Positions 1 through 64,000 of a DNA stretch of 64,000 nt are shown here, in pieces. A program made the position numbers and the translations under genes. The notes below the pieces were generated by a model. The model was not told where the DNA came from. It saw only the letters and a list, made by a program, of their open reading frames with translations, and ran no database searches. The DNA lies in contig DASZXC010000008.1 of the NCBI GenBank assembly GCA_035546035.1, positions 5,202-69,201 on the forward strand, read 5' to 3'. The stretch's first letter is position 1. The number at the start of each line of letters is the position of its first letter. This stretch comes from Minisyncoccota bacterium (GTDB lineage Bacteria; Patescibacteriota; Minisyncoccia; Phycocordibacterales; UBA6065).

Positions 1-188
1 TTGCAGTTCGAGATAACCTCGAAGTCGTCAGTGGAAACATAGAGCCACGGCTTTTCTCCCGCGGATTCCCAGACAATGAAAGGGGGCAGCTGTACGACCG
101 CCCCCTTGAGAGCGTCCGCCGCTTTCGCGGCAGAGAGTCCGAAGACAGCCCAGAGGACTGCCGTAAGGACGCGAAATTGCGAATTCAC
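1..188 (-). CDS. Partial CDS (N-terminus only; continues beyond window start): hypothetical secreted protein with signal-peptide-like N-terminus (VNSQFRVLTAVLWAVFGLSAAKAADA...)
   Basis: Open frame to window edge on minus strand. GTG start at 186-188 is preceded by an AGGAGG Shine-Dalgarno (plus-strand cctcct at 195-200). The N-terminus is hydrophobic. The ORF-track 73-aa ORF 28..249 is in a different frame and looks like a shadow. Confidence 0.3.
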   Translation of the reverse strand, partial: MNSQFRVLTAVLWAVFGLSAAKAADALKGAVVQLPPFIVWESAGEKPWLYVSTDDFEVISNC

Positions 189-274
189 GACTAACCTCCT
201 TTGTTATGTATGGTTTGTGACCCTTTGGTATTAAAGAGCCTTCATCCAAACTCTACTCCTCTATAGGGGATTGT

Positions 275-682
275 CTATACCCCCTTGTTAGTACGTCCGG
301 CAACCGAAAAACGGCCTGCTCCGGTCGCGATAAGCGAGAGCGCGGCCGCGAATATGGCGATAGTCGGCATAATGGCCTGGGATACGGGCATATTCATAGC
401 AGGAGCCATCTGGTAGCTGTAATACGTCGCGCCGATCATGATGATGGCCAGGCCCGTAGAAGCGAGCTCGGTCCAAAGGCCTATAACGAGGGCGATGCCG
501 CCGAGGATCTCAGCATACGAGATCACGTACGCGAGGAACGAAGGAAGGCCGAGCTGGCTGAAGAAGCCCAAGGTCATAGTCATATCCGAGGCCTTCACCC
601 ATCCCGCGAAAATGAATATACCGCCGATGATGAGGCGTACAATGAGGCTGATAATATCCGCGCGCTTGCTGTTCATAGACAA
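275..682 (-). CDS. DoxX-family small membrane protein
   Basis: 135 aa with 4 predicted TM helices and DoxX-like composition (GGIFIFAGWVK..., LGLPSFLAYVISYAEILGGIALVIGLW). Confidence 0.5.
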   Translation of the reverse strand: MSMNSKRADIISLIVRLIIGGIFIFAGWVKASDMTMTLGFFSQLGLPSFLAYVISYAEILGGIALVIGLWTELASTGLAIIMIGATYYSYQMAPAMNMPVSQAIMPTIAIFAAALSLIATGAGRFSVAGRTNKGV

Positions 683-775
683 AAATAAGCTGCTTGTAAT
701 GCATATATGATATCAGAAAAGGAAAGGCGCCGCTCCTGACAGGAGCGGCGCCTTATTCCCCTTCTCAAGCAGAGA

Positions 776-1465
776 CTATTCGCGGGACTTGATCTCCTCG
801 CGCGTCCTCTCGATCCAGTGAGCCGCGGCGTTCTGGCCGCCCAGACCGAATGCGAGACCGAATGCGAGCGAGAGCGCTACGACGACTCCGGTGAAGAGCG
901 TCTGGATGAAGGTGACCGCGATGCCGAGCTGCACGAGCGCGGTAAGGAGGCCGAAGATCCAGATAGCCCATTTCGTGACGGCACCGAGGAAGTTGGCCGA
1001 CCTCACGCCGGTAGCGCGAGCCGAGCCGGAGACGACCTTCGAAAGCGCGTCAGCGATGACGACGGAGACGAGGAGGATGAGGACCGCCACTATCACCTGC
1101 GGGAGATAGAGCAATACGACGCTCTGGAGGAAGACGTTGACCTGATTGAGGCCGAGGACTTCGAACGAAGCGACGAGGAAGGCTACGATGATGAACCACT
1201 CGACGAGGCCGCCGATGAAGGCGCCCGAGTTGAGCGAGAAGCCCGCCCTCTTTACTACCGATCCAAAGCCGGCCTGCTCAAGGGCCGCGTCGAGCTTTAT
1301 CGAGCGGATGAGATGAGCGATGAGGCGACCGATGAGAGCGCCGACGATCCAGCCAATGACGAAAATGACGATGGCCGCGAGCAGATTAGGAAGAATGGAA
1401 GCGGTGCCTGCCCAGATGCCCTGGAAAGCGCCCGTAACCGAGTTTCCCCATGCTTGAAGTACCAT
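776..1465 (-). CDS. Integral membrane protein with conserved TM-helix repeats (MscS N-terminal-like family)
   Basis: 229 aa, very hydrophobic, with repeated amphipathic/TM segments. Weak family recognition only. Confidence 0.45.
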   Translation of the reverse strand: MVLQAWGNSVTGAFQGIWAGTASILPNLLAAIVIFVIGWIVGALIGRLIAHLIRSIKLDAALEQAGFGSVVKRAGFSLNSGAFIGGLVEWFIIVAFLVASFEVLGLNQVNVFLQSVVLLYLPQVIVAVLILLVSVVIADALSKVVSGSARATGVRSANFLGAVTKWAIWIFGLLTALVQLGIAVTFIQTLFTGVVVALSLAFGLAFGLGGQNAAAHWIERTREEIKSRE

Positions 1466-1571
1466 AAAACTTAAAAGATTAACGGAATAATGCCTAATAA
1501 TTTAACCTCAATAATTATAGCAATTAAAAATCCCGCAAGCGCAAGGCTTGGGGATAAAGAAACGGCCTTGT

Positions 1572-2195
1572 TTAGCGGGCTATTCCGATCTTGTCGAGCA
1601 AGACCATATGCGGAAAATCGATGACGTCGCGCACGAGCTTATCATTCATGGATACGCGGTATGCATAATCAGGGCCTGAAAGCACCGTATAGCGTATATC
1701 CTTGCCCATATCGGACTCTATCCCCTTTACGATCCGGTCCATAGAGGAATTCTTGACGTTATCGCCCACGACGAAGAGGTCGAGGCGGCTGTCCGTATTT
1801 CCCGTGAATATCCCCGACACGACGACGGCTTTGATGCGGCCGGCTTTCTCGAGCCTCTTGATGACGGCTCTGTTTTCGAGCGAATGGGTCTTGAGGAGGA
1901 AATCCGCAAGCGCTTCGCGATATTTAAAGCGATGATCGAGGGCGAATGCACGGACTTTGGCCCTTTTCTCTATTACCTGCCTGCCCTTCTTTATTTTTAT
2001 GATGCGGACGGCGCGGACTTTCTTCAAGAGGCCCATTTTCACGAATGCCGCCGCCTCTTTTTCTATGTCCCTCGGCTTCTCGCCCGTCTTCGCGACGATC
2101 TCGCTCGCATCGAATTCCCTGTCCGGATTAAAGAGGAAAAGCCTCATCATCCGTACGCGGAGCTCGCTGCCGAGAAGGTTTGAGAGTATGGTCAT
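1572..2195 (-). CDS. Hypothetical protein
   Basis: 207-aa ORF immediately downstream of rplL after a strong hairpin. It is basic and has no family I recognise. It is not uL1. Confidence 0.4.
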   Translation of the reverse strand: MTILSNLLGSELRVRMMRLFLFNPDREFDASEIVAKTGEKPRDIEKEAAAFVKMGLLKKVRAVRIIKIKKGRQVIEKRAKVRAFALDHRFKYREALADFLLKTHSLENRAVIKRLEKAGRIKAVVVSGIFTGNTDSRLDLFVVGDNVKNSSMDRIVKGIESDMGKDIRYTVLSGPDYAYRVSMNDKLVRDVIDFPHMVLLDKIGIAR

Positions 2196-2253
2196 GAGGT
2201 CGTGGAGTTAAGCGGTTAGTACGGACGAAGTATACCTCAACAGAGAACCCCCG

Positions 2254-2300
2254 CACAATATAAAATCACCCAGCACTCAGCGGGGTGATTTTATATTGTG
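2254..2300. terminator. Long perfect hairpin between rplL and the next gene; likely intrinsic terminator
   Basis: 18-bp stem, cacaatataaaatcaccc / gggtgattttatattgtg, with an 11-nt loop. It sits just 3' of the rplL stop. Confidence 0.5.
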
Positions 2301-2307
2301 CGCGGTC

Positions 2308-2688
2308 TTACTTAAGTTCGACCTTTCCGCCTGCCGCCTCGATATCCTTCTTGAGCTTCTCTGCGTCCTCTTTTTTGACGCCTTCCTTGAGAACCTTCGG
2401 AGCGCCGTCGACGAGATCCTTAGCCTCCTTGAGGCCGAGGCCGAGGGCCTCCTTAACGACCTTGATGACGTTGATCTTCGAAGCGCCGCCGTCCTTGAGC
2501 TCTACGGTGAACGTAGACTTCTCTTCGCCGCCCGCTGCTGCTGCGCCGGCTGCCGGAGCTGCCGCTACCGCCGCTGCGGATACGCCGAACTTCTCCTCGA
2601 GGTGCTTCACGAGCTCGTGAAGGTCGAGAACCGACATCGTCTCGAGACCGTCGACGATTGCCTTGAACTTTGCTGGGGTGTCTGCCAT
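2308..2688 (-). CDS. rplL: 50S ribosomal protein L7/L12
   Basis: 126 aa. Ala-rich flexible hinge followed by a C-terminal domain ([34 protein letters not shown]). Located directly after rplJ. Confidence 0.95.
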
Positions 2689-2710
2689 ATGATTTTTATA
2701 ATTTGAGTAA

Positions 2711-3229
2711 TTATGCCGCCGGGGTCTCTGCCGGAGCCGCCGTTCCCTTCTTCTTCGCTATCTCGCTGATCGCGATGACGCTGCGCTGGATAGGAGAATT
2801 GAAGAGATTGACGATCTGGGCATAGAGCGTCTCCCTGCTTGGGATCGAGCTGTAGGTCACGACCTCGTCCTTCGAGATGTACTTTCCTTCGAAAATACCG
2901 CCGAGGATGGAGAGCATGCCCTTGTTCTTCTTGAGGAATCCGCCGACTTCTCGGGACGAAGCGAGATTTTCGGTCGCGTATGCGACTGCGACTTCGCCGG
3001 CCATGTCAGGCTTTGCGCCTTCGATCTTTGCCGCGTCGAGAGCTCGGTTGAGGAGAGTCTTCTTGGCTACGATGTAACCGACGCCCTGGGCTTTGAAAGC
3101 CAAGCGCATCTTGTTAGCGTCGTTCACCTTGAGGCCTTTGAAGCCTACGAAGACCGCGCCCTTAGAATCCTTCAAGACAGCTTCGAGCTCTTTGACGAGC
3201 TCCTTCTTCTTGTCTTTGGTGATTGGCAT
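2711..3229 (-). CDS. rplJ: 50S ribosomal protein L10
   Basis: 172 aa, L10-like, upstream of rplL in the conserved order. Confidence 0.85.
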
Positions 3230-3442
3230 TATTTCAATGCTTTACCTGCTTATAAATAAAAGGCCGCCGGAAGTTCCCATGAACTATGGCGGAGGAGTTG
3301 AGATCAGCGCGCGCAGAGCGCGACGCTGAATTCGACCTCGAGCGGGCTTGCCCGGGCTTTCGCCCCTAGGATTATGGCTCTTTCGAGCCGCCGCGCTTTC
3401 TCCGGCCTTTCGGAATCCATACTACCAAAATCGGCGATTCTG

Positions 3443-4741
3443 TCAAAATACGGATTTTACGGCCGCGATCAGATCCGTCGAACGGAAATAGGTCGAAAGC
3501 TCGCTCTTCCAATTCGGATCTTTTATGGAAACGTCGGGCACGACGCCGTTCGATTCGACAGGCTGATTGTCGTCGCGGAGCGTAAGGCTGTGAACGAGGA
3601 GCATCGAGTATCTCTCGCTCGGATCGATGACGGTCTCGATCGGAAACGTATTCTCGACGGTGCCCCATCCGCGCGTCGTTTCCCCGACCGAATGCGCGAG
3701 GCCGAGGCGCTTCATGGCGGCGGTCGTCACTTCAGCCGTCGACTGGCTCGCCCCATCGGTCAATATGGCGATCTCTTTGTATCGTCCGAGCTCGGCGAAT
3801 TTCGGCGCGGTCGTGCGCTGCGGCTTGTATTCGCCCTGATGGTACAGGTCATATGCGTACTGATTCTCTCCTATGAAAAGCCCGACGAATGCGGCCGCGA
3901 AGTCGAGCGATCCGCCCAGATTGCCGCGAAGGTCTATGATCATACTCGATAGGCCGGGCGTAGTCGTCGCTGACAGGATCGTCCTACCGAATTCGATGAA
4001 CGTCGTCGGCGATATGCTTGAAATGCTCACGTAAAGCGTCTTCCCTACCGCTTTGCTTTTGACCGTCGGCTCTATACCGCCCGCGTCATAGAGGTCTTTG
4101 GTATTCGGATTGGCGAGCACCTCCTTTGCATACGACACCTGTTCGAGCTCCTTTCGCGCTTCGGACGATGTCTTGGCTTCTGCGGCAAGGACCTTCTGCT
4201 TTTCCTCTGCTGCTTTGTTCACGTCTTCGGCGCTCGCGCCTGCGGCCAAGCCGAGGTCCTGATAGAGATTCTTCTCCGGATGGATATTGCTTACCCCCTG
4301 GCGCAGTTCGGTTTCCTGTACGGCGGAAAGGAGCTGCCCATGCCCCACGGGCTGCAGGTTATAGAGAGCGATGATGAGCGTATCCACGACCATCTGCTTT
4401 TTTGCGGCAGTGGACGTCGCGGCATCGATCGCGGTCTTGAGCATTTCTGCCGTCCCGACGCGGTTGCGAGTCGCGAGAAGCGGCACGACGGGGCTATTCA
4501 GGGCTTTCTGGAGCGAAAGCTGGAAATGGTCCGCCACCTGCTCTTCCGTCGTCGAAGCCCAGTAATTCTCGCGGATCTTGTCGTACGCTTCCATACCGAA
4601 ACGCACGTATGGGTCGGATTCTTCAGGAGTTTTATATGTCGCTTCAGCGGCGCGAGAATTCAGGCTGTGGAGCGTTGCGAACACGGCACCGCCGGCAAGT
4701 GCGAGAGAAAGGACAATAACGACGATACGTTTCAATGACAT
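3443..4741 (-). CDS. C-terminal processing (tail-specific) peptidase, S41 family, with N-terminal TM anchor and a J-domain-like insert
   Basis: S41 motifs are present (IIDLRGNLGG, TDGASQSTAEV). Confidence 0.75.
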   Translation of the reverse strand: MSLKRIVVIVLSLALAGGAVFATLHSLNSRAAEATYKTPEESDPYVRFGMEAYDKIRENYWASTTEEQVADHFQLSLQKALNSPVVPLLATRNRVGTAEMLKTAIDAATSTAAKKQMVVDTLIIALYNLQPVGHGQLLSAVQETELRQGVSNIHPEKNLYQDLGLAAGASAEDVNKAAEEKQKVLAAEAKTSSEARKELEQVSYAKEVLANPNTKDLYDAGGIEPTVKSKAVGKTLYVSISSISPTTFIEFGRTILSATTTPGLSSMIIDLRGNLGGSLDFAAAFVGLFIGENQYAYDLYHQGEYKPQRTTAPKFAELGRYKEIAILTDGASQSTAEVTTAAMKRLGLAHSVGETTRGWGTVENTFPIETVIDPSERYSMLLVHSLTLRDDNQPVESNGVVPDVSIKDPNWKSELSTYFRSTDLIAAVKSVF

Positions 4742-7317
4742 GTAGAGGGGGCATTAGTAATTCCTCGAAGGAGGCAGAAGCATATGGCCCGGAGCGAAGA
4801 AAAGAGTTTAGTCAGTATTGTGCACGCGAGCTTATAGGCTTCAGTATACCAGAAAGACGGCGCGGTCCTTGAAATTATGGCCGCGGAAATGGATGCATTC
4901 GCAGGCTTTTCATTATCTTCTTCCACGTCGTTGGTAAAAATCACGACCTTTTCGTGAGAATTGTCGTGAATAGTATCAGAAGTTGCGCTAGGCATAGCGA
5001 CAAGAGCTTTTCTGCTTGGTGGCATAGGCCTCAACGCCGCACCTGGCTCCGTATCCGTTGGGACTGGCGGAGCAGGCGCTTCCGCCGAGGTCCCTCTTTC
5101 TTCAATTCCCTGCACCGCACCATCAATAATTTTCAATTCCAGGCTTCTACTTTCGCTGGGCGTGATCTGATCAGTAAAACTTGAAAAAGACGAGGTTGCA
5201 TCGGAGACAGACTCGGTCTCGACGGTATATTCACCATATCCAGTGCCTTGAACTTCGATTTCATATGTTCCGTCTATTGGATCAGGGATAGATATGAAGT
5301 GGATTTCAGCGTCATCGCCTGAATAAAATACTCCCGGAGTATCGAGGGCATCTTCTCCTACCGGAGATAGGACGCTCATCTTCGCCGGAGAATGCATAGA
5401 TATAATGAGGATATCTCGAGGCATAAAAAACGGACCTGATGAAGAGATAGGCGTAGTCGTCGCGCCGAGCATATCCAAGACGAGCGATGCCGCCTTGTCA
5501 GGCAATTCAGAATGAGTCGATGCGATCGGCGTATCTGACCCCATATAAAGAAAGGCGCTCCGCATAGGCACCGTGCCATCGCCGAGATCATATTCAAAAC
5601 CGATCGGCGTTCCATGCATCCATTTTTCAGAGGTCGTCGCGCCCTTGTCCGCGGTGATGATCGAAAGAGTATTCGTACCGCTATTCCCGACGATATTGCC
5701 TACCCTCAATGATGGATTGCTTAAAGAGTTTTTATTTCGATCGAGATTCTCAAGGAAAAGATTCGCCGGATAGCCGTCAGGATAGAAGGCCGGCTTATTG
5801 TAATCAGTCGTATCGATATATCCGTATATGGGCAGAAGCTCACTTACGGAAGGAACTTCGCCGCTTCGCATATAGCTCAAAGCACCCTTATATCCATGTG
5901 CCCGGGCATAGAGATCGATGAGGATTTTAAGCACCCTGTCCCACAGAGAATTACTGCCCATCTCCCCTCCTTCAGCCATAAGATATGCCAAAGGAGCGCC
6001 GTGCTGGGGAGTGCCAAGGAATATAAGATCGGCCACGTCGTTTCTGTAATCGACGGATTCTATGTACGATCTGACCGCGAGACCTCCCATCGAGTGAGCG
6101 ACGACGTCTACTTTCGGGCAGCCGCAGATATGTTTTATCTCCTCGATCCTATCTTTTAGAGCATTGCCTGTATCCACGTTCGATCTTCTCCAATCATACG
6201 GAAAGGTAAAAAGGGTCGAGGTCCCGTAGCCGACCCTCTCAAGCACGGTCACGAGTCCGTCGTATGTATGGAAGACGGGATCTAAAATCCATTTAGTTCC
6301 TAATTGAAATGAGCCGAGGATACCAGGAACGATGACGACCGGCCTTTTAAGAGAGGACTCTCCGAGATTCTGCTCTAACGCAGCCGTTTTTTCGGTTGAA
6401 GTCGCTCCGACATCGGGAGAATATGTGAGCCATGGGAAAAAATCGGTTCGCGGAAAGATCCATGACCCTATGCCTGCAATATTATCGCTATATCTCGGCC
6501 CTGACTGGTCTCCCCACCAATTGTTAATTGCCGTAACAGTTCCAGCGTAGGCAGAGAGCACATCGACCCCATTCTCTATACCGATGAAACTCGAGTTCTG
6601 TATAGAGATATCGCCTCCTTCGATATGCACCCCTTCTTTTCCATTAAGAAAGAGCGAATCGGTGATTCTAAGGACTCCCGTAGATTCTACGGACAGAGCT
6701 GCCCATGCGGGCGCGTTGAATGTAGAATACGTTACCGACAGATTGCCCCTCACAAGGATCATCGGCAGATCAGTGCAGCCGGTATGACAGGAATGCTCGC
6801 CTCCATATTCGACGACCACGTGAGAAAAGATGCTTTGGGAACCTGCGTCTATGATGATCGGATCTTCCCAATCCCCGGCAATGGGATTTTGAGAATTCGA
6901 TGTAAAGACAATCGGCTCTTCGGCAGTTCCACGAGCCTCGATATTGCCGAGCGCATCGAGGAAAAAGCCGTCGGCCATACGGACCTCGACTCCGGGTTCG
7001 ATTGAGAGCGTTAAGTCCTCCGGGATATTGAGGCCTCGATCTAATATATAAGGACTTCCCTCCTTTATCCATGAAGTGGAAGAAGCGAGAGTCTCGTCAG
7101 CGATTACTGTCGAAGCATGAGCAAAATCGGCCCATGACCAAGCACATATAATAAGAAGGAGGGGACGGAGAAAATGACTACCGTACGGTCGCAGTCTGCG
7201 CTGATTCTCCTTTTTCCTGAAAATGTCCGGTGATATAGAGGATACCGAGAGACGCCAGGATGATAGCGCCGAGGCCGAGAGCGAATCTAAAGAAATCTTT
7301 GTCGAACATGGCTTCAT
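4732..7317 (-). CDS. Membrane-anchored extracellular LCAT-like alpha/beta-hydrolase (lipase/acyltransferase) fused to an N-terminal parallel beta-helix domain
   Basis: 861 aa. A TM/signal-anchor segment lies at about aa 55-75. Beta-helix-like repeats follow. The hydrolase domain has FPYDWRRS, nucleophile elbow VVAHSMGG and GDGTVP. A Ser/Thr-rich C-terminal region ends the protein. Confidence 0.65.
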   Translation of the reverse strand: MKPCSTKISLDSLSASALSSWRLSVSSISPDIFRKKENQRRLRPYGSHFLRPLLLIICAWSWADFAHASTVIADETLASSTSWIKEGSPYILDRGLNIPEDLTLSIEPGVEVRMADGFFLDALGNIEARGTAEEPIVFTSNSQNPIAGDWEDPIIIDAGSQSIFSHVVVEYGGEHSCHTGCTDLPMILVRGNLSVTYSTFNAPAWAALSVESTGVLRITDSLFLNGKEGVHIEGGDISIQNSSFIGIENGVDVLSAYAGTVTAINNWWGDQSGPRYSDNIAGIGSWIFPRTDFFPWLTYSPDVGATSTEKTAALEQNLGESSLKRPVVIVPGILGSFQLGTKWILDPVFHTYDGLVTVLERVGYGTSTLFTFPYDWRRSNVDTGNALKDRIEEIKHICGCPKVDVVAHSMGGLAVRSYIESVDYRNDVADLIFLGTPQHGAPLAYLMAEGGEMGSNSLWDRVLKILIDLYARAHGYKGALSYMRSGEVPSVSELLPIYGYIDTTDYNKPAFYPDGYPANLFLENLDRNKNSLSNPSLRVGNIVGNSGTNTLSIITADKGATTSEKWMHGTPIGFEYDLGDGTVPMRSAFLYMGSDTPIASTHSELPDKAASLVLDMLGATTTPISSSGPFFMPRDILIISMHSPAKMSVLSPVGEDALDTPGVFYSGDDAEIHFISIPDPIDGTYEIEVQGTGYGEYTVETESVSDATSSFSSFTDQITPSESRSLELKIIDGAVQGIEERGTSAEAPAPPVPTDTEPGAALRPMPPSRKALVAMPSATSDTIHDNSHEKVVIFTNDVEEDNEKPANASISAAIISRTAPSFWYTEAYKLACTILTKLFSSLRAICFCLLRGITNAPSTCH

Positions 7318-7344
7318 AGTAGCATTCTTGGTAAGGCTTATAAA

Positions 7345-8619
7345 TCATTTCTCGAGCGCTCTTATGAGACGGGATCTCACCTCTTCGAGAGTGAGATCTC
7401 CTGCATAAGGTTGAACCGACGTCTGGGCGATCACTTTTCCTGACGGATTTGCTATGCGGATGAAATCCTTGGGTGAGTCGATATTGACCATATCGAGAGG
7501 GATCTCAATGGATGAAAGCGGGAGAATAATCGTGTCTTGAGGGAATGCGAACCTCTTTTCAGAGTCTTCAAGGATAAATCCGCCGATATTCACTTCTCCT
7601 TTACCTTGATTCGACAGCAGCATCCGTCCAGGTAAAAGGGATAGCGCTATGGAGGGTTCGATTATCCTGACCTTCACCTTGGCGACAGCGTGGAATCCTC
7701 CATAATCAGTATTCGTAATCACGATATAATCGCCAGGATACTGATATGCATGCGAAACGATCTGTCCGATGAGAAGCGACCCGTCCCCCATCGTCCATAC
7801 GCTTCGCAGGCCAGAACCGACGGCAACGTCTTTCGACTTCTTTACCTTTGCTTCAAAGGAGAGCGGCGCGCCGACGAAGCCTATGCGCGGTCTTCCTGCG
7901 GTCACTTCGAATTGAGGAGCGTCATAGGAAGTGTTGGCGACCTCCTGACTGCTATGAGCCGAGGTATCCGAATCACCAGACGATGAAGAGCTTCCGCTGT
8001 CTGAGCCCATGGAATCGCCTGATTGATCATCGGTACTTCCGCCTTCTTCAGCGGGAGGAGCCGCGGATTCCGTTGCGATCGTCACCGATCCGACCGATAC
8101 GGCAGCGGCGATCCACTCTCCTGTTCCTGTTTTCTGCAAGGTATTTCCGTCACCGGCAGCGCCAATCATTGGATCATAAGAGACGCTATCCATAGATACG
8201 CCCGTATCATCATCAATGCTGATCGTCTCGCCTTCATTGCTCAAGGAAAAAGCGCTGTCGAAAAGAAGTCCTGAAAATCCCGGATTATCGATCTTGAACT
8301 TATCAGGATTGTCAGCGATGACTGCGAATCCGCCTGCCGGGAGAAGCGATTCGCCGATCACGGAAATCTTGTGATTTACGCCGCCCTCGACGAATCTCCA
8401 TGTTGAAAGGTCTACGGATTCCGATCCGGTATTCTGTACTTCGACCCATTCCCTGCCGGAATCGGTTCCCGGCGCGTCATACATGATTTCGGTTATCGCC
8501 GCGGCCGCTGAAACACCTAGAGGTATAGACGCAAAAAGCCAAACGAAAAGCATGAGTCTCCACGCCGCCGTGTCGGAAAATTTCGCCGGATATTTTTTAC
8601 GATAAGAAAGAGTCCGCAT
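7345..8619 (-). CDS. Secreted lamin-tail-domain (LTD) protein with PKD-like domain
   Basis: N-terminal signal peptide. LTD signature ITEIMYDAPGTDSGREWVEVQNTGSESVDLSTWRF. A Ser/Asp-rich linker follows. PKD-like motif TMGDGS...HAYQYPGDYIV. Confidence 0.65.
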   Translation of the reverse strand: MRTLSYRKKYPAKFSDTAAWRLMLFVWLFASIPLGVSAAAAITEIMYDAPGTDSGREWVEVQNTGSESVDLSTWRFVEGGVNHKISVIGESLLPAGGFAVIADNPDKFKIDNPGFSGLLFDSAFSLSNEGETISIDDDTGVSMDSVSYDPMIGAAGDGNTLQKTGTGEWIAAAVSVGSVTIATESAAPPAEEGGSTDDQSGDSMGSDSGSSSSSGDSDTSAHSSQEVANTSYDAPQFEVTAGRPRIGFVGAPLSFEAKVKKSKDVAVGSGLRSVWTMGDGSLLIGQIVSHAYQYPGDYIVITNTDYGGFHAVAKVKVRIIEPSIALSLLPGRMLLSNQGKGEVNIGGFILEDSEKRFAFPQDTIILPLSSIEIPLDMVNIDSPKDFIRIANPSGKVIAQTSVQPYAGDLTLEEVRSRLIRALEK

Positions 8620-8664
8620 GGAAACATGTTCGCATGCGGACTCTTAAGAGAGAGTGAGGGAAAT

Positions 8665-9630
8665 TTAATAACTTATACGGTCGACAATCAAACCGGAAAC
8701 ATCATACAAAGTAATAGTCTCTTTGTTCGCCGCCCACAATTCCCTCCCTTTGCCCAAGAATATGCGCCACTTTTTCAGGGAAAAGCCCGCGTCGTTCCTG
8801 TGGACCGCCACGCAGGCGGGATAGCTTAATCGCCCCGCCATGAATGCCCTGCACTGCGCCGTCTGCAGGTCATAATTGGTCTTGTCGTATTTGTACGGAT
8901 CCTCGCAACGGTTCAAAGACTGCATATAGTCATAGCATTCGCTCGTCACCGTGTTTATAGCCGGGTCGTTCGTCGGATACGGGCAGCGCTGCTCGAGGGC
9001 CGGCTCGAATGGATAGTTCTTCAGGTATCCTTCGCAGATATTCTCGCGGAACGAGGTAGAAATGGAATAAGGGAATTGGGAAAAAGCCTGACCCGTCGTA
9101 ACGACGGCCGTATCGCCCGCCGCCAAAAGGATATGCCCGACCTGGAACGATCCCGACGGATCGAGGAACTGCGTGCCCTGCCCGATCGTCGCCGAATCCG
9201 CCGTCGGATATATGTAGCTGTTCTGGCTTGTCTGGATCGGACGGGTTCCCTTGCCGTTGGTCAGCGTCCAACCCGTGATGTCAACCGACGTCTGGCCGTA
9301 GTTCTGGAGCGTCACGTATTCTTCGAACGGCTGTATAGAATAGCTCGCATTTCCCATGCCGAGCGACACTCTGCCCGCGTATGCCGATCGCTGCCCCGCG
9401 GGGATGTCGTCCGAATTGCCTCCGGAGCCGTAACTCGATCCGCCGCCCGTGCCCCCCGACCCGCCGTCGAGGAAGCCCAGAAGCGGGTTGTTGCCGCCGC
9501 TCGTCTGGCCGTATCCGCCCGGCGAATTGATGCTGCCTCCTCCGCCGATATTCGTCGGCACGTATTTCGCTGCCGATGCGAGGACGATGAAAATGACGCA
9601 GACCATGACGACGATGAGTGCGATCTTCAT
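8665..9630 (-). CDS. Secreted LTD-like protein with Gly-rich N-region and Cys-rich C-terminal domain (paralog of 61944..62816)
   Basis: The likely start is the internal Met (MKIALIVV...). The ORF track extends to 9690. LTD-like motif EEYVTLQNYGQTSVDITGWTL. The C-terminus CEGYLKNY..CPYP..YPACVAV..WRIFLGKGRELW..ITLYDVSG.IVDRISY is shared with the 290-aa protein at 61944. Confidence 0.6.
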   Translation of the reverse strand: MKIALIVVMVCVIFIVLASAAKYVPTNIGGGGSINSPGGYGQTSGGNNPLLGFLDGGSGGTGGGSSYGSGGNSDDIPAGQRSAYAGRVSLGMGNASYSIQPFEEYVTLQNYGQTSVDITGWTLTNGKGTRPIQTSQNSYIYPTADSATIGQGTQFLDPSGSFQVGHILLAAGDTAVVTTGQAFSQFPYSISTSFRENICEGYLKNYPFEPALEQRCPYPTNDPAINTVTSECYDYMQSLNRCEDPYKYDKTNYDLQTAQCRAFMAGRLSYPACVAVHRNDAGFSLKKWRIFLGKGRELWAANKETITLYDVSGLIVDRISY

Positions 9631-9769
9631 GATGAATCCTCTCTGCGCGGAAAGCCTGTTCTTCATGGATTCATTATATCCATACAACACAAAAGCCGCA
9701 TCTTGCGATGCGGCTTTTGCCGAAACTTACGTCAAACCTTTCGGTTGAAGTAGGCTCTGTACGCTACCG

Positions 9770-11656
9770 TTAAGGGAGCGATACAGCTGCCGTCCTCCAA
9801 GCCGTCTGGCCTGCCATGAAGTTCGAAGTGGTCGTACCAGTACCGTCAGTGTTCTTGCTCCACGCAACCGACTCGAGACCTACGGCGTAGGAACCGGTCG
9901 AAAGGAGAGAACCAGCGGTCGTCCTACCCTCGAAGACGAAGTCTACAGGGATAGTGACCGAGTTGTTCTGAGCGAGCTTGAATGCCTGAGGGCCTGCGAG
10001 ATCCGTAACACCCGACGATGGCGTAGACCATGCAACGCTGGTGTTGTTGCTCAAGCTGGTCTTAGCACCGTTCTGGTAGATACCGAAGGTGAAGGTGTTG
10101 TTAGGAGCCTGGTCTGCGAAGACGATGTCGCCGCCGACTGCGGTGATCGTGAGGTTGAACGTTGCATCTGCGGTCGAGGTCGAGAAGTTGTTCTGAGATG
10201 CAGTCGCCGACTTCGTGATCGTAGCCGAGTTGAGCGTGAAGACAGGGCCTACGCTTCGGACGTTGAAGGTGTTACCCGTAGCAGTACCCGATGGGTTGAC
10301 CGTCGAGCCCTGAGTGTTCTGAGCGACTGGGCCGTTAGCGGCGACAGTGGCGTTGAACGTAGAGTTCGAGGTGCCTGCGTTCTGAATATCAGCCTTGATC
10401 GTGAGGACCTTAGTGGTGTCCTGAGGTACCCAGTAGTTGATGTTCGAGAATACAGCCTTACCCGTCGAGGTGTTGACCGATGCCGAGCCGATCAAGGTCG
10501 AACCGTCATAGAGGTAAGCAGCGGTTGCAGTAGCAGCGCCGGTACCGTTGACGGTTGCCGTGAGGTCGGTGATCTCAACCTGGTCCTTCTGAGCGCGAAC
10601 GTCGAACGCGAGGAGAGGGAGCTTGTCGTACTGGTTGTTGTTTGCACCAGCAGAAGCTACGACATCCGAAGCGAGGAAGTTAGCAGCGTCAGTCGAGACG
10701 AGGAGCTGAGCGTTATCGGTGAGCGAACCCGAGACGGTGACCGTCTGCGAGAACTGCGAGATAGGACCGTACTGGTCGATGCCAGCGCCGTCCGTACCGC
10801 GAACCGCGTTCGAAGGAACCGTGATGGTTCGAGAACCGAGGTCGCCAGACTTGATCGACGAGTAGAGGTCAGCCTTGATGGTCAAGTACTTCGTAGAGTC
10901 CTTTGGAACATTGTAGCTGAAGCCGCCGAGGGTGAGGAGGTAGTCGGTACCAGACTTAACAACAGTGTTGCTGTTGAGGTCAGCCTGCGCGAGAACCTTA
11001 CCCGAGTCGTCTACTACATACATGGTCTTGAAGACCTTGGTGTAGATAGTCGTGTTCGTGCCAAGATCGAGCTGAACGCGCTGGACGTTGATGTCCGAGA
11101 GCTTCGACTGGAGCTTGAGAGAAACGACAGGGATCATCGTCTGTCCTTCGTAGACCGTGATGTTCGAGATCGAACCCTGGTCAACGGTGAGGATGCCTTC
11201 AACGCCAGAGTTTACTACTGGGTTAGAGGAACCGCCGGTGGTGCCGGTCGACGAGGTGCCGTTGAGCGATGCGCGGGTGAGAGGGCCTACGTAACCCGTT
11301 GCTGGGATGCCGTGTGCCGACTGGTACGCGACGACAGCCGCCTTCGTGATCGAACCGAAGTAGCCAGTTGCTGGCGATACTCCGAGAGCGTTCTGGAGAG
11401 CGGTGACGTCAGCGCCCGACGAACCGACCGTGAGGTCCTTCGTGAACGAAACCGACGACGACGAGTTCACTGCTGCCAACGCGGCCTGGGCCTTGTCAGG
11501 AGAGATGATACCCATCTGGATAAAGAGGTTGACGAGCTGCGTCAAGGTCATTGCCTGTGCCGAAGCTGCCGAAGCCCCTACTGCTGCGAAGACCGTGAGA
11601 GCCATCGTGAAACCGATGACTGCTGCAACAACCTTCGAAGTTGTTTTAATTTGCAT
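9770..11656 (-). CDS. Large secreted surface (S-layer-like) protein with N-terminal peptidoglycan-binding domain and Ser/Thr/Asn-rich repeats
   Basis: 628 aa with a signal peptide. PG_binding_1-like segment (DVTALQNALGV...GYFGSITKAAVVAYQSAHGI). Internal repeats are visible (TKYLTIKADLYSS / TKVLTIKADIQNAG). Very low K/E content. Confidence 0.6.
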   Translation of the reverse strand: MQIKTTSKVVAAVIGFTMALTVFAAVGASAASAQAMTLTQLVNLFIQMGIISPDKAQAALAAVNSSSSVSFTKDLTVGSSGADVTALQNALGVSPATGYFGSITKAAVVAYQSAHGIPATGYVGPLTRASLNGTSSTGTTGGSSNPVVNSGVEGILTVDQGSISNITVYEGQTMIPVVSLKLQSKLSDINVQRVQLDLGTNTTIYTKVFKTMYVVDDSGKVLAQADLNSNTVVKSGTDYLLTLGGFSYNVPKDSTKYLTIKADLYSSIKSGDLGSRTITVPSNAVRGTDGAGIDQYGPISQFSQTVTVSGSLTDNAQLLVSTDAANFLASDVVASAGANNNQYDKLPLLAFDVRAQKDQVEITDLTATVNGTGAATATAAYLYDGSTLIGSASVNTSTGKAVFSNINYWVPQDTTKVLTIKADIQNAGTSNSTFNATVAANGPVAQNTQGSTVNPSGTATGNTFNVRSVGPVFTLNSATITKSATASQNNFSTSTADATFNLTITAVGGDIVFADQAPNNTFTFGIYQNGAKTSLSNNTSVAWSTPSSGVTDLAGPQAFKLAQNNSVTIPVDFVFEGRTTAGSLLSTGSYAVGLESVAWSKNTDGTGTTTSNFMAGQTAWRTAAVSLP

Positions 11657-12219
11657 GATTTGTGTGTACTTCTAGTAATGAGGAAACGAAGGCTTTGATT
11701 GATAAACGATGCTTCGCTTCCTGATTAACCGACTGAATAATCTTTCACTCCCTCCCCCGATTTCGACTTCGTGGGGAGGAAATGCGGACCAAGAGCTTTC
11801 GCCCGCGGTCCTCGACTATTCCCCTGGGATTTATTTTCCCAGCGCTCTGGCTTCGAACCATCTGGATGAACAGACCGGCTCGAGTTCAGAACGCTGGGTC
11901 GACTCGACCCCAAAGGCATAGTTATAAGGGTGATGAGGTGCGGCTGAAATTCTGTAGACCGTCCGGGACGAACGGATCGCCTGAAACTTTTTTGATCGCT
12001 ATGCGGTTTTCAATGGTCGAGAAGACGGAAAGAAGCTGCGGTTCTGTAGCCTGTCAATTATATGATGGTTCCCTTAAGGGCACCACCTATAACGATGTGG
12101 ATAAAGCGGGACGGGGCCTTATATAAGGCCTTTTTCCTGGATATATGCCACTTCTATATATTATACGAAAAAAGGCCAAAAAGCAAGTCATCCTCGATAG
12201 GGCCGGCAAGGGACCGATA

Positions 12220-13074
12220 CTAGGGGTTTTGGGCCAAAGAATAGGTGCTCCAACGCCTCTCCCCCTCTTTTTTAAGGACTCCCGAAGCGACCATAGCGAG
12301 AAGCTCGCGCTGGATGGTCTTTTCGCTCACGCCCTTGATGTTGCCTACGAAGTCCTTTACGCCAAGGCCGCTTTTCTTGGAAAGGAGCTTGATAATGATG
12401 GCCTGGCGACTGTCTTTAGAGTCATATGTCTTTGACGTCCGTGCCTCGGTGTCTTTTGGGAGAAGATGTTCGTGCTTTCGGGCCGGGACCGGAGCCTCGG
12501 CCGAAGGAGCCTGTGTCCTTGATTGCGACACCGTCTGTCCTTTATGAGCGGACAGCGGCTCGGGAACGGCTTCCGGGGCGCGCGGAGCGGTTCGGAGAGG
12601 CTCCGGTTCGCCCGCGGCGAAGAACGACGGGTCGAGTATGACGGTCTCTTCGTTCGCCTGCTTGTTCTCATCCTTTTCTATGACGGAGACAAGGCCGTTG
12701 AATTCGCGGGAAAGGATATGGAAATTCATCTCGGAAATAAGGCCTGCGTGGGATGCGACGCTCGAAAGCGATACGATCTCGAGAGCAAGCGCGCGGTATT
12801 CGCGGAGAAGCTCGCGGCGCTCGGCGAGCGATACCGAAACCCAGTCCAGATTAAGCTCCATGAGAGAAAGAGCCGCCTCGCGGATCTTCCATTTCAGAGG
12901 CTCGTTATCCTTTATGAAATTGGTGATCATATAGATCGCCGTGACGAGCTTTTCTGTCTTTTTGTATATAAAAGCGAAGTGGCGATTCGGCCCAAAGACG
13001 ATACCGGCATTGAGCCCCCTTTCGGTAGCCCGCGGTTCGAGGCTTTTATCCTGATTGTGCGGCGTCCCTTCCAT
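12220..13074 (-). CDS. Putative DNA-binding protein with C-terminal winged-helix domain
   Basis: 284 aa. The C-terminal segment IIIKLLSKKSGLGVKDFVGNIKGVSEKTIQRELLAMVASGVLKKEG looks like a wHTH. It is divergent from ftsK. Confidence 0.45.
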   Translation of the reverse strand: MEGTPHNQDKSLEPRATERGLNAGIVFGPNRHFAFIYKKTEKLVTAIYMITNFIKDNEPLKWKIREAALSLMELNLDWVSVSLAERRELLREYRALALEIVSLSSVASHAGLISEMNFHILSREFNGLVSVIEKDENKQANEETVILDPSFFAAGEPEPLRTAPRAPEAVPEPLSAHKGQTVSQSRTQAPSAEAPVPARKHEHLLPKDTEARTSKTYDSKDSRQAIIIKLLSKKSGLGVKDFVGNIKGVSEKTIQRELLAMVASGVLKKEGERRWSTYSLAQNP

Positions 13075-13307
13075 ATGCTTGTAAAATAAGGTTTATTTTG
13101 GTGTCTTTTATAATCTTGTCCTTTAATTTCGGTCTTCGTCCGGTCGAAAAAAGTGTCTTTTATAATAATGTCTTTTAAGAAATCCGTCAAGGGGGACGCT
13201 GTCCATTATATGCTCGCCATAAAGGACGTAAAGACCGGGAGCCGCGCGCGGGATGTTGCGCGGCGGCGATCAGTAGAAGCGCGCGGCAGATGATATAATT
13301 CATCATC

Positions 13308-15647
13308 ATGGCCAAACGAAAAAACGAGGAGTCTGACATCGAAGAAACCGAAGAAACGGAGAAGCCTGAAAAACGCCCGAAGAAGCAGGCAAAGAAAGAG
13401 AAGAGGGGCTTCCTCCGAAGCCTTCCCGACGAGACCGTCCAGGGCATATCGGCGGTGGTATTCTTTGTCCTCGCTATTTTCGTGAGCCTCACTATATGGG
13501 ATAAAGCCGGCCGCGCCGGCCACTGGATATTCTGGGCTTTCTATCACCTCCTCGGCGTGGGCTACTACCTCCTCCCTCTCATGTTCGTGGTCCTCGGCCT
13601 CACCTTCCTCCGCAACCTTCACAGGCATTTCGACACCGCAAAGATATACGGATCGCTCCTTTTCCTAATATCCATCCTTGGTATCATCCACATCGTCGCC
13701 CCCGCGACGGCAGGCAGCCTTCCGAACGGCGGCTATATCGGCATAGGCGTCGCATGGCCTTTCGTTAAATTGTTCGATACGTCGGCGTCGCTTATCTTCC
13801 TGTCGGCGCTCGTCGTCATATCGGTGCTCGTCGCCTTCAATGACGAATTGGACCTCAAATCGCTCGTAAGCTTCAGCCGAAGGAATGAGGGGAAAGACGA
13901 GGATGAGGACAAAGAATATGAGGAAGAGGTAGAGGTGAAATTGGCCCTTCCTCTTGAAGAGCCGTCCGTGATCAAGAGAGACAAGGCCACCGAAAAGCCG
14001 AAGGAGGAGAAGAGGGCGAAAGACCTCAAGGTCTTTGCTCCGGAAGAAGAATCGAAGGATTTCATCCGTACCGCGCCTAAAAAAGACGCCGGGCCATATA
14101 CCCCTCCCCCTCTTTCGCTCCTCGAGCGCGACAAGGGCAAGCCTGAAGTGGGCGACGTCAAAGCCAATGCCAACATCATAAAGAGAACGCTTTCGAATTT
14201 CGGCATAGACGTCGAGATGGACGAGGTGTCCATCGGCCCTTCGGTCACGCGATATGCCCTTAAGCCCGCCGAGGGCGTGAAGCTCTCGCGCATCGTCGCC
14301 CTTCAGAACGACCTTTCCCTCGCTCTGGCGGCTCATCCCCTTCGTATCGAAGCTCCTATCCCCGGAAAATCGCTCGTGGGCATCGAAATACCGAATACCA
14401 CAAAGACCACCGTCGGTTTGGGCACCCTTTTCAGCACGGAAGAGTTTCAGACCTCGGAAAAACCGCTCCTCGTGTCGCTCGGCAAGGGCATTTCGGGCAA
14501 ATCGCATTTCGCCAACGTGGCTAAAATGCCCCATCTCTTGATCGCCGGCGCTACCGGTTCTGGTAAATCGGTGACGATCCACGCCCTCATCGTTTCCCTG
14601 CTCTATCGCCTCGGCCCGGACAAGCTCAAATTCATCATGATAGACCCGAAGCGCGTCGAGCTTACCCTTTATAACAAGATCCCTCACCTTTTGACGCCTG
14701 TTATCACCGACGCCAAGAAAGCCATCCTGTCCCTGAAATGGGCCGCAAAGGAAATGGACAGGCGCTATGATATCCTTCAGGGCCACGGCGTGCGCGATAT
14801 AGAGTCGTACCACAAGAACGTATTCGAGCCCGCCCAGAAAAAGGTAAAAGTTAAGAAAGACGGCGAAGAAGGAGCTGAAAAGCCTTTGGACCCGATGCCG
14901 TATATCGTCGTCATCATAGACGAGCTCGCCGATATCATGCAGACATATCCGCGCGAATTGGAAGCCGGCATCGTGCGCCTCGCCCAGATGAGCCGCGCCG
15001 TCGGCATCCATCTGATGCTTTCGACCCAGAGGCCGTCGGTCAACGTCATCACCGGCCTTATCAAGGCGAATATCCCTGCCCGCCTCGCCCTCCAGGTGGC
15101 TTCGCAGATAGACTCGCGCACCATTTTAGACCAGCCGGGCGCGGAAAAGCTCCTCGGCGCCGGCGATATGTTGTATCTCTCAGGCGAGATGTCCAAGCCG
15201 ACCCGTATCCAATGCGCATACATCTCTGAAAGCGAGGTAAAGAAAGTGGCGAAGTTCCTTGCTGACAGCCATATCGAAGAACTCTCTGACGAGATAAACC
15301 TCTCGGAGAACGCCGTAAAGAATGACAACGCCATATTCTCGGCCACGCTCGACGATTCCCTGTCCGACCCTCTCGGCTCTATGGACGAAGGCGGCGGAGA
15401 CGGCGGCGATGATGATATGTACGAAGAGGCCAAGCGCGTCGTGATCGAAGCCGGCAAGGCGTCCACGTCGTATATCCAACGCAAGCTCCGCGTCGGCTAT
15501 TCCCGTGCGGCGCGATTGATGGACCTCCTCGAAGAGAAAGGCGTCATCGGCCCTGCGGACGGATCGAAACCGCGAACGGTCATCGGCGGCGACAACGCGC
15601 CTGAAGGAGCTCCGGCTGGAACGATGGGCAACGAAGAGCCTTCATAA
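13308..15647 (+). CDS. ftsK: DNA translocase FtsK/SpoIIIE
   Basis: 779 aa. N-terminal TM helices. Walker A LLIAGATGSGKSV. C-terminal gamma wHTH (ASTSYIQRKLRVGYSRAARLMDLLEEKGVIG). Confidence 0.9.
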   Translation: MAKRKNEESDIEETEETEKPEKRPKKQAKKEKRGFLRSLPDETVQGISAVVFFVLAIFVSLTIWDKAGRAGHWIFWAFYHLLGVGYYLLPLMFVVLGLTFLRNLHRHFDTAKIYGSLLFLISILGIIHIVAPATAGSLPNGGYIGIGVAWPFVKLFDTSASLIFLSALVVISVLVAFNDELDLKSLVSFSRRNEGKDEDEDKEYEEEVEVKLALPLEEPSVIKRDKATEKPKEEKRAKDLKVFAPEEESKDFIRTAPKKDAGPYTPPPLSLLERDKGKPEVGDVKANANIIKRTLSNFGIDVEMDEVSIGPSVTRYALKPAEGVKLSRIVALQNDLSLALAAHPLRIEAPIPGKSLVGIEIPNTTKTTVGLGTLFSTEEFQTSEKPLLVSLGKGISGKSHFANVAKMPHLLIAGATGSGKSVTIHALIVSLLYRLGPDKLKFIMIDPKRVELTLYNKIPHLLTPVITDAKKAILSLKWAAKEMDRRYDILQGHGVRDIESYHKNVFEPAQKKVKVKKDGEEGAEKPLDPMPYIVVIIDELADIMQTYPRELEAGIVRLAQMSRAVGIHLMLSTQRPSVNVITGLIKANIPARLALQVASQIDSRTILDQPGAEKLLGAGDMLYLSGEMSKPTRIQCAYISESEVKKVAKFLADSHIEELSDEINLSENAVKNDNAIFSATLDDSLSDPLGSMDEGGGDGGDDDMYEEAKRVVIEAGKASTSYIQRKLRVGYSRAARLMDLLEEKGVIGPADGSKPRTVIGGDNAPEGAPAGTMGNEEPS

Positions 15648-15683
15648 TTATTTAATCTCGGTCTTATATTCTGATAAACGGCT

Positions 15684-16037
15684 ATGACTGACAGGAGGAA
15701 AGTAAAAAGACTCATGAGCATATGGATTGCTATAGGCGCGATCGCTATCGTCGTGGGCTATGGAGCTTTCCGAGCCAAGGATCTCGCCGAAGGACCGATG
15801 CTTTCCGTCGAATTTCCCGCGAACGGCGCCAGGGTGTCCGATTCGCTCGTAGAGATCGGCGGAACGGCTAAAAATATCGCCTTTTTGACGCTGAACGGGG
15901 ACAAGATATTTACGGACGAATCAGGCGCCTATCGCGAGAAGATCCTCGTCGCTCCCGGGTATAATACAATTACGCTTGAAGCCCGCGACCGATTCGGGAG
16001 AATAGCCAGAAAGACATTACAATTAACCTACAACTAG
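15684..16037 (+). CDS. Small membrane-anchored hypothetical protein
   Basis: 117 aa with an N-terminal TM helix and a beta-rich ectodomain. Confidence 0.4.
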
Positions 16038-16038
16038 C

Positions 16039-17100
16039 ATGCCAGCAAAGAAGAAAGACGCGGTAAAGGAAGCGGCGGAAGCGATCGAAACGGCCCCCGC
16101 CCCCAAGGAGCGCGCGAACATAGACGACACGCTCAACGCCATCAAGACCAAATTCGGCGACGAAGCCATCATGAAGCTCGGCGAAAAGCCGAAAGTGAAC
16201 GTGAACGCCATTCAGACCGGCTCGATCGGCCTCGATGCGGCCCTCGGCATCGGCGGCGTGCCGCGCGGACGCATTATCGAGATCTTCGGCCCTGAATCGT
16301 CAGGCAAGACTACTCTTTCTCTCCATATCATCGCGGAAGCCCAGAAAACGGGCGGCATATGCGCATTCATAGATGCAGAGCATGCTATGGACCCCGAATA
16401 CGCCAAACGCATCGGCGTAAAGACCGACGAGCTCCTTATCTCCCAGCCTGATACGGGCGAACAGGCTCTCGAGATCGTCGAATCGCTCGTCCGATCGGGC
16501 AAGCTCGACGTGATCGTGATAGACTCGGTGGCCGCCCTCACCCCGAAGGACGAGATCGAGGGCGATATGGGCGCCATGCACGTCGGCAAGCAAGCACGTC
16601 TGATGTCCCAGGCATTGCGCAAACTAACTGCCATCACGGCGAAATCGAAGACCGTCGTCATATTCATAAACCAGATCCGTATGCAGATCGGCGTCATGTT
16701 CGGCAATCCAGAGACTACCCCGGGCGGCAAGGCGCTTAAATTCTATACGTCGGTACGCCTCGACATACGCCGAATCGCTCAAATTAAAAAAGGAGAAGAG
16801 GTCGTCGGCGGCCGCGTGCGCGTCAAAGTGGTCAAGAATAAAGTCGGAGCGCCTTTCAAGCAGACCGAATTCGACCTCATGTACAACGAAGGCATCAGCC
16901 GCGAGGGCGAGATCATCGCATTGGGCGAAGTCCACGGCATCATCTCGAAGTCCGGCGCTTCGTATTCATATCAGCCTGAAGGAAGCGAAAAGATAGCCCT
17001 GGGCCGAGGCTATGACGCTACGCGCCAGTTCCTCAAGGAGAATGCCAAGATCACGAACGAGATCCTGAAGAAGATCAGGACGAAGCTGAAGGAGATATAA
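16039..17100 (+). CDS. recA: Recombinase RecA
   Basis: 353 aa. Walker [10 protein letters not shown]. The RecA core is conserved throughout. Confidence 0.95.
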
Positions 17101-17124
17101 TCGCCCATTCGTTCCTTCCACAGA

Positions 17125-17158
17125 AAAGCCGCCTTCGGACATCGCCGGGGCGGCTTTT
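17125..17158 (+). terminator. Hairpin plus T-run downstream of recA
   Basis: gccgcc ... ggcggc stem followed by tttt. Confidence 0.4.
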
Positions 17159-17334
17159 CTGCACTTGGTTACTTCATCTTGGAAAAGAGCTCCTCCGTAG
17201 AAGAGGATAAAAAAGCGGTAGTTAAGAAATAATGAAGATTTTCCGGCATCTGTGGACAACCTGCTGTTCATGAGCTAGGATAAAGCCCTATTAAGCCGTA
17301 TTTAGAAATTAAGCCTCTTTTTTAATCCCCTGCC

Positions 17335-17925
17335 ATGGCACTCCTTGAATACAACGAAGTAACCGCGCGAAAGTACATCATCTTCGAAGGCGAGCCCTAC
17401 GAAGTCGTCGAGAACAATATCTTCCGCATGCAGCAGCGCAAGCCGCAGAACAAGACGAAGATCAAGAATCTTCTGAACGGCCGCGTCGTCGAGGCGACGT
17501 TCCACGCATCCGACAAGGTCGAGGAAGCCGAGATCACGAGCGAGGAAGCGAAGCACCTCTACGCCAACAAGGGCGAATACTGGTTCTGCGACGCAGAGGA
17601 TCCGTCGAAGCGCTTCAAGATATCTACCGAGGTGCTCGGCAACCAGGCGCTTTTCCTCAAGGCGAACACGATATACGAGACCAAGATCTTCGTAGACCCT
17701 GAGACCGAGGAAAAGACCATATTCGGCGTGAAGCTCCCTCCTACCGTCGATTTGAAGGTCGTCGAGGCCCCTCCGGGCATCAAAGGCGACACCGCCCGCG
17801 GCGGCAACAAATTGGTCAAGGTAGAGACCGGCGCCATGATCTCCGCTCCCCTCTTCGTGAACGAAGGCGAGACTATCCGCATCAATACCGAGACCGGCGA
17901 ATACCGCGAGCGTGTCACCAAATAG
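17335..17925 (+). CDS. efp: Elongation factor P
   Basis: 196 aa with the EF-P three-domain pattern. Confidence 0.9.
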   Translation: MALLEYNEVTARKYIIFEGEPYEVVENNIFRMQQRKPQNKTKIKNLLNGRVVEATFHASDKVEEAEITSEEAKHLYANKGEYWFCDAEDPSKRFKISTEVLGNQALFLKANTIYETKIFVDPETEEKTIFGVKLPPTVDLKVVEAPPGIKGDTARGGNKLVKVETGAMISAPLFVNEGETIRINTETGEYRERVTK

Positions 17926-17956
17926 AGCAAAAAACCGCCTTTGGGCGGTTTTTTGT
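17926..17956. terminator. Bidirectional intrinsic terminator between efp (+) and rpsR (-)
   Basis: aaaaaaccgcc ttt gggcggtttttt: a GC stem flanked by an A-run and a T-run. Confidence 0.65.
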
Positions 17957-18160
17957 TTATCGAGCTACATACGGGAGGAGCCCCATGAACCTTGCCCTCT
18001 TAACGGCGAGAGCGAGCTTGCGCTGGTTCGTCGCAGAAACGTTGGTACGCTTCTTGCCCTGGATGCGGGCATGAGGGTTCAAGAATTTCTTGAGGATATC
18101 CGTGTCCTTATAGTCGATGTGCTCGATGTTGTGCTGCTTGAAGAAACACTGTTTGCTCAT
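17957..18160 (-). CDS. rpsR: 30S ribosomal protein S18
   Basis: 67 aa. IDYKDTDILKKF...QRKLALAVKRARFMGLLPY. Confidence 0.9.
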   Translation of the reverse strand: MSKQCFFKQHNIEHIDYKDTDILKKFLNPHARIQGKKRTNVSATNQRKLALAVKRARFMGLLPYVAR

Positions 18161-18191
18161 AATGGTTGCTTTAATTGCTTGGTAACTGGCT

Positions 18192-18662
18192 TTAGAATGG
18201 GATGTCCTCCGGGTTGATATCTTCGCTCGGATATTCGATCGTGTCTACGGCTGCTGCTTTGGAAGCGCTACCGGACTTGCCGCCCGTCGGAGCTTCAGAG
18301 GTTCCCGCGCCTGCCCCGCCGCTGAATCCTCCGGCCTTCGCGCCAAACTGGACGCGGTCTGCGACGATCTCGGTGCGGTATTTCTTCTCGCCCGAAGTCT
18401 TGTCGTCCCATGATCGGGTCTGGATACGGCCTTCCACCATCACCTGTTGGCCCTTTTTAAGGTACTGCGCCGAGGTCTCTGCCTGGCGGCCGAAGACGAC
18501 TATATTATGGAACTGAGTGTCTTCCTTCTTGTTGCCGTCCTTGTCGCGCCAGACGCTGTTCGTCGCGACCGAGAGCGATACCACCTGCATGCCCGAAGGC
18601 AATGCGCGGAGCTCCGGGTCTCGGGTGAGGTTTCCTACGATGAGTGCTTTGTTGAGATACAT
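18192..18662 (-). CDS. ssb: Single-stranded DNA-binding protein
   Basis: 156 aa with an OB fold, a Gly-rich linker and a C-terminal DIPF tail. Confidence 0.9.
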   Translation of the reverse strand: MYLNKALIVGNLTRDPELRALPSGMQVVSLSVATNSVWRDKDGNKKEDTQFHNIVVFGRQAETSAQYLKKGQQVMVEGRIQTRSWDDKTSGEKKYRTEIVADRVQFGAKAGGFSGGAGAGTSEAPTGGKSGSASKAAAVDTIEYPSEDINPEDIPF

Positions 18663-18718
18663 GTTATTTGGAGAGTTGGTTGATTAATCGATGAGAACCA
18701 AGTTTCCCCTATTGTATC

Positions 18719-19180
18719 TTAGGCGACGAGCTTGTCGATAGACTTGTCGAGGTCCTCTGCGGATGCCGGCTTGCCGTCCTTCACGGCGTCAGCCTTTGCC
18801 TCCTTCTTCTCTTCGGCGAGGATCTTTGCTCCGTAGAGCGTATTCTCGCGGACCGTCTTTACGATGAGGTGGCGGAGCACTTTCTCCGAACCCTTCATCG
18901 CCTTGTCGAGCTCCGCGACCGCGTCGGTCGGAGCCTCGAACTTGATCCAGCCGAAATAGGCCGTATCGAACCTATGTCGAGCCGGTCCGATCGGCTTGAT
19001 CATGGTATAGGCAAGATTGCGAAGCTTGGGGAATTCTTCCGATATGATCGTTGCCTGCTGCGCTCCGAGGACGGCCTTGATGGCGTCTACCTCCTTAGGG
19101 AGATTCTCTGGAGAAACAGTGGGGACGATGTGGAAGCCCACTTCGTAGACGGTGCCTGCCGTCTTAGCTGTCTCTGTCAT
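18719..19180 (-). CDS. rpsF: 30S ribosomal protein S6
   Basis: Its position in the conserved rpsF-ssb-rpsR order supports the call, and it has an acidic/basic C-terminal tail. Sequence similarity is moderate. Confidence 0.75.
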   Translation of the reverse strand: MTETAKTAGTVYEVGFHIVPTVSPENLPKEVDAIKAVLGAQQATIISEEFPKLRNLAYTMIKPIGPARHRFDTAYFGWIKFEAPTDAVAELDKAMKGSEKVLRHLIVKTVRENTLYGAKILAEEKKEAKADAVKDGKPASAEDLDKSIDKLVA

Positions 19181-19327
19181 TGTTGTTATGACTAGCTTAT
19201 AAAGCCCTTTTGAGGCGAACCGTCCTTGCTATAAGCCGTTTCCTTGGCAGAAAACATTCCAAAGCAAGTACCAGCCATACTACCTGAAAACGGCCGATTT
19301 GCAACGTTATGCGAGGAAAAGGCACGA

Positions 19328-20125
19328 TTAGAGCCTCCAAAGCCTGAAAGCGTTGTCTACGAGCTGTTTCCTGCCCTCTTCGAGACCGAGACCCTTCATT
19401 CCGATAAGATGATCAGCGGTATGGATCACGAACGACGGCTCATTGCGCTTGCCGCGCTCGGGAACAGGCGCGACATAAGGGCAGTCTGTTTCGGACATGA
19501 TGCGGTCGATCGGCGTAGCTGCGACGAGTTCTTTGTATTGACTTGCAAATGTCACGACACCTGTATAGGAAAGACAGAAACCGAAGCCGAGAAATTCTTT
19601 TGCATCCTTGACGCTGCCCGCAAAGAAATGCGCGTCGCCGCGGAGCTTGTCTCCGTACTTTTCCTTGTATGGCTTCAGCATATTTATGACGTCCTCATAG
19701 GCATTTCCACCCTCGCCCGAACGGATATGGAGCATGAGCGGCAGGTCGAGCTCGAGAGCCAATTCGATCTGACCGACAAACGCCGCTTTCTGGCGGGCGC
19801 GCTCTTCGTCGCTTGGATTGCGATAGTAATCGAGGCCGCATTCGCCTATGCCCACGACCTTGGCGCCGTTTTTTGCGAGAGAGCGATAGAAATCGGCGTT
19901 GAAAGCCTCTTCGTTCGCATGCATCGGATGAAGGCCGATGATGGCGTATACGCCGACAGGATTTTCAGCCGTCATGTATACAGCCTTTTTGGACGACTCC
20001 TCCCCTATGCCGATATTGATCATCCACACGCCGGCATCGAGGGCGCGTTTTATGACCTCGCCCCGGTCGGCATCGAAAACAGCGAAGTTCGTGTGAGCGT
20101 GAATGTCTACGAATCGCGGGCGCAT
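19328..20125 (-). CDS. tatD: TatD-family metal-dependent DNase/hydrolase
   Basis: 265 aa. VDIHAHT..., GECGLDYY, LHIRSG and the other TatD motifs. Confidence 0.85.
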   Translation of the reverse strand: MRPRFVDIHAHTNFAVFDADRGEVIKRALDAGVWMINIGIGEESSKKAVYMTAENPVGVYAIIGLHPMHANEEAFNADFYRSLAKNGAKVVGIGECGLDYYRNPSDEERARQKAAFVGQIELALELDLPLMLHIRSGEGGNAYEDVINMLKPYKEKYGDKLRGDAHFFAGSVKDAKEFLGFGFCLSYTGVVTFASQYKELVAATPIDRIMSETDCPYVAPVPERGKRNEPSFVIHTADHLIGMKGLGLEEGRKQLVDNAFRLWRL

Positions 20126-20132
20126 GGGTCTT

Positions 20133-21578
20133 TTAGTCTTTCCTCAAGAAAAGCGGCGTATCGGGCATCTTATGCTCTCGGACGAGTTCCTGAATAGCCT
20201 TGGCGGCCGCCGGCATGAACGGCTCGAGCTCGATGCCTATCTTCAAGACCTCCTTACCCAGGTACTGAAGATCTTTTTCGGCTCCTTCCTTATCTGTCTT
20301 TACCTTTTCGAAAGGGCGATTCTCCTGAATGAATTTATTGAGATCATCAATTCGGCCCCATATCTCATCGATCGCCGCTTTTATATCGAATCTTTCAAGT
20401 GCTTTCGAGGCGTATGACTTCTCTAAAAGCCAATCGCCTGGTTTTACGTCATACGTCTTCCTCATCTTCATGACGCGCGAGACGAGGTTACCGAGGCCGT
20501 TTGCTAGATTGGTGTTGTACGCGTTCTTAAATCGCTCCATAGTGAATGGAGAGTCTTCGAACGAGCTGATCTCGCGTGCGACGAAATAGCGCAGGGCATC
20601 GGTTCCGTACTCTTTTACGACGTCGACGGGATTCACGACGTTGCCGAGAGATTTGGACATCTTTATGCCCCCTTCGCCCGTGACGAAGCCGTTCACGACG
20701 ACGGTATGGGTCGGCGGCAATCCAGCGGCCAGAAGCATCGCCTGCCACATGACGGACTGGAATCGGGTATTGTCTTTGCCGCAGTACTGGGTCGGCGTGC
20801 CTTTTGCCCAGAATCTTTCGAAATCCTTCGCGTCTTCAGGCCAGCCGAGCGTCGAAATATAGTTCACGAGCGCATCGAACCAGACATACATCACGTGGCT
20901 GTCGTCGTCCGGCACGGGAACGCCCCAGGACATCTTTGATTTAAGGCGCGATATGCTGAAATCTTCCAGGCCGCGCTTGACGAATTCGCGCATCTCGTTC
21001 ATGCGGAAATCAGGGACGATATGATGACGCTTTGCATCGTCTTTGGCATCGTACAGCGCTAAAAGCTTGTCGCTGAACGCGCTGAATCTGAAGAAATAGT
21101 TCTCTTCGCTTATAGTCTCGATCTCGAGATTCGGATGGATCGGGCATTTGCCGTCTACGAGCTCTGAATCGGTCTTGGTCTCTTCGCAGCCTATGCAGTA
21201 TTTCGATTGATAGTTCTTTTTGTAGATAAAGCCGTTCTTCGCGACCCTCTTCCAGAACTCCTGCGCCGCCGTTTCATGATGAGGATCGGTCGTGCGGATA
21301 AAATGGACGTCTTCAGATATGCCGAGCGCGGGCAAAAGGGTCTTGAAGCTCACCGCGCTCTGGTCGACGAATTCCTGGACGGGCATGCCGGCCTTTTCGG
21401 CGGCCTTAAAGAGCTTCTGTCCGTGCTCGTCGGTGCCGGTATTGAAGAAGACCTCATAGCCGGAAAGCTTCTTCCAGCGGGCTATGATGTCGGCGCGCAC
21501 GAATTCGAGCGCGTGTCCCATATGAGGCTCTGCGTTCACATATGGCAGGGTCGTCGTTATATAGAAAGTCTTGGACAT
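20133..21578 (-). CDS. metG: Methionyl-tRNA synthetase (minimal form)
   Basis: 481 aa. PYVNAEPHMGH (HIGH-type). KMSKS (GIKMSKSLGNVV). Zn-knuckle cysteines CIGCE...GKCP. Confidence 0.85.
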   Translation of the reverse strand: MSKTFYITTTLPYVNAEPHMGHALEFVRADIIARWKKLSGYEVFFNTGTDEHGQKLFKAAEKAGMPVQEFVDQSAVSFKTLLPALGISEDVHFIRTTDPHHETAAQEFWKRVAKNGFIYKKNYQSKYCIGCEETKTDSELVDGKCPIHPNLEIETISEENYFFRFSAFSDKLLALYDAKDDAKRHHIVPDFRMNEMREFVKRGLEDFSISRLKSKMSWGVPVPDDDSHVMYVWFDALVNYISTLGWPEDAKDFERFWAKGTPTQYCGKDNTRFQSVMWQAMLLAAGLPPTHTVVVNGFVTGEGGIKMSKSLGNVVNPVDVVKEYGTDALRYFVAREISSFEDSPFTMERFKNAYNTNLANGLGNLVSRVMKMRKTYDVKPGDWLLEKSYASKALERFDIKAAIDEIWGRIDDLNKFIQENRPFEKVKTDKEGAEKDLQYLGKEVLKIGIELEPFMPAAAKAIQELVREHKMPDTPLFLRKD

Positions 21579-21590
21579 AGAAATGAGCCT

Positions 21591-22718
21591 TTAGGTCTTA
21601 GGCTGCTTTTTGGTGCGGCCTCGCTCCATATCGTCTATAAGCTCGACGAGAAGGGTCGAAGCCGGGACAGAGAGGATGATACCAAGGAATCCAGCGAGCT
21701 TGTAGCCGACGAGGAGCGATATGATGACGAGGATCGGATGGACGCCCACGATCTTCTTCACGACGAGAGGATATATGAGATGATTTTCGAACTGATGGAC
21801 GATCAGATACAGGCCTGCGACGATGAGGGCCGACGACGTCCCCCCATCGTTATACGACGCTGCTACCGCAGGGACGGCGGCAAGTATCGGGCCGAAGAGA
21901 GGGATCATCTCGAGCGCGGCCGCAAGAACGGCGAAGAGGAGCGCGTTCTTGACGCCAAGGACGAGAAGACCGAGATACACCAGAATGCCGACCAGAAGCG
22001 CGAGCACGATCTGACCCTGCATCCAGAGGCCGATCTTGGTACGGACCCTCCTCCAGAGGTTTATGGCATACGATTCGTCCGGATCAGGGATTATGACGCG
22101 CATCAATTTTTCAACGCCGTCTTCCTGGACGGCGAGATAGAACGAGAGCACGACGATGAGGATGAACGACAGCACGCCGCCGAACACCGAGCTCGCCGAA
22201 TGCACGAATCCTGCGGAGACCGAGCTTATAGCTTCATCGATGGACTGGAGAACGCCCTGGATGGAGTATTCGTCCGGCTGGACTCCGGTAGCGGTGATAA
22301 GGAGCTTATTCTGGGCCGTTGTCTGGACGCCATGGGAGATATTCGCTGCGACCACAGAAGTAGGCTCGTTCGCGGGATTGCCGAGAGGATTCCAAAGGGA
22401 CGAAGATTCGATGTATTGCGGCACCGAGCTCAAGAATTCCGACGTATCCTCGAGAAGCCGAGGGATAACGGTATAGAACGCGCTGACGACGAGGGCCGCG
22501 ACGGCTCCATAGATAATAAGCGCCGAAAAGATGCGCGGGATCTTCTTGTCCATGAGCCAGTGGATGCCCGGCTCGATCGCTGACGCGATGACGACTGCCG
22601 TCAAGACGACGAGGATGATGTCTTTGAGGGCGAACATCGCTATCGTGAGGAGCGCGAGAAGTATTGCCCTGGCTATGGTGCCGGTCGTTATTTCGATCCT
22701 CGTTCCCGGATTCTTCAT
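21591..22718 (-). CDS. AI-2E family transporter (PerM/UPF0118-like permease)
   Basis: 375-aa polytopic membrane protein with AI-2E-like topology and motifs. Confidence 0.65.
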   Translation of the reverse strand: MKNPGTRIEITTGTIARAILLALLTIAMFALKDIILVVLTAVVIASAIEPGIHWLMDKKIPRIFSALIIYGAVAALVVSAFYTVIPRLLEDTSEFLSSVPQYIESSSLWNPLGNPANEPTSVVAANISHGVQTTAQNKLLITATGVQPDEYSIQGVLQSIDEAISSVSAGFVHSASSVFGGVLSFILIVVLSFYLAVQEDGVEKLMRVIIPDPDESYAINLWRRVRTKIGLWMQGQIVLALLVGILVYLGLLVLGVKNALLFAVLAAALEMIPLFGPILAAVPAVAASYNDGGTSSALIVAGLYLIVHQFENHLIYPLVVKKIVGVHPILVIISLLVGYKLAGFLGIILSVPASTLLVELIDDMERGRTKKQPKT

Positions 22719-22730
22719 GACGTAATGATA

Positions 22731-23999
22731 CTACGATACGGCCTTGATAACAGCCTCTCTGTCTATTCCTTTTCCTATCGCCGCGACAGTGAGCCTGTCC
22801 TTGTCAAAGACGACCTTTGCGACGCGCATAATGTCTTCGGCCGTTATCTTGTTCGCGATCGCCTCAAATTCTTCGGGAGTGAGTATCTCGCCGTCATATG
22901 CTTCCTGGTCGCCACAATATGACGCCACGTCGTCAGAGGTTTCGAGCGACATCAATCGGTGGGCACGGGTGAATTCTTTGACCTTATCGAGCTCGTCCTT
23001 AGTAATCGGCTCGTTTTTGAGCTTTTCCGTCTCCGCGACGATGGCAGCGACTATCTCCGGGACACGAGCGTGCGTCGTGCCCGTCGTGATAGCGAAGAAG
23101 CCGAAGCTGGTATGAAGCGCCTGCGCGGCAGATATGTAGTATCCCGATCCCATCTCATCGCGCAGGCGCATGAAGAGGCGCGAGCTCATGCCGCTCTTGA
23201 GGATATTCTTTATGATACGGGCTATGTCACGGTCGGGATGCTTCCTGTCGAACGTCCTCCAGACCATGACGATATGCGCCTGATCGGTGTCTTTGTCCAC
23301 GAAGACAGATTCGGGCGCCTTCTGGTCTTTGTTCATCGTCAGGAATTCCGGTCGCGGCTTTTCGGACGAAAGGCTGGAGAAGCTCTCAGTCGCCCATGCG
23401 AGCATATCGGATTCGTTGACGCCTCCGGCGATGGTCACGACGACGTTCGGGGCTGTATACTGCGAAGTCCTGTATGCGACGAGCGCCTCGCGCGTGATGG
23501 CCTGTACGCTCTCTTTAGTTCCCAAGATATCGCGCTCGGCAGGCTGGCCTTTGAACATATGCTCGGCGACGGCGCGGCCGATCTTTTCCTGCGGATCGTC
23601 CTTGTACATGTCTATCTCGCCCATGACGACGCCCTTCTCTACCTCGATCTCCTTTTCAGGGAAGGTCGAGTTCTTGAATATGTCGGCGACGATGTCGGCA
23701 ATGCGGCTGAAATGCCTGGTATCGGCCTTGGCCCAGTATCCCGTCACCTCCTGGGACGTATAGGCATTGTAGACGGCTCCGATGGAATCGAGCTCCGTCG
23801 TTATCATGCGTGCCGACGGGCGTTTGACCGTGCCTTTGAAGCACATATGCTCGAGAAAATGAGAGAGGCCCGCCTGATCGGGAAGCTCGTAGAACGAGCC
23901 CGTATTCACGGAAACCATCACCGTGACGGTCGGATTGTCTTTCATCGGAGCCGTGACGACCCTGACTCCGTTCGGCAGTATGGTTTTCTTGAATAGCAT
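22731..23999 (-). CDS. M16-family zinc peptidase (insulinase/pitrilysin-like)
   Basis: 422 aa with the inverted zinc motif HFLEHMCFKGT near the N-terminus. Confidence 0.8.
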   Translation of the reverse strand: MLFKKTILPNGVRVVTAPMKDNPTVTVMVSVNTGSFYELPDQAGLSHFLEHMCFKGTVKRPSARMITTELDSIGAVYNAYTSQEVTGYWAKADTRHFSRIADIVADIFKNSTFPEKEIEVEKGVVMGEIDMYKDDPQEKIGRAVAEHMFKGQPAERDILGTKESVQAITREALVAYRTSQYTAPNVVVTIAGGVNESDMLAWATESFSSLSSEKPRPEFLTMNKDQKAPESVFVDKDTDQAHIVMVWRTFDRKHPDRDIARIIKNILKSGMSSRLFMRLRDEMGSGYYISAAQALHTSFGFFAITTGTTHARVPEIVAAIVAETEKLKNEPITKDELDKVKEFTRAHRLMSLETSDDVASYCGDQEAYDGEILTPEEFEAIANKITAEDIMRVAKVVFDKDRLTVAAIGKGIDREAVIKAVS

Positions 24000-24022
24000 G
24001 CGCCTAGTGTATAGGCGAACGG

Positions 24023-25372
24023 CTATTTATTCAATTTCTGGGCGAGATACGAGACGAGGTCCTTGAGGGCGATCTTCTCCTGATTGCCCGTGTCGCGGTC
24101 GCGGATTGTGAGAGGACTGCCGTCCTTTTCGATGGTATCGAAATCGACCGTGACGCAGAACGGCGTGCCGATCTCGTCCTGGCGGCGGTACCTCTTGCCT
24201 ATCGAACCGGCTTCGTCGTACTCGACAGCGCCGAATTCGGTGCGGAGGACCTTGTAAATTTCGCGCGCCTTTTCCGTGAGGGCTTCCTTGTTTTTAAGGA
24301 GCGGGAATACGGCGACTTTGACCGGAGCGACGTTCGGGGAAAGCTTCAGATAGACGCGCTTCTCGCCGCCGAGCTCGTCTTCGCGGTATGCGTCGGCGAG
24401 GATGGCGAGGATGGTCCGATCGACGCCGAACGAAGGCTCGATGACGTGCGGCACGAAGCGAACCTTCGCCTCTTCATCGAAATACGAGAGGTCTACGTTC
24501 GACATGGCGGCATGGGCCTTCAAATCGAAATCGGTGCGGTATGCGAGGCCGTAGAGCTCTTTCCTGCCGAACGGATAGTCGTATTCGAAATCGATCGTGC
24601 GCTTGGAATAGTGAGCCAAAGAATCAGCCGGCACTTCGAGCTCGTGGACCTTTTCCTTCGAAAGGCCGACGTCGTCCGTGAACGCGTGGACCTGTTCGAC
24701 GAAATGCTCGAACGTCGGCTTCCAATCCTTCGGGTCGACGAAATACTCGATCTCCATCTGTTCAAATTCGCGGACGCGGAATATGAAATCTCGCGGAGCG
24801 ATCTCGTTTCGGAACGCCTTGCCTATCTGCGCCATGCCGAACGGAAGCTTCGGGTGAAAGGTGTCTATGACGTTTTTGAAATTGACGAACATGCCCTGCG
24901 CCGTCTCCGGGCGGAGGTACGAGACCGCTGCTTCGTCTTCAGTAGCGCCGACGTAGGTCTTGAACATCATGTTGAACTGCTTTTCCGCGCCCAATTTGCC
25001 GCCGCATTCAGGGCATAGGCTCTTGGCTCGATTCTCTTCAGGGAGCTGATCGGCGCGGAAACGCCTCTTGCATTTCGAGCATTCGACGAGAGGGTCCGAG
25101 AATCCCGCGACATGTCCCGACGCCTTCCATGCCGTCTGATTCATAAGGATTGCAGCGTCCATGCCGTACATGTCTTCCCTGTCGGTGACGAAGCGCTTCC
25201 ACCAGAGGTTTTTCACGTTGTTCTTCAGGGCGACGCCGAGAGGGCCGTAGTCCCAGGTACCGGCCAGGCCGCCGTATATCTCAGAGCCCTGGAATATATA
25301 TCCGCGCCTCTTTGCGAGAGAGATGATGCTCTCCATTACCTGATTCGTCTGCTCTTTTTTCTTAGTTGCCAT
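24023..25372 (-). CDS. glyQS: Glycyl-tRNA synthetase (class II, alpha2 type)
   Basis: 449 aa. Its beginning (ESIISLAKRRGYIFQGSEIYGGLAGTWDYGPLG) is characteristic of GlyRS. Confidence 0.9.
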   Translation of the reverse strand: MATKKKEQTNQVMESIISLAKRRGYIFQGSEIYGGLAGTWDYGPLGVALKNNVKNLWWKRFVTDREDMYGMDAAILMNQTAWKASGHVAGFSDPLVECSKCKRRFRADQLPEENRAKSLCPECGGKLGAEKQFNMMFKTYVGATEDEAAVSYLRPETAQGMFVNFKNVIDTFHPKLPFGMAQIGKAFRNEIAPRDFIFRVREFEQMEIEYFVDPKDWKPTFEHFVEQVHAFTDDVGLSKEKVHELEVPADSLAHYSKRTIDFEYDYPFGRKELYGLAYRTDFDLKAHAAMSNVDLSYFDEEAKVRFVPHVIEPSFGVDRTILAILADAYREDELGGEKRVYLKLSPNVAPVKVAVFPLLKNKEALTEKAREIYKVLRTEFGAVEYDEAGSIGKRYRRQDEIGTPFCVTVDFDTIEKDGSPLTIRDRDTGNQEKIALKDLVSYLAQKLNK

Positions 25373-25385
25373 TGTGATTTCCTGA

Positions 25386-27305
25386 CTATTTTTGCACCGT
25401 CTCGTCGCCGTTCTTGTAGAAGAGGTCGCTCGTTATCCTGGTCGAAAGGTCAGGGCTCGTATTCTTAAGGCTCGAGCTCGTGAATACGTCCGTACCCGTA
25501 ATCGCTTGCTGAAGTATGAGCGTAGGCACCATGCCTGACTGATTCGCCGACGGGCGAAGCGATATCTGGAACGCCACCTGCTTTGCCCCCGATCCGACAT
25601 CGGCGTTTCGCGGCACATCGCCCACATCCCAGGTTATGGTGTCGGCCTGGTCGTCATAGCTGATATTGGCGTCTGCGGGGCTCACCGTACCCGTCCAGGT
25701 CACATAGGGAGGCAATACGGCCGTTACCTTCGCTCCCGTGATGGTATTCGAAGTATTCGTTACTGTCCAGATAACGGTATAGGTCGTCGGCTGGTCTACG
25801 CGCGGCGGTACAGGGCCGCTGTTACTGATGGGACCCTGGGAATGCACGGCGCGAGCAGAAAGGGAGAGGTTCGAGACAAGCCTGATCGCGCGCGAAACGG
25901 CAGTGTTCACGGACTGCGGGGCGCCAGTCTCGTCCACGCGGCTGCCCTGCGCCGACACAGAGATCGTGATGCGAGGATCGGACGTAGATTGGCCGAGCGA
26001 CGGCAAAAGCGACGAGACGGTAAAGCTTACCCTGCCGTCTGCGCCCGGAGCTATGGTCGTAAGGCTACCCGCCCTTCCCGCTTCCCAGATGACCGAATCA
26101 GTGAGCGAATCATAATAGCCGCCGTCGCTCACGGTCACGGAATTGCGGTCGAGCACCGGACCGGAAAGCTTAGCGACGATGCGGGCATTGGTTATCTGGC
26201 TCGCGCTGTTATTCGTCCACAGCACGTCGGCATGAACGGTGCGGCCTGCGGCCGAAGCGATATCGGCGCGATTGCCGTCGAGAGCAAGATCGACGCCGAG
26301 GAACGGCTTTTCGATGATGAACGTGTGGTCCTGGGTGACGATCGTCGTCGCTATCTCGCGCTCGTTCGTCGCGCTCTGGATGCCGACATCGGCATGGACG
26401 GCTTTTTCTTCCCCGTCCGTTCCCGAAGCGGTCGCGCGAAGCGTGATGACGCGCTTGCTGCCCGGAGCAAGGTCGCCGATGCGCCACGTATTGTCGCCGT
26501 ACGCGGCGGCAGGATTCGACGAGACGACGGAGAATCCGAACGGATAGTCGAGGGAGAGCAAGAGATCCTTGACCGGGGATGCCGTATTCGAGGAAACGGT
26601 TATGGTCATGTCGAACGACTCGCCGCCAAGCACCTTGTCGAGCGTATCTATGGCGACGACGATCGGAGAGGAAGAAATAGTGACATGATATACCTTCTCC
26701 TTGAAGAAGATCGCGTTCGATCCCGCGGTCCGGTATTCGGCGGTGAATTTGATGTCTTTGACATCGCCTTCCTGGCCATAGAGGAGGGCAGAAAGGCTCT
26801 TCTGGGCGACCGACTGGGAATCTACGTCTCCCATGGATACGCGCGTCTGGGTCAGGTCTTTCGAAGGGTCAGCGGGATCTTTGGTGCCGTCAGGATATTC
26901 GGCGATGAGGTCTACGAGCTGGATCGCTGTCTGGTTCTTGTTCGCGACGGTGACGCCCAGACGGAGCTCCTCCCCTCCGGAAACGGTCGCCGGACCCTCG
27001 ACGAGGATGTCTACGTTGTCCACCGATACGAAATTCCCTCCGGAAAGGAAGGTGTAGGCCGCTATGATAAGAGCGGCGAAAAGAAAGAGCGCCGAGCAGA
27101 CGAAGACTATCTTGTAGGCATAGCGGCGCTCGGAAGTGAGCGTCGGGACTTCGGCCGAATGGTCTTCAGGTCGATCCCATGATTCAGGGACCGCTTCGCC
27201 GCCCGCATGTATATCGTGGCGCGGAGCCTCCGTCTGGGAGACATTGCGCGAATAGAGGCCTTTCTTGAGCCGGTCGAGCGGGCTTTTCTTGTCGGATTCG
27301 AACAT
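25386..27305 (-). CDS. Large membrane-anchored extracellular protein with repeated beta-rich (DUF11/CARDB-like) domains
   Basis: 639 aa. A TM helix lies near aa 60-85. Ser/Thr/Val-rich repeated segments follow. Confidence 0.5.
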   Translation of the reverse strand: MFESDKKSPLDRLKKGLYSRNVSQTEAPRHDIHAGGEAVPESWDRPEDHSAEVPTLTSERRYAYKIVFVCSALFLFAALIIAAYTFLSGGNFVSVDNVDILVEGPATVSGGEELRLGVTVANKNQTAIQLVDLIAEYPDGTKDPADPSKDLTQTRVSMGDVDSQSVAQKSLSALLYGQEGDVKDIKFTAEYRTAGSNAIFFKEKVYHVTISSSPIVVAIDTLDKVLGGESFDMTITVSSNTASPVKDLLLSLDYPFGFSVVSSNPAAAYGDNTWRIGDLAPGSKRVITLRATASGTDGEEKAVHADVGIQSATNEREIATTIVTQDHTFIIEKPFLGVDLALDGNRADIASAAGRTVHADVLWTNNSASQITNARIVAKLSGPVLDRNSVTVSDGGYYDSLTDSVIWEAGRAGSLTTIAPGADGRVSFTVSSLLPSLGQSTSDPRITISVSAQGSRVDETGAPQSVNTAVSRAIRLVSNLSLSARAVHSQGPISNSGPVPPRVDQPTTYTVIWTVTNTSNTITGAKVTAVLPPYVTWTGTVSPADANISYDDQADTITWDVGDVPRNADVGSGAKQVAFQISLRPSANQSGMVPTLILQQAITGTDVFTSSSLKNTSPDLSTRITSDLFYKNGDETVQK

Positions 27306-27325
27306 GGATTGAATTATAGCACTCG

Positions 27326-27838
27326 TTAGAGCTGCGTTTCCTGGAGTGCTTTATTTATAGCCTGAATGACCTCCCTTTCGGCCTTGCCTTCGAGAGCGGC
27401 GAGGTCGAGATAGCCGAGAGAGGAAAGTATGCCGGAAAGAACATTGGTTTCTTTAGGCGGAACGTCGGAAGTAAGGGCGATAAGAGCCTGAAAGAGGGCA
27501 TCGTTGCGTTCTTGGCCTTGGACGAGGCGTCGGACGAGCGACAGCACCCTCGCGCGAGCGCGGAACGAATCGGCGTCTTTTCGCGAGATGTCGAGGTTTT
27601 CGGCGCCCGTAAGCCTCCAGACCTCCTTTCCTTTTACGAGCGAAAGGGTACAAAAGGCGTAGTCGTCAAGGTTATAGCGCAGTTTCGACTGCGCGAGGCG
27701 CACTCCCTGGGCCTTGGCGCGTATGAGGCCGAAGTCTTCGGTATAGACCGAATATATCTTGGACGCTTCGCCGGAAGGACCGCTCCCGACGATGAAACCC
27801 CTCGTGCTGTAGACCGCGTATGACATGACAGGCTGCAA
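27326..27838 (-). CDS. recO: RecO-like DNA repair protein (short form)
   Basis: 170 aa with an N-terminal OB-like region resembling RecO. It directly abuts the ileS stop. Confidence 0.4.
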   Translation of the reverse strand: MQPVMSYAVYSTRGFIVGSGPSGEASKIYSVYTEDFGLIRAKAQGVRLAQSKLRYNLDDYAFCTLSLVKGKEVWRLTGAENLDISRKDADSFRARARVLSLVRRLVQGQERNDALFQALIALTSDVPPKETNVLSGILSSLGYLDLAALEGKAEREVIQAINKALQETQL

Positions 27839-30800
27839 TTAGCGGCGCAAAGCTATGCGAAACGAGTATTCTTCCACCTTCATTTCTTCAGCCTGCGGGA
27901 GATGGGCATGCTCTATGCCCGTGACGAGCGTTATCCTCTTTATATCGTGAAGGAACGCATGCGCGAGCTCTTTGCCCTTCTCATCCGAATCAAGGGCAAG
28001 GGAGACCTTGTCGTCCACGGTCAGATTCTCTTTCTTGCGAAGCTCCTGGACCGAGCGTATGAGGTCTCGGATCACGCCCTCCTTGCGGAGCCCTTCAGTC
28101 ACGTCCGTATCGAGAGCCGTTTCAGCGGCTATCGTATGGTCCACGCCGACGGCTTTGACGTTCACTTCGTCTTTGATGAGGTCGATGAGGTCGGCGCCCA
28201 GCGAGGCGTTCTTGATGACCAGCTTGGCGAGAGGCTGGCGGACCTTGATGTTCGCCTTCGATCGTTCCTGGAGAGCGATCGTCACGATCTTCCGCGTCTC
28301 TTCCATCGCCTTCACGATTTTTCCATCGACGGAGGCTTCTGCCGGCCAATCTGCGAGGTGTACGCTTTCGGGATCGTTCGAACGCCTGATACGGCTGAAG
28401 AGATAGTCGGCGTAGAAAGGAATGAAGGGCGCGGCTATTTTCGCGAATTCGGCGAGGACGAATCGGGTCGTGGAAAGAGCCGCCTCTTTGTCGGCGCGGT
28501 TGTCAGATTTGAATCGGTCGCGCGATCGGCGCAGGTACCACGTCGAAAGGTCGTCTACGAACGACATCAACGGTCGCGCGGCCTTATCGAGCTGATAGAA
28601 ATCGAGATATTCGGTCATCTCGTTTCTTGTCTCATTGAGGCGCGCGCGTATCCAGAGGTCAAGAACGCTCTTTGAATCGGTTCTCGATGCCTTTTCGCTC
28701 TCTCCCCTGTTCGCGTACATCTCATAGAAAGCGAGGACGTTGTCGAGGCGCTGGATGAGCTTCTTGGACACTTCGTCTACGCCTTTTTCAGAGAAGCAGA
28801 GGTCCTGAGCGGCCACGACCGGAGAGGAAAGCAGATAATAGCGGAGAGAGTCGGCGCCATATTTGCCGATGACTTCGAGCGGGTCGGGATAGTTATTGAG
28901 GCGCTTGGACATCTTCTCGCCGTCTTCAGCCAAGATGATGCCGTTCACGACGACGTTCTTGTACGGGCTCTTTCCGAAGAGACCGACGCCGAGGACCATC
29001 ATGGAATAGAACCAGCCGCGAGTCTGGTCTAGGCCTTCGGCGATGAAATCGGCGGGATAGCCCTTTACGCCGCCCAAAAGACCTCCAAGCCTGCCGTTCG
29101 GATCGAAATGCTCCAAAGCCTTGCCGCGATAGTTCGATTCGCCGTACGGCATCGAGCCCGATTCGAACCAACAGTCGAATACTTCCGCTACGCGGACAAG
29201 CTTTTCGCCGTCCGGCGCGACGCATTCGACCGTATCTATATACGGCCTATGGAGGTCGAGATCGAATCCCCTGTTATGCGGCAAGCGAACAAAGTCGAAC
29301 GGATGGCATTCGCCCGTTTTTTGGAAATAGCGGCGCTCGTCGTGGAGGATCTTGTCCTCGGACGCGGTCTCGCCTATCCCATGAAGGATCGTGTTCAGAG
29401 GCGAGCCGTGGCTCACGATGAGGATCTTCTTGCCCGAATATTTTCTATCTATATCGAACATCGCTTCGAAGACGCGCTTCTTCAAATCCACCGGCGTTTC
29501 CATACCCGGGAAGAGCCCGTGCGTGCGGACGTGACGATCCGTCTCGGCCCACAGCTTGCCTTCCCTGTCGGGACCGACGTTGTATTCGCGGAGGCGGACG
29601 TCATAGACGATCTCGTTCTCCGGTATGCCGCAGGCATCGGCTATCATGCGCGCCGTCTCTTTGGTGCGCTCGAAATCGGACGCGACGATGACGTCGACGC
29701 CTTGCGCGGCGATCTTTTTGGCGGCTTCAGCGATCTGCTGTCTGCCCTTTTCGGTGAGGCCGTAATTTTTGGAGAGACTTATGTTCGAATTCGAAACGCC
29801 GAGAGCGTTCGCCTTCGATTCGCCGTGGCGGATGAGCGTATATGAATTGCCTGATCGCTGTATGAGCTTCGCCAGATCGGATATACCCCCGATCGGATAG
29901 AGCTTGCCCGAATCGACTCCCTTCCAGACAGGGATAGGGGCGCCCCAGAAGCGCGAGCGCGATATGGCCCAGTCGCGGGCGCCTTCGAGCCATTTGCCGA
30001 AGCGCCCGTCGCGGATATCGTCCGGCGTCCAAGAGACTTTTTTGTTCGCAGCGACGAGCTTGTCCTTGAACAACGTGACGCGGACGAACCACGATGACGC
30101 AGCGTAATTGAGGAGCGGCGTGTCGCAGCGCCAGCAGTGGGGGTACGAGTGGACGATCTTCTTCTTGTCGAAGAGAAGGCCGTGATGAGCGAGCCATTTG
30201 ACAATCTCGATATCGGTCTTCTGATGACCGTCCTTTTCATCAGACTTGGGCTTGACCGGCTGACCCGCGAAATCGGCGACTTCCGGCTTGAACGTTCCGT
30301 TCATAGCCACGTGCTGGATGAAAGGCAGGTCGTTCGCCTGGCCGAGCTTCATGTCATCGTCGCCGAACGCCGGCGCTATATGCACGATGCCGGTACCGTC
30401 TTCGGTCGTGACGAAATCGGCGGCATATACCTTGAATCCGTTCTTTTCATCCTTGAGAGAGCCGTCGAGATAGTATGAGAACGCCGGCTCGTATCCGTCG
30501 CCGACGAGCTCGCGGCCCTTTATGACGGAGACGAGCGCGTGCTCCTTGCCCGCGAATACGTCGGCGACGCGGTCGCGCGCGACGATATATGTCGCATTCT
30601 CGTACGATACGCGGGCGTAATCGATATCAGCGCCTACGGCCAAGGCGACGTTTCCGGGAAGCGTCCACGGCGTCGTGGTCCAGGCGATGAAGTATTCATT
30701 CGGAGGAGTCCCCTTCCTCTTCATTTTGACGAATACGGATATGTCGGTGATGTCCTTGTATCCCTGATTCACCTCGAAATTGGCGAGCGTCGTCTCGCAT

Positions 30801-31363
30801 CGCGGACATATCTGCATAGACTTGAAGCCTTCGTAGACGAGACCTTTGTCGAAGAGCGTCTTGAACGCCCACCAGACGGACTGGGTGTATGCCGCGTCCA
30901 TGGTGCGATAGTCGTCATCCATGTCTACCCAGCGGCCGATGCGGGGTATGATCTTTCTCCAGTCATGGGCGTATCGAAGGACGCTCTCTTCCGCCACGGC
31001 ATTGAATCTCTCCATGCCGTAATCGACGATGTCTTTTCGCGATCTGAGGCCGAGCTCCTTTTCGACCAAGTTCTCTACCGGCAGGCCGTGACAGTCCCAG
31101 CCCCAGCGCCGCGCGACATGATACCCGCGCATAGTCTTGTAGCGCGGAACGGCGTCTTTGATGAACGAAGCCAGCATGTGGCCGTAATGTGGAAGGCCGT
31201 TCGCGAACGGCGGGCCGTCATAAAAGACGAATTCCTTGCCTTTTTTGTCGAGAGATTTCTGGAAGATCTCCTTTTCGTTCCAAAAAGAAAGTATCTTTTC
31301 CTCTATTTCGACCAGTTTGGTCTTCGGCTTGGTTTCCGGTTGGGTTTTGGGAGCGTCTGCCAT
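27839..31363 (-). CDS. ileS: Isoleucyl-tRNA synthetase (type 2) with an inserted histidine-phosphatase-like domain
   Basis: 1174 aa. PHYGH, WAISRSRFWGAPIPVW and KMSKR motifs are present. Confidence 0.9.
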   Translation of the reverse strand: MADAPKTQPETKPKTKLVEIEEKILSFWNEKEIFQKSLDKKGKEFVFYDGPPFANGLPHYGHMLASFIKDAVPRYKTMRGYHVARRWGWDCHGLPVENLVEKELGLRSRKDIVDYGMERFNAVAEESVLRYAHDWRKIIPRIGRWVDMDDDYRTMDAAYTQSVWWAFKTLFDKGLVYEGFKSMQICPRCETTLANFEVNQGYKDITDISVFVKMKRKGTPPNEYFIAWTTTPWTLPGNVALAVGADIDYARVSYENATYIVARDRVADVFAGKEHALVSVIKGRELVGDGYEPAFSYYLDGSLKDEKNGFKVYAADFVTTEDGTGIVHIAPAFGDDDMKLGQANDLPFIQHVAMNGTFKPEVADFAGQPVKPKSDEKDGHQKTDIEIVKWLAHHGLLFDKKKIVHSYPHCWRCDTPLLNYAASSWFVRVTLFKDKLVAANKKVSWTPDDIRDGRFGKWLEGARDWAISRSRFWGAPIPVWKGVDSGKLYPIGGISDLAKLIQRSGNSYTLIRHGESKANALGVSNSNISLSKNYGLTEKGRQQIAEAAKKIAAQGVDVIVASDFERTKETARMIADACGIPENEIVYDVRLREYNVGPDREGKLWAETDRHVRTHGLFPGMETPVDLKKRVFEAMFDIDRKYSGKKILIVSHGSPLNTILHGIGETASEDKILHDERRYFQKTGECHPFDFVRLPHNRGFDLDLHRPYIDTVECVAPDGEKLVRVAEVFDCWFESGSMPYGESNYRGKALEHFDPNGRLGGLLGGVKGYPADFIAEGLDQTRGWFYSMMVLGVGLFGKSPYKNVVVNGIILAEDGEKMSKRLNNYPDPLEVIGKYGADSLRYYLLSSPVVAAQDLCFSEKGVDEVSKKLIQRLDNVLAFYEMYANRGESEKASRTDSKSVLDLWIRARLNETRNEMTEYLDFYQLDKAARPLMSFVDDLSTWYLRRSRDRFKSDNRADKEAALSTTRFVLAEFAKIAAPFIPFYADYLFSRIRRSNDPESVHLADWPAEASVDGKIVKAMEETRKIVTIALQERSKANIKVRQPLAKLVIKNASLGADLIDLIKDEVNVKAVGVDHTIAAETALDTDVTEGLRKEGVIRDLIRSVQELRKKENLTVDDKVSLALDSDEKGKELAHAFLHDIKRITLVTGIEHAHLPQAEEMKVEEYSFRIALRR

Positions 31364-31417
31364 ACGTGGCCTTCAGAGTATCAATTTTCAGGGATTTTTG
31401 AAAGAAAAAGGTCCCGC

Positions 31418-31969
31418 CTATGCGGAACCCTTGTATCGGACCATTATCGCGTCCGAGAGAAGCAGCTTATCGTCGAGAGGAGTGCTTATTTTTCGGAGGA
31501 ACAGCTTCCCTCTTTCGAGCGACAAGACTGCCGCGAACGCTCCTGACTGATTGAGCTGGTCGCGGCCATAAGCGACGATCCTGTGAAAGCGGAGGAACCT
31601 CCTGAGCGCGGCGCGATTGGCGAGATAGACGCCGAGGAGCTCGCGAACCGTCGCGTATTCCCGCGGAGACCTGATCGGGACGACGATCTCGTCGGTGCCG
31701 GGCATGGCCGTGAAGAGCCTATAGCGCGAATACTCGGAATATCCTCCCGATTTCTCGAAATCCTGGCGGATCCAGGCCTTAAGATATTCATCCGGATCTT
31801 CGACGCCGGACTGATCGAGGAGCGCCGGAAAATTATCGGTTCTTGGATTGACGCTCTGGTATTCCCGGGCGGCTTTCGCCTTTAAAGCTCTATCGAGCAG
31901 CTCTCCGACGTTATGAAAGGAATCTTGAGCGGAAGAATGTAAAGAGATCATATTCCCTTCCATTCTCAT
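31418..31969 (-). CDS. Hypothetical protein
   Basis: 183-aa ORF between argS and ileS on the same strand. No family recognised. Confidence 0.4.
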   Translation of the reverse strand: MRMEGNMISLHSSAQDSFHNVGELLDRALKAKAAREYQSVNPRTDNFPALLDQSGVEDPDEYLKAWIRQDFEKSGGYSEYSRYRLFTAMPGTDEIVVPIRSPREYATVRELLGVYLANRAALRRFLRFHRIVAYGRDQLNQSGAFAAVLSLERGKLFLRKISTPLDDKLLLSDAIMVRYKGSA

Positions 31970-31989
31970 CTTGAAGGGATAAAAGTCAA

Positions 31990-33711
31990 CTACATCCTCT
32001 CCGGCACCTTCATGCCGAGGAGCTTCGCGCCGTTCACGAGCACGATGCGTACGGCCTGGGTCAGAGCGACCTTGTACGGCGATTCGCCGTCATCTTTGCC
32101 GACGATAGGCACGTTCGCATACCAGGAATTGAATACCGACGAGAGCTCGATGAGATACGTCGCGATGTGGTGCGGCGCCTCTTCGCGCGCCGATCGGCCG
32201 ACGACTTCAGGGAATCGGGCAAGCGCCTTTTCGAGAGGACCGACAATGACTCCCTTTCTTTCGATCCTCGGTTTCACGCCCTCTTTCTTCGCTTTATCCA
32301 AAACGGATTGAGCGCGGACGGCGGTATAGAGGAGATACGGGCCCGAATCGCCTTCGAACGATATGGACTTATCAAAATCATAGATGATATCCGACGACGT
32401 GACCTGTCGCAGGATCGAATATTTGATGGCGGCGACGGCGACGGCCTCGGTCGCCTCGGCCTTTTGCTTGTCGGTCATTTCGCGGGCCGCGAGCTTTTCC
32501 GTGACCATCTTTTCGACGTCGGCGATGAGCGACTCGCCCGTGATGACGTTGCCCTTTCGCGACGACATCTTGCCTTCGGCGAAGCGGAGCATGCCGTGGG
32601 CGATGTGCTTGGTTACCCGGGCGGCTTCAGGCTCGATGATCTCGAGCGCCTTCAGGACGACGCGGAAATAATCGCTCTGCTCGTTCGCGGTGATGATGAT
32701 AGACTCGTCAGGCCTGACCTTCTTCCATTTTTTGGTATTGAGGCCGAGCTCTTTCGTTTCATACGTCGGAATGCCCTGCGAGTTTATGAATACGCGGGTG
32801 TGGAGCTTTGGATCGTATCTCTCGCCCTTAAATACCGTCGCGCCGTCAGATTTTTCGAATACGCCTTTGCCCAGCCACTCTTCGACGAGCGCCACGCCGT
32901 CATGCGCGACCTCGGATTCGAGATAGAAATAGTCGAATTTGGTGCCGAGCTTTTCATATATGCCGTCGAAATGATCGAGGCTCCATTTCTTGCCGAGCTT
33001 ATAGAGCTTCATGAGCTTGCGCTCCTTTCCTTCGAAGACTTTCTTGTTGATCGCTTCGATCACCTCTTTTGCCGCGGGATCGTCTTCGAACGCGCGCGAG
33101 CCTTCGACGTATGAAGCGCCGAGGAATGCGATGCGCTCCTCTAGAGGAGCGCGCTTCGATGGCATACTCGCCTCGTTCTTCTGCATCGCCCAAAGAGCCT
33201 TGGCTACGTGCATGCCGAAATCGCCCTGATAGCACATGCGGCGGATCTTGGCGCCCTGCGACGCAGTGAGGCGCGCGATCGATTCGCCGATAGCGTTCGA
33301 CATGAGGTGACCGATATGGAATTCCTTGAACGGATTCGGATCGGTGTATTCGATGAGCACTTTCCTGCCTCTCCATTCGTTCGAATTGCCGTAGAGATCT
33401 TTACGCTTGAGTATCGTTTCGAGCTCTTTCGTATAGAAACTCGACGCCAAATAGAAATTGACGAAGCCGGGACCGGCGACGTCTATCCTTTCGACCGATT
33501 CGATGTGCTGGGCGCGCAAAGCCTCTGCGAGCTTCATGCCGAGCTCGCGCGGATTCTGTTTGGCCTGCTTCGCGAGAGCCATCGCCACGTTCGTCGCAAA
33601 ATCGCCGTTCGCGGCGTCGGCAGGATGCTCGATGACGATCTCGCCGGCGGACATGCCGAGAGATTTCAGAGCGCCCTCTATTCCCGTCCGTATCTTAGTC
33701 TCTATATCCAT
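31990..33711 (-). CDS. argS: Arginyl-tRNA synthetase
   Basis: 573 aa. ArgRS N-terminal domain, HIGH (FHIGHL) and a KMSK-like region. Confidence 0.9.
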   Translation of the reverse strand: MDIETKIRTGIEGALKSLGMSAGEIVIEHPADAANGDFATNVAMALAKQAKQNPRELGMKLAEALRAQHIESVERIDVAGPGFVNFYLASSFYTKELETILKRKDLYGNSNEWRGRKVLIEYTDPNPFKEFHIGHLMSNAIGESIARLTASQGAKIRRMCYQGDFGMHVAKALWAMQKNEASMPSKRAPLEERIAFLGASYVEGSRAFEDDPAAKEVIEAINKKVFEGKERKLMKLYKLGKKWSLDHFDGIYEKLGTKFDYFYLESEVAHDGVALVEEWLGKGVFEKSDGATVFKGERYDPKLHTRVFINSQGIPTYETKELGLNTKKWKKVRPDESIIITANEQSDYFRVVLKALEIIEPEAARVTKHIAHGMLRFAEGKMSSRKGNVITGESLIADVEKMVTEKLAAREMTDKQKAEATEAVAVAAIKYSILRQVTSSDIIYDFDKSISFEGDSGPYLLYTAVRAQSVLDKAKKEGVKPRIERKGVIVGPLEKALARFPEVVGRSAREEAPHHIATYLIELSSVFNSWYANVPIVGKDDGESPYKVALTQAVRIVLVNGAKLLGMKVPERM

Positions 33712-33712
33712 A

Positions 33713-34147
33713 TTATTTTCCGGTGCTTCCGAAGCCTCGCTCGCCGCGCGCGGATTCGGAGAGCCCGCCTTCCTTCACTTCCTTGAACTCAACCTCTTCA
33801 TACGAATGGATGATCATCTGCGCTACCTTGTCGCCCGGCTCGAATATATGGGTCTCTTTGCCGAGATTCATGACGCCGACCTTTACTTCGCCCCTGTAGC
33901 CCGAATCTATTACGTTTCCATATGTGATGATACCGTGTTTGAACGAAAGGCCCGATTTTTCATATATGATCCCGACGCAACCCTTTGGAATCTCCATTTT
34001 GAGCCCCGTATTGATGGAAGCGCGTTCCATAGGCGCGAGCGTGATCTTTTCGCCTACGTAAAGGTCGAAGCCCGCATCGCCCGGAAGCGCGTATCGAGGC
34101 ACCGGCACGCCCTCGCGCATGAGGATTATTTTGAGGGTCTTTTTCAT
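33713..34147 (-). CDS. dut: dUTP diphosphatase
   Basis: 144 aa with dUTPase motifs (GDAGFDL, IDSGYRGEV, RGERGFGSTG). Confidence 0.9.
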   Translation of the reverse strand: MKKTLKIILMREGVPVPRYALPGDAGFDLYVGEKITLAPMERASINTGLKMEIPKGCVGIIYEKSGLSFKHGIITYGNVIDSGYRGEVKVGVMNLGKETHIFEPGDKVAQMIIHSYEEVEFKEVKEGGLSESARGERGFGSTGK

Positions 34148-34848
34148 TATTTCAGTATATAGGACGAGAGCATCGAATCAACCTCCGCGAAGACTTCGTC
34201 TTTCGAGCGATTCGCGTCAACGAACCTGACCTCTCCGGGGAAAAGCTTTCCGAAGGTTCGATACGCTTTCATGACTCGCTCGTGAAAATCGCGCTTACGC
34301 TCGTCGAAATGGTTTATCTCGCCCTTTCGTGCGGCAACGCGGCGGGCGCCTTCCTTCGGATCGACTTCTAGGATTATATGAAGATCGGGACGGATATTTT
34401 TATACACGGCCTTTCGCACTGCGAAGAAAAGTTTTTTGACGTTATATCCGCCCTCCTGCCCGCCTATCTGATAGCCCCATGACGTCGAATCGGATCGGTC
34501 GGTGACGAAATGTCTTCCGGAAGCGATGACCTCCTCGGCTTTTCTTGCCATATGATCGGCGCGACCGGCGGATACGAGCAGGAATTGCGTGATCGCATTG
34601 GCTTCTTTCGCATATTTCGACTGGAGCATCACGGCGCGAATCTCTTCAGCATACGGCGTGCCGCCAGGCTCTCGCGAGAATTCGATCGCGGGATATTTTC
34701 CCTTGAGCCTCTCTATGACCGTGCCCTTTCCCGATCCTTCGCCTCCGTCTATAACGATGAAATAGCCTTCCGAGGGATCATGCCTCTTGAATGCCTTGGA
34801 TATGGCGTTCGTTAAAAAGACTTTCGAGTAGAGAAACGCCGTTCTCAT
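34147..34848 (-). CDS. tmk: Thymidylate kinase
   Basis: 233 aa. P-loop IDGGEGSGKGT. REPGGT. An N-terminal extension of about 30 aa. Confidence 0.8.
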   Translation of the reverse strand: MRTAFLYSKVFLTNAISKAFKRHDPSEGYFIVIDGGEGSGKGTVIERLKGKYPAIEFSREPGGTPYAEEIRAVMLQSKYAKEANAITQFLLVSAGRADHMARKAEEVIASGRHFVTDRSDSTSWGYQIGGQEGGYNVKKLFFAVRKAVYKNIRPDLHIILEVDPKEGARRVAARKGEINHFDERKRDFHERVMKAYRTFGKLFPGEVRFVDANRSKDEVFAEVDSMLSSYILK

Positions 34849-34849
34849 G

Positions 34850-36019
34850 TTATTTCGCCCGCAAGACCCTATCTATCTGCTTCGCGAGGACGATCATGTC
34901 TTTCTCTTTCTTGCCGCGCGTGGTCTCACCAGCAGTACCGAGTCTGATACCTGATGGATCAACAGGCGGTCGCGCATCGAACGGAATGGCGTTCTTGTTC
35001 ACGATTATGCCGGCCTTTTCGAGCTTATCGGACGCTTCCCTGCCGCTGACACCCTGTGATGCCACGTCGAGAAGTATCAGATGGCTGTCAGTGCCGCCTG
35101 AAATGACCCTCCAGCCGAGCTTTACGAGCTCTGCAGCCAGCGTCCGCGCGTTTTTAATGACTTGCGCGGCATATTTTTTGAATGCGGGAGACGCAGCTTC
35201 TCTCAGGGCCACGGCGATGGCGGCCGTCTGATTCATATGAGGGCCGCCCTGGAGACCCGGGAATATAGCCTTGTCTATCTTCTTGTTGAGCTCGCGGGCG
35301 TCCTTTTTCGCGAAGACGAGAGCGCCGCGCGGGCCGCGGAGCGTCTTATGGGTCGTGGTCGTGACAATGTCGGCAAACGGGAATGGCGACGGATATGCCT
35401 TGCCCGCGACGAGACCCGCGATATGGGACATGTCGACCATGAGATATGCGCCGCACGCATCGGCGATCTCGCGAAATCTCTTCCAGTCGACGATACGCGG
35501 ATACGCCGTGAAGCCGGCGATGATCATCTTCGGCTTTTCGCGCAGAGCGATATCGCGCAACTCCGCATAGTCGAGGACTTCGGTTTCTTTCGAAACGCCA
35601 TATGGCACCTGGGTCCAGAATTTGCCCGTGGCAGAGACTTTATGGCCGTGAGTCAGATGTCCGCCTTGATCCAAAGACATGCCCATGACCTTTTCTCCTT
35701 TTTCCAAAAGCGCGACGTATACAGAGAGATTCGCCGGCGAACCGGATAATGCCTGCGTGTTTACATGCCATTCCTCCGGGTTAAGGCCGAATAACTTGAG
35801 AGCACGTTCAGCGGCCATGTCCTCTACCTTATCCACGATCGCATTGCCGCCGTAATAGCGCTTACCCGAATAACCTTCGGCATATTTATTCGTGAGCTCG
35901 GAACCGAGAGCGTCGAGTACGTCCTTCGACACATAGTTCTCCGACGCGATGAGATTGACGACCGATTTCTGCCTCTTCTGCTCCGCCTTGATCAGCTTTT
36001 CTGCCTGTTTGTCTTTCAT
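34850..36019 (-). CDS. glyA: Serine hydroxymethyltransferase
   Basis: 389 aa. LIASENY. The PLP-lysine region THKTLRGPRG. Confidence 0.95.
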   Translation of the reverse strand: MKDKQAEKLIKAEQKRQKSVVNLIASENYVSKDVLDALGSELTNKYAEGYSGKRYYGGNAIVDKVEDMAAERALKLFGLNPEEWHVNTQALSGSPANLSVYVALLEKGEKVMGMSLDQGGHLTHGHKVSATGKFWTQVPYGVSKETEVLDYAELRDIALREKPKMIIAGFTAYPRIVDWKRFREIADACGAYLMVDMSHIAGLVAGKAYPSPFPFADIVTTTTHKTLRGPRGALVFAKKDARELNKKIDKAIFPGLQGGPHMNQTAAIAVALREAASPAFKKYAAQVIKNARTLAAELVKLGWRVISGGTDSHLILLDVASQGVSGREASDKLEKAGIIVNKNAIPFDARPPVDPSGIRLGTAGETTRGKKEKDMIVLAKQIDRVLRAK

Positions 36020-36045
36020 AAGCCCATTCTATTACAATAAGCAGC

Positions 36046-37341
36046 ATGAGAGAAATCATCATCGTAGACGACCTTTCACCGGAGCCTGGAGCGATGGTGC
36101 AAGCGCTTTATTCCCGCGATCCCCGCAGCGTCAAAGACCATTTGGTCCAAGTCCGCGAGAAAGGCGCCGAGAAATTCATGTCATCGTATTACGTCGGCTA
36201 TGGGCACAAGTCCATCGGCGACTGCGGCACGACGTCTATATTCGCCGAGAACGTTTCGATGCTCGTCGCCAAGGCTATCCAGGATTGGCCTTTGTATAAC
36301 GGCCAGGAAGCCTCGACGCGATATCTCGATATGGCTGCGCAAGAAGTCGTCGATCCTGTCGGCACCCCTGACAGCAAGGCTATCCAGGACGAATGGATGC
36401 GATTCTATCGCTATGCCCTCGACAAGCTCGTGCCTGTCCTGAAACAGCGCTTCCCTATCCAGCCCGAACAGAAGGAGACAGTATATGAGAAAGCGGTCAA
36501 AGCTCGCGCATTCGACATCGCCCGCGGCTTCCTGCCTGCCGGCGTAACGACGTACGCCGCATGGCACACCAACCTCCGCCAGGCATACGATCACATCAAA
36601 GAGATGCGCCACCATCCATTGGCCGAAGTGCGCGAGACTGCCGCTTTGATCCATGACGAGCTCAAGAAAAAATATGCGTCGAGCTTCTCCCACAAGGAAT
36701 ATCCGATGGAAGAAGCATATGTCGAGGAGAGCATGAGGCAATTCGCGTTCTTCGACGATGCGGAAGCTGTCAAAGGGTTCTCATATGACGCGCGCATGCT
36801 CGACCTGAACGGCCTCGCAAAGCACCAGAAGCTCCTCGCCGAGAGGCCTGCGAAGGCAGAATTGCATCAGCGCATGCGCCAGTACGGCAATATAGTATTC
36901 GCTTTCCCTCTCGATTTCGGCTCGTACCGCGACCTTCAGCGCCACCGAAGCTGCATCCAGGAGATGCCCCTTCTCTCTACCCGTCACGGCTTCTATCCGT
37001 GGTATCTCGAACAGCTCCCTGAAGACCTGCGCGGCGAAGCCGTAAAGGTATTAAAGGAACAGGAAGATCGCATCGCGAGACTCGATGCGACGCCCGAGAT
37101 CAGGCAATATTACATCGCCATGGGATACACCGTTGCCGTAAAGATGACCGCGCCGCTTCCCGCAGCCGTCTATACCGCCGAATTACGCTCGTCGGACACC
37201 GTACACCCGACGCTTCGCGTCCAAGCGCAGAGGATGGGTGACGCGATCAAGGAAGCCGTTCCCGGCATCGCCATGCATCACGATCTGACGCCTGGCACCT
37301 GGAACATCAAGCGCGGCAATCACGATATCGTGAAGAAATAA
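36046..37341 (+). CDS. thyX: FAD-dependent thymidylate synthase ThyX-like, tandem duplication of two ThyX-like domains
   Basis: 431 aa. Domain 1 (about aa 1-212) has the ThyX-like ...NGQEASTRY block, but DWP sits where RHR is expected. Domain 2 (about aa 213-431) has RHR (aa 298-300, DLQRHRSCIQ) with a divergent downstream motif. Confidence 0.55.
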   Translation: MREIIIVDDLSPEPGAMVQALYSRDPRSVKDHLVQVREKGAEKFMSSYYVGYGHKSIGDCGTTSIFAENVSMLVAKAIQDWPLYNGQEASTRYLDMAAQEVVDPVGTPDSKAIQDEWMRFYRYALDKLVPVLKQRFPIQPEQKETVYEKAVKARAFDIARGFLPAGVTTYAAWHTNLRQAYDHIKEMRHHPLAEVRETAALIHDELKKKYASSFSHKEYPMEEAYVEESMRQFAFFDDAEAVKGFSYDARMLDLNGLAKHQKLLAERPAKAELHQRMRQYGNIVFAFPLDFGSYRDLQRHRSCIQEMPLLSTRHGFYPWYLEQLPEDLRGEAVKVLKEQEDRIARLDATPEIRQYYIAMGYTVAVKMTAPLPAAVYTAELRSSDTVHPTLRVQAQRMGDAIKEAVPGIAMHHDLTPGTWNIKRGNHDIVKK

Positions 37342-37387
37342 TTGACTGGATTCAAAGCCTCCTGTAGGGTGCAGTGAGAATTAAACC

Positions 37388-37395
37388 AAAGGAGG
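37388..37395 (+). promoter_or_regulatory. Shine-Dalgarno (aaaggagg) 6 nt upstream of ATG at 37402
   Basis: Direct reading of the sequence. Confidence 0.5.
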
Positions 37396-37401
37396 TTTGA
37401 A

Positions 37402-37845
37402 ATGGAAAAACTGAAAGTCTACGTCGCCCTGTCTCTGACCCATGTGAAGACGGAAGCGGAGAAAGACGAGGTTCGAGCATTCATGAAATGGCTCCCGGCG
37501 ACATTCGACGTCGAGATCCTGAAATGGGCGTTCGACCTCGAACGCTGGGAGCCCCAACCCGTTGCGGACATCTACGCATACGACACCGAGCGCGTAAAGG
37601 CCGCGGACCTCATGATCGTCCTGTATCTTTCGAACGACGGTTCGGACGGCCGCGGCGGCGAAGTCGTCAATCGGGTCGAGAACGGCGGCGGAAAGCCTGT
37701 CCTCGGCTTTGCCCGGGAAGGCGTGAGAGTGAGCCGCTATGCGGCCGACTGCCTGAAGGGAGCCGGAACGCCTATCCGGACTTTCAAGGAGTTCTCGGAA
37801 ACGGGACCTGCCATTTCCGAAGCCCTCGATCGCCTCCGCCGATGA
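37402..37845 (+). CDS. Nucleoside 2-deoxyribosyltransferase / DNPH1(Rcl)-like protein
   Basis: 147 aa with a Rossmann-like pattern: KVYVALSL..., ADLMIVLYLSNDGSDGRGGEV (candidate catalytic Glu), GKPVLGF. It is embedded in the dTMP cluster. Confidence 0.4.
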   Translation: MEKLKVYVALSLTHVKTEAEKDEVRAFMKWLPATFDVEILKWAFDLERWEPQPVADIYAYDTERVKAADLMIVLYLSNDGSDGRGGEVVNRVENGGGKPVLGFAREGVRVSRYAADCLKGAGTPIRTFKEFSETGPAISEALDRLRR

Positions 37846-37855
37846 TATCCGGAAT

Positions 37856-37886
37856 GCGAAGCCGCCCTTTCGAGGGCGGCTTTTTA
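37856..37886. terminator. Bidirectional terminator between the NDT-like gene (+) and dCMP deaminase (-)
   Basis: gccgccct ttcg agggcggc followed by ttttt. Confidence 0.55.
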
Positions 37887-38435
37887 TTATTTCATATTCG
37901 GATAGGTCTCTACCGACGGATCGACGATATCGAGCTTTACGCCCGCCTCCTTAAAGACCTCCTTGGAGCGCTTCGATGCATGATAGTCTTTAGCGGCCAC
38001 AACGCGGATGATGCCTGAATTTATCAGGATCTTCGCGCAGGTATAGCAGGGCGTCATATGGCAATAGAGCGTCGCGCCGTTCACCGGGACGCCGTCGCGC
38101 GCGGCATTGGCGATAGCGTTCTGCTCGGCATGGGTCGTCCTGATGCAGTGTTTCGACTGCGAGCCGTCTTCATGGACGACCGTGTGCATCTCGTGCCCGG
38201 CTTCGTCGCAGTGAGCGACGCCTGCCGGAGCGCCGACATAGCCGGTGACGAGTATGCGCTTGTCTTTGACGATGACGCAACCGGAACGGCCGCGATCGCA
38301 GGTTGCCCTCTCGCCTACCACGTCGGATATCTTGATAAAATATCCGTCCCACGACGGACGGACATGTTTCGCAGTGACCGGAGAAGGAATCGCCGCGGCT
38401 TTTTTCATGGTTTTCGCTTTGGAGCTTTTTGCCAT
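37887..38435 (-). CDS. dCMP deaminase (cytidine/deoxycytidylate deaminase family)
   Basis: 182 aa with the HAEQNAI and PCYTCAKIL zinc-binding motifs. Confidence 0.85.
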   Translation of the reverse strand: MAKSSKAKTMKKAAAIPSPVTAKHVRPSWDGYFIKISDVVGERATCDRGRSGCVIVKDKRILVTGYVGAPAGVAHCDEAGHEMHTVVHEDGSQSKHCIRTTHAEQNAIANAARDGVPVNGATLYCHMTPCYTCAKILINSGIIRVVAAKDYHASKRSKEVFKEAGVKLDIVDPSVETYPNMK

Positions 38436-38462
38436 GCCCGAATCATACCTTTGTTTGGATAA

Positions 38463-38490
38463 AGAAAAAAGCCTGCTCCGGAGAGCAGGC
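38463..38490 (-). terminator. Minus-strand intrinsic terminator just upstream of the dCMP deaminase start
   Basis: agcctgctc cggaga gcaggct. On the minus strand it is followed by ttttttcttt. Confidence 0.5.
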
Positions 38491-38723
38491 TCGAGAAAAG
38501 GTTATTTGGGGGCCGTGACAGAATCGGCGCGAAGCGGCGGCGACGGAGCTATGGGCGGAACGTGCCCGCCCATCTCCCACGCGGCAAGAGCCGCCAAGCC
38601 TTCGAGCGCGCTTTTGTTCATCACCGAGAGAAGCGGTTTCGCCGGGGAATCGTGCAAAGGGGCATGTGTTTCATTCATAAAGAGGATCATTCGATGAAAG
38701 TATATCATCGCCGAAAGCACAGT

Positions 38724-38762
38724 AAAAAGCCGCGGGTCACTTCCGTGATCCGCGGCTTTTTG
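38724..38762. terminator. Bidirectional terminator-like hairpin
   Basis: aaaaagccgcgg ... ccgcggcttttt. Confidence 0.5.
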
Positions 38763-38763
38763 G

Positions 38764-39096
38764 TTAGTTCGCCGGATCGAGCCAATCGAACGGCACAGCA
38801 AAGCGCCGTCCGCTGCCCGTCCTGCGTTCCGATTGTCGGGGCCAAGACGGCCCGGAGACATCGCTCGCAGCGACGAAGACCTCGACCGTCAGACGGTCGG
38901 GGGCGATCATCGCGGGCATCGAGCGATGCTCGCTCACCGCGCGGGCGATCACCTTCTCCTTTGTCGCCGCTACAGACGGGGCGGCAACGAGAGGCGTGCC
39001 TGCGAGAAGCAAGAACAGCAGTCGAGGAGCAATCACAAAAGGGAGAATACGCCTCTTCCCCGTTTCTTGCAAGCCAGGCCGTGTTGATGAAGACAA
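38764..39096 (-). CDS. Candidate small secreted protein (TTG start), uncertain
   Basis: 110 aa with a signal-peptide-like N-terminus (KRRILPFVIAPRLLFLLLAGTPLVAAPSVAA). The stop lies immediately before the 38724-38762 hairpin. The start is non-ATG and falls inside a hairpin. Confidence 0.3.
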   Translation of the reverse strand: MSSSTRPGLQETGKRRILPFVIAPRLLFLLLAGTPLVAAPSVAATKEKVIARAVSEHRSMPAMIAPDRLTVEVFVAASDVSGPSWPRQSERRTGSGRRFAVPFDWLDPAN

Positions 39097-39148
39097 GAGG
39101 GCTCCGGAGGATCCTCTACATCCGAGTGGATCTTCCGGAGCCCTCTTG
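39094..39148 (-). terminator. Long hairpin immediately 3' of the rplK stop (end of the secE-nusG-rplK unit)
   Basis: 20-bp stem caagagggctccggaggatc / gatcttccggagccctcttg with one mismatch. The plus side is followed by ttttttattt. Confidence 0.5.
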
Positions 39149-39152
39149 TTTT

Positions 39153-39575
39153 TTATTTAACGTCTACGCCCATGTTCCGGGCAGTGCCTTCGATCATCTT
39201 CATCGCGGCGTTCACATCCGCGGTATTGAGGTCAGGGAGCTTCTTCTCGGCGATAGCTTTGACCTGGGCCTTGGTGAGCGTGCCTACCTTTACCGAGTTC
39301 GGCTTGCCCGATCCCAGCTCCTTCTTGAGCGTCTTGAGGATCATTTGGGAAGCAGGCTCGGTCTTGTAGATCATCTTGTAGGTTCGGTCATCGTATACCT
39401 CGATGATGGTAGGGACGGTCTCGCCTACGCGGGTCTTGGTCTCGTCGTTGAATCGCTTCACGAATTCGCCGATGTTGATGCCGGCGCCGCCGAGCGCAGG
39501 GCCGAGAGCCTGGCCGGGAACGGCCTTGCCGCCCGGAATCTGGAGCTTCAATACTTTGGTTACTTTCTTTGCCAT
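39153..39575 (-). CDS. rplK: 50S ribosomal protein L11
   Basis: 140 aa, MAKKVTKVLKLQIPGGKA..., canonical. Confidence 0.95.
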   Translation of the reverse strand: MAKKVTKVLKLQIPGGKAVPGQALGPALGGAGINIGEFVKRFNDETKTRVGETVPTIIEVYDDRTYKMIYKTEPASQMILKTLKKELGSGKPNSVKVGTLTKAQVKAIAEKKLPDLNTADVNAAMKMIEGTARNMGVDVK

Positions 39576-39594
39576 ATAGAGTGCCTAGATTATA

Positions 39595-40140
39595 TTAAAG
39601 CTTCTTAACTTGCAAGAAATCGAGTTCGACCGGGGTTTCGCGGCCGAACATCGAGACGAGGACCTTTACTTTGCCGCGCTCGGTATCCACTTCCGCGACC
39701 TTGCCTTCGAGGTCCTTGAACGGACCGTCGGCGATCTTGACCGCGTCGTCGGTAGCGAGATTGATCTCGTGCTTGACCGAGCTAGTGTCCATACGGCCCA
39801 TGAGATGGTCCATCTCCTTCTGGGTCAAAGGCACCGGATGCACGCCCGAACCGACGAAGCCGGTAACGCGAGGCGTGTTTCGGACGACGAACCATGAATC
39901 GTCGGTCACGATCATATCCACGAGGATATAGCCCGGATAGACCTTCTCCTCTTCCTCGACGCGCTTGCCGCCCTTGACCTTGATCTTCTTCTCTGTAGGG
40001 ACGAGGACGTTGAAGATCTTGTCCGTCATGTTGAGCGAGTCTATGCGCTGGCGGAGGTTTCGCGCGACGGCGTTCTCGTATCCTGCGTACGTATGGATCG
40101 CGTACCAGTGGCGTTCACCGCCTGTTTGCTGTTTCGACAT
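39595..40140 (-). CDS. nusG: Transcription termination/antitermination factor NusG
   Basis: 181 aa with NGN and KOW domains (WYAIHTYAGYEN..., KOW at the C-terminus). Confidence 0.9.
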   Translation of the reverse strand: MSKQQTGGERHWYAIHTYAGYENAVARNLRQRIDSLNMTDKIFNVLVPTEKKIKVKGGKRVEEEEKVYPGYILVDMIVTDDSWFVVRNTPRVTGFVGSGVHPVPLTQKEMDHLMGRMDTSSVKHEINLATDDAVKIADGPFKDLEGKVAEVDTERGKVKVLVSMFGRETPVELDFLQVKKL

Positions 40141-40141
40141 A

Positions 40142-40327
40142 TTATTTGTTGAGAATGAATTTCTCGAGGCCGAGAGAGAAGACGTAGTCCGCGATCGAAA
40201 GGACGACCATCGTCGCGACCGAGACGCCGATGACGAGGAGCGTATAGTTCATCGCCTGGCTTCGGGTCGGCCAATTGACGTGCTTCATTTCGCCGCGGGT
40301 CTCTTTGATATATTCGGTGAGTTTCAT
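40142..40327 (-). CDS. secE: Preprotein translocase subunit SecE
   Basis: 61 aa with a single TM helix and the HVNWPTR motif, directly upstream of nusG. Confidence 0.8.
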   Translation of the reverse strand: MKLTEYIKETRGEMKHVNWPTRSQAMNYTLLVIGVSVATMVVLSIADYVFSLGLEKFILNK

Positions 40328-40418
40328 GGTATAAGGGCTTTCGCCCCTTTTTGTTAATAAAAACCGCCCCGGAGGGCTAGGTTTTTATATGGTATCGCGT
40401 CTTTCGGAAAAAGCAAGC

Positions 40419-41204
40419 CTATCGGATCTCGTACGTGAGCGAGACGTTCGACGTGATCTTGTTCTCTCCCGTAGGAATGGAAGGCGCGGACTGGTTAGCC
40501 GCACCGCCCATGCCGTACGCCATATCCTTTGCGTAGTAGATCGGCGTCGGATAGCCGTAGTTCGATTCGTTAAAGCTTACGAGCCTGACGATCTTTACGC
40601 CGAGGGATTTCGCGAGGATCTCCGCCTGCTCTCGCGCGTCGGCGATAGCCGCGTCGCGAGCCTGGCGCTCGACTTTGACATGGTCGTCGACCGAGAACGT
40701 AAGGCCCGATATATTCGTGGCGCCGTACTCGCCGATGCCCGAAAGGAGCTCGCCTGCCTTGTCGAGGTCGCGCACCTTTACGGTCACGTTCTGCGATACG
40801 ACGTATGCCGCGAGAACCTGCTTGCCGCCGCCATACATCGAGGTCTGGACATAGTCGTAACGAGGATAGATGTTGTACGACTCGGTCTTGATGTCCTTGT
40901 CTTCGATGCCCGCTTTCTTAAGGTAATCGAGGATGGCATTCATGCCGTCAGCCGACTTTTTCTGGGCTTCAGGGACCGAAGCGCCTTCTTTTTCGACCGC
41001 GAACGTGAACGTCGCGATATCCGGAGCGGTCACGACCTCGCCCGTGCCCGAAACGGTGATGGTATCGGAAGACGGAACGCCTGCGCCGATATAGCTCATT
41101 CCCTTGAGCTCCGACACCGTTTTAGCGGCGACGAATGCGATAAGGAGAGCGAGGAGCGCATATGCGAGATTCTTGAACTGCTTCTGACTGAAGAGATTTT
41201 CCAT
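40419..41204 (-). CDS. SIMPL-domain (DUF541/YggE-like) periplasmic protein
   Basis: The likely start is the internal Met (MENLFSQ...). The ORF track extends to 41252 and would overlap folD. It has a signal anchor and the SIMPL pattern. Confidence 0.65.
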   Translation of the reverse strand: MENLFSQKQFKNLAYALLALLIAFVAAKTVSELKGMSYIGAGVPSSDTITVSGTGEVVTAPDIATFTFAVEKEGASVPEAQKKSADGMNAILDYLKKAGIEDKDIKTESYNIYPRYDYVQTSMYGGGKQVLAAYVVSQNVTVKVRDLDKAGELLSGIGEYGATNISGLTFSVDDHVKVERQARDAAIADAREQAEILAKSLGVKIVRLVSFNESNYGYPTPIYYAKDMAYGMGGAANQSAPSIPTGENKITSNVSLTYEIR

Positions 41205-41214
41205 AATTGTTATT

Positions 41215-42090
41215 TTACTCGGGTTTTTCCGCCGAGACCATAAGATTATCAAATAATGCCAGAACAGTCATCGGTCCGACGCCGCCGGGCACGGGAGAGA
41301 TGACTGAAACGATATCCGATACGGCCGCGAAATCGACGTCGCCAGCGAGAGATCGCTTCGGGATCCCTTCTTCCGATTTCGCTCCGGCGACGCTGTTGAT
41401 GCCGACATCGACGACGATGGCGCTCTTTTTTATGAAATCTTTGGTGACGTACGAAGGCTTGCCGATGGCGACGGCGACGATATCGGCTTCGCGGCTTATC
41501 CTCTGAGGCTCGGCTGTTTGAGAATGGATGACGGATACCCTCGCGCCCCTCGATTGAAAAAGTGACGCTATAGGGCCGCCGACGAGGCGCGATCGGCCGA
41601 ATACAGCGGCATTCTTCCCTCTTACGGAGATGTTATAGAAATCGAGGAGCATCATGACGCCCTTCGCGGTAGCGGGAATAAAACGCGGATTGCCCTGTTC
41701 GAGAAGCTTTTGGTTCTCGTCCGTGAGCCCGTCAACGTCTTTTTTCGGATCTATCGCATTTATAAGGGCAAGCTTATTGATATGCGCAGGCACCGGGAGC
41801 TGGACGATGATGCCGTGGATCTTTTTGTCGGCATTAAGAGCGACGATCTCCTCCAAGACGCCGTCCTGCGATGCATCTTCAGAGAATCGAACGTGCTCGA
41901 CCGATACGCCTATGGCCGCGGCGAATTTCTTCTTTTGCTCTATATATATGCTCGATTCCGGATTGTCGCCGATCTGGATTATGGCGAGACATGGCTTGAT
42001 ATGGCGCTTTCTTTCGAACGCGGTAACCCTTTCGGCGAGCTTCGCCTTGTGAAAATCGCGGGCTTTTTTTCCGTCGAGGAGTAATGGCAT
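41215..42090 (-). CDS. folD: Bifunctional methylenetetrahydrofolate dehydrogenase/cyclohydrolase
   Basis: 291 aa, FolD throughout (e.g. GRSRLVG). Confidence 0.9.
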   Translation of the reverse strand: MPLLLDGKKARDFHKAKLAERVTAFERKRHIKPCLAIIQIGDNPESSIYIEQKKKFAAAIGVSVEHVRFSEDASQDGVLEEIVALNADKKIHGIIVQLPVPAHINKLALINAIDPKKDVDGLTDENQKLLEQGNPRFIPATAKGVMMLLDFYNISVRGKNAAVFGRSRLVGGPIASLFQSRGARVSVIHSQTAEPQRISREADIVAVAIGKPSYVTKDFIKKSAIVVDVGINSVAGAKSEEGIPKRSLAGDVDFAAVSDIVSVISPVPGGVGPMTVLALFDNLMVSAEKPE

Positions 42091-42102
42091 GGGCTGAATA
42101 TA

Positions 42103-43158
42103 CTACAGAATGAACATCGCGTCTCCGAAAGAATAGAAGCGATAGCGCCCCTCTATGGCATGACGATAGATATCGAGGATACCTTTCGGAGATTCCTTGA
42201 AATCAAGGAATGCGTCCACGAGGCACATGAGAGACGACCGCGGAACGTGGAAATTGGTGATGAGGCCGTCCGCGACCTTGAAGGCGAAAGGCTTTTTAAT
42301 GAATATGTCGGTCGATATCTCCGCGCCGCGAGCGGACGATTCGAGAGCGCGCAGAGCGGTCGTGCCGACGGCGATGACGGGCCGCCCCTCCCTTTTGGCT
42401 TTCTTGATCGCGGCACGGACATCTTCGGGAACTGTAAAAAATTCTTCGTGGAGCTTGCCGCTGCCGATCTCACGATCAGTCACAGGCGCGAACGTTCCCG
42501 CGCCGACATGGAGCGTGAGGAACGCGGTCTCAACACCTTTTACCCGAAGCTTTTTGAATACGGCATCGGTGAAATGGAGCGATGCCGTCGGCGCGGCTAT
42601 GGAGCCGGGGTTTTTGGCGAACGTGGTCTGATATCGCTCCTTGATCTCCGTTTCAGAAAGAGGCGAATCCTTTATGTATTTCGGGACCGGCATGACGCCC
42701 GAACTTTCCAGGAATCGTAGAAATCCCGCGGGTGCGAGCGCGAGCTTGAACGCGAATATATTTTCATCCTGCCCGACGACAGAACAGATCTGGCACCCGT
42801 CAAAGAAGAGCGAGTCGCCCGCGACGAGCTTGCGGTCGGAAATGCCCGACACTTCGTCTGAAGCCTTATCCCATTCGTTCACAGAGAAGAGTATCTCGAC
42901 CTTGCCTCCCGTCTTTTTAGACAGTACGACGCGCGCAGGGACGACCTTGGTCTCGTTCATGACGAGAAGCGCGCCCTTCGGGATGTAGTCGGCGAGATCA
43001 CGGAAAACAGCGTCCGCCACCATATCCGATCCTACGCCATATACGAGGAGGCGCGCCGAATCCCTCGGCTCCGCAGGCGCATTCGCCACTAATTCCGGCG
43101 GCAACTCATAAGCGTATTCGGGAAGGATATCTTCGGACGATTTCGAGCCTGATTTCAT
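42103..43158 (-). CDS. queA: S-adenosylmethionine:tRNA ribosyltransferase-isomerase
   Basis: 351 aa with the YELPPELVANAPAEPRDSARLLV N-terminal signature. Confidence 0.9.
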   Translation of the reverse strand: MKSGSKSSEDILPEYAYELPPELVANAPAEPRDSARLLVYGVGSDMVADAVFRDLADYIPKGALLVMNETKVVPARVVLSKKTGGKVEILFSVNEWDKASDEVSGISDRKLVAGDSLFFDGCQICSVVGQDENIFAFKLALAPAGFLRFLESSGVMPVPKYIKDSPLSETEIKERYQTTFAKNPGSIAAPTASLHFTDAVFKKLRVKGVETAFLTLHVGAGTFAPVTDREIGSGKLHEEFFTVPEDVRAAIKKAKREGRPVIAVGTTALRALESSARGAEISTDIFIKKPFAFKVADGLITNFHVPRSSLMCLVDAFLDFKESPKGILDIYRHAIEGRYRFYSFGDAMFIL

Positions 43159-43175
43159 GGCTCTAAGCTTATCTA

Positions 43176-43236
43176 TTTTTAGTACCGTAGCAAATATATA
43201 AAAACCACCCCGCCAGGCCTGGGGTGGTTTTTATAT
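43176..43236. terminator. Long palindromic hairpin (about 24-bp stem) between two minus-strand genes
   Basis: tagcaaatatataaaaaccacccc gccaggcct ggggtggtttttatatatttgcta. It shares a core with the 2254-2300 hairpin. Confidence 0.5.
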
Positions 43237-43249
43237 ATTTGCTAGAGGA

Positions 43250-43849
43250 TTAGAAGTTTATATCCTTCGCCGGGTTGAAGGCGCCGTTCTCTACGACCAT
43301 GATCTTGTTCTTTGCCGTGCCGCCCTGCTTGTAGGCCACGGTCACAACGAGGCCGCCCGATACCTCGTCGGCGCGGATGCCGGTGACGGTCACGTTAGAA
43401 CCGATAAGGTTGTACGACTGGTCAGCGAGCGTGCCGTTGTCGGTGAAGAGCACCGCGTATTGATAGGTCGTAGGACCCGTGGTGACGCCGATCGTGGTGA
43501 ATACGTACTTCGAGCCGCCCATGGACGCCTCGACTGCGGTGTCGCCGAGAGCGATCGAGCCTTTGACGCCGTCGGCATTGAAGCTAGCCTTGCCGTTCAC
43601 GAGAGCGACGCGGCTGCCGGTTTCGGCAGCCGAAACCGATACGTTCTTGAGCCTGCCGAGAAGGGACGTGTCGGCGGTGTCGGCTGTGACGGGAGCGAAA
43701 GTGTCCTTCGTCACGCCTTCAGGGACTTCGACGGGGGTCGTAACGACCGGGTTCGAGACGGTCGAAGATCCCTTGCCGCCCCAGACCATATAGCCCGCGA
43801 CGGCGAGGATGATAATAACGATGACTGCGATTATTCCTTTTTTATTCAT
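43250..43849 (-). CDS. Membrane-anchored secreted hypothetical protein
   Basis: The likely start is MNKKGIIAVIV... The ORF track begins at 43879. An N-terminal TM helix precedes a Thr/Val/Gly-rich ectodomain. Confidence 0.45.
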   Translation of the reverse strand: MNKKGIIAVIVIIILAVAGYMVWGGKGSSTVSNPVVTTPVEVPEGVTKDTFAPVTADTADTSLLGRLKNVSVSAAETGSRVALVNGKASFNADGVKGSIALGDTAVEASMGGSKYVFTTIGVTTGPTTYQYAVLFTDNGTLADQSYNLIGSNVTVTGIRADEVSGGLVVTVAYKQGGTAKNKIMVVENGAFNPAKDINF

Positions 43850-43890
43850 AAAATTAATCTTGAATCCTAAGTATAGCACAACCTAACAGC

Positions 43891-44982
43891 TTAATTGACT
43901 TCCGTAAAGAGAGTCTCGCCGCCCGTCGATTCCGCGACCGAGAACGTCATACGGCCGATCAATTGGCCGCGCGGGGTCTCGACGTTCACCCTCCAGAGCC
44001 CTGGCGTGACGTCCTCCATGCGCGAGAACGTGCGGAAACCCTTCTCCCTCCCGCCGGTTATAGAGAGGCCGATGTCGCTCACCGTGGCCCAATCCCTTTT
44101 CTCCGGATCGTATTTCTGCCATTCGTGGATAATATCGGTCGCGAGGTTCGTCGGCGCGAATACCGCCGTGAGCGCGAAGAGCGCCCCATTCGGATCCACG
44201 TGGATGACTGGGTCAGGGGTGAGAATATTGAACCATTGCTGCTTCTCGCCCACCGTGCGATAGGTGCCGTCAGGGAGCCTCTCGATAGACCGGTACACGC
44301 CCGCCTCTTTCAGCGCCAAAGGTATCGGCGGCATCAGATTGGTGAAATAAAGCCCGTTTATAAGGGCAAAAAGCCCTCCAAGGGAGACTATGAGCAACGG
44401 AGCGCTCTTGGACGTGCGGGCCGGAGCGAACCACGAGAGCACGTATACGAACACGCCGGTAATAATAAGACTGGCTATGCCCGACAGGAGGAACATCGCA
44501 TCGCCCATCTTTCCGAATATGACCGGAAGGAAGAATATGAGGTACGAGAAGAGCGCCGTGAAGAAGACGGCGATCTGGAAGCCGAGGCGGATATAGTTCT
44601 TGCGGAGCAGTTCGTTGCCGATGACGTAGCCCGCGATCATGAGGAGGAAGGGCCAGCTCGCTATGATCGAGCCTGACCGCGAATAGAACAGGAAGGACGC
44701 GCTGAAGAGACCGCCGAGGCAGAACTGCATGGTGAACACCGACAGCATGTGGATCGTCTCCGACCTCTCCATCTGCCCGCGGGTCATGCGGCGATGCTCG
44801 TGGAAATTGAGGAGCATGATCGAACCCGCCGACAGGACCAGATAGCTGATGAGGAGGAAGTTGCTATAGAAGACGTCTATCCTGCGCAGGGTAAGGCTGT
44901 CGAAGGTAAAGCCGATGACCAAGGTGACGGGCGAAACGTACCTTTCGTACTTCTTGAAAAATGCCCTGGTTCGTTCGAACAT
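43891..44982 (-). CDS. Polytopic membrane protein with C-terminal extracytoplasmic domain (hypothetical)
   Basis: 363 aa with about 6 TM helices followed by a soluble domain of about 140 aa. Confidence 0.5.
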   Translation of the reverse strand: MFERTRAFFKKYERYVSPVTLVIGFTFDSLTLRRIDVFYSNFLLISYLVLSAGSIMLLNFHEHRRMTRGQMERSETIHMLSVFTMQFCLGGLFSASFLFYSRSGSIIASWPFLLMIAGYVIGNELLRKNYIRLGFQIAVFFTALFSYLIFFLPVIFGKMGDAMFLLSGIASLIITGVFVYVLSWFAPARTSKSAPLLIVSLGGLFALINGLYFTNLMPPIPLALKEAGVYRSIERLPDGTYRTVGEKQQWFNILTPDPVIHVDPNGALFALTAVFAPTNLATDIIHEWQKYDPEKRDWATVSDIGLSITGGREKGFRTFSRMEDVTPGLWRVNVETPRGQLIGRMTFSVAESTGGETLFTEVN

Positions 44983-44985
44983 TGA

Positions 44986-45468
44986 TTACTTTTTCGGGGT
45001 CGTTGTCCCGAGCGTATAGGTTTCGGTCGAGGTCGCCGCGGCCTTCGGGCATGCATAGAGAGGCGCGAGGATATCGATGACATCGTTCGTCGCTTCGCCC
45101 GTCTCCGAGAGGCCGTGATCTTTCTGGAACTCCATGACGGCGGCGCGAGTGGACGGACCGAAGAACGCGCCGGCGTAGACTTTCCCTCCGGTCGTCTCAT
45201 ACGGATCGATATAGAAGCCCTGCTTTTCGAGAGCCTTCTGAAGGGCCGGGACTTCGGGGAGATAATACATGACGCCGCCGGGACCGCCGAAGCCGATATT
45301 CGATGGGTGCTCGACTTTCCTATCGCCGAACTGGGTATCGTGAACGAAATCGAAACAGAACGGAGCCTGCGCCATATGCGGGCCAAAATACAGGAACGCG
45401 GCACCTATAAGAATGACGACGCTAGCTGCGATGACCGAATTCCTGAATATCTTATTCTTCTTTTCCAT
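44986..45468 (-). CDS. Membrane-anchored peptidoglycan-binding-domain protein
   Basis: 160 aa. A TM helix, then a PG_binding_1-like stretch (FGPSTRAAVMEFQKDHGLSETGEAT). Confidence 0.55.
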   Translation of the reverse strand: MEKKNKIFRNSVIAASVVILIGAAFLYFGPHMAQAPFCFDFVHDTQFGDRKVEHPSNIGFGGPGGVMYYLPEVPALQKALEKQGFYIDPYETTGGKVYAGAFFGPSTRAAVMEFQKDHGLSETGEATNDVIDILAPLYACPKAAATSTETYTLGTTTPKK

Positions 45469-45910
45469 GAAGGCATTCTAGCAGATTTCCCGCTTTTAGA
45501 GAGATAATCGCCGGAATCGCCCCTAAGGTTTCAAGAATAAGATCGCCCATGGTATCGGTATTAGTCGGCTGCGCCATTTGATTCGGATCCGTTAGATTTA
45601 TATGGAAAAGGACTATACGGATATGGTCATACGCGAATTCAGCCGCTTCCCATCCGACGGCGACGAGCGCGACCAGAGATAATAGATAGAGCGGGCTTCT
45701 GACCCGGCCCTTGCCGAGCCATGCGAATCCGAACGGCAGAGCGAGACCGTTCAGTATATGGAGGAATCCGTCATATCCGAATATGCCTGCATTGCAGCCG
45801 AAATACGGCAGACACAGGCCGTCGCGCATCAACGAATATCGAAGGCTCAACGCAAAAGCCGCAATGAATACCCCGCCAGTCATGATAAATGCGCGTTTGT
45901 CCCTGTTCAC
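45452..45910 (-). CDS. Hypothetical membrane protein
   Basis: 152-aa hydrophobic ORF. It overlaps the downstream gene by 17 nt. Confidence 0.35.
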   Translation of the reverse strand: MNRDKRAFIMTGGVFIAAFALSLRYSLMRDGLCLPYFGCNAGIFGYDGFLHILNGLALPFGFAWLGKGRVRSPLYLLSLVALVAVGWEAAEFAYDHIRIVLFHINLTDPNQMAQPTNTDTMGDLILETLGAIPAIISLKAGNLLECLHGKEE

Positions 45911-46098
45911 TATTTCTGATGCGGATTTTTCGGCACTTTGGCTCCCGCTTTGCGGGCTTCGGAGAGGCCGATCGCTATCGCCTGCTTCCTGCTGGTCACC
46001 TTTTTGCCGCTTCGCCCCGATTTCAGGTCGCTGCGCTTGTATTCAAGCATAGCCTTTTTCACTTTTGCCTGCGATTTTTTGCCGTATTTTCGTGCCAT
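45910..46098 (-). CDS. Small basic protein (about 62 aa), hypothetical
   Basis: The likely start is MARKYGKKSQAKVKK... The ORF track extends to 46149, into the terminator hairpin. Lys/Arg-rich. Confidence 0.4.
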   Translation of the reverse strand: MARKYGKKSQAKVKKAMLEYKRSDLKSGRSGKKVTSRKQAIAIGLSEARKAGAKVPKNPHQK

Positions 46099-46137
46099 AC
46101 TCGTTTTCGGATTACCCAGTAACCGAAGATAGTACGT

Positions 46138-46171
46138 AAAAAGCCGCACGAGGGGTGCTCAGCGGCTTTTT
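46138..46171 (-). terminator. Intrinsic terminator hairpin
   Basis: aaaaagccgc acgaggggtgctca gcggcttttt. Confidence 0.5.
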
Positions 46172-46327
46172 ACTCACGATGCGCTATTTGATTACCATCA
46201 AGCTAATTCTTCTCTGTGTCCTTATCGTTCATATTGATTGGGTTTAAGGTTAAGAAGAGCCGACATGAGGGTGTTGCGATGATCGGCTCTTGTATATCTA
46301 TACGCATGGGGAAAGAATTTCTTTCCG

Positions 46328-46358
46328 AAAAAAAGCCCGTGCGCATTCGCGCACGGGC
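46328..46358 (-). terminator. Intrinsic terminator just 3' of ORF 46363..46827
   Basis: Perfect 10-bp stem gcccgtgcgc attc gcgcacgggc. On the minus strand it is followed by a T-run. Confidence 0.55.
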
Positions 46359-46362
46359 AGGA

Positions 46363-46827
46363 TTATTTAATTACAGGACATGACTCGCGAAACGACTTCA
46401 AGCTTCCAAAAGCAACAGGCAGGTTCCTCGGCGTTGATCTGGAGTTGTCGCCCCAAATGCATTCCGAGAAATCCTCTATCACCTTGAGATCAGGATGGCC
46501 TTCGCACCAACTCATTCCGACAGGGAGCTCACACCCCTTTTGCCAGATTGGCTTAAGGAGATTGAACGCAAAATTCCCCGGCTTGTAGCGTCCATACCCC
46601 TTATGGGTCTGGAGATCGAGGAACTGGTGCCGCCTCGGATCGAGCTTCTCCGCCTTCGCGATAGCAGCAATGATCTGCTCGGCGAAATTGATGGTAGACC
46701 CGACCCGTCCCTCTTTAGCCGAATGCAGACCGCTGAACACGATCTGCCGACCATATATCACATACACGACTTCGTTGAGAGGAAGAAAACCTCCCGACGA
46801 TTCGTATCTGACCGTTTTTCCTTTCAA
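46363..46827 (-). CDS. Hypothetical protein in a lower-GC patch
   Basis: 154-aa ORF with GC visibly lower than its neighbours. No recognisable family. Confidence 0.45.
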   Translation of the reverse strand: MKGKTVRYESSGGFLPLNEVVYVIYGRQIVFSGLHSAKEGRVGSTINFAEQIIAAIAKAEKLDPRRHQFLDLQTHKGYGRYKPGNFAFNLLKPIWQKGCELPVGMSWCEGHPDLKVIEDFSECIWGDNSRSTPRNLPVAFGSLKSFRESCPVIK

Positions 46828-46892
46828 AGAGAGCCTTTCGTTGAATTGACTATCTGGTTTGCATTATAACATAAACATATATAAAGTCAATA

Positions 46893-47753
46893 TTACTTCC
46901 CGTCTCCTATACGCGCCTCCTTGTGCAAAAGCATGATGAGGATGAAAGAGAAGATCAGGAGCATGTACCACGACGTGAATTTCTGGAATGAAACAGGGTT
47001 CCAGCTGACAGCCTGATTCGGATACACCCAGACGCGCGCGAAGGTGCCGATCTGTTCGGCGAGCCATACGAACAGCGCGAGCAAGGCGTTAGTGAAGAGA
47101 GGATGGAACGTGTATCGCCTATCCGTGAGCTCGACGCGGAGCTTGGTTCTCCAAAAAATGACTATGAGCAGAGCGAAGATGAGCCAACGGACGTCATGGA
47201 CGTAATGGTTCGTGAAGAAATTGATATAGATAAGAAGACCAGCCAGCGACAGCACGATCTTGCTCGGCATATCGGTGAATACGAATTCGTTTATCCTCCA
47301 CGCTCGTGCCATGTACGAGCCGACGGCTGAGTAGAGAAAGCCCGTGAAGAGCGGCACCGTGCCGATCGCGAGCACGGCATGTTCGGGATATGCCCACGAC
47401 CCCACTCCGGGCGACGTCTTGAATATCTCCATGCACATGGCGCAGATATGGAAGACGATGATGGCGATGACTTCGCGGGGCGTTTCCAGTTTCGCGACGA
47501 TGAGGACGACCTGCGTGACGACGGCCAATATGAACAAGAGGTCATACCTCTCTATCCCCGGCACCGACGCGTATTTCGTGGCTAAAAGGAAAAACAGCAT
47601 CAGCCCGCCGAAGAGCGAGCATGAGGCTTGTTTCCTTATGAAGATAAAAAACTCGGAAATCACAGAATCTATAACCACCGCTGAAGAGACAAAGTGTCCA
47701 TTGGAAATATTCAATAGAGCACGTCGCTCTAGGACTTGCGAGAGCGGCGGCAC
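46893..47753 (-). CDS. Polytopic integral membrane protein (hypothetical)
   Basis: 286 aa with about 8 TM helices. Confidence 0.5.
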   Translation of the reverse strand: MPPLSQVLERRALLNISNGHFVSSAVVIDSVISEFFIFIRKQASCSLFGGLMLFFLLATKYASVPGIERYDLLFILAVVTQVVLIVAKLETPREVIAIIVFHICAMCMEIFKTSPGVGSWAYPEHAVLAIGTVPLFTGFLYSAVGSYMARAWRINEFVFTDMPSKIVLSLAGLLIYINFFTNHYVHDVRWLIFALLIVIFWRTKLRVELTDRRYTFHPLFTNALLALFVWLAEQIGTFARVWVYPNQAVSWNPVSFQKFTSWYMLLIFSFILIMLLHKEARIGDGK

Positions 47754-47765
47754 ATCTCTTGGCCT

Positions 47766-49136
47766 CTAGAACTCCTGGAAATTAGGGATGAGAGTCTGAG
47801 AAGAGACCCAAAGGGTATGGCTATCTGTCTGCCCTCCGCCCGACGCGATGAATATAACCGAACAGGATGCGTTGACCCCTGCCGAGAATTTGAGCTGAAC
47901 GGAGAGGCCTATCCTTCCGGAAGGAGCTCTGTAGTTCCCCGCCGAGTCGAACGTCATGACAGCCTGGGGCGCCGCCTCAAAATCCGCTCCGTCGAATGAA
48001 TAAGAGACGTTCGAGCATGTGGTCGAATCGACCCTGACAACGACACTCTGATCAAAAGAGCCGAACGGGTTGACCTCTAGATCCTTCACTGGGCTCGTGC
48101 CGTCCAGATTCGAAGAGAATTTCGCCGAAACAGACGCGTCTCCATCGAGCGTGAACCCGCTCGAGACGTTACCGCCATCATTGGCGCCTCCGCCATCGGT
48201 ATTGTCACTACCATTCCCGCCAGGAGCATAGTCACACGGAAGAAGACCGCCGACATTAACCGCAGCCGCATCCTGGCAGACATTTACGGGAGGATACGAG
48301 CACGGAAGAAGACCGCCGTAATTTAAAGCATTCGAATCCTGACAAGCCGATAGAGGATAGGCGCAATTGACCGCCTCTCCATAATTAATCGCCGCGGGAT
48401 CGGAACAGACGGCAGGCGGTTGCACCACAAGAGCGCAATTCAAAGATTTCCCGCTTCCGGAAAGAGCGGCGTTACCGCCGTCGCCTATATTGATCCCGTA
48501 TGCGTCGATCGCGTGGGCCGAGCCGTCTTTGACGGACACCGGGGTCGGGAAAGAAAAGGCGTGATTGCCGACGTCTCCCCTATAGCCGTCGGCATGAGCC
48601 GCTCCCACGAATGCGCCGTCTGAATAAAAGTGGACATCGATGGCGGCATTAGGGTCGTCAGCATCCGATGCCCAGCCATTGAACGAATCGCACGATGCGG
48701 AATCGAGCCAGCCTTGAGGATTATTAGGATCGGTATGAGTGACCGGCGGCTGATCTACGCAGTTGCCCGCAGCGTCTTTGACCATACCAGGAGGCACGGA
48801 ATCCTGATTTCCTGAAACGTTAGGGCATATGTCGACGGGATTGCCGGAACCTCCGCCAGAGCCGACTTCTGGATTTGCGGGTTCGCCAGAGTACTCATAG
48901 TAAAAATCGGTGATGCCAGAATAGCTGCCGCAGTCGAGGGTTCCCGTTCCGATAGGTCTCCACTCATCGTCAAAACTCCTGCAACCTTCGGAAGTGTCGC
49001 TATCAAATCCGTCGAGATGGAAATCACTGCTTGAGTATTGAGCATTCACCCGCAGAATGGCCACATTGAAGAAAAAGAGGGTGAAGATGATCAGGGCCGC
49101 CCTCAACGAACGCCTCTCTTGAAATTTTCGTGTCAT
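47766..49136 (-). CDS. Secreted protein with triple cysteine-containing tandem repeat and Gly/Asp-rich regions
   Basis: 456 aa with a signal peptide. Three consecutive repeats of about 21 aa lie at aa 240-305, with pattern C-x-D-x(2-3)-A-[ILV]-N-[YV]-G-x(3)-[NP]-C-x-Y-[PA]-P. Confidence 0.6.
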   Translation of the reverse strand: MTRKFQERRSLRAALIIFTLFFFNVAILRVNAQYSSSDFHLDGFDSDTSEGCRSFDDEWRPIGTGTLDCGSYSGITDFYYEYSGEPANPEVGSGGGSGNPVDICPNVSGNQDSVPPGMVKDAAGNCVDQPPVTHTDPNNPQGWLDSASCDSFNGWASDADDPNAAIDVHFYSDGAFVGAAHADGYRGDVGNHAFSFPTPVSVKDGSAHAIDAYGINIGDGGNAALSGSGKSLNCALVVQPPAVCSDPAAINYGEAVNCAYPLSACQDSNALNYGGLLPCSYPPVNVCQDAAAVNVGGLLPCDYAPGGNGSDNTDGGGANDGGNVSSGFTLDGDASVSAKFSSNLDGTSPVKDLEVNPFGSFDQSVVVRVDSTTCSNVSYSFDGADFEAAPQAVMTFDSAGNYRAPSGRIGLSVQLKFSAGVNASCSVIFIASGGGQTDSHTLWVSSQTLIPNFQEF

Positions 49137-50476
49137 ATCTTTTTAATATGCGCTTTAGTCCGAGATATCCGTACCGAGAGCGCATAGACTAGGGTCGCCG
49201 AGACGATAACGATAAAGGACAAGGCCGCCGTGCTCGGCACGGAACCGGCTTCGCCGTGCCGAGAGAGCGAGTAAAGCACGCGCGCGTTTTCGATGGTGCT
49301 CGATGCTTTCAGGATATCACCCTTTAATATAAGGTCTCCGCTATAGTCCGCGTCAGGCGTCAAAAAACCGGAAAAGCCGCTCACGGAGATGCCGCTGAGC
49401 GTGCCAATATCGGCAAAGACGCTGCCGTCAGGCTTTAAAAGCGAGAGATGCACCAAATAATCGCGATCCTCCGCGATGGCATGGTCGGTGAAAGCGCATC
49501 CCGATACCTTTACGACTTTGCCTTTTTCGAGAGGGAAAGAACCGAGGCTCAAAGAGATAAACGTCGCATACGGCGCATCTCTGTTAAAGATCCGGTATGA
49601 GTAGTACGAATTCTTGCCGCCGTCCTTCATTTCGACAAGAACATGGTAGAGAGGATCCGCCAAGGCCGGGATCGCGAACGAGGCTGCGGCTTTTCCGGAT
49701 ACGAATCGGATGTCTTGATCGACAGAGCTTACAAGCTGAGAATCGTCGATGACGTTCGATCGATAGACCTTCCAAGAAATCGAGGCGCCGTGCGTCGTCA
49801 TATCGGTCGATATCAGGCTAAGCGTCGTCGTCGCTGAACGGGATGCGGAAAGAGAAAGCATGCGATTGGGATCAAGAGGCTTTTCATTCACCCGTATCGA
49901 TGAAGGATCGATGAAGGAAGCTCGGGAAGCCGAAGAGGTAACGGTAAAGAGCGTGCTGGCGCCCGTTTCCCTATCGCTCTGCTCCGCTCCGGCAAGCTCC
50001 AACTCGCCGCTTGATATGAGGAAAGTGCTCGCCTTATACGTCCCGCTGACGAGCTCCGCAGGGACTTTCCACGCGAAAGAGAAAGGGATCGATGCTCCGC
50101 CAAGAACCTGGATATTCGTAAAGGGCACCGCCCTATACACGACATCCGGGGTCTTGGCGTAGAAAGATCCCTGGCTCTGGGCTATCTTTTCTATTCGAAT
50201 GACAAGAGAACCGTCCGTTACAGGGGCAAGCGCCGAATTGCGGATGCTTCCTGAGAATATCGCCGAATCTCCTGAAACAAGGGAATGGATAGGCAGGAGC
50301 GTCACTGTTACGGGACTTTTTGAGATGATACAAGACCTTGAGATGAAAATATCATTATTTGCCGGCAATGTGGCGCCCGAAACTGGATACGCAACAATCC
50401 CGACCGCTAAGCCGACAGCAGAGGCGCATGCAAGAAGTATCGAGAGAAAAGAGGCTGATCTTTGTGATATCATCAT
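49133..50476 (-). CDS. Surface protein with N-terminal signal peptide and C-terminal TM anchor plus basic tail (hypothetical)
   Basis: 447 aa. It overlaps the downstream gene by 4 nt (operon). The C-terminus is FIVIVSATLVYALSVRISRTKAHIKKI. Confidence 0.55.
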   Translation of the reverse strand: MMISQRSASFLSILLACASAVGLAVGIVAYPVSGATLPANNDIFISRSCIISKSPVTVTLLPIHSLVSGDSAIFSGSIRNSALAPVTDGSLVIRIEKIAQSQGSFYAKTPDVVYRAVPFTNIQVLGGASIPFSFAWKVPAELVSGTYKASTFLISSGELELAGAEQSDRETGASTLFTVTSSASRASFIDPSSIRVNEKPLDPNRMLSLSASRSATTTLSLISTDMTTHGASISWKVYRSNVIDDSQLVSSVDQDIRFVSGKAAASFAIPALADPLYHVLVEMKDGGKNSYYSYRIFNRDAPYATFISLSLGSFPLEKGKVVKVSGCAFTDHAIAEDRDYLVHLSLLKPDGSVFADIGTLSGISVSGFSGFLTPDADYSGDLILKGDILKASSTIENARVLYSLSRHGEAGSVPSTAALSFIVIVSATLVYALSVRISRTKAHIKKI

Positions 50477-50581
50477 GCGCTTTAACGGCTTAGAGCTTTA
50501 CTAAGTATAATTCGTCCCACTCTCAAATGGAAAGTGGATTAAAAAACTCCCGCGCTATACGGGAGTTCGAAAGGCTCAGGC

Positions 50582-51130
50582 CTATTTTCGGGCAGAACCG
50601 CCTTCGCCGACGACGGATAAGGTCCACATGGCGAGAAGGCGGCTGTCCCGATCGATGATCGGGGCGTGGACCAGAGGCCGGATCGGATTATGCTTTTGCA
50701 CCGAAGCAAGCCATTCCATGTAACCGTTCTCGACAAACTGCAGGGCTTTGCCGAGATTCAGCTTCTTGTCGATTTGGTACGGCTGGTCTAGCGGTATGAT
50801 CAGTTGCCTGATCTGAGTCGGCTGACTAACGTTCTTTTGATAGAACACTTTGAAGCCAGTCACGACTATGATAGAGGCTTTGTCGGTTGCTTCCCTTGCG
50901 TAGACCGCTTCGATCTTGTCGATCGCGAGCTTTTTTTCATCCTGCCACCGACAGAGCTCGTCGCCTGCGGACTTCCAATTATCGACCGTGCCGGGAATTC
51001 CGAAGGTCTTACCGATCTTGAATGCGATGGCCTCCGTCTCGGAAGCCAGAGTATCAGCCCGCGATAGAGTCACGACTACGAACTGGCTAATCGCCAGAGC
51101 GATCAAGCTAACGACTTTTTTGATCTTCAT
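50582..51130 (-). CDS. Secreted hypothetical protein (lower GC)
   Basis: 182 aa with a signal peptide. It lies in an AT-richer patch next to the tRNA cluster. Confidence 0.5.
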   Translation of the reverse strand: MKIKKVVSLIALAISQFVVVTLSRADTLASETEAIAFKIGKTFGIPGTVDNWKSAGDELCRWQDEKKLAIDKIEAVYAREATDKASIIVVTGFKVFYQKNVSQPTQIRQLIIPLDQPYQIDKKLNLGKALQFVENGYMEWLASVQKHNPIRPLVHAPIIDRDSRLLAMWTLSVVGEGGSARK

Positions 51131-51388
51131 AACAAAGGGCTTCTGGAGTTTTGGTTTGCTGTCTCGGCAGATTTATATCATAAAATATGCCTACCTGTAA
51201 AGGTATAAAACATTGGTGGAGACAGGTCGGCTATTCTGGGAATATTCAATGATGTTAGATATTTGAGTGTTTTGAAAGAGAAGCTGAGTTTCATCGACTT
51301 ATTTGCATAAAAAGCGCTAAAGGAGTAGTTTCTACCTCGGATTCGTACCAGGTATATCCTGGGTCCAAAACCTCTCTATACGAAAGGA

Positions 51389-52021
51389 TTGCAGATGAAA
51401 AGACAAAAGCTCGTTGAATATCACGCCAAGTTCCAAATCGGCGGTTTGATTAACCCCCGGCTCGGCGGTCCGTATGGATTCGTAAGCCATCTAATCAAGC
51501 CAGGTGAGGACTATTTTGAGATCATCTCAAGAGAAATCGACTTCGTGGCTCCCCGACCCTTCGCCTCCCTCGATCTTGAGGAGAAAGGGCGGTGGACACT
51601 GGATGAACCGTCAAAGGAACTCTTCTCAGGGGAGCTCGAGCCAGCCTACATGAAGCACACCTGCTTCGCCCCAAAGTTCGTAAGCGACGGCAGCATGTTC
51701 ATGCTCATAGGAGACCAGGAGTTCGGGCAAGTCTGCCACGCCCAGCGAATGGATGCCCACTTCACGGCCATAAAGAGCGATGTGTCTGTGACGGAACTCT
51801 TGAAAACTATCCGAGATCTCTATGCGGGAAGATGCCGCGGCGAATTCGGAACCCATTGGTTCAACATTCCCGTGAGAGATTGGCGGCTGAAGCTTGTGAT
51901 CAAGCGTTCTTGGAAAGCCGCAAATCCCGACAAAAGCTCCTACGAGATATTCGTCCCTCCCGTTGAATGGATAAAGGAACACGCCGCGTTCGCCACGAAA
52001 TACGCGACAACATCGTCCTAG
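51389..52021 (+). CDS. Hypothetical protein (lower GC)
   Basis: 210-aa ORF divergent from 50582..51130 across an AT-rich spacer. No family recognised. Confidence 0.45.
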   Translation: MQMKRQKLVEYHAKFQIGGLINPRLGGPYGFVSHLIKPGEDYFEIISREIDFVAPRPFASLDLEEKGRWTLDEPSKELFSGELEPAYMKHTCFAPKFVSDGSMFMLIGDQEFGQVCHAQRMDAHFTAIKSDVSVTELLKTIRDLYAGRCRGEFGTHWFNIPVRDWRLKLVIKRSWKAANPDKSSYEIFVPPVEWIKEHAAFATKYATTSS

Positions 52022-52099
52022 CGTCTCAAGATCGACTTCGGTCGATCTTTTTTATATCGGAATAGCGTATCACCCCCCTCCTAAACCTTCTTATTAGTT

Positions 52100-52172
52100 G
52101 GGTGCCTAATGGGAATCGAACCCATGACGCCGGGACCACAATCCAGCGTTTTACCACTAAACTATAGGCACC
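52100..52172 (-). tRNA. tRNA-His (anticodon GTG) with genomically encoded G-1
   Basis: Manual fold. Extra 5' G opposite discriminator C. Acceptor GTGCCTA/TAGGCAC. Anticodon loop UUGUGGU. T-arm ATGGG/CCCAT. Confidence 0.7.
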
Positions 52173-52182
52173 ATTCTTTTGG

Positions 52183-52218
52183 AAAAGCACCGAACGGACG
52201 TACCGCTCGGTGCTTTTT
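52183..52218. terminator. Hairpin plus T-run between tRNA-His and tRNA-Leu
   Basis: agcaccga ... tcggtgct followed by ttttt. Confidence 0.45.
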
Positions 52219-52223
52219 CCGTG

Positions 52224-52305
52224 TGCGCGGAAGAGGACTTGAACCTCCATGCCTTGCGGCGCTACCACCTCAAGGTAGTGTGTCTGCCAATTCCACCATC
52301 CGCGC
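52224..52305 (-). tRNA. tRNA-Leu (anticodon GAG)
   Basis: Manual fold. Acceptor GCGCGGA/TCCGCGC with discriminator A. Long variable arm. Anticodon loop UUGAGGU. Confidence 0.7.
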
Positions 52306-52377
52306 ATCTATGACCGCGTGGCCATAATAGCCGAGAGCGTCCTCAAAATCAAATCCCGCGCGATGCGCGGGATTTTG

Positions 52378-52794
52378 TTACTTTGCCGGAACCGCTTCCG
52401 CCTTCGGAGCCTCTGCAAGAGGCACAGGCTCTTCCTTTGCCGTACGGAGGTTTCGCATCTGGCGACGGACTGCCTTCGCTGCCTTCTCGCGTACGAAGTA
52501 GAGCTTCGAGCGGCGCACCTTCGAGCGGCGGATCACTTCGATCTCGTCGATCATAGGGGTGTAGAGCGGGAAAATCCTCTCTACGCCGACGCCGTCGATG
52601 ACTTTTCGGACGGTGAACGTAGCACCCGGCTCGTCGCCGTGCTTTCGCGAGAGGATAAGGCCTTCGAACGCCTGGAGGCGGCTCTTGTCGCCTTCCTTGA
52701 TCTTCTGCCAGACGCGGACGGTGTCGCCGGATCGGAGGCCGAGCTTCACTCGAGCCGCCATGTCCACAGGAGAAGTGATGATTTTGCTTTCCAT
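52378..52794 (-). CDS. rplS: 50S ribosomal protein L19
   Basis: 138 aa. GDTVRVWQKIKEGDKSRLQAFEG...TFTVRKV..GVGVERIFPL...IEVIRRSKVRRSKLYF. Confidence 0.9.
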   Translation of the reverse strand: MESKIITSPVDMAARVKLGLRSGDTVRVWQKIKEGDKSRLQAFEGLILSRKHGDEPGATFTVRKVIDGVGVERIFPLYTPMIDEIEVIRRSKVRRSKLYFVREKAAKAVRRQMRNLRTAKEEPVPLAEAPKAEAVPAK

Positions 52795-52912
52795 GCTGGT
52801 AATTTCTTGGTCTTTAAACGTGGACGTTAATCTAACACACGGCCTTAATTATCGCAAGAAAGTTGAGTTTTTAGGCGAAATTGGGTATCTTTGCTACGCG
52901 GTTGCTTCATAT

Positions 52913-52988
52913 GCGCCCTTAGCTCAGTTGGTAGAGCAGCTCATTTACACTGAGAAGGTCGGGGGTTCAAGTCCCTCAGGGCGCACCA
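52913..52988 (+). tRNA. tRNA-Val (anticodon TAC), CCA encoded
   Basis: Manual fold. Acceptor GCGCCCT/AGGGCGC with discriminator A and CCA. Anticodon loop UUUACAC. Confidence 0.8.
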
Positions 52989-52998
52989 GAGAGAAGGC

Positions 52999-53035
52999 GC
53001 GAAAAAGCCCGGCGTACGCCGGGCTTTTTCGCGCA
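52999..53035. terminator. Perfect palindromic bidirectional terminator
   Basis: gcgaaaaagcccggcg ta cgccgggctttttcgc. Confidence 0.6.
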
Positions 53036-53037
53036 TG

Positions 53038-53109
53038 TCCCCTCGGTTGGAATCGAACCAACATAACCGGCTTAGAAGTCCGGTGTTCTATCCATTGAAC
53101 TACAAGGGG
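53038..53109 (-). tRNA. tRNA-Arg (anticodon TCT)
   Basis: Manual fold. D-arm GTTC/GAAC. Anticodon loop CUUCUAA. T-arm GTTGG/CCAAC. Acceptor CCCCTTG/CGAGGGG, which implies an unusual C1:G72 pair. Confidence 0.55.
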
Positions 53110-53144
53110 GTCAAAGTGAGGATAGCAAGGAAAACCCTCCCCTG

Positions 53145-53426
53145 CTATATAGACGGATCCTGTATGGATCTCGCGGCGGCTGACGCCGAAACCGATTCCC
53201 TCTGCGACAGGCCTGCGGCGACAGAACTTATATCCGCGCGATTCAGGATATTCTGCGGAGCGGCTGCGCCCATGGCCGAATCCCCCGCCGATACGAGCGA
53301 GCGATAGAGGGCGAAATCTGCGAGAGCGACGATGGCGAGGCCGAGCGCGAGGCATGCGAGGCACATATACCAGTCGGTCGCCGGATCCTTCGCGAACTTA
53401 TTGAATGTGAGGCGCGTCTTTTTCAT
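53145..53426 (-). CDS. Small membrane-anchored protein, last gene of the pilus-assembly operon (PilP-like position)
   Basis: 93 aa with one TM helix, downstream of the pilO-like gene. Confidence 0.35.
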   Translation of the reverse strand: MKKTRLTFNKFAKDPATDWYMCLACLALGLAIVALADFALYRSLVSAGDSAMGAAAPQNILNRADISSVAAGLSQRESVSASAAARSIQDPSI

Positions 53427-53427
53427 A

Positions 53428-53952
53428 TCAATCGGCGACGTATATGACGAGGTCAGCGTTAAAGCTCCATTCCTTGTCCTGGCCCTTGCCGAGGGCGACG
53501 TCGTCTACGCGGAGCGCGTACGGCATCGCTTCTACGGCCGCAAGGAATCCGACGATGTCATTCCAGGAGCCCGAGCCGCCCATATGAAACGTCAGGGGCC
53601 GCGGCAATGCCGGGTCGCCGCTCTCGTCGAGGTCGAGCGAGCTTAAGTCGGCCTTTATTCCTGCGGATCTGGCGCGCGCTTCGACGGTATCTATGAATGC
53701 GGGTATGCCGTCTTTGGTTATGAAATGGCCGTCGATCGTCGCAAGCTCGTCTTTAGAATCGCGAAGCGCGTCTTTGATGGAGATGAGATACGCGTCGTTC
53801 GCTGCGGCGTTCTCCGCCTGCGCCGATATCGCCGCGATATCGGACTTCATGGCATTGCTCTTGTATGCGATGAATATCCATGCCGCGAGGAACGCGACCG
53901 CGAGGATTGCGGATATAGTGACGAACGCGGTATACGGAGTGCGGAGCTTCAT
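53428..53952 (-). CDS. pilO: Type IV pilus assembly protein PilO-like
   Basis: 174 aa, bitopic with a coiled-coil then a ferredoxin-like C-terminal domain. Its position after pilN supports the call. Confidence 0.5.
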   Translation of the reverse strand: MKLRTPYTAFVTISAILAVAFLAAWIFIAYKSNAMKSDIAAISAQAENAAANDAYLISIKDALRDSKDELATIDGHFITKDGIPAFIDTVEARARSAGIKADLSSLDLDESGDPALPRPLTFHMGGSGSWNDIVGFLAAVEAMPYALRVDDVALGKGQDKEWSFNADLVIYVAD

Positions 53953-53959
53953 ATATTAG

Positions 53960-54493
53960 TTAGAAGGATGAATCGATAGTGATACTGAAGCCGATATTCG
54001 ACGATTTCGCGAGGCTCGACACCGGCAGGGCTACGTTCTGGAACGAAGGCTCGCCCTGAAGGCTCTTGGAAAAGGCGACGAGCGCGTCGCGGGTCGCGGC
54101 AGAGCCGGAGACGAGTATGCCGCCCGGGCCTTCTGAGCGCTTGAGCGTCATGCCCGTGAGGATTATCCCTGGCGTGATCTGGCCGACAAGGCGGTCCAGG
54201 ACGGATACGATCGACTTCGAATCGGCGACCGTCTTAAGGACGCCGATCTTCGCCTTGATGTCTCTGATCCTCGATTCGAGGGATGCGTTCCCTTCCGCGC
54301 CGGCGGCCGTCGTCTTCGTCGCGGATAGAGAGGCTGCCGCCCTTTTCGCTGACAGGATTATGTACGACGGCGCCGCGAGGGCGGCGGCCGAAAGCATGAG
54401 CACCGCGCCTAACGCGAAAGCGACGGCGAATACCCTCTTTCGGTATTCCTTCTCTACTTCAGGCCTGTACGATCGCGGGAGAAACGTGAACAT
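53960..54493 (-). CDS. pilN: Type IV pilus assembly protein PilN-like
   Basis: 177 aa. The N-terminal basic segment, a TM helix and a periplasmic domain are typical of PilN. Confidence 0.5.
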   Translation of the reverse strand: MFTFLPRSYRPEVEKEYRKRVFAVAFALGAVLMLSAAALAAPSYIILSAKRAAASLSATKTTAAGAEGNASLESRIRDIKAKIGVLKTVADSKSIVSVLDRLVGQITPGIILTGMTLKRSEGPGGILVSGSAATRDALVAFSKSLQGEPSFQNVALPVSSLAKSSNIGFSITIDSSF

Positions 54494-54497
54494 ACGA

Positions 54498-55577
54498 TTA
54501 AAGATGAGCGCCTATGAGGGAGCCGTAATCGAGCGACGACCTTTCGTCGAGATCCGGCAGGTCTCTGTCCGGTGACAGGACGTTCGTCCATACTGACCCT
54601 ACCTTTGCGGGCACTTTCGACGACAGCGACACGTATCGCGCAAGCCCCGGCACGCGTGCCGCGCTTCCGGCCAAAATGATATCCGCGACGTCCTCCGCCC
54701 CCCCGTTCTTGCGAGCCTCGGTGTGGAAATAGATTATCACTTTGCCGAGCTCGTCGCGGAGCGTCGAGAAGACCGGAAGCATGGCGTCAAAGAATTCCGC
54801 GTCAGGAACCTGCTTTGACGCAGGCGCGCCTGAAACCAAGGCTTTCGCATCTTCGGACGAGACATCGAACGTCTTTCCGACCGCGGTCTCGAGGTCGTTC
54901 GAGCCGACTTCGATCGAAGAGCTGAAAACGACCTTGCCTTTCTCTACGATGAAGACAACCGAATGGCGCGTATGGATATGGAGCACCGCATGGGCCCCCT
55001 TGTCGCCCTGCGGAACGAGCGCTCGCGCGAGCGAGCGCGACTCGGTCTCGAACGAGACGGGCATCAAGCCTCCGGACGAGAGGATATCCAAATATTGCTG
55101 GACGACGACTTCGGAGACGGCCGATACGGCGACATGGGTCTCGCCGCGGACTTCGTCGACGGCGATGACGTCGTATTCGAACAATGCCTCCGAAGGCGGG
55201 ATCGGCACGTTCTCTTCCAAAGCCGATTCGATCGCCGGGCGGATCTCCGCAGGGCTCATCGTCGGTACTTTCAGTTTGAATACGTACGCGTCGCCTTCAT
55301 GGATGACGACGCGGACCGCGCCGTATCGCTTGTCGTCCGCGAACGATTTAAGCGCCGCGGCCGCTTCGGCGAGAGCCTTATCGCCCTTCTCCTCCTTGGA
55401 GCTCATATGGATGCGCGGAAAAGGCAGGATGCCGTACGCTTTCGGCCTGACCTTGCCTTTGGATCGGGAGACTTCGAAATACCGGAGGGTGCCGTCGGTG
55501 ATATCCACTGACACGTTCGAGAGCACGAGGAGCTTAGGAACCGGAAATGCCCTTTTGATAAAGACTGCGGGTTTCAC
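54498..55577 (-). CDS. pilM: Type IV pilus assembly protein PilM (actin-like ATPase fold)
   Basis: 359 aa. Actin/FtsA-like fold signatures. Located upstream of pilN and pilO. Confidence 0.6.
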   Translation of the reverse strand: MKPAVFIKRAFPVPKLLVLSNVSVDITDGTLRYFEVSRSKGKVRPKAYGILPFPRIHMSSKEEKGDKALAEAAAALKSFADDKRYGAVRVVIHEGDAYVFKLKVPTMSPAEIRPAIESALEENVPIPPSEALFEYDVIAVDEVRGETHVAVSAVSEVVVQQYLDILSSGGLMPVSFETESRSLARALVPQGDKGAHAVLHIHTRHSVVFIVEKGKVVFSSSIEVGSNDLETAVGKTFDVSSEDAKALVSGAPASKQVPDAEFFDAMLPVFSTLRDELGKVIIYFHTEARKNGGAEDVADIILAGSAARVPGLARYVSLSSKVPAKVGSVWTNVLSPDRDLPDLDERSSLDYGSLIGAHL

Positions 55578-55589
55578 GCAGAGATTATA

Positions 55590-56204
55590 CTACATTTTCG
55601 GAGCTCCTTTCGGGCGCCTGCCGCGCAGCCATTCGACGGCGACGGGTATAAGCGAGACGAGGATGATGCCGAGGATTATGTATTCCAAATAGTTTTCCGC
55701 CGGCGGGTATGCGATACCGAGAAAGTAGCCAAAGAGCGTCAAAAGGAGCACCCAAAGCGTGCCGCCGATGATATTGAACGTCACGAACGTGCCGTATCTC
55801 ATCGTGCCTATACCGGCGACGATCGGAGCGAACGTGCGCACGACCGGGACGAAGCGGGCCAGGACGATAGCCTTGGGGCCATGCTCTTCATAGAACTTGC
55901 GCGACCTTTCGACGTGCTTTTTATGGAAAAAGAACGAATCCTCGCGGGAGAAAAGCGCCGGGCCGGTCCTTCGCCCGAATGCGTATCCCACATTGTCGCC
56001 GATAACGGCCGCGAGAGCGCAGCCGATGACGAGCCAGACGATGCTAAAATGTCCCTGCGACGCGAAGAGTCCCGCGGTAAAGAGAAGCGAGTCGCCTGGC
56101 AGGAAGAAGCCGAAAAAGAGCCCCGATTCAGCAAAGACTACGGCGAATATGCCGATAAGCCCTACGGCGGTTATAAGGTGTTGAGGTTCAAGATATTGGA
56201 GCAT
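55590..56204 (-). CDS. DedA-family (VTT/SNARE-associated domain) membrane protein
   Basis: 204 aa with the LPGDSLLFTAG motif and conserved DedA topology. Confidence 0.75.
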   Translation of the reverse strand: MLQYLEPQHLITAVGLIGIFAVVFAESGLFFGFFLPGDSLLFTAGLFASQGHFSIVWLVIGCALAAVIGDNVGYAFGRRTGPALFSREDSFFFHKKHVERSRKFYEEHGPKAIVLARFVPVVRTFAPIVAGIGTMRYGTFVTFNIIGGTLWVLLLTLFGYFLGIAYPPAENYLEYIILGIILVSLIPVAVEWLRGRRPKGAPKM

Positions 56205-56217
56205 AGAGATAGAACAG

Positions 56218-56619
56218 CTACTTCGCCCTGGTCCCTTCAGGGATGTCGCCCTGCGGTTCGAGGAGCGAGAATTTGCCGTCAGGCGTCGAGACCGCGAAAA
56301 GCATGCCGTTCGAATCGAAGCCTTTGATCTTGCGAGGCTCGAGGTTGGTCACGAACATGCACTTTTTGCCGACGAGCGAGGCTAGTTCTGGAAAATACAT
56401 GGAAATACCCGACACGATCTGGCGGATATCGCGCTTCATCTCGGTCATAGCGACTTCGGCGACGGGCGCGCCTTCGATGGCTATCGTCGCGACCTGTTCG
56501 GACGCAGGGCCGAAATCGACGGAGAGCTTTAAGAGCTTGTCCGTCTCCGGAATCTTCTCGGCGGAAAGTATCTTCCCTACCTTTATCTCGACCTTCGCGA
56601 AATCGTCGTATGAGATCAT
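56218..56619 (-). CDS. tRNA-binding domain protein (CsaA/YgjH family)
   Basis: 133 aa. FAKVEIKVGKILSAEKIPETDKLLKLSVDFG and an OB-fold tRNA_bind domain. Confidence 0.7.
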   Translation of the reverse strand: MISYDDFAKVEIKVGKILSAEKIPETDKLLKLSVDFGPASEQVATIAIEGAPVAEVAMTEMKRDIRQIVSGISMYFPELASLVGKKCMFVTNLEPRKIKGFDSNGMLFAVSTPDGKFSLLEPQGDIPEGTRAK

Positions 56620-56623
56620 GGGT

Positions 56624-57034
56624 TTATGATGATTTTGTCCTGTCTATATAACTCTGCAAGATGATAGAAGCGGCGGACGCGTCTATCATATCCGTTTTTC
56701 CGCTTTTCCCAAGCGTATGCCCGACCTGCGCCGCCTGATGCGACGAAAGCAGCTCCGGCTCATATACCACTACGACGCCGGCCTCGCGTTCGAGCTCGGC
56801 GACGAAGCGCCTGACGTCGGCCATGATCGGATTGTCCTTCATACCGAAGTCTTTCGACTCGCCGACGACGGCCGTGCCGATGCCGTGGCCCTTGATGAGG
56901 TCTTTGAGCTCGCGCATGAGGTAATTGTCGTTCGGCAGAACGGCTTTTGGGAACGCCATCATGGCTTTATCGTCCGAAATGGCGATGCCCACCCTCTTTT
57001 TTCCGTAATCTATGCCCAGGATTCGCATGGTCAT
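56624..57034 (-). CDS. ruvX: Putative pre-16S rRNA nuclease / Holliday junction resolvase YqgF (RuvX)
   Basis: 136 aa. ILGIDYGKKRVGIAISD and the RNase H-like fold motifs. Confidence 0.85.
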   Translation of the reverse strand: MTMRILGIDYGKKRVGIAISDDKAMMAFPKAVLPNDNYLMRELKDLIKGHGIGTAVVGESKDFGMKDNPIMADVRRFVAELEREAGVVVVYEPELLSSHQAAQVGHTLGKSGKTDMIDASAASIILQSYIDRTKSS

Positions 57035-57077
57035 ATAAGTGTACGGGTTCTCGTCCTAAATAAAAAGCTGCGGGTCT

Positions 57078-57653
57078 TTAGGCGGACCGCTGCGCCATGC
57101 GCTTCAGCGACTCTGCGAAATCGGGTAAGGCTGCGCCCACGATAACCGCGTCCGCGCCGTCTCGTATATCTTCGACCGTTCTTATATTGCTCGCCTGGCA
57201 CAGCCAGCCCGCGAATAGCGTTCGAGCCTCTTCGAACGTTTCCCGTTTCAGGCTTCCGTCGGACAGATCCCTGCTGTTCCAGACAACCTTGAGGCTTTTC
57301 GGAACGGCCTTCAACTCCTCGAGCGTAAGGGGCTCGATCAGGCATTTTTCCGCATGCACGCCTGGAATGCGGCCGACCACAAGGACGTAATCGGCCCCAG
57401 CTTTGACGGCTCGGTCGATCTCGCCATCGGTCGCGTGGATGCCTTTGGCGAGAATCGGTTTGCGGGTAAGCGATCTCGCTCTCTCGATCAATGCAAAAGA
57501 TCCGCCCCAGCGCGGGTCGGTATGGACTGAGACCATGTCTCCGATCTCGTTCGCAAGGGAGAACAGCTCGTCCCAGCTCTTCTCGGACTTGAAGCCGAAC
57601 GGCGACCGAGTCTTCACTTCGGCGATAATCTGGACGTTCCTGTGCATATTCAA
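57078..57653 (-). CDS. Indole-3-glycerol-phosphate synthase-like TIM-barrel protein (short form)
   Basis: 191 aa. IIAEVKTRSPFG, KGIHATDGEI, WNSRDL and IVGAALP match IGPS (TrpC) motifs. It lacks the usual N-terminal extension. Confidence 0.5.
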   Translation of the reverse strand: MNMHRNVQIIAEVKTRSPFGFKSEKSWDELFSLANEIGDMVSVHTDPRWGGSFALIERARSLTRKPILAKGIHATDGEIDRAVKAGADYVLVVGRIPGVHAEKCLIEPLTLEELKAVPKSLKVVWNSRDLSDGSLKRETFEEARTLFAGWLCQASNIRTVEDIRDGADAVIVGAALPDFAESLKRMAQRSA

Positions 57654-57662
57654 AGATTCGAG

Positions 57663-57749
57663 CGGATGGGGTGAGATTCGAACTCACGGTCCCCTTGCGA
57701 GGACGACAGTTTTCAAGACTGTTCCGTTAGACCGCTCCGGCACCCATCC
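57663..57749 (-). tRNA. tRNA-Ser (anticodon TGA)
   Basis: Manual fold. Acceptor GGATGGG/CCCATCC with discriminator G. Long variable arm. Anticodon loop CUUGAAA. Confidence 0.7.
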
Positions 57750-57790
57750 GTGCCTCAACGTTACAACATATGATGCTATAATCAAGGGCG

Positions 57791-58246
57791 ATGAAAGAGT
57801 TCAGGTGGCAGACCCTCGAATACGTCTATAGCGAGAAAAGCTCCGACTGGTATTGGACCGTCGGGATCGTTTCCGTCGCGATCGCCGTCGTCGCCGTCAT
57901 ATTCGGAGACGCGCTCTTCGGCGTCGTGGTCGCGATCGGCGCGTTCTCGCTCACCATGCTCTCCTCGCGCCAGCCGAAAACAATATCGGTCGAGGTGACC
58001 GACAAGGGCGTCGCGATAGACAAAACCCTGTATCCGTATCCTGCCCTCGACGCGTTTTCGGTGGATGAAGACCATCATCACGGACCGAGGCTCCTCCTTA
58101 AGTCCAAGAAGGTCGTCATGCCCCTCATAACGGTTCAGGTCGCGACAGACCCCGACGCTCTGCGCGCGTTTCTCGTCACGCACCTCAAGCAGGAAACTTT
58201 CGACCAGGGCATCCTACACGCGGCCCTCGAAAGGATCGGATTCTGA
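57791..58246 (+). CDS. Hypothetical membrane protein
   Basis: 151 aa with two TM helices near the N-terminus. Confidence 0.4.
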   Translation: MKEFRWQTLEYVYSEKSSDWYWTVGIVSVAIAVVAVIFGDALFGVVVAIGAFSLTMLSSRQPKTISVEVTDKGVAIDKTLYPYPALDAFSVDEDHHHGPRLLLKSKKVVMPLITVQVATDPDALRAFLVTHLKQETFDQGILHAALERIGF

Positions 58247-58291
58247 ATCTCCTTTTACTTTTCGCGATTTTCCTGTAAGTTAGTCTGGCAC

Positions 58292-58366
58292 GCTCTCGTC
58301 GTTCAATGGATAGGACACTTCCCTGCGAAGGAAGAAATCCAGGTTCGATTCCTGGCGGGAGCACCA
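58292..58366 (+). tRNA. tRNA-Arg (anticodon GCG), CCA encoded
   Basis: Manual fold. Acceptor GCTCTCG/CGGGAGC with discriminator A and CCA. Anticodon stem CTTCC/GGAAG. Anticodon loop CUGCGAA. Confidence 0.6.
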
Positions 58367-58367
58367 A

Positions 58368-58406
58368 ATAGCAAAATCGCCCCATTCAGGGCGATTTTGC
58401 TATTTG
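58368..58406. terminator. Perfect 13-bp hairpin; bidirectional terminator for tRNA-Arg (+) and rpsT (-)
   Basis: agcaaaatcgccc cattca gggcgattttgct. Confidence 0.6.
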
Positions 58407-58663
58407 ATCTTCTTGATGAGAGCCGAGAGGCGGGACTTTTTCCTCGAAGCCGCGTTCGGCTTGATGAAATGGGTCTTTGCGGCTTTGTCGAGTTCTGCGT
58501 ATGCCTTCGGGAGGAGCTTCATAGCCTCGCCCTTATTGCCCTGCGATACGAGCTTCTTGATCTGCTTCGTCACGTCAGAGACCGCGTCGCGGTGATGGAT
58601 ATTGAACACGCGCTTCTTTTTCGATGCGCGGAGGGCCTTCTTTGCTGAAGATGTGATTGCCAT
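58400..58663 (-). CDS. rpsT: 30S ribosomal protein S20
   Basis: 87 aa, MAITSSAKKALRASKKKRVFN... The whole protein is basic and alpha-helical. Confidence 0.9.
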   Translation of the reverse strand: MAITSSAKKALRASKKKRVFNIHHRDAVSDVTKQIKKLVSQGNKGEAMKLLPKAYAELDKAAKTHFIKPNAASRKKSRLSALIKKIK

Positions 58664-58743
58664 ATGTGCGCGTCAGAGTACCAAAAAGCCTGAAAAAATG
58701 CAATGAAACGGCACTTTTTCCGCGGATTCGGTATACTGGGAGC

Positions 58744-59310
58744 GTGATCACGCATATAAAAGGAAGGATAATAGACAAGGAAGAGCGCTCGCTGGTCGTG
58801 GACGTGAACGGCCTCGGATACAAGGCATTCGTCACGGGTGCGACGCTCGAAAAGGCGCGAGACGGCGCTGAAATAGCCCTTTGGACGCACCTCGCCGTCC
58901 GCGAAGACGCGCATACGCTTTTCGGCTTCCCTTCCAAAGACGAGCTCAATTTCTTCGAGCTTCTTATCTCCGTCTCTGGCATCGGGCCGAAGACCGCGCT
59001 CGGCATTTTGAACGTCTCGTCGGTCGCTAACATCCGCAAAGCCGTTTCCACGGGGGATACGTCGCATCTGACCAAAGTCTCCGGCGTCGGAAAAAAGATC
59101 GCCGACAAGATCGTGCTCGAGCTCAAGGGCAAATTCGACGCGGAGGACTCGGCCGGCATATCGCTCCGCGACGAAGTGGACGCCCTCGAGGCTCTCAAAG
59201 CTCTCGGCTTCAAGCATAGCGACGCGCGCGAAGCCCTTAAACAAGTAGACCGGTCCGTTACCGACACCGGCGAGCGCGTCAAAAAGGCTCTCAAGGTTCT
59301 GGGCAAATAG
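58744..59310 (+). CDS. ruvA: Holliday junction DNA helicase RuvA
   Basis: The probable start is GTG (VITHIKGRII...). The ORF-track ATG at 58657 would overlap the rpsT start. HhH motifs are present (LISVSGIGPKTALGIL, LTKVSGVGKKIADKI). Confidence 0.75.
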   Translation: MITHIKGRIIDKEERSLVVDVNGLGYKAFVTGATLEKARDGAEIALWTHLAVREDAHTLFGFPSKDELNFFELLISVSGIGPKTALGILNVSSVANIRKAVSTGDTSHLTKVSGVGKKIADKIVLELKGKFDAEDSAGISLRDEVDALEALKALGFKHSDAREALKQVDRSVTDTGERVKKALKVLGK

Positions 59311-59320
59311 CGATACAGAG

Positions 59321-60598
59321 ATGATCGAATCGATACTCTATTCCCTCAAGAAAGTCATACCTCATTCGATATTCGCATTCTTTCAGCCTGCGTATCACAT
59401 CAGCCTGTCATTCCTCGGCGCGGTCATATACGGATTCCCTTCCCGCAGGCTGAAAGTCGTCGCCGTCACGGGAACCAAGGGCAAAACATCCGTCACCGAG
59501 TTAGTGAACGCCATACTGGAAGAAGCCGGATACGAGACCGCCGTCTCGAATACGATCAGGTTCAAGATCGGCAAGACGAGCGAAGACAACCTCTATAAGA
59601 TGTCCATGCCCGGACGCTTCTTCATCCAGAAATTCCTGAAGAGGGCCGCCGCCGCCGGTTGCACATACGCGGTCATCGAAGTCACGTCCCAAGGCGCATT
59701 GCTCCATCGCCACCGCTTCATCTGCTATGACGCCCTCATATTCACCAACCTGGCTCCTGAACACATCGAAGCGCACGGCTCATATGAAAATTATGTCCGA
59801 GCGAAGCTCGCCATCGCCGAAGCGGCGGCAAAATCCACAAAAAAGCGCACCCTGCTCATCGCCAATGCCGACGACAAAGTCACCGACCTCTTTCTGAAAA
59901 AGGATTTCACTGAAAAGCGCCTCTATTCCCTCGACGATGCCAAGCCGTACGACCTCCATAAGGAAGGCTTCGATATGACGGTTCAGAACGTGAAGATCCA
60001 TTCTAAGCTTTCAGGCGAGTTCAATATATATAACGAGCTCGCGGCCATAACGCTCGCTGACGCAGAGGATATTTCCATAGATACGTCGAAAAAAGCGCTT
60101 GAAAAATTCTCGGGCATCCGAGGGCGCGTCGAAAAAATAGACGCCGGGCAGGATTTCACGGTCATCGTGGACTATGCCCATACGCCCGACTCTCTCCAAA
60201 AGCTCTATAACGTATACAAAGGAACGCGCCGCATATGCGTCCTCGGCAATACCGGCGGCGGGCGCGACACATGGAAGCGCGACGAGATGGCCAAGATCGC
60301 CGAAAGCGAATGCGACGAGATCATCCTGACGAACGAGGACCCGTACGACGACAATCCGCGAAAGATCGTAGACGACATGGCCCAGGCGATCAGTCCCGCA
60401 GCGCGCGAGAAAAAGCTCCGCGTCATCATGGACCGCCGCGAGGCTATAGCGAAAGCGCTCTCCCTCGCCCATTCCGGCGATTCGGTCCTCATCACCGGAA
60501 AAGGCACCGACCCGTATATCATGGGCCCGAACAATGCGAAACAGCCGTGGTCCGATGCGAAAGTAGCGCGAGAAGAATTGGTAAGGATACGGAAATAA
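59321..60598 (+). CDS. Mur ligase family protein (MurE-like central and C-terminal domains) with N-terminal hydrophobic segment
   Basis: 425 aa. P-loop VAVTGTKGKTS. DYAHTPDSL (MurE-type). It lacks the usual N-terminal UDP-binding domain. Confidence 0.55.
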   Translation: MIESILYSLKKVIPHSIFAFFQPAYHISLSFLGAVIYGFPSRRLKVVAVTGTKGKTSVTELVNAILEEAGYETAVSNTIRFKIGKTSEDNLYKMSMPGRFFIQKFLKRAAAAGCTYAVIEVTSQGALLHRHRFICYDALIFTNLAPEHIEAHGSYENYVRAKLAIAEAAAKSTKKRTLLIANADDKVTDLFLKKDFTEKRLYSLDDAKPYDLHKEGFDMTVQNVKIHSKLSGEFNIYNELAAITLADAEDISIDTSKKALEKFSGIRGRVEKIDAGQDFTVIVDYAHTPDSLQKLYNVYKGTRRICVLGNTGGGRDTWKRDEMAKIAESECDEIILTNEDPYDDNPRKIVDDMAQAISPAAREKKLRVIMDRREAIAKALSLAHSGDSVLITGKGTDPYIMGPNNAKQPWSDAKVAREELVRIRK

Positions 60599-60627
60599 AA
60601 AAATAGCCCGGCGAACCGGGCTATTGC
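60597..60627. terminator. Bidirectional terminator
   Basis: aaaaatagcccgg cgaa ccgggctatt. Confidence 0.55.
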
Positions 60628-60638
60628 ATTGATATATT

Positions 60639-60956
60639 TCAGGCGGTAAGCGCCATGTTCTCGTACGAGCCTTCGAACATGACATCGAGCTTGCCGTCCT
60701 TCTGCTTGAAGAACTGCGGGGTCAGCTGATGGGCTTCCAGGAACTCCTTCATCTGGCGAGCCAGACAAGGGCCTTTGTAGGTCATCTTGCGGAGGGCGAT
60801 GCAGAGCGCCCGGCGCTCGCGGGGATCGAGCGGGCGCTCATTCTCGTCCACGAAGCTCCATGGCGGGCCGTCGCCGACGCCCTCGTGGATATTGATCGCG
60901 ACGCCGTTGGAGAGATACCGGACTGACCAGGCTGTAATAAAGAAGAGCAGTTTCAT
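60639..60956 (-). CDS. Small secreted hypothetical protein
   Basis: 105 aa with a signal-peptide-like N-terminus (MKLLFFITAWSV). Confidence 0.35.
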   Translation of the reverse strand: MKLLFFITAWSVRYLSNGVAINIHEGVGDGPPWSFVDENERPLDPRERRALCIALRKMTYKGPCLARQMKEFLEAHQLTPQFFKQKDGKLDVMFEGSYENMALTA

Positions 60957-61009
60957 ATCATTAAATTACCCCGCTTTTCCCATCTGTCAATATATAGTAG
61001 GTTAGAGCC

Positions 61010-61939
61010 ATGCCCGAACTCCCCGAAGTCCAAACGACGGTCAACGGCATCAAAGAGAATCTGGTCGGCCTTTTGATCGAGGACGCCTGGACCGATTATA
61101 AGAGCGCGCATCATATCGGCAAGGACAATATAAAAGATCCGGCATACTTTGCGCATTTCCGCAAAGATATTCTGGGCGCGAAAATAACCGGCTCATCTCG
61201 CCGCGGCAAAAACGTCCTTATCCACCTGTCGAACGGAAAGACGATCCTCATTCACATGAAGATGACCGGCCATGTGATGTATGGGAAATATAAATTAGGC
61301 AAAAACGCCAAGGGCCGCAAAGAATGGACCGCGACGGAGGCCGGCCCCCTGCGCGACGACCCTTTCAATAAGTTCCTGCATTTCGTCCTGGCATTTTCGA
61401 ATGGAAAGCATATGGTCCTTTCGGATATGAGAAAATTCGCGAAAGTCACGCTCGTAGATACCGACAAGATCGCGGAATCGCTCCACCTTTCCGCTCACGG
61501 GCCGGAACCTCTGGAAAAGAGCTTCGATGTTAGAGCGTTGAAAGCCGCTGTATCCAAGCGCCCGAAAGGCCGGATCAAAGCCGTGCTCATGGACCATCAG
61601 ATAATTTCCGGCATCGGCAACATCTATTCCGACGAGATACTCTGGCGCGCCGGCATCCATCCTTTGCAGAAAATCAAAGAGGTTCCGAACGAGAAATGGC
61701 CTCCGATCTGGAAAGCAATGAAGGAGACTTTGAACAAAGGCATCGATTTCGGCGGCGACTCCATGTCGGACTATCGCAATATTCACGGCGAGCGCGGCAA
61801 ATTCCAGGAAAAACATAATGCCTATCGCAAAACGGGCAAGAGATGCGCGAAACCCGGCTGCGGCGGCACCATCGTCCGCATCAAAGTCGGCGGCCGAAGC
61901 GCCCATTTCTGCGACACGCATCAAAAGCTGATACTATAA
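61010..61939 (+). CDS. fpg: Formamidopyrimidine-DNA glycosylase (Fpg/Nei family)
   Basis: 309 aa. The N-terminus is MPELPEVQT (catalytic Pro2/Glu3). H2TH. C-terminal zinc finger CAKPGCGG...HFCDTHQ. Confidence 0.85.
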   Translation: MPELPEVQTTVNGIKENLVGLLIEDAWTDYKSAHHIGKDNIKDPAYFAHFRKDILGAKITGSSRRGKNVLIHLSNGKTILIHMKMTGHVMYGKYKLGKNAKGRKEWTATEAGPLRDDPFNKFLHFVLAFSNGKHMVLSDMRKFAKVTLVDTDKIAESLHLSAHGPEPLEKSFDVRALKAAVSKRPKGRIKAVLMDHQIISGIGNIYSDEILWRAGIHPLQKIKEVPNEKWPPIWKAMKETLNKGIDFGGDSMSDYRNIHGERGKFQEKHNAYRKTGKRCAKPGCGGTIVRIKVGGRSAHFCDTHQKLIL

Positions 61940-61943
61940 AGCC

Positions 61944-62816
61944 ATGGACGATATCAAGGACATATTCAAGGGCCTCTTCGAGCATTTCGGCTGGTTCATA
62001 TGGGCGCTCGTCGGCCTCGGCATCATCTGGTTCTTCACCGGCGGCGCCTATAACGAGAGCGCGCACGAAGGCGCGTACATAAAGCCGCTCGCTCCCCTCG
62101 ATTCCGGCCAAACCTACGGCACGTATTACGCAGGCGCCCCGACAAAACAGAAAGAGACGCTCGATATCCCTGAATCCCCTGCCGATATTGCCCGCAGGGC
62201 GGAGGCCGTCATCACCGACTTCGTCACCCGCGCGAAGCGCGCCGAGACGATCCACGCTAATTCCGCCCTCGCCAAAAGCATATCGTTCGACGGCATAGCC
62301 GGAGCCAAGGGCGATAATCCGCAGACCGAATACGTCCGCATTATATCGAGCGAAGGCGCAGCTGATCCCATAAAGCTTTCGGGTCTGACGCTCGTCGGCA
62401 CGGGCCTACCTGAAGGCATATCGATCCCGAAAGGCGTCTTCGCCTATATGACGAATCAGAAGAACGCCAATGAAGATGTGTACCTCGCGCCGGGCGGCCG
62501 GGCGATCGTTTCGTCGGGAGTGTCCCCTCTCGGCGCTTCATTCCAGATCAATAAATGCTCCGGATACCTGAACGAGATCGGCGCGTTCACGCCGGCGCTC
62601 CGAAACGAATGCCCTGACGGATCGAACTGCCGTTCGAATGCGTATCGCGGCTACACATACAATGCCTGCGTCGCCGCGTACCAAAAGGATGCGGATTTCT
62701 ATTCCCATGAATGGAGGATATTCCTCGGCTCGCCATATGAGCTCTGGAAAAATAGCCGCGAGGTCATAGAGCTCCTCGATGCCAAGGGAAATATCATAGA
62801 CGCGATCACGTACTGA
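61944..62816 (+). CDS. Secreted protein paralogous to 8665..9630 (shared Cys-rich C-terminal domain)
   Basis: 290 aa with a signal anchor. The C-terminus CSGYLNEIGAFTPALRNECP...YNACVAAYQKDADFYSHEWRIFLGSPYELW...ELLDAKGNIIDAITY aligns with the protein at 8665. Confidence 0.6.
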   Translation: MDDIKDIFKGLFEHFGWFIWALVGLGIIWFFTGGAYNESAHEGAYIKPLAPLDSGQTYGTYYAGAPTKQKETLDIPESPADIARRAEAVITDFVTRAKRAETIHANSALAKSISFDGIAGAKGDNPQTEYVRIISSEGAADPIKLSGLTLVGTGLPEGISIPKGVFAYMTNQKNANEDVYLAPGGRAIVSSGVSPLGASFQINKCSGYLNEIGAFTPALRNECPDGSNCRSNAYRGYTYNACVAAYQKDADFYSHEWRIFLGSPYELWKNSREVIELLDAKGNIIDAITY

Positions 62817-62825
62817 TCGCGCGAT

Positions 62826-63302
62826 CTAAGCGCGGTCGAACCACCTGAATAGAGCGATCCCTGCCGAAACCGAAACATTGAGAGACTCTTTTTTGCCGCG
62901 CATAGGGATTTCGGCTATGACGTCGGTTTTAGAGAGGATCGATTTCGAGACGCCGGAGACTTCGTTCCCGAATACGACGAGCACCTTGGCGCCGGGGCGA
63001 AGCTTCTTGTAATCACGGCTCTCGGCGTTCTGTTCGAGGGCGATGACTTCGAATCCTTCTTTTTTAAGGTCTGCGATGATCTTGCCCGGCATCTTCGCAT
63101 ATTCCCACGGAACGGTCTTCTCGGAACCGAGAGCGCATTTGGCGAAATCGGCGCGCGGCTGATCGAAACGATCCACGGGCGTCGGCGAATAGCCGGAGAG
63201 ATATATCTTCGACGCGCCGATAGCGTCGGCCGTCCTGAATATGGCGCCGACATTATACACGGAGCGGATATCGTGGAGAAGGATGCGGACGTCCTGTTTC
63301 AT
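62826..63302 (-). CDS. SpoU/TrmH-family tRNA/rRNA 2'-O-methyltransferase (TrmL-like)
   Basis: 158 aa with the SPOUT motifs (HDIRSVYNVGAIFRTADA, VVFGNEVSGVS, SLNVSVSAGIALF). Confidence 0.8.
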   Translation of the reverse strand: MKQDVRILLHDIRSVYNVGAIFRTADAIGASKIYLSGYSPTPVDRFDQPRADFAKCALGSEKTVPWEYAKMPGKIIADLKKEGFEVIALEQNAESRDYKKLRPGAKVLVVFGNEVSGVSKSILSKTDVIAEIPMRGKKESLNVSVSAGIALFRWFDRA

Positions 63303-63309
63303 TTCGATG

Positions 63310-63382
63310 TCCGCCCACCAGGAATCGAACCTGGGACCATCTCCTTAAAAGGGAGCTGCTCTACCGACTGAGCTATGGGCGG
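63310..63382 (-). tRNA. tRNA-Lys (anticodon TTT)
   Basis: Manual fold. D-arm GCTC/GAGC. Anticodon loop CUUUUAA. T-arm CCAGG/CCTGG. Acceptor CCGCCCA/TGGGCGG with discriminator A, giving an unusual C1:G72. Confidence 0.65.
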
Positions 63383-63504
63383 AATATGGCGATAATAGCG
63401 CAAAAGGCTTGGAATCTCAATTTTAGTGTGGTATTTTCATTCGGTCGGCCCATGTCGGGCAGGCGCTCGCAGGAGCAACCAAGAGCTGTTCTTTAATATA
63501 CGTT

Positions 63505-63873
63505 ATGCCCCTCAAATGCATTCAGAGCGGTTCAAAGCTCGCCGGAAAGTTCTACGTGACTGATCGCTTCCGGGATCACGTCATTTGCCCCCTTTCTGCC
63601 GAGATCATCGACAAGATCCCCGAATCGGCCCGTCGCCAGGCGCGCTGCGAGGATCTTGAGGACTATCTCGGCATCGACGTCTCAGTCGGCAAGGCGAATG
63701 AAGACGCCGAGAACGGAGGATACCTCGATATCCCGCTCGCATCGGGAAAATTCCAGTTCTCGATCAGCAGGGAGAACATGTATCGCTATATCGGCCGCCT
63801 CGTCGAGTATTTTCCGGAGAGGCGGGCGCCGCAGAGGAGATTCCATCGCGGTCCGACCAGGATCGTCGCTTGA
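63505..63873 (+). CDS. Hypothetical protein
   Basis: 122-aa ORF with no recognisable family. Confidence 0.3.
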   Translation: MPLKCIQSGSKLAGKFYVTDRFRDHVICPLSAEIIDKIPESARRQARCEDLEDYLGIDVSVGKANEDAENGGYLDIPLASGKFQFSISRENMYRYIGRLVEYFPERRAPQRRFHRGPTRIVA

Positions 63874-64000
63874 ATCGCTTCCGGCATAGCTTCGGCCCCG
63901 CGACGTACGTCGCGGGGCCTTTTCTTTTCCCTATCTTCCCGCGCCTTAAATATCCAGCGCTAATTTTTCGAGCTCTATGGCGAAATCCGCCTGGCCGCGA

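Follow-up and report, generated by a model that had tools for sequence, protein, structure and literature searches.

What is a J-domain-like segment without an HPD tripeptide doing inside a gene that reads as an S41 peptidase? An initial annotation of the window, by which we mean the whole 64,000-nucleotide stretch analysed here (Minisyncoccota bacterium, GenBank assembly GCA_035546035.1, contig DASZXC010000008.1), had described such a segment at positions 4075–4270. It placed the segment between the transmembrane anchor and the protease domain of a periplasmic C-terminal processing peptidase (CTP). We compared the encoded protein, referred to below as the query or the host, with profiles, structures, canonical CTPs and its own relatives, which we call the S41-J family.

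Gene and protein layout

The features of the gene and its product are collected in Table 1. Translation reproduced the 65 residues quoted for the J-like segment exactly (residues 158–222); their codons occupy exactly 4076–4270 on the minus strand, and the start given at first was one base off. A Pfam scan of the 432-residue open reading frame placed Peptidase_S41 at residues 235–405 (E = 3.3e-21). Among the NCBIfam models, those for C-terminal processing peptidases matched the core alone and partially, with positions 141–324 of the 335 in TIGR00225 aligning with residues 223–416, while DnaJ equivalog models weakly matched residues 156–233.

The J-like segment, extended to residues 156–222 and hereafter called the cassette, does precede the S41 core as first described. 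It does not directly follow the anchor, however, because a helical N-domain of about 115 residues (36–152) intervenes. Family-specific helices and a strand, at residues ~91–152, lead up to the cassette. At the other end of the protein, W411 of the C-terminal helical pair is conserved in 117 of 121 family sequences.

Table 1. Features of the S41-J gene and its product, with positions numbered along the window.
Feature	Residues	Position	Strand	Basis or remark
Whole gene, predicted membrane-anchored S41-fold protein with J-like cassette	432 in total	3443..4741	(-)	Intact ORF
N-terminal signal anchor, RIVVIVLSLALAGGAVFATLHS, predicted N-in / C-out	5-26	4664..4729	(-)	Hydrophobicity, charge, AF2 helix 3-26
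Helical N-domain	36-152	4286..4636	(-)	First helix aligns with CtpB_N-like region of canonical CTPs
'LxPxG[R/H]' motif, LQPVGH	129-134	4340..4357	(-)	Conserved; candidate active-site partner of Ser334
J-like cassette	156-222	4076..4276	(-)	Profile and structure matches; borders from four natural J-less variants
Helix II-III loop, AAEAKTS	186-192	4166..4186	(-)	HPD site of canonical J-domains
S41 core, from conserved 'IEPT' junction	223-410	3512..4075	(-)	Pfam, NCBIfam and PDB alignments, CTP alignment
Nucleophile motif SQSTAE (family consensus TQSTAE), Ser334 = CtpB Ser309		3731..3748	(-)	CtpB 4c2c alignment
RGWGTVEN motif, W359 at catalytic Lys (Ser+25), E363 at triad Gln (Ser+29)		3650..3673	(-)	CtpB alignment
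C-terminal helical pair	411-432	3446..3511	(-)	AF2 helices 411-418, 422-431

The segment is a degenerate J-domain

Taken alone, the segment aligned with the full length of the Pfam DnaJ model (PF00226, positions 1–63 of 63) over residues 158–219, with an E-value of 8.3e-5 and 23.1 bits. This score lies below the gathering cut-off of 27.8 bits, as does that of the whole protein (17.4 bits). A phmmer search of the PDB sequences with the whole protein found about 25 J-domains (1hdj, E = 1.7e-4). A profile of the segment, built from 50 family members, matched DNAJA2 (E = 3.7e-11) and DNAJB1 (E = 3.6e-10) in the PDB, and J-domains made up 58 of its 60 matches. All 50 profile members matched PF00226 at E ≤ 0.01 (best 1e-10), and by manual count precomputed PF00226 matches are present in about 65 of the 120 closest homologues.

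The AF2 model of the segment (pLDDT 83) contains helices at model positions 10–13, 22–40, 44–61 and 63–72. In the numbering of the protein, helices I (159–162), II (171–189), III (193–209) and IV (212–221) form a four-helix J fold with the II/III hairpin. When the model was searched against the PDB with Foldseek, the top 50 matches consisted of J-domains only (TM 0.58–0.74, probability ≥ 0.98). The conserved residues of the cassette are mostly those of the canonical J-fold core (LY..LG, AY..K..L, YA..VL and K..YD).

The full-length family profile also caught one sequence, P0229, through its J region alone. This is an unrelated canonical protein with six HPD-bearing J-domains; it was rejected as a family member, and its recovery backs the homology.

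The segment is almost certainly a genuine, if degenerate, J-domain of DnaJ-type descent that has kept its fold. The first reading of it as J-domain-like, and not as a generic coiled coil, was borne out by the profile (E = 3.7e-11), the four AF2 helices and the Foldseek J-domain matches. The query's sub-threshold 23.1 bits and its richness in A, E and K could suggest that the match arose by chance or from the composition of a helical linker or coiled coil rich in these residues, an explanation of negligible probability that is refuted by the family profile, the 50 of 50 PF00226 matches and the structural matches to J-domains.

Predicted topology and loss of Hsp70-activating features

Topology was predicted from hydrophobicity and charge alone. 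Residues 5–26 are the sole hydrophobic window of the query (KD19 2.56). Across the family, an N-terminal hydrophobic window above 1.6 occurs in 103 of 121 members and a later one in 0 of 121. The residues before the anchor carry a mean of 2.6 K/R against 0.17 D/E. With this charge and no later transmembrane segment, the remainder of the protein would face outward by the positive-inside rule. CTPs are extracytoplasmic and ATP-independent enzymes (PMC11021448). We infer that the ectodomain, including the cassette, is likewise extracytoplasmic and membrane-anchored, which for a Patescibacterium is a better description of the predicted location than the 'periplasmic' used at first.

Neither HPD nor HPE was found in the query and its 120 closest homologues, in 75 genome loci (open reading frames of species-representative genomes) or in 69 cluster representatives (50%-identity clusters), about 265 sequences altogether. 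The insert itself recurs among the close homologues, the genome loci and the cluster representatives, which answers the question, raised with the initial annotation, of whether S41 orthologues carry it. In the query, the loop at the HPD site reads AAEAKTS after L185, and HMM alignments set the family residues a-k-s opposite H-P-D. The missing tripeptide noted at the outset is therefore absent in all relatives examined as well.

Two further features of canonical J-domains have changed. The loop between helices II and III can be as short as 1 residue or as long as 55 in family members, and the query carries a private two-residue insertion there relative to its 120 close homologues. Such variation in length indicates that the tip with which real J-domains contact Hsp70 is unconstrained here. 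Helix II has a mean net charge of −0.9 in the family (range −3 to +1, n = 121), while four canonical J-domains have values of +2 to +4.

The HPD tripeptide is required for stimulation of the Hsp70 ATPase, according to the work of Tsai & Douglas (1996) as cited in PMC10410713. Given the absence of HPD, an acidic-to-neutral helix II, a variable loop and a predicted extracytoplasmic site, the J-like cassette is very probably not an Hsp70 co-chaperone. The earlier view that it could not stimulate Hsp70 classically gains further support from the charge of helix II, the free loop and the predicted location. A working J-domain that recruits DnaK by a non-HPD mechanism, for example while still on the cytoplasmic face, ahead of export or in its absence, could appeal to the clear homology with J-domains and to NCBI/JGI records, some of which name relatives as J-domain proteins. 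We consider it highly improbable in a family without any HPD or HPE, HPD being necessary for Hsp70 ATPase stimulation, in which the basic charge of helix II is lost, the II–III loop length is unconstrained and the predicted topology is N-in / C-out.

Family distribution and gene neighbourhood

The S41-J family comprises at least 129 clusters at 50% identity: this many were recovered by the full-length profile at E ≤ 1e-30, and the number rose to 396 at E ≤ 1e-10. A wide gap then separates these from S41 and J-domain proteins of the ordinary kind. When one genome was scanned for each species, 96 relatives emerged, with two copies in each of two genomes. Nearly all labels of the relatives read Paceibacterota, Parcubacteria or Patescibacteria, and the named groups include Kaiser-, Taylor-, Nomura-, Zambryski- and Adlerbacteria. 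The family is essentially confined to Paceibacterota (Patescibacteria).

The relatives are annotated as 'S41 family peptidase', 'DnaJ domain-containing protein', 'CbpA' or 'CtpA/Prc', which implies that annotation pipelines already detect both domains. Our search of the literature for a DnaJ+S41 architecture or for CTPs of Parcubacteria found nothing relevant. A large survey of J-domain proteins dropped sequences that lacked HPD or came from unclassified organisms (PMC10410713).

In the window, the gene overlaps the stop of a gene for an 861-residue LCAT/PGAP1-like hydrolase by 10 nt. Genes with LTD, PKD and PG-binding domains precede it as a block, and rplJ–rplL lie downstream. Of 80 loci, only the 9–10 closest share the LCAT-like gene, rplJ and rplL in synteny; the commonest neighbour family is present in 17, and no family-wide conserved neighbour or operon partner was found. 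Gene neighbourhood was rejected as a functional clue, since the order is kept only in the closest relatives. Domain-wise dN/dS proved unsuitable for these sequences, the synonymous sites being saturated at 52–69% amino-acid identity.

A non-canonical S41 core

The query has the S41 core fold and a Ser nucleophile in an S-x-x-E motif. Alignment to CtpB (4c2c) paired 'gasqstaev' with 'GSASASEIL'. In a joint alignment with two canonical CTPs, 'ASQSTAE' and 'RGWGTVE' of the query stand against 'GSASASE' and 'FGKGTVQ'. The nucleophile S334 and its neighbours Q333 and E337 are invariant in 121 of 121 sequences, and the Ser is kept in all 69 cluster representatives. The oxyanion motif DxRxNxGG is also invariant, as are many polar residues nearby.

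The catalytic triad of CtpB is S309-K334-Q338 (PMC11021448). W359 of the query aligns with the Lys both in CtpB and in the two canonical CTPs; together with G358, G360 and E363 it is invariant in 121 of 121 sequences. Among the cluster representatives, the residue at the Lys site is W in 67 of 69 and V in the other two. A Pfam search of the query for a PDZ domain gave no match even at E ≤ 10.

S41A proteases are defined by two hallmarks, a Ser-Lys dyad and a PDZ domain (PMC11021448). Judged from its sequence, the host falls outside the canonical S41A proteases, because it lacks both: there is no PDZ domain, Lys is replaced by Trp and, in addition, the triad Gln by Glu. Its initial classification as an S41 C-terminal processing peptidase needs revision in this sense, the catalytic Lys being an invariant Trp among the 121 aligned sequences.

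We also considered whether a His could complete the site. P131 is invariant in the family, in which no invariant His was found. R occupies position 134 in ~94% of members, and H is confined there to the subclade that contains the query. A Ser-His site of the tricorn, CPAF or NSR type, built on a conserved His, was rejected, as H134 is clade-specific. Positions 130, 132, 248, 256 and 343 co-vary with H134 versus R134. This co-variation was dropped as evidence for contacts; it reflects a single clade and is confounded by phylogeny.

That the Ser is so strictly kept speaks for conserved chemistry, or at the least for a conserved pocket. Residual catalysis without the Lys may persist on this reading of the alignments, with R/H134 or E363 as the candidate base.

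The cassette in the PDZ slot

As references for the joint alignment, we used two canonical CTPs from plasmid records, one of Listeria and one of Priestia. Both have a CtpB_N-like region, then a PDZ domain (~111–210), then Peptidase_S41 (from residue 212 or 229). The first N-terminal helix motif, Y53-x-x-I56-x-x-x-Y60, is common to the query and these CTPs, and it is only this first helix of the N-domain that aligns with their CtpB_N-like region. A profile of N-domain residues 36–157 gave noise only when searched against the PDB, with a best E of 0.07 to designed proteins. At the other border, the canonical PDZ end '..IPIE-TVY' aligns with '..GGIEPTVK' of the query. As aligned, the cassette takes up the C-terminal portion of the slot in which canonical CTPs have their PDZ domain.

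The borders of the cassette are marked by natural variants. It is cleanly missing in four full-length representatives (P0136, P0147, P0177 and P0191), in which '..V.NINP' is joined straight onto 'xEPT..'; in a fifth sequence, P0175, it is partly deleted. In the DSSP string of the AF2 model, residues 153 and 223 each stand as a single-residue beta bridge, which indicates that the ends of the cassette meet, as expected for a domain inserted into a loop, and that the former HPD loop is distal.

In a neighbour-joining tree of the N-domain and core columns (midpoint-rooted, without bootstrap), the four J-less sequences do not group together; each branches at a place of its own from within J-bearing sequences. 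This scattered pattern implies that the cassette was probably ancestral to the family, with a minimum of four later losses. As these lineages shed it cleanly, the remaining fold can do without it, and its contribution to the protein could be small.

Proposed role of the cassette

The degenerate J-domain has shed everything that Hsp70 activation requires, namely its HPD, the basic face of helix II and the constrained II–III loop, and it is predicted to sit outside the cytoplasm, where Hsp70 and ATP are absent. It forms a self-contained cassette (residues 156–222) within a loop on the surface of an S41-fold protein with a signal anchor; its ends meet, and the former HPD loop points away and is free to vary. 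The cassette may serve as a structural lid or docking module beside the S41 active-site cleft, replacing part of the job of the PDZ domain. As a whole, this explanation, a degenerate J-domain reused as a structural lid or docking cassette and not as a co-chaperone, seems to us the best and a reasonably probable one. The position of the cassette, which ends at the PDZ-end junction 'IE(P)T' and whose ends meet, makes a lid or docking function the most likely role; this specific assignment to the PDZ slot is tentative, and we hold it with less than even confidence. A conserved new surface suggesting a specific partner was not obvious in the column statistics of the cassette. The initial annotation had thought of a protein-interaction module, which is a possible role.

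The cassette could instead be an evolutionary relic, a stable helical spacer that folds harmlessly and has no function of its own. The four or more independent clean losses and one partial deletion within the family speak for this reading, as do a II–III loop that tolerates deletions as well as 55-residue insertions and a mean top-residue frequency of 0.61–0.66 in the cassette, concentrated on fold-core residues, compared with ~0.8 in the S41 core. However, ~95% of full-length representatives keep the cassette while adjacent regions have fallen to ~20–30% identity, and the four helices, like the signature residues of the J fold, are all intact. A functionless insert of 67 residues would be expected to decay or vanish more often in the streamlined genomes of Patescibacteria. 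On balance we regard a relic as unlikely.

It is less likely still that the cassette is an oligomerisation module joining two or more S41 subunits, much as CtpB and CtpA are joined through dimerisation motifs at their N- and C-termini. Canonical CTPs are dimers or hexamers held together by helical dimerisation motifs (PMC11021448), and in the model the cassette appears as a solvent-exposed helical bundle. Yet the rest of the protein is unchanged in the natural J-less variants, and no conserved hydrophobic surface patch was evident in the column statistics.

A bolder extension of the lid or docking proposal is that the host represents a candidate unrecognised catalytic type of S41. Ser334 would act with Arg/His134 or Glu363 as base, Trp359 would line the site, and the repurposed J-domain, in place of PDZ, would control substrate access or partner docking. 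We rate this combination as rather doubtful. If true, it would be the first bacterial J fold to work outside the cytoplasm, independent of Hsp70 and on the surface of episymbiotic Patescibacteria.

Significance

A J-domain is generally taken almost as a synonym for Hsp70 recruitment, and surveys that discard HPD-less sequences miss the S41-J family. The family provides a clear-cut natural example of exaptation, with a J fold serving as an internal structural cassette in a protein predicted to be extracytoplasmic and with the natural J-less variants as built-in controls. The widespread annotation of 'S41 peptidase' in Patescibacteria hides a protein without either S41A hallmark, the Lys or the PDZ domain, which is relevant when the capacity for cell-envelope proteolysis is inferred from their reduced genomes. 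The family is also a test case for the rewiring of S41 active sites, beside the precedents of NSR, CPAF and tricorn. The practical impact is modest unless an activity or a partner emerges.

Comparison with known systems

The cassette shares its four-helix fold with the J-domains of DnaJ/Hsp40 proteins (PF00226), from which it differs in several respects. They have the HPD that the cassette lacks; their helix II is basic, whereas that of the cassette is acidic to neutral, and the cassette loop is variable in length. They are also N-terminal, whereas the cassette is internal, predicted to be extracytoplasmic and has no plausible Hsp70 partner.

Parallels in use are found among J-like proteins, some of which were among the matches of the cassette: DNAJB13 (8j07, 9fqr), mL77 (6hiv, 6yxx) and NdhU (9grx). 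Like the cassette, mL77, NdhU, Pam16 and ARC6 presumably lack HPD. In DNAJB13 (axonemal radial spokes), mL77 (trypanosome mitoribosome), NdhU (chloroplast NDH), Pam16 and ARC6, the J fold is a structural or regulatory piece, as proposed for the cassette. These proteins are separate subunits in compartments that contain Hsp70 (cytosol, matrix, stroma), whereas the cassette is an insert in an enzyme fold, and nothing sequence-specific is in common beyond the general J-domain signal. DNAJB13 is described as lacking the classical HPD motif (PMC10410713).

Among S41 proteins, CtpA, CtpB, Prc/Tsp and the D1 protease (S41A) have a PDZ domain, Lys at Ser+25 and Gln at Ser+29, where the host has the cassette and extra helices, Trp and Glu. 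Our S41 comparison list, with unlabelled figures, reads 6vbb 20.6, D1 protease (1fc6) 20.6, CtpB 19.7, CtpA 19.6, Prc with PDZ deleted 19.5, NSR 17.9, IRBP 16–17, CPAF 16.4 and Tricorn 12.3.

The best PDB sequence match of the host is IRBP, or retinol-binding protein 3, with Gly aligned to S334. The IRBP modules are non-catalytic S41 folds that have lost both Ser and Lys, whereas the host has lost only the Lys and its Ser334 is invariant.

[quoted passage not shown] The base of NSR is a strictly conserved His98, located after GGG in the N-terminal segment (PMC4698656). Its residue at Ser+25 is Tyr, at a Lys position inferred from the numbering of that paper on the assumption of no indels (PMC4698656). 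NSR has no J-like insert, and unlike its His98 the candidate analogous position in topology, residue 134 of the host, is mostly Arg, with His only in the query's subclade. The host most resembles such PDZ-less S41 enzymes as NSR, and its novelty is that it joins two themes already known, the J-like domain without HPD and the S41 homologue of non-canonical type.

Active-site residues of the S41/J protein

In the membrane-anchored S41-fold protein that carries the J-like cassette (S41/J protein), the position of the S41 catalytic Lys is taken by an invariant Trp within the RGWGTVEN motif (W359; Trp in all 121 homologues and in 67 of 69 cluster representatives, the other two having Val). An invariant Glu likewise stands at the position of the triad Gln, while the nucleophile Ser motif, with the consensus TQSTAE, is unchanged throughout the family. 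Replacement of Lys by Trp and of Gln by Glu, with the Ser motif retained, argues from sequence that the 'S41 peptidase' of the window is either a pseudo-protease or an enzyme with a non-Lys mechanism.

Positions of the features discussed, on the scale of the window
Feature	Window position	Strand	Residues
rplJ and rplL, directly downstream of the S41/J gene, with the 207-aa ORF and the MscS-like gene beyond them	776-3229	minus	
RGWGTVEN motif, S41/J protein	3650-3673	minus	357-364
Ser motif (family consensus TQSTAE), S41/J protein	3731-3748	minus	332-337
LxPxG[R/H] motif, S41/J protein	4340-4357	minus	129-134
Series of predicted surface/secreted proteins, upstream of the S41/J gene	4732-11656	minus	
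IleRS-like class I aminoacyl-tRNA synthetase, 1174 aa	27839-31363	minus	
Neighbouring ORFs, 456 and 447 aa	47766-50476	minus	

One family member, P0198 (760 aa), has a fused N-terminal multi-pass membrane region of ~370 aa, and at least two genomes encode two paralogous J-bearing S41-like genes each (loci L067/L071 and L052/L057).

Genomic context and other loci

The first upstream gene encodes an 861-aa LCAT/PGAP1-like alpha/beta hydrolase with HSMGG, and its stop overlaps the start of the S41/J gene by 10 nt. Beyond it lie LTD+PKD, LTD and PG_binding_1 proteins; this gene order, including the S41/J gene, is common to the 9-10 closest relatives only. Past rplJ and rplL, a 207-aa ORF (no match in a Pfam search) and then an MscS-like membrane protein occur in place of rpoB/rpoC.

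Elsewhere, the IleRS-like protein matches histidine phosphatase at aa 509-664 (His_Phos_1, E 1e-27). Since this match sits between both tRNA-synt_1 stretches, the segment is predicted to be an unusual internal insertion. Neither the 456-aa nor the 447-aa ORF had a Pfam match at E <= 1e-5.

A candidate counterpart of a catalytic His

The LxPxG[R/H] motif is found family-wide. Residue 134 is Arg in ~94% of the family, and His at this site is confined to the subclade of the window's own protein (~11 sequences); positions 130, 132, 248, 256 and 343 change along with residue 134, within one clade and thus confounded by phylogeny. By analogy with the nisin resistance protein NSR, a PDZ-less S41 peptidase, this candidate motif may correspond to its catalytic His98.

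What the first reader, a model, noticed from the sequence alone, without database searches (positions are those of the whole stretch)
4732..7317. Membrane-anchored beta-helix plus LCAT-like lipase
This 861-aa protein has a cytoplasmic N-terminus of about 55 aa and a single TM anchor. Parallel-beta-helix-like repeats follow. The alpha/beta-hydrolase domain carries the LCAT/PGAP1-family hallmarks FPYDWRRS, the nucleophile elbow AHSMGG and the catalytic-Asp loop GDGTVP. A Ser/Thr-rich C-terminal domain of about 250 aa ends the protein. A surface-exposed phospholipase or acyltransferase in a small-genome, probably host-attached bacterium is a candidate effector for remodelling or harvesting host membrane lipids.
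Basis: partly seen in the sequence, partly recalled or inferred. Interest (0 to 1): 0.6.

Follow-up and report, generated by a model that had tools for sequence, protein, structure and literature searches.

The report
Secreted multi-domain lipase of a CPR bacterium

The parts
4732..7317 (-). Longest ORF (861 codons plus stop) as given in the finding. The real translation start is uncertain. NCBI calls it only from Met114 (window 6978), which cuts off conserved beta-helix turns.
7178..7309 (-). Conserved 43-aa small ORF (MFDKDFFRFALGLGAIILASLGILYITGHFQEKGESAQTATVR*) with one strong TM helix. It starts 8 nt after the ATG at 7317, in another frame, and overlaps lipase codons 3-47. NCBI annotates it as VHE10_01325.
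   Evidence: The same 43-aa ORF sits at the same place in L002 and L003. Substitutions pile up on its third codon positions, 39/77, p~0.001. P0234.
7114..7200 (-). Sec-type signal peptide in the lipase frame (aa 40-68: RRLRPYGSHFLRPLLLIICAWSWADFAHA, cleavage predicted after AHA).
   Evidence: RRLR is conserved in the lipase frame in three genomes. Distant homologs have ordinary signal peptides at this position. The model shows a helix at aa 50-62. The hydrophobic core is short.
6388..7110 (-). Right-handed parallel beta-helix, aa 70-310, ending in the NNWWGD motif. It is the distal module if the protein is tethered by its C-terminus. No conserved catalytic residues.
5458..6354 (-). Alpha/beta-hydrolase (lipase) domain, aa 322-620, including the FPYDWR motif and a ~135-aa cap inserted after strand b6.
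6091..6093 (-). Codon of the nucleophile Ser409 (AHSMGG elbow, directly after strand b5, aa 403-408).
   Evidence: Invariant in 120 sequences. Topology. Coordinates.
5593..6000 (-). Cap or lid region, aa 440-575. It is mostly helical and rich in nearly invariant aromatic residues (Y445, W448, Y482, Y500, Y512, Y516, F521, W566).
   Evidence: 254-260 residues align to LPLA2 and Tle4 against only 162 to the cap-less LipA-type lipase Lip_vut1.
5578..5580 (-). Codon of the catalytic Asp580 (GDGTVP, after strand b7, aa 570-577).
   Evidence: Invariant. Topology.
5512..5514 (-). Codon of the catalytic His602 (STHSELP, after strand b8, aa 595-598).
   Evidence: Invariant. Topology.
5092..5421 (-). 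Ig-like beta-sandwich domain, aa 633-742. It follows the hydrolase in all 119 aligned homologs.
4849..5085 (-). Disordered Ala/Pro/Ser/Thr-rich linker, aa 745-823.
   Evidence: pLDDT 29-48. Composition. Median identity to homologs 18%.
4756..4848 (-). C-terminal amphipathic or hydrophobic helix, aa 824-854 (YTEAYKLACTILTKLFSSLRAICFCLLRGIT). It is a possible membrane tether. The C-terminal modules vary across the family (amphipathic helix, true TM, or FIMAH-type helical domain).
3443..4741 (-). S41 C-terminal-processing-type peptidase with a signal peptide. Its start overlaps the lipase stop by 10 nt. It sits in the same position in L002.
7345..11656 (-). Three upstream co-oriented genes for exported proteins: LTD+PKD protein (7345-8619), LTD protein (8665-9690) and PG_binding_1 protein (9770-11656). 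Intergenic gaps are 27-79 nt. The cluster is conserved between ftsK and rplJ in related genomes.

Best explanation
The gene encodes a Sec-exported, modular serine lipid esterase of a Candidatus Paceibacterota (CPR/Patescibacteria) bacterium.

After signal-peptide removal (about aa 68/69) the mature protein has five parts:
- an N-terminal right-handed beta-helix with no conserved active site, so a rigid binding or spacer module;
- an alpha/beta-hydrolase with the Ser409-Asp580-His602 triad and a large aromatic-rich cap of the LCAT/LPLA2/Tle4 type;
- an Ig-like beta-sandwich;
- an ~80-residue flexible linker;
- a terminal amphipathic helix.

Inferred mechanism: the C-terminal helix and linker tether the enzyme to the producer's envelope. 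Alternatively the adjacent S41 C-terminal protease trims them. The beta-helix tip contacts the surface of a neighbouring or host cell. The capped lipase then removes acyl chains from membrane glycerophospholipids, as a phospholipase A or lysophospholipase, possibly with acyl transfer. This damages the host membrane and releases fatty acids and lysolipids that a lipid-auxotrophic CPR cell can take up.

Shown: the fold, the triad, the export signal, the family distribution and the gene neighbourhood. Inferred: the substrate, the target cell, the tethering, and the roles of the beta-helix, the S41 peptidase and the small ORF.
For: - Triad: Ser409, Asp580 and His602 are invariant in 120 homologs. 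They sit at the canonical positions after b5, b7 and b8 of a confident model (mean pLDDT 82, domains >90).
- Sequence families: Pfam LCAT 49.6 bits (cut-off 21), PGAP1 26.5 (24.3), Lipase_2 20.8 (20.3).
- PDB profile search: the best hit is 4r1d (Tle4), followed by LipA-type lipases, LPLA2 and LCAT, the last through the PYDWR region.
- Export: 96/119 homologs have an N-terminal hydrophobic signal. The query has RRLR, a hydrophobic core and AHA|S.
- Neighbourhood: all four flanking genes carry signal peptides, and the cluster is syntenic in other Paceibacteria.
- Distribution: the family is centred on Patescibacteria, with 535 clusters at 50% identity at E <= 1e-30.
- Divergence: the lipase is 39-48% identical to its L002/L003 orthologs, while its neighbours are 58-74% identical. 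The beta-helix and tail are the most variable parts. This is what a host-interaction protein would show.
- Literature: CPR lack lipid synthesis, are enriched in lysolipids and are thought to take lipids from other bacteria (PMC7242380). No lipid breakdown or uptake mechanism has been identified (PMC11665869). Tle4/TplE degrades bacterial membranes (PMC5611513).
Against: - The Pfam LCAT match covers only profile positions 66-177 of 392.
- No lipid-uptake or lipid-activation genes were seen in the 64-kb window.
- The C-terminal helix is only marginally hydrophobic (Kyte-Doolittle 1.66, with Lys and Arg inside), so tethering is uncertain.
- The S41 neighbour is clade-specific.
- The host of this organism is unknown.
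- The true translation start is unresolved.
Confidence: 0.55

Rival explanations
1. The enzyme is mainly a weapon and not a feeding tool. It would be a Tle4-like membrane-destroying toxin that kills or permeabilises the host or competitors, with a small adjacent membrane protein protecting the producer.
For: - Tle4 is the best structural and profile match, and Tle4 needs an immunity protein because it degrades membranes (PMC5611513).
- Small membrane-protein genes are tightly linked to the lipase. In this clade it is the 43-aa ORF at the 5' end. In many other Patescibacteria a ~129-aa polytopic protein lies directly downstream.
Against: - There are no T6SS genes and no homolog of the Tli4 immunity protein.
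- The small proteins have no tested function.
- Killing and feeding are not mutually exclusive for an obligate epibiont.
Confidence: 0.15
2. The enzyme remodels the producer's own envelope as an LCAT/LPLA2-style transacylase. It would move acyl chains between scavenged lipids, for example re-acylating lysolipids or acylating a glycolipid or protein, outside the cytoplasmic membrane.
For: - The LCAT family signature PYDWR is present and the Pfam LCAT hit is above cut-off.
- LCAT and LPLA2 are acyltransferases as well as hydrolases (established knowledge of the family).
- The gene sits in a conserved cluster with cell-envelope proteins (PG_binding_1, LTD, S41) at a fixed chromosomal place.
- CPR membranes are lysolipid-rich (PMC7242380).
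Against: - A distal beta-helix and a long flexible tether are unnecessary for acting on one's own membrane.
- The lipase diverges much faster than its envelope neighbours.
- Sequence cannot separate transfer from hydrolysis.
Confidence: 0.13
3. The enzyme is not a membrane-lipid enzyme. It would be an esterase for a polymer or acylated glycan (PHB or polyester, O-acylated capsule, peptidoglycan or teichoic acid), with the beta-helix acting as the carbohydrate-binding part.
For: - There is a faint NCBIfam PhaZ7 hit.
Against: - The NCBIfam PhaZ7 score is 18 bits against a cut-off of 450.
- The top structural neighbours, with the longest alignments including the cap, are phospholipases.
- The cap is rich in conserved aromatics.
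- The beta-helix has no conserved acidic or basic residues, so it has no lyase or hydrolase site.
Confidence: 0.1
4. The protein is translated from the ATG at 7317 and stays in the membrane as a type II protein with a ~55-aa cytoplasmic N-terminus and an uncleaved signal anchor.
For: - The ATG at 7317 is conserved, and the long frame is open from it in the window, L002 and L003.
- There is no other ATG, GTG or TTG before codon 114.
Against: - In codons 1-30 the substitutions fall on the second position of this frame, which is the third position of the overlapping small ORF, so this frame is unconstrained there.
- Openness of the frame is expected by chance in 8-59% of synonymous recodings.
- The hydrophobic core is too short for a TM helix and is followed by AHA|S.
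- Distant homologs start with plain signal peptides.
Confidence: 0.07

Closest known systems
Tle4 / TplE (PA1510) of Pseudomonas aeruginosa, a PGAP1-like type VI secretion antibacterial phospholipase (PDB 4R1D)
   Same: - Best profile match in the PDB (E 1.1e-9).
- Both have an alpha/beta-hydrolase core plus a large cap.
- Both exceed the Pfam PGAP1 threshold.
- Both are exported to act outside the producer's cytoplasm, probably on another cell's membrane.
   Different: - Only 19% identity.
- No T6SS, VgrG or Hcp context and no Tli4-type immunity gene.
- Delivery is by a Sec signal peptide.
- It carries extra beta-helix, Ig-like sandwich, linker and terminal-helix modules.
LCAT and lysosomal phospholipase A2 (LPLA2/PLA2G15), Pfam PF02450
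   Same: - Pfam LCAT hit above the gathering score.
- Shared PYDWR motif upstream of the nucleophile elbow.
- Ser-Asp-His triad.
   Different: - The HMM match covers only positions 66-177 of 392.
- The Asp-to-His spacing is 22 residues, as in small bacterial LipA-type lipases, and not ~32 as I recall for LCAT and LPLA2 (from memory, not tested).
- It is bacterial, multi-domain and of unknown acceptor or substrate.
Bacillus subtilis LipA / family I.4 minimal lipases (Pfam Lipase_2; PDB 1I6W, 6NKC)
   Same: - Best single-sequence PDB hits (E 4e-7), with the identical AHSMGG elbow.
   Different: LipA-type enzymes are ~180 aa with no cap. This domain has a ~135-aa cap inserted after b6 and is embedded in an 860-aa modular protein.
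BlEst2 / EstA3 (lipolytic family XIV): alpha/beta hydrolase followed by C-terminal beta-sandwich domain(s) (PDB 6WPX)
   Same: - Same order, with the hydrolase followed by a beta-sandwich.
- In BlEst2 the C-terminal domains inhibit the pro-form, according to the PDB entry title as cited in PMC10816834. In EstA3 the sandwich favours long-chain substrates (PMC10816834).
Beta-helix surface proteins: phage tailspike capsule depolymerases, autotransporter passengers (pertactin, Vag8), the PfbA adhesin
   Different: - No conserved catalytic acidic residues.
- No Pfam Beta_helix hit for this sequence itself.
- The predicted model contains a single chain; oligomeric state was not examined.

Membership tests
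Alpha/beta-hydrolase fold serine hydrolases | Nucleophile elbow Sm-x-Ser-x-Sm directly after strand b5. | tested here: met
   AHSMGG with Ser409 follows strand 403-408 and precedes helix 410-419. Ser409 is invariant in 120 sequences.
Alpha/beta-hydrolase fold serine hydrolases | Acid after b7 and His after b8, in the order Ser-Asp-His. | tested here: met
   Asp580 follows strand 570-577 and His602 follows strand 595-598. Both are invariant. The 3D distances were not measurable because no coordinates are available.
LCAT family (Pfam PF02450) | HMM score above the curated gathering threshold. | tested here: met
   49.6 bits against 21, E 4.6e-13. Homologs score 57-62 bits.
LCAT family (Pfam PF02450) | Match over the whole catalytic domain, including the Asp and His regions. 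| tested here: not met
   Only profile positions 66-177 of 392 align. The Asp/His segment alone finds nothing in the PDB by sequence.
LCAT family (Pfam PF02450) | Fold similarity to solved LCAT and LPLA2, including the cap. | tested here: met
   [not shown]
LCAT family (Pfam PF02450) | Phospholipid-dependent acyltransferase or PLA2 activity. | not testable with these tools
   Needs an enzyme assay.
Tle4 / PGAP1-like T6SS lipase effectors | PGAP1-like domain and Tle4-like fold. | tested here: met
   [not shown]
Tle4 / PGAP1-like T6SS lipase effectors | Genetic linkage to T6SS (VgrG, Hcp, PAAR) and delivery by it. | tested here: not met
   No such genes were found among the 40 window ORFs scanned or in the related loci. 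The protein has a Sec signal peptide instead.
Tle4 / PGAP1-like T6SS lipase effectors | Adjacent cognate immunity gene. | tested here: inconclusive
   There is no Tli4-like gene. Small membrane-protein ORFs are tightly linked: the 43-aa ORF here and a ~129-aa protein in other lineages. Their function is unknown.
Lipase_2 / LipA minimal lipases | Small (~180 aa) cap-less alpha/beta hydrolase. | tested here: not met
   The Pfam score is only just above cut-off (20.8 against 20.3). The domain is ~300 aa with a 135-aa cap.
Right-handed parallel beta-helix (pectate-lyase-like) enzymes | Beta-helix fold. | tested here: met
   [not shown]
Right-handed parallel beta-helix (pectate-lyase-like) enzymes | Conserved catalytic acidic or basic residues on the helix face. 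| tested here: not met
   Only Gly, Pro, Trp, Leu and Ala columns reach 80% conservation in the beta-helix region.
Extracellular PHB depolymerase PhaZ7 (NCBIfam NF050060) | Equivalog HMM score above cut-off. | tested here: not met
   18 bits against 450.
   The hydrophobic core is ~10-12 residues, with a Kyte-Doolittle 19-mer of 1.42 and an AHA|S site. The upstream 30 codons are unconstrained in this frame.

The most novel reading that the evidence does not exclude
The conserved 43-aa membrane-peptide ORF that overlaps the 5' end of the lipase gene in another frame is a functional partner of the lipase. It could be a cis-acting 'monitoring' leader peptide that couples lipase synthesis to membrane or secretion status, in the manner of MifM or SecM. 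Or it could be a tiny immunity or anchor peptide that keeps the phospholipase off the producer's own membrane.

On this reading the lipase would be initiated non-canonically: leaderless from the ATG at 7317, or from CTG42 behind an AAGGAG, or by coupling. Together with the beta-helix 'tailspike-like' tip, this would define a Sec-dependent effector-plus-guard module that CPR bacteria use to tap host membranes.
Probability: 0.15. Interest if true: 0.75.

Novelty: new variant of a known kind. Interest (0 to 1): 0.5.

Why it matters
CPR/Patescibacteria cannot make their own fatty acids or phospholipids, yet they have normal acyl-lipid membranes that are rich in lysolipids (PMC7242380). [quoted passage not shown]

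This protein belongs to a large family centred on Patescibacteria. The members are exported, have an intact triad and are of the phospholipase type. That gives a concrete and testable candidate for the first step, which is releasing acyl chains or lysolipids from a neighbour's membrane. The variable beta-helix tip offers a possible handle on host specificity.

The work also corrects the public annotation. The NCBI model starts at Met114, so it lacks the signal peptide and the first helix turns. It also exposes an unusual overlapping small ORF at the 5' end of the gene.

Even so, the enzyme class itself is ordinary, and the idea that CPR secrete phospholipases has already been proposed for another protein (PMC8080830).

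Tried and rejected
- **Pfam on the query's own beta-helix and C-terminal regions.** This gave no hits. The fold came from the structure model and from homologs instead.
- **phmmer of the Asp/His segment (aa 530-625) against the PDB.** It found nothing, so equivalence of Asp and His rests on invariance and topology.
- **The afdb50 fold library.** It was unavailable.
- **Programmed +1 frameshift joining the small ORF to the lipase.** Rejected as unlikely. There is no shared slippery site, the codons before the stop (CGG/CGC/CGT) cannot re-pair in the +1 frame, and RRLR is conserved in the lipase frame upstream of the small ORF's stop.
- **Whether the long frame is kept open by selection.** Synonymous recoding leaves it open in 33%, 59% and 8% of trials, which is inconclusive.
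- **The promoter scan.** It did not flag the TTTATA-N17-TACTAT element upstream of the gene, which scores 8/12 against a threshold of 9. The leaderless-mRNA idea therefore rests only on conservation seen by eye in three loci.
- **YceI (lipid-binding family) next to the lipase.** It is present only in L003 and is not conserved.
- **S41 peptidase as a universal partner.** It is present only in the window and L002.
- **The sandwich domain as a BlEst2-type propeptide.** 6WPX was not retrieved when the sandwich was searched alone.
- **Literature searches.** Combinations of CPR or Patescibacteria with LCAT, PGAP1 or lipase found no description of this family.
- **Paralogs.** There is no second copy of the family in the 64-kb window.


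Full report
**1. The observation**

The ORF at 4732..7317 exists, but it is on the minus strand. It has 861 codons. FPYDWRRS is at aa 372, AHSMGG at 407 and GDGTVP at 579, with a His in THSELP at 602. It is a real gene. An identical protein (P0001, NCBI VHE10_01320) comes from a 380-kb contig of a Candidatus Paceibacterota MAG, and at least 494 homologs were scored, nearly all from Patescibacteria. The rest of the window holds housekeeping genes: aminoacyl-tRNA synthetases, RecA, FtsK, ribosomal proteins, PilM, a Mur ligase and ThyX. That fits a CPR genome.

**2. Anatomy**

An AlphaFold2 model built on a 120-sequence alignment is confident (mean pLDDT 82, folded domains >90). It divides the protein as follows:
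- aa 1-46: disordered.
- aa 50-62: a helix, which is the hydrophobic core of the signal sequence.
- aa 70-310: a regular beta-strand ladder, the beta-helix.
- aa 311-321: a linker.
- aa 322-620: an alpha/beta hydrolase.
- aa 633-742: a beta-sandwich.
- aa 745-823: disordered.
- aa 824-854: a helix.

In the hydrolase, Ser409 follows strand 403-408, Asp580 follows strand 570-577 and His602 follows strand 595-598. This is the canonical b5/b7/b8 arrangement. A ~135-residue, mostly helical cap (aa 440-575) is inserted after b6. Ser409, Asp580 and His602 are invariant in all 120 aligned sequences, and many aromatic cap residues are nearly invariant. I could not measure triad distances because model coordinates are not exposed.

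**3. What the catalytic domain resembles**

- By sequence: Pfam LCAT scores 49.6 bits (cut-off 21) but only over profile positions 66-177 of 392. PGAP1 scores 26.5 (24.3) and Lipase_2 20.8 (20.3).
- By single sequence against the PDB, B. subtilis LipA is best (4e-7).
- With the family profile, the best PDB hit is 4r1d chain A (1.1e-9). LipA-type lipases, LPLA2 (1.7e-5) and LCAT (1e-4) follow, and the LCAT match runs through the PYDWR region.
- Foldseek independently gives BlEst2 (4.8e-9), LCAT (1.1e-8) and Tle4 (1.7e-6).

Tle4/TplE is a T6SS effector that degrades membranes unless its immunity protein neutralises it (PMC5611513).

**4. The other domains**

The beta-helix is an optional module. 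51 of 119 homologs have an alignable one, and the position of the nucleophile Ser ranges from residue 93 to 944.

The tail is an A/P/S/T-rich disordered linker followed by an amphipathic helix. C-terminal modules differ across the family. About 46 of 119 end in a FIMAH-type helical domain, a few have a true TM segment (P0043), and the query's subclade has amphipathic helices.

**5. The N-terminus**

Distant homologs begin with ordinary signal peptides placed directly before the first beta-helix turn. The query's equivalent is RRLRPYGSHFLRPLLLIICAWSWADFAHA|ST. Its hydrophobic core is short (Kyte-Doolittle 19-mer 1.42).

Upstream of that, the long frame reads as Ser/Arg-rich filler. Eight nucleotides after the ATG at 7317, in another frame, lies a 43-aa ORF with a strong TM helix (window 7309..7178). 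The same 43-aa ORF, with the same offset and the same stop position, is present in the two closest syntenic genomes, L002 and L003. Between genomes, 39 of 77 substitutions in its TM part fall on its third codon positions (p about 0.001-0.007). So the small-ORF frame, not the lipase frame, is under purifying selection there. NCBI annotates it as VHE10_01325.

The lipase frame becomes conserved at RRLR in all three genomes, upstream of the small ORF's stop. There is no ATG, GTG or TTG in the lipase frame between codons 2 and 113. The only near-cognate codon with a Shine-Dalgarno-like sequence is CTG42, 12 nt after AAAAGGAG.

NCBI's start at Met114 removes the signal peptide and about 45 residues that align with homologs from distant genomes, so it is too short. 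The long frame being open from the ATG at 7317 in three genomes is not statistically telling. A +1 frameshift is unlikely, because there is no shared slippery site. How the lipase is initiated remains unresolved.

**6. Neighbourhood**

Five co-oriented genes with gaps of -10 to 79 nt encode a PG_binding_1 protein, two LTD (one with PKD) proteins, the lipase and an S41 peptidase. All have N-terminal signal sequences. The order ftsK - hypothetical - PG_binding_1 protein - (LTD/PKD) - lipase - ... - rplJ - rplL is kept even where the lipase is only 34-37% identical. The gene is therefore a fixed chromosomal component and not an island.

The neighbours are 58-74% identical to their L002/L003 orthologs, while the lipase is 39-48% identical. 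Within the lipase, the hydrolase core is the most conserved part and the beta-helix, sandwich and tail the least.

In many other Patescibacteria a ~129-aa polytopic membrane protein with no Pfam match lies immediately downstream of the lipase homolog. The S41 gene is specific to the window and L002. L003 has a YceI gene there instead.

**7. Distribution**

A search of 1.84 billion representative proteins with the hydrolase plus sandwich found 535 clusters at E <= 1e-30 and 2192 at E <= 1e-10. In species-representative genomes the close matches are named Paceibacterota, Giovannonibacteria, Jorgensenbacteria, Yanofskybacteria, Minisyncoccia, Saccharibacteria and 'Patescibacteria group'. Matches outside the CPR are mostly weaker (25-30% identity) and cover the hydrolase core only.

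**8. Interpretation**

What is shown is an exported, modular serine hydrolase. Its catalytic domain is structurally closest to phospholipases and acyltransferases that work on membranes. It is conserved across a lineage that cannot make lipids.

What is inferred is its substrate, its target and the roles of its accessory modules. I infer that it deacylates host or neighbour glycerophospholipids. I also infer that the distal beta-helix contacts the other cell and that the C-terminal linker and helix tether the enzyme. The S41 protease or the small membrane proteins may modulate it.

This fits the lysolipid-rich, scavenged membranes of CPR (PMC7242380) and the stated lack of any known lipid acquisition mechanism (PMC11665869). 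A secreted phospholipase with the same proposed role was already suggested for Vampirococcus (PMC8080830).

They are scored in the rival section.

**9. Verdict**

The protein is a new variant of a known kind: a phospholipase-type alpha/beta hydrolase in a new, Patescibacteria-centred, Sec-dependent modular architecture. I did not find it described in the searchable literature. Interest is moderate, because the protein is a good experimental entry point to CPR lipid acquisition. The unexplained overlapping small ORF is the most unusual detail.

Noticed in passing
window 7178..7309 (-); L002 7796..7927; L003 7637..7768: A conserved 43-aa single-TM ORF (MFDKxFF+xALG...) overlaps the 5' end of the lipase ORF in another frame. 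It shows a third-codon-position substitution bias. A conserved promoter-like TTTATA-N17-19-TAYTAT lies just upstream, and its -10 box contains the ATG of the long ORF. This suggests a leaderless transcript. How the lipase itself is initiated is unexplained.
   Followed up: partly
window 4732..6978 (-): The public NCBI gene model (VHE10_01320, 748 aa) starts at Met114. It lacks the signal peptide and the first beta-helix turns that align with distant homologs, so the annotation is too short at the 5' end.
   Followed up: yes
L085 8791..9180; L086 8401..8790; also L004, L005, L006, L008, L013 directly after the lipase homolog: A ~129-aa polytopic membrane protein with no Pfam match (motif GG.KKYWWIG.LLIPA..FE...HIYFP) lies immediately downstream of lipase homologs in many other Patescibacteria. 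It is absent from this window. It may be an anchor or an immunity-like partner.
   Followed up: partly
window 27839..31363 (-): A 1174-aa class-I (IleRS-like) tRNA synthetase carries a histidine-phosphatase domain (His_Phos_1, E 9.6e-28, aa 509-664). The domain is inserted in the middle of the catalytic domain.
   Followed up: no
L003 10614..11282: In one related genome a YceI-family gene follows the lipase by 7 nt, where this window has the S41 peptidase. YceI is a lipid- or polyisoprenoid-binding family. The arrangement is not conserved elsewhere.
   Followed up: partly
window 6118..6126 (-), aa 398-400: A Cys-x-Cys motif (ICGCPK) just before strand b5 is nearly invariant (>=90%) across the family. 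Its role is unknown. It could be a disulfide or a metal site in an extracellular enzyme.
   Followed up: no
window 3443..11656 (-) compared with L002 and L003: The lipase (39-48% identity) and the LTD+PKD protein (35-55%) diverge much faster than the adjacent PG_binding_1 protein (72-74%), the LTD protein (58-67%) and the S41 peptidase (60%).
   Followed up: partly
window 36046..37341 (+): The ThyX (Thy1) homolog is 431 aa, but the Pfam domain covers only aa 22-209. About 220 C-terminal residues are left without a match.
   Followed up: no
window 47766..50476 (-): Two adjacent, overlapping ORFs of 456 and 447 aa have no Pfam match. They lie next to a DUF817 membrane protein.
   Followed up: no

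Follow-up and report, generated by a model that had tools for sequence, protein, structure and literature searches.

Known genes for bacterial surface coats include the Gram-positive S-layer genes, such as those for Sap and EA1 of Bacillus (which carry SLH anchors), slpA of Lactobacillus and the gene for SlpA of Clostridioides (CWB2). In S-layer and ompA-type genes, long 5' UTRs stabilise the mRNA and keep the start region open. Promoters regulated by DnaA are known from dnaA autoregulation in E. coli and from the DnaA regulons of B. subtilis and Caulobacter. An 'apparent S-layer' has been described in the literature for Nealsonbacteria. In Ca. Yanofskyibacterium, Microsyncoccus and Minisyncoccus, PGBD proteins rank in metatranscriptomes among the top five expressed signal-peptide genes (Kuroda et al., mBio 2024, PMC10936435); one highly expressed PGBD protein (692 aa) follows a protein of 343 aa that has no signal peptide, and the Paceibacteria expressing these proteins are parasites of methanogenic archaea (PMC10936435).

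Here we analysed a 64-kb stretch of DNA (the window) from a Candidatus Paceibacterota MAG, representing uncultured ultra-small CPR/Paceibacteria; a protein identical to P4 (P0001, 100%) belongs to a Ca. Paceibacterota MAG. An earlier note, made from the sequence alone, had singled out four consecutive minus-strand genes for surface or secreted proteins, which we recover as P1 (861 aa), P2 (424 aa), P3 (341 aa, in an ORF spanning 8665-9690) and P4 (628 aa; Table 1). Pfam searches returned LCAT in P1, LTD and PKD in P2, LTD in P3 and PG_binding_1 in P4. The spacers from P4 to P3, P2, P1 and the S41 peptidase gene, which belongs to the same run, measure 79, 45, 27 and -10 nt, respectively. The biased composition that had been remarked on is borne out, with S+T+N+G amounting to 40.3% in P4 (z = +4.1, relative to the 62 other ORFs), 34.0% in P3 (z 2.7), 30.7% in P2 and 30.0% in P1 (z ~1.9), and K+E to 4.6% in P4 (mean 12.7%). 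As proposed, all four products look extracytoplasmic, with N-terminal hydrophobic segments in P4, P2 and P1 and a TM helix in P3, signal peptides being judged by hydrophobicity (Kyte-Doolittle) and A-x-A rules only. The gap upstream of P4 (11657-12219, 563 bp) is indeed the longest stretch of the window without plausible genes, the runner-up measuring 452 bp (45911-46362). This gap is functional DNA, and is both the most conserved and the least explained part of the locus. A 114-aa plus-strand ORF within it (11782-12126) was rejected, as it is uncalled in three relatives and alignment indels fall off-frame.

Table 1. Features of the P4 locus, in window coordinates unless given as residues (aa).
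Feature	Position	Strand	Description
up284	12220..13074	-	284 aa; conserved, co-directional, just upstream of P4
Upstream sigma-70-like promoter (predicted)	12158..12186	-	TTGCTT, spacer, TATAAT/TAATAT; conserved in alignment A3
TTATCCACA box	12096..12104	-	DnaA-box consensus, centred at about -49 of proximal promoter
Proximal promoter	12057..12085	-	-35 TGGTGC 12080-12085 (weak), 17-nt spacer, perfect -10 TATAAT 12057-12062
Leader 5' domain	11930..12050	-	conserved CAUUGAAAACCGCAUAGCGAU and others; in 19/23 aligned leaders (A3, A9)
Leader structured core	11732..11929	-	covariance model R1
Core helix P1/P2	11922-11907 with 11830-11815		
Core helix P3	11898-11887 with 11849-11838		plus extensions
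Core helix P5	11811-11801 with 11796-11786		GAAA loop
Core helix P6	11784-11769 with 11760-11746		
Leader 3' tail	11657..11731	-	probable hairpin P7 (11726-11712 with 11691-11677), then CA-rich initiation region
P4	9770..11656	-	from Pfam, AF2 model, Foldseek and homologues
P4 signal peptide (predicted)	aa 1-35		
P4 helical hairpin	aa 38-64		
P4 PG_binding_1 region	aa 75-132		
P4 linker	aa 134-149		disordered, S/T/G
P4 Ig-like beta-sandwiches	aa about 150-310, 315-470, 470-628		three in tandem
Intrinsic terminator after P4	9686..9718	-	AAAA-GCCGCAUC-GCAA-GAUGCGGC-UUUUGUGUU
P3	8665..9666	-	TM helix (aa 17-41 of long ORF), disordered G/S/N linker, LTD beta-sandwich
P2	7345..8619	-	predicted secreted LTD + PKD protein plus unassigned C-terminal domain
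P1	4732..7317	-	N-terminal extension, probable beta-helix, LCAT-like hydrolase, beta-rich C-terminal region, hydrophobic tail
S41 (C-terminal processing type) peptidase	3443..4741	-	PF03572, 76 bits vs 24; overlaps P1 stop by 10 nt

P4 carries a PG_binding_1 domain (PF01471) at aa 81-131, scoring 45.4 bits against a cut-off of 23, and the AF2 model of the protein (pLDDT 80) folds it as a three-helix bundle (helices 82-90, 102-114 and 125-132). The predicted signal peptide presents n-, h- and c-regions, a heuristic Kyte-Doolittle value of 2.29 and a cleavage site between AQA and M after residue 35, which is conserved in 41 homologues. The mature protein has a pI of 4.9 and no Cys. Like Gram-positive S-layer proteins, P4 would thus combine a predicted Sec signal peptide, a non-covalent wall module and an outward beta-rich region in an acidic, Cys-free and T/S/A/N-rich chain, and its gene resembles theirs in being apparently monocistronic, in its promoter (strong or tandem), long 5' UTR and strong terminator, and in showing the strongest codon bias of the region. 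Unlike them, it is anchored by PG_binding_1 rather than SLH, CWB2 or LysM (Pfam and NCBIfam scans detected no SLH, CWB2 or other known S-layer anchor, and PG_binding_1 only), its three Ig-like domains match no solved S-layer fold among the top 50 Foldseek PDB matches, and it is unusually conserved. The earlier description of P4 as S-layer-like therefore holds for the predicted secretion signal and fails for the anchor and the closest solved folds, so that the term is best read as an analogy. The top 50 matches comprise integrin legs, the Saf pilus, AgI/II, Bap and MSCRAMMs, the best being tandem-Ig adhesin stalks (Foldseek E 1e-10 to 1e-6), a resemblance that must be considered generic because TM-scores are low (0.1-0.2). 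P4 shares predicted surface beta-sandwich repeats with such wall-anchored stalks (antigen I/II C-terminal domains, Bap, MSCRAMMs), but it lacks an LPXTG or sortase signal as well as a known ligand-binding head, and its anchor is N-terminal and non-covalent. Homology searches identified more than 500 full-length homologues with 45-85% identity, forming 201 clusters at E<=1e-30. Conservation at this level between many species is unusually high among S-layer proteins and counts against such a role for P4. Compared by description only, P4 resembles the published PGBD proteins (PMC10936435) in belonging to the class Paceibacteria, in pairing a signal peptide with a peptidoglycan-binding domain and in predicted structure; that study reads them as host-attachment enzymes, and the locus, box and leader reported here are absent from its description.

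Comparison of 79 species-level loci revealed that the gene order FtsK, wHTH protein, gap and P4, through to rplJ, is class-wide, with the wHTH gene present in 62/66 loci and FtsK in 61/66. The interval from P4 to rplJ spans 1–9 kb, and the set of secreted proteins encoded there (LTD/6-Cys, LTD-PKD, lipase) changes between loci. P3 occurs in 17/22 loci of the sub-clade whose P4 identity is about 47% or higher and in 2/30 elsewhere, LTD-PKD genes in 28/52 loci and the lipase in 20/52. The full P4-to-S41 set recurs in close relatives. The question of conservation or variability that had been posed for the block is hence answered differently for its parts: P4 and the genes upstream are kept across the class, and P3, LTD-PKD and lipase vary. 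The product of up284 starts with a helical domain, which a disordered linker joins to a winged-HTH-like domain at the C terminus; no Pfam family scored above threshold (HTH_DeoR, E 0.016 at aa 223-269), and a profile of 26 orthologues matched the BlaI repressor with E 0.023.

P4 has the lowest ENC among the 66 window ORFs (33.0), below EF-P and rplJ, although in a protein so rich in T/S/A/G/N the amino-acid composition partly confounds codon bias, an effect that ENC corrects only in part. P1 and P2, by contrast, show far higher values (54.4 and 52.9, where the window averages 44.5), and their GC3 of 0.50-0.52 is atypical (P2 0.52, versus about 0.7). A canonical intrinsic terminator follows P4, and an equivalent lies 20-110 nt past the P4 stop in 43/45 relatives' loci; P4 is therefore apparently monocistronic. 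P4 thus appears to be a separately transcribed gene rather than part of one unit with P1-P3, and codon bias, the monocistronic terminator and the published PGBD metatranscriptomes suggest as proxies that it is probably very highly expressed. The earlier idea of a dedicated envelope or host-interaction locus accordingly stands as regards the envelope, and gives way as regards a single unit, given the P4 terminator and the discordant codon bias. We favour, with slightly better than even confidence, the view that the block is a class-wide P4 envelope-protein locus followed by a variable accessory slot before rplJ.

The upstream gap contains a perfect match to the DnaA-box 9-mer, TTATCCACA, the sole perfect copy in the 64 kb. 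The 9-mer lies within the up284-P4 gap in 61/68 loci, and its forward copies number 92 against 5.5 expected in 1.32 Mb. Its end lies 30-33 nt upstream of the -10 hexamer in 56/64 loci. That hexamer is a perfect TATAAT in 39/64 loci and matches at 5/6 positions in 23/64, while 1.25% of shuffles yield a perfect match; the -35 element mostly retains 3-4 of 6 positions across the 64 loci. An upstream promoter matching at least 9/12 positions no more than 130 nt 5' of the box was found in 28/64 loci, compared with 6% of shuffles. Judged from these motifs, P4 transcription would start near 12050. We infer that the box is an activator site, with DnaA as the obvious candidate binder and the adjacent wHTH protein as an alternative. 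As in DnaA-regulated promoters, a perfect 9-mer occupies a fixed position, with one promoter upstream of it and a proximal one after it, an arrangement also seen in the dnaA gene; the P4 box differs in that the target is an envelope-protein gene and DnaA is a candidate binder.

Downstream of this predicted start, P4 is preceded by a leader of ~390 nt, which in one sub-clade contains a structured core of ~200 nt. Covariance model R1, built for this core, returned 24 species-level matches (50-164 bits), all immediately 5' of P4, with antisense-strand scores of at most 38 bits, and all true metagenome matches (8/8) are likewise upstream of P4. Compensatory changes were detected in 24/32 pairs, the covariation persists on an unfitted MAFFT alignment and the fold has a z-score of -5.2. 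Pairing is retained in 86% of cells, as opposed to 73% in shuffles (0/500), but shuffle controls overstate the significance because the sequences are related, and slid-partner controls (39-51% paired) provide a fairer comparison. Three GUCGA motifs lie in junctions or loops of the core; GTCGA is enriched both in this clade (68 vs 7 expected) and in other clades (34 vs 7, with only 2 on the opposite strand). For the 5' domain, the MAFFT alignment yielded no predicted consensus helices, and in P7 the inner 4 bp alone are kept, in 14-17 of 21 sequences (alignment A10). The translation-initiation region, UCAUUACUAGAAGUACACACAAAUC, is CA-rich, nearly invariant in 23 leaders and devoid of a Shine-Dalgarno sequence, and the ~20 nt that lead up to the AUG are unpaired. 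In Rfam searches, tRNAs alone reached the gathering score across the window, and nothing credible was returned for the gap at E<=10, ydaO (c-di-AMP) included, or for five related loci at E<=0.1. Like ribosomal-protein leaders, riboswitches and ompA/slpA 5' UTRs, the P4 leader is presumably co-transcribed and is strand-specific, with covarying helices and conserved junction nucleotides; unlike known structured leaders, it matches none of the 4227 families of Rfam 15, devotes ~200 of its ~390 nt to the core and is limited to a single gene family within one CPR sub-clade. On this comparative evidence, the core is a previously uncatalogued structured RNA, exclusive to the upstream regions of P4 homologues in one sub-clade. 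Long leaders of roughly 90-670 nt are predicted 5' of P4 in almost all clades, against a genome background otherwise largely without leaders or Shine-Dalgarno sites.

Taken as a class-wide envelope-protein locus, the block may be explained as follows. P4 would leave the cytoplasm through Sec and lose its signal peptide by cleavage after AQA (residue 35), and PG_binding_1 would hold it non-covalently on the cell's own peptidoglycan, the flexible S/T/G linker projecting the three Ig-like domains outward into a dense surface coat, possibly the S-layer seen on such cells. Its mRNA would be its own, very abundant transcript, driven by a perfect -10, a weak -35 and the TTATCCACA activator site at ~-49, running through the ~390-nt leader and stopping at the intrinsic terminator. 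In the sub-clade, the leader would form a multi-helix RNA displaying GUCGA that binds a factor and/or stabilises the mRNA, and would thereby set the amount of P4. The slot between P4 and rplJ would collect accessory exoproteins, here an LTD/6-Cys protein anchored in the membrane, an LTD-PKD protein, a lipase with a probable beta-helix and an intact Ser-Asp-His triad, and an S41 protease. We doubt, while entertaining it, the more specific proposal that P4 is the long-sought surface-layer or coat protein of Paceibacteria (Parcubacteria), controlled by a DnaA-box-type site at -49 and by a GUCGA leader read by a dedicated RNA-binding factor. We found no description of either element, the DnaA-box-type activator site fixed at -49 or the GUCGA leader; if true, the box would tie the making of the coat to replication or the cell cycle, in a lineage-specific envelope control circuit of ultra-small bacteria.

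The same strand, the short spacers and the recurrence of the complete set in close relatives would also fit a single co-regulated host-interaction operon of the four genes and S41, with products that work jointly on the host cell and P4 binding the host wall. PG_binding_1 could in principle bind a bacterial host wall instead of the cell's own, P4 folds in an adhesin-like manner, the lipase and protease could attack a host envelope, and host attachment has been proposed for PGBD proteins (PMC10936435). We nevertheless consider a single operon unlikely: the terminator past P4 recurs in 43/45 loci, P4 differs sharply from P1/P2 in codon bias and GC3, and most species replace or lose the accessory genes while retaining P4. 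Moreover, the published PGBD-expressing Paceibacteria parasitise methanogenic archaea, and since to our knowledge these hosts have no peptidoglycan, the PGBD more likely binds the cell's own wall. That the gap is, or contains, a replication origin seems very improbable. The perfectly conserved TTATCCACA and a local minimum of cumulative GC skew at 8-10 kb, near the gap, would suit an origin, but there is one box and no cluster, the fixed 30-33-nt spacing to the -10 is promoter geometry, no dnaA was found among the ~20 window ORFs searched with Pfam, P4's own composition dominates the skew signal, and 3' of the box the covariation is of the RNA type, G-U pairs occurring on one strand.

For the leader itself, a tentative possibility is that its main role is to stabilise the mRNA and hold the start region open, with no regulatory sensing. 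This would agree with the very stable fold (z = -5.2), the open CA-rich stretch of ~20 nt 5' of the AUG, the apparently high expression of P4 and the presence of long leaders in almost all clades of organisms with largely leaderless, SD-poor genomes; a simple stabiliser, however, would need neither about 40 invariant unpaired positions nor the class-wide, strand-specific enrichment of GUCGA. A metabolite-sensing riboswitch gating P4 synthesis, for instance in response to a cell-wall precursor or second messenger, strikes us as distinctly unlikely. The multi-helix core, its highly conserved unpaired nucleotides, a GNRA-capped peripheral helix and the constant location in cis are in keeping with a riboswitch, but the leader precedes a single gene family, has no Rfam match at E<=10 (ydaO included) and contains neither a terminator/antiterminator pair nor conserved occlusion of the start codon, and hence no recognisable expression platform; three copies of GUCGA look more like a protein-binding array.

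P4 constitutes a concrete class-wide candidate gene for the unusual CPR/Patescibacteria envelope, and can be located in any Paceibacteria MAG because of its fixed address between FtsK/wHTH and rplJ. The locus further offers three handles on regulation in organisms with almost no known gene regulation: a promoter-proximal 9-mer kept in nearly all species-level genomes examined, a large covarying leader RNA outside Rfam and a genome background largely without Shine-Dalgarno sites. The variable slot after P4 is a natural search site for host-range or niche determinants.

Among the genes in this slot, P3 agrees with its earlier description as an LTD/Cys-rich protein, with seven Cys and an LTD profile match (PF00932, 39.4 bits) above the gathering score. 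Its Ig-like sandwich matches the lamin tail and is interrupted by a helical insertion, which carries six invariant Cys. The most likely start is the ATG at 9666 (333 aa), preceded by a TATAAT at 9673-9678 in a leaderless-type arrangement. The TM helix spans 25 residues; a type IV pilin-like assignment was discarded, as the class III signal (Gly -1, hydrophobic helix, Glu +5) is lacking. P2 has an N-terminal hydrophobic segment with a VSA-A site, an LTD domain (68.4 bits) and, at aa 235-301, a PKD domain supported by both PKD_4 (PF18911, 29.4 vs 27) and PKD (PF00801, 27.9 vs 23.5).

P1 had been called a beta-helix lipase, and the lipase part is supported: an LCAT-like alpha/beta-hydrolase domain scores 49.6 bits with PF02450 (vs 21), B. 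subtilis LipA is matched with E 4e-7, and the AHSMGG, GDG and His elements, which supply the S409/D580/H602 triad, are invariant in 21 homologues. The beta-helix part, without a Pfam match of its own (none for aa 69-320 at E<=10), relies on homologues. This region shares 28% identity (E 3e-17) with a module that recurs in P0218 and of which another copy is called as PF13229, and P0267 presents Beta_helix/NosD at the matching position, making a right-handed beta-helix probable. A conserved 68-aa N-terminal extension with a hydrophobic segment ends in an AHA-S site after residue 68, and a hydrophobic tail lies at about aa 832-850; the GenBank call of P1 in the same MAG (P0210, 748 aa) begins 113 aa later and therefore lacks the hydrophobic segment. 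The S41 peptidase falls short of the Prc/Ctp equivalog TIGR00225 (69.7 bits, cut-off 218.6) and shows no PDZ domain in Pfam/NCBIfam scans. Its N terminus is hydrophobic (Kyte-Doolittle 2.56, aa 1-27), and in close relatives the gene lies between the cassette and rplJ.

The novelty of this locus rests in its architecture; its proteins are new representatives of kinds already known. The source of the window is a Candidatus Paceibacterota (Parcubacteria, CPR) MAG, and the 628-aa product of P4 is 100% identical to a protein recorded from such a MAG. The gene map contains the four consecutive minus-strand ORFs of the earlier note, and Pfam bears out the domains ascribed to them (LCAT-type hydrolase, LTD, PKD and PG_binding_1). 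For the beta-helix lipase the hydrolase stands; the beta-helix escapes direct domain detection in P1 itself and draws its support from homologues, which carry PF13229/NosD at the equivalent position. The gap upstream of P4 is indeed the longest non-coding stretch on a simple gene map, at 563 bp against 452 bp for the runner-up, a stretch free of plausible ORFs in which no Rfam family reached the gathering score. The compositional bias is likewise real and peaks in P4 (S+T+N+G 40%, z = 4.1). All four products have N-terminal hydrophobic segments, with A-x-A cleavage motifs in P4, P2 and P1; signal peptides were judged heuristically from these two features rather than by a formal predictor. The neighboring genes are housekeeping ones (rplJ, FtsK, RecA, EF-P, aminoacyl-tRNA synthetases, M16 peptidases).

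Features of the P4 locus and of other parts of the window, in window positions
Feature	Position	Strand	Remarks
MscS-like gene	776-1465		
One-mismatch TTATCCACA	1549-1557	minus	upstream of the MscS-like gene
S41 peptidase	3443-4741	minus	overlaps P1 stop; N-terminal hydrophobic segment
P1	4732-7317	minus	LCAT-type alpha/beta-hydrolase (Pfam)
P1 extension, aa 1-68	7114-7317	minus	
P2	7345-8619	minus	LTD + PKD (Pfam)
P3	8665-9690 (long ORF)	minus	LTD (Pfam), 7 Cys
Intrinsic terminator behind P4	9686-9718	minus	A-tract, 8-bp GC stem, GCAA loop, U-tract
P4	9770-11656	minus	PG_binding_1 (Pfam)
Gap upstream of P4	11657-12219		
Leader core	11732-11929		198 nt; basis of covariance model
TTATCCACA box	12096-12104	P4 orientation	DnaA-box consensus; sole perfect copy in 64 kb
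One-mismatch TTATCCACA	17251-17259	minus	upstream of EF-P
EF-P	17335-17925		
S/T/N/G-rich, K/E-poor protein	25386-27305		639 aa, DUF11
1174-aa isoleucyl-tRNA-synthetase-type protein	27839-31363	minus	His_Phos_1 at aa 509-664
S/T/N/G-rich, K/E-poor protein	43250-43879		209 aa
Stretch free of plausible ORFs	45911-46362		second longest
S/T/N/G-rich, K/E-poor protein	47766-49136	minus	456 aa
S/T/N/G-rich, K/E-poor protein	49133-50476	minus	447 aa
PilM-containing gene run	54498-55577		

Synteny across species was assessed in 79 loci, with each species represented by a single genome, and in five more retrieved by exact protein look-up. The order divergent FtsK, up284 (a protein of about 280 aa), gap and P4 is nearly universal, down to 27% P4 identity, with up284 present upstream of P4 in 62/66 loci and FtsK in 61/66. 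On the downstream side, P4 is separated from rplJ by 1.0-9.3 kb, with a median of 5.6 kb, and the content of this segment varies. P3 comes after P4 in 17 of the 22 loci where P4 identity reaches 47% or more, but in just 2 of the 30 others; LTD-PKD-like genes occur between P4 and rplJ in 28/52 loci and lipase-like genes in 20/52, and a Taylorbacteria relative has a metallo-beta-lactamase-fold protein, YceI, YHYH and others there instead. Because the P4/up284/FtsK order holds while the genes behind P4 change between species, the block comprises a conserved anchor gene, P4, with a variable slot behind it. The earlier proposal of a dedicated envelope or host-interaction locus is half borne out: the proteins do look surface-located or secreted, but they do not make up a fixed four-gene module. 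Within the slot, P1 and P2 have a GC3 of 0.50-0.52 (about 0.7 in other window genes) and ENC values of 54.4 and 52.9, respectively, much higher than the 44.5 averaged over the window, and the segment containing them (4000-8000) has a G+C content of 0.50-0.52, compared with about 0.55 elsewhere. These values fit a recent acquisition, exchange or turnover of the cassette.

An AlphaFold2 model of P4, built from 41 homologues (pLDDT 80), predicts a disordered signal peptide (aa 1-36), a helical hairpin, a three-helix PG-binding domain (75-132), a disordered S/T/G linker (134-149) and three tandem beta-sandwiches extending to the C-terminus. The top 50 Foldseek matches of this model in the PDB are to integrin legs, antigen I/II C-domains, Bap, MSCRAMMs and the Saf pilus, which on the predicted fold correspond to generic tandem-Ig surface stalks; no S-layer protein was among them. 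Mature P4 is acidic (pI 4.9), Cys-free and carries 14 N-x-S/T sequons. P4 homologues are numerous and vary little in length (>500 matches, mostly 600-690 aa), and a search among 1.84 billion representatives gave 201 clusters at E<=1e-30.

Codon bias in P4 is the strongest of the 66 window ORFs (ENC 33.0 versus a mean of 44.5 ± 6.3; EF-P 34.5, rplJ 39.0), a value in part confounded by its skewed amino-acid composition. The intrinsic terminator behind P4 has an equivalent 20-110 nt past the P4 stop in 43 of 45 species, and P4 therefore appears to be monocistronic and is probably very highly expressed. One published report (PMC10936435) places PGBD proteins "with relatively similar structures" in the top five expressed signal-peptide genes of three methanogen-parasitising Paceibacteria; as candidate counterparts by described structure, these would fit high P4 expression.

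The gap is alignable across 23 species-level relatives and holds a box, TTATCCACA, that recurs in the same orientation between up284 and P4 in 61 of 68 loci, class-wide; the 1.32 Mb of loci contain 92 forward copies, versus 5.5 expected. The distance from the end of the box to the downstream -10 hexamer is 30-33 nt in 56/64 loci, and this hexamer is a perfect TATAAT in 39/64 (1.25% in shuffles), with a weak -35. With transcription starts placed from these motifs, the box is centered at about -49, and this position, the fixed spacing and the weak -35 make the region look like an activator-dependent promoter and not an origin. The reading of the gap as oriC was rejected because it has one box only, at a spacing typical of promoters. 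Nor are the plus-strand 114-aa and minus-strand 64-aa ORFs in the gap accepted as genes, since they are uncalled in relatives and alignment indels break every frame. In 28/64 loci, another promoter close to the consensus is present further upstream. DnaA is the obvious candidate for binding the box. The neighboring up284 product resembles winged-HTH proteins weakly (DeoR HTH, E 0.016; BlaI, E 0.023, for a profile of 26 sequences). P4 paralogues without an upstream up284 lack the box as well.

One-mismatch copies of TTATCCACA precede the MscS-like gene and EF-P, which rank second and third for codon bias among the window ORFs (ENC 34.2 and 34.5). In relatives, perfect copies lie before the MscS-like gene (L002 15644, L009 20989, L014 21203) and near RecA/EF-P (L008 4377, L009 4543, L055 4779, L056 4726). 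These sites may mark a small regulon whose genes are strongly expressed. Separately, two distant genomes, L020 (12756-12820, 17869, 19621) and L052 (1075, 3391, 14976, 15129, 15829, 20854, 20886), contain a repeated palindromic element whose arms are TTATCCACAG (e.g. TTATCCACAGTCCAAGGCGGGTCCTTGGACTGTGGATAA); the element is intergenic, scattered around surface-protein genes, and looks REP- or MITE-like.

Downstream of this promoter, the P4 leader would extend about 394 nt, from a predicted start near 12050 to the ATG, and its fold in the window is much more stable than that of shuffled sequences (-142.6 versus -109.7 ± 6.4 kcal/mol, z = -5.2). A covariance model of the core matched 24 species-level loci with scores of 50-164 bits and three more with lower scores, the E-values to be taken as rough; every match lies directly upstream of P4, and in all of them the P4-sense strand scores far better. 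In the model-fitted alignment 86% of cells are paired, versus 73% when shuffled, with compensatory change at 24/32 pairs and slid-partner controls at 44-51% paired; in an unfitted MAFFT alignment the corresponding values are 84%, 74.5%, 22/32 and 39-50%. The observed pairing was reached by 0/500 shuffles for either alignment, a statistic that overstates significance because the leader sequences are phylogenetically related. In the main hairpin of the core, both sides vary at 11/12 pairs. A pattern scan of metagenome contigs returned 13 matches, of which the model confirmed eight (101-141 bits), each upstream of a P4 homologue; the other five had no model hit and were dismissed as chance, leaving no other genomic context for the core.

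Outside the core, RNAalifold returned zero consensus pairs on MAFFT alignments of the leader 5' domain and 3' tail, and hairpin P7 in the 3' tail is weakly supported. Long-range pairing between the 5' end and the start region is present in the window's fold and, by eye, not kept in relatives; pairing of a UGUGU junction with an ACACA start region is unsupported, as the window lacks UGUGU. Several distant leaders (e.g. L040, L045, L050, L059, L061, L065, L071) share a motif, CTTTGACAAT / CTTTGATAA, that lies some 45-60 nt past the conserved TATAAT and is similar to CATTGAAAAC in the window's leader; it might be an additional promoter -35 or else an RNA motif.

A search of the leader region against Rfam 15 returned no family, including c-di-AMP/ydaO, 6S, SRP and RNase P. 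Three GUCGA motifs are sited in junctions or loops of the core, and GTCGA is enriched both in leaders of this clade (68 versus 7 expected) and, strand-specifically, in leaders from other clades, which do not otherwise align (34 versus 7 expected; just 2 on the opposite strand). Because the motif is repeated and no expression platform was seen, a protein-binding and/or stabilizing role is favored for the leader over a metabolite riboswitch.

The new architecture combines an anchor gene kept across the class, a box at a constant position of -49, a covarying leader RNA that no Rfam family covers and a slot of changing content; it makes the locus around P4 worth follow-up. The best-supported overall picture is that of a P4 coat, a dedicated unit and an accessory slot. 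P4 would be the major, abundant protein of the Paceibacteria envelope, binding the cell's own wall through non-covalent anchoring to peptidoglycan and forming a coat or lattice. Its gene would form a transcription unit of its own, with a promoter and a long leader that are controlled in a lineage-specific way, and the genes behind it would encode accessory exoproteins. The CPR envelope "remains unclear" according to a genome paper (PMC5220378), and an "apparent S-layer" was observed on a Nealsonbacteria cell (preprint 10.1101/2022.04.20.488981); P4 might be the S-layer seen on such cells. A literature search for an identified CPR S-layer protein found nothing specific.

Among the slot genes, the likeliest start of P3 is the ATG at 9666, where its homologues begin and which has a TATAAT 6 nt upstream, a leaderless pattern common in this genome. 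A reading of the P3 N-terminus as that of a type IV pilin was rejected for want of the Glu+5. A literature search for LTD proteins in Patescibacteria found nothing specific. In P1, the residues of the lipase triad (S409, D580, H602) do not vary among 21 homologues, and an S/R/L-rich extension (consensus xKxCSTKLSSxSxS…) ahead of the hydrophobic segment is open in frame and conserved in seven relatives. The GenBank model of the same MAG starts P1 113 residues later, losing the hydrophobic segment, and gene calls in relatives give a shorter lipase, plus a 29-43-aa ORF in three of them.

The final ~25 nt ahead of the P4 AUG are conserved, CA-rich and without a Shine-Dalgarno, an absence that is normal here, with Shine-Dalgarno-like motifs in just 7 of the 66 window ORFs. 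A TATAAT-like -10 hexamer lies 4-9 nt ahead of the start codon in 11/66 ORFs, versus 3.8% in shuffles; starts illustrating this arrangement or the missing Shine-Dalgarno include 13308, 27305, 55577 and 57791. These patterns suggest that leaderless mRNAs are widespread in this genome; a literature search for leaderless translation in Patescibacteria found nothing specific.

Further S/T/N/G-rich, K/E-poor proteins are encoded elsewhere in the window. The adjacent 456- and 447-aa proteins had no Pfam match and, lying a few kb from the PilM-containing gene run, may form a second surface/pilus cluster; the remaining two are a 209-aa protein and a DUF11 protein. Finally, the isoleucyl-tRNA-synthetase-type protein carries an inserted histidine-phosphatase domain that splits its catalytic domain into two halves.
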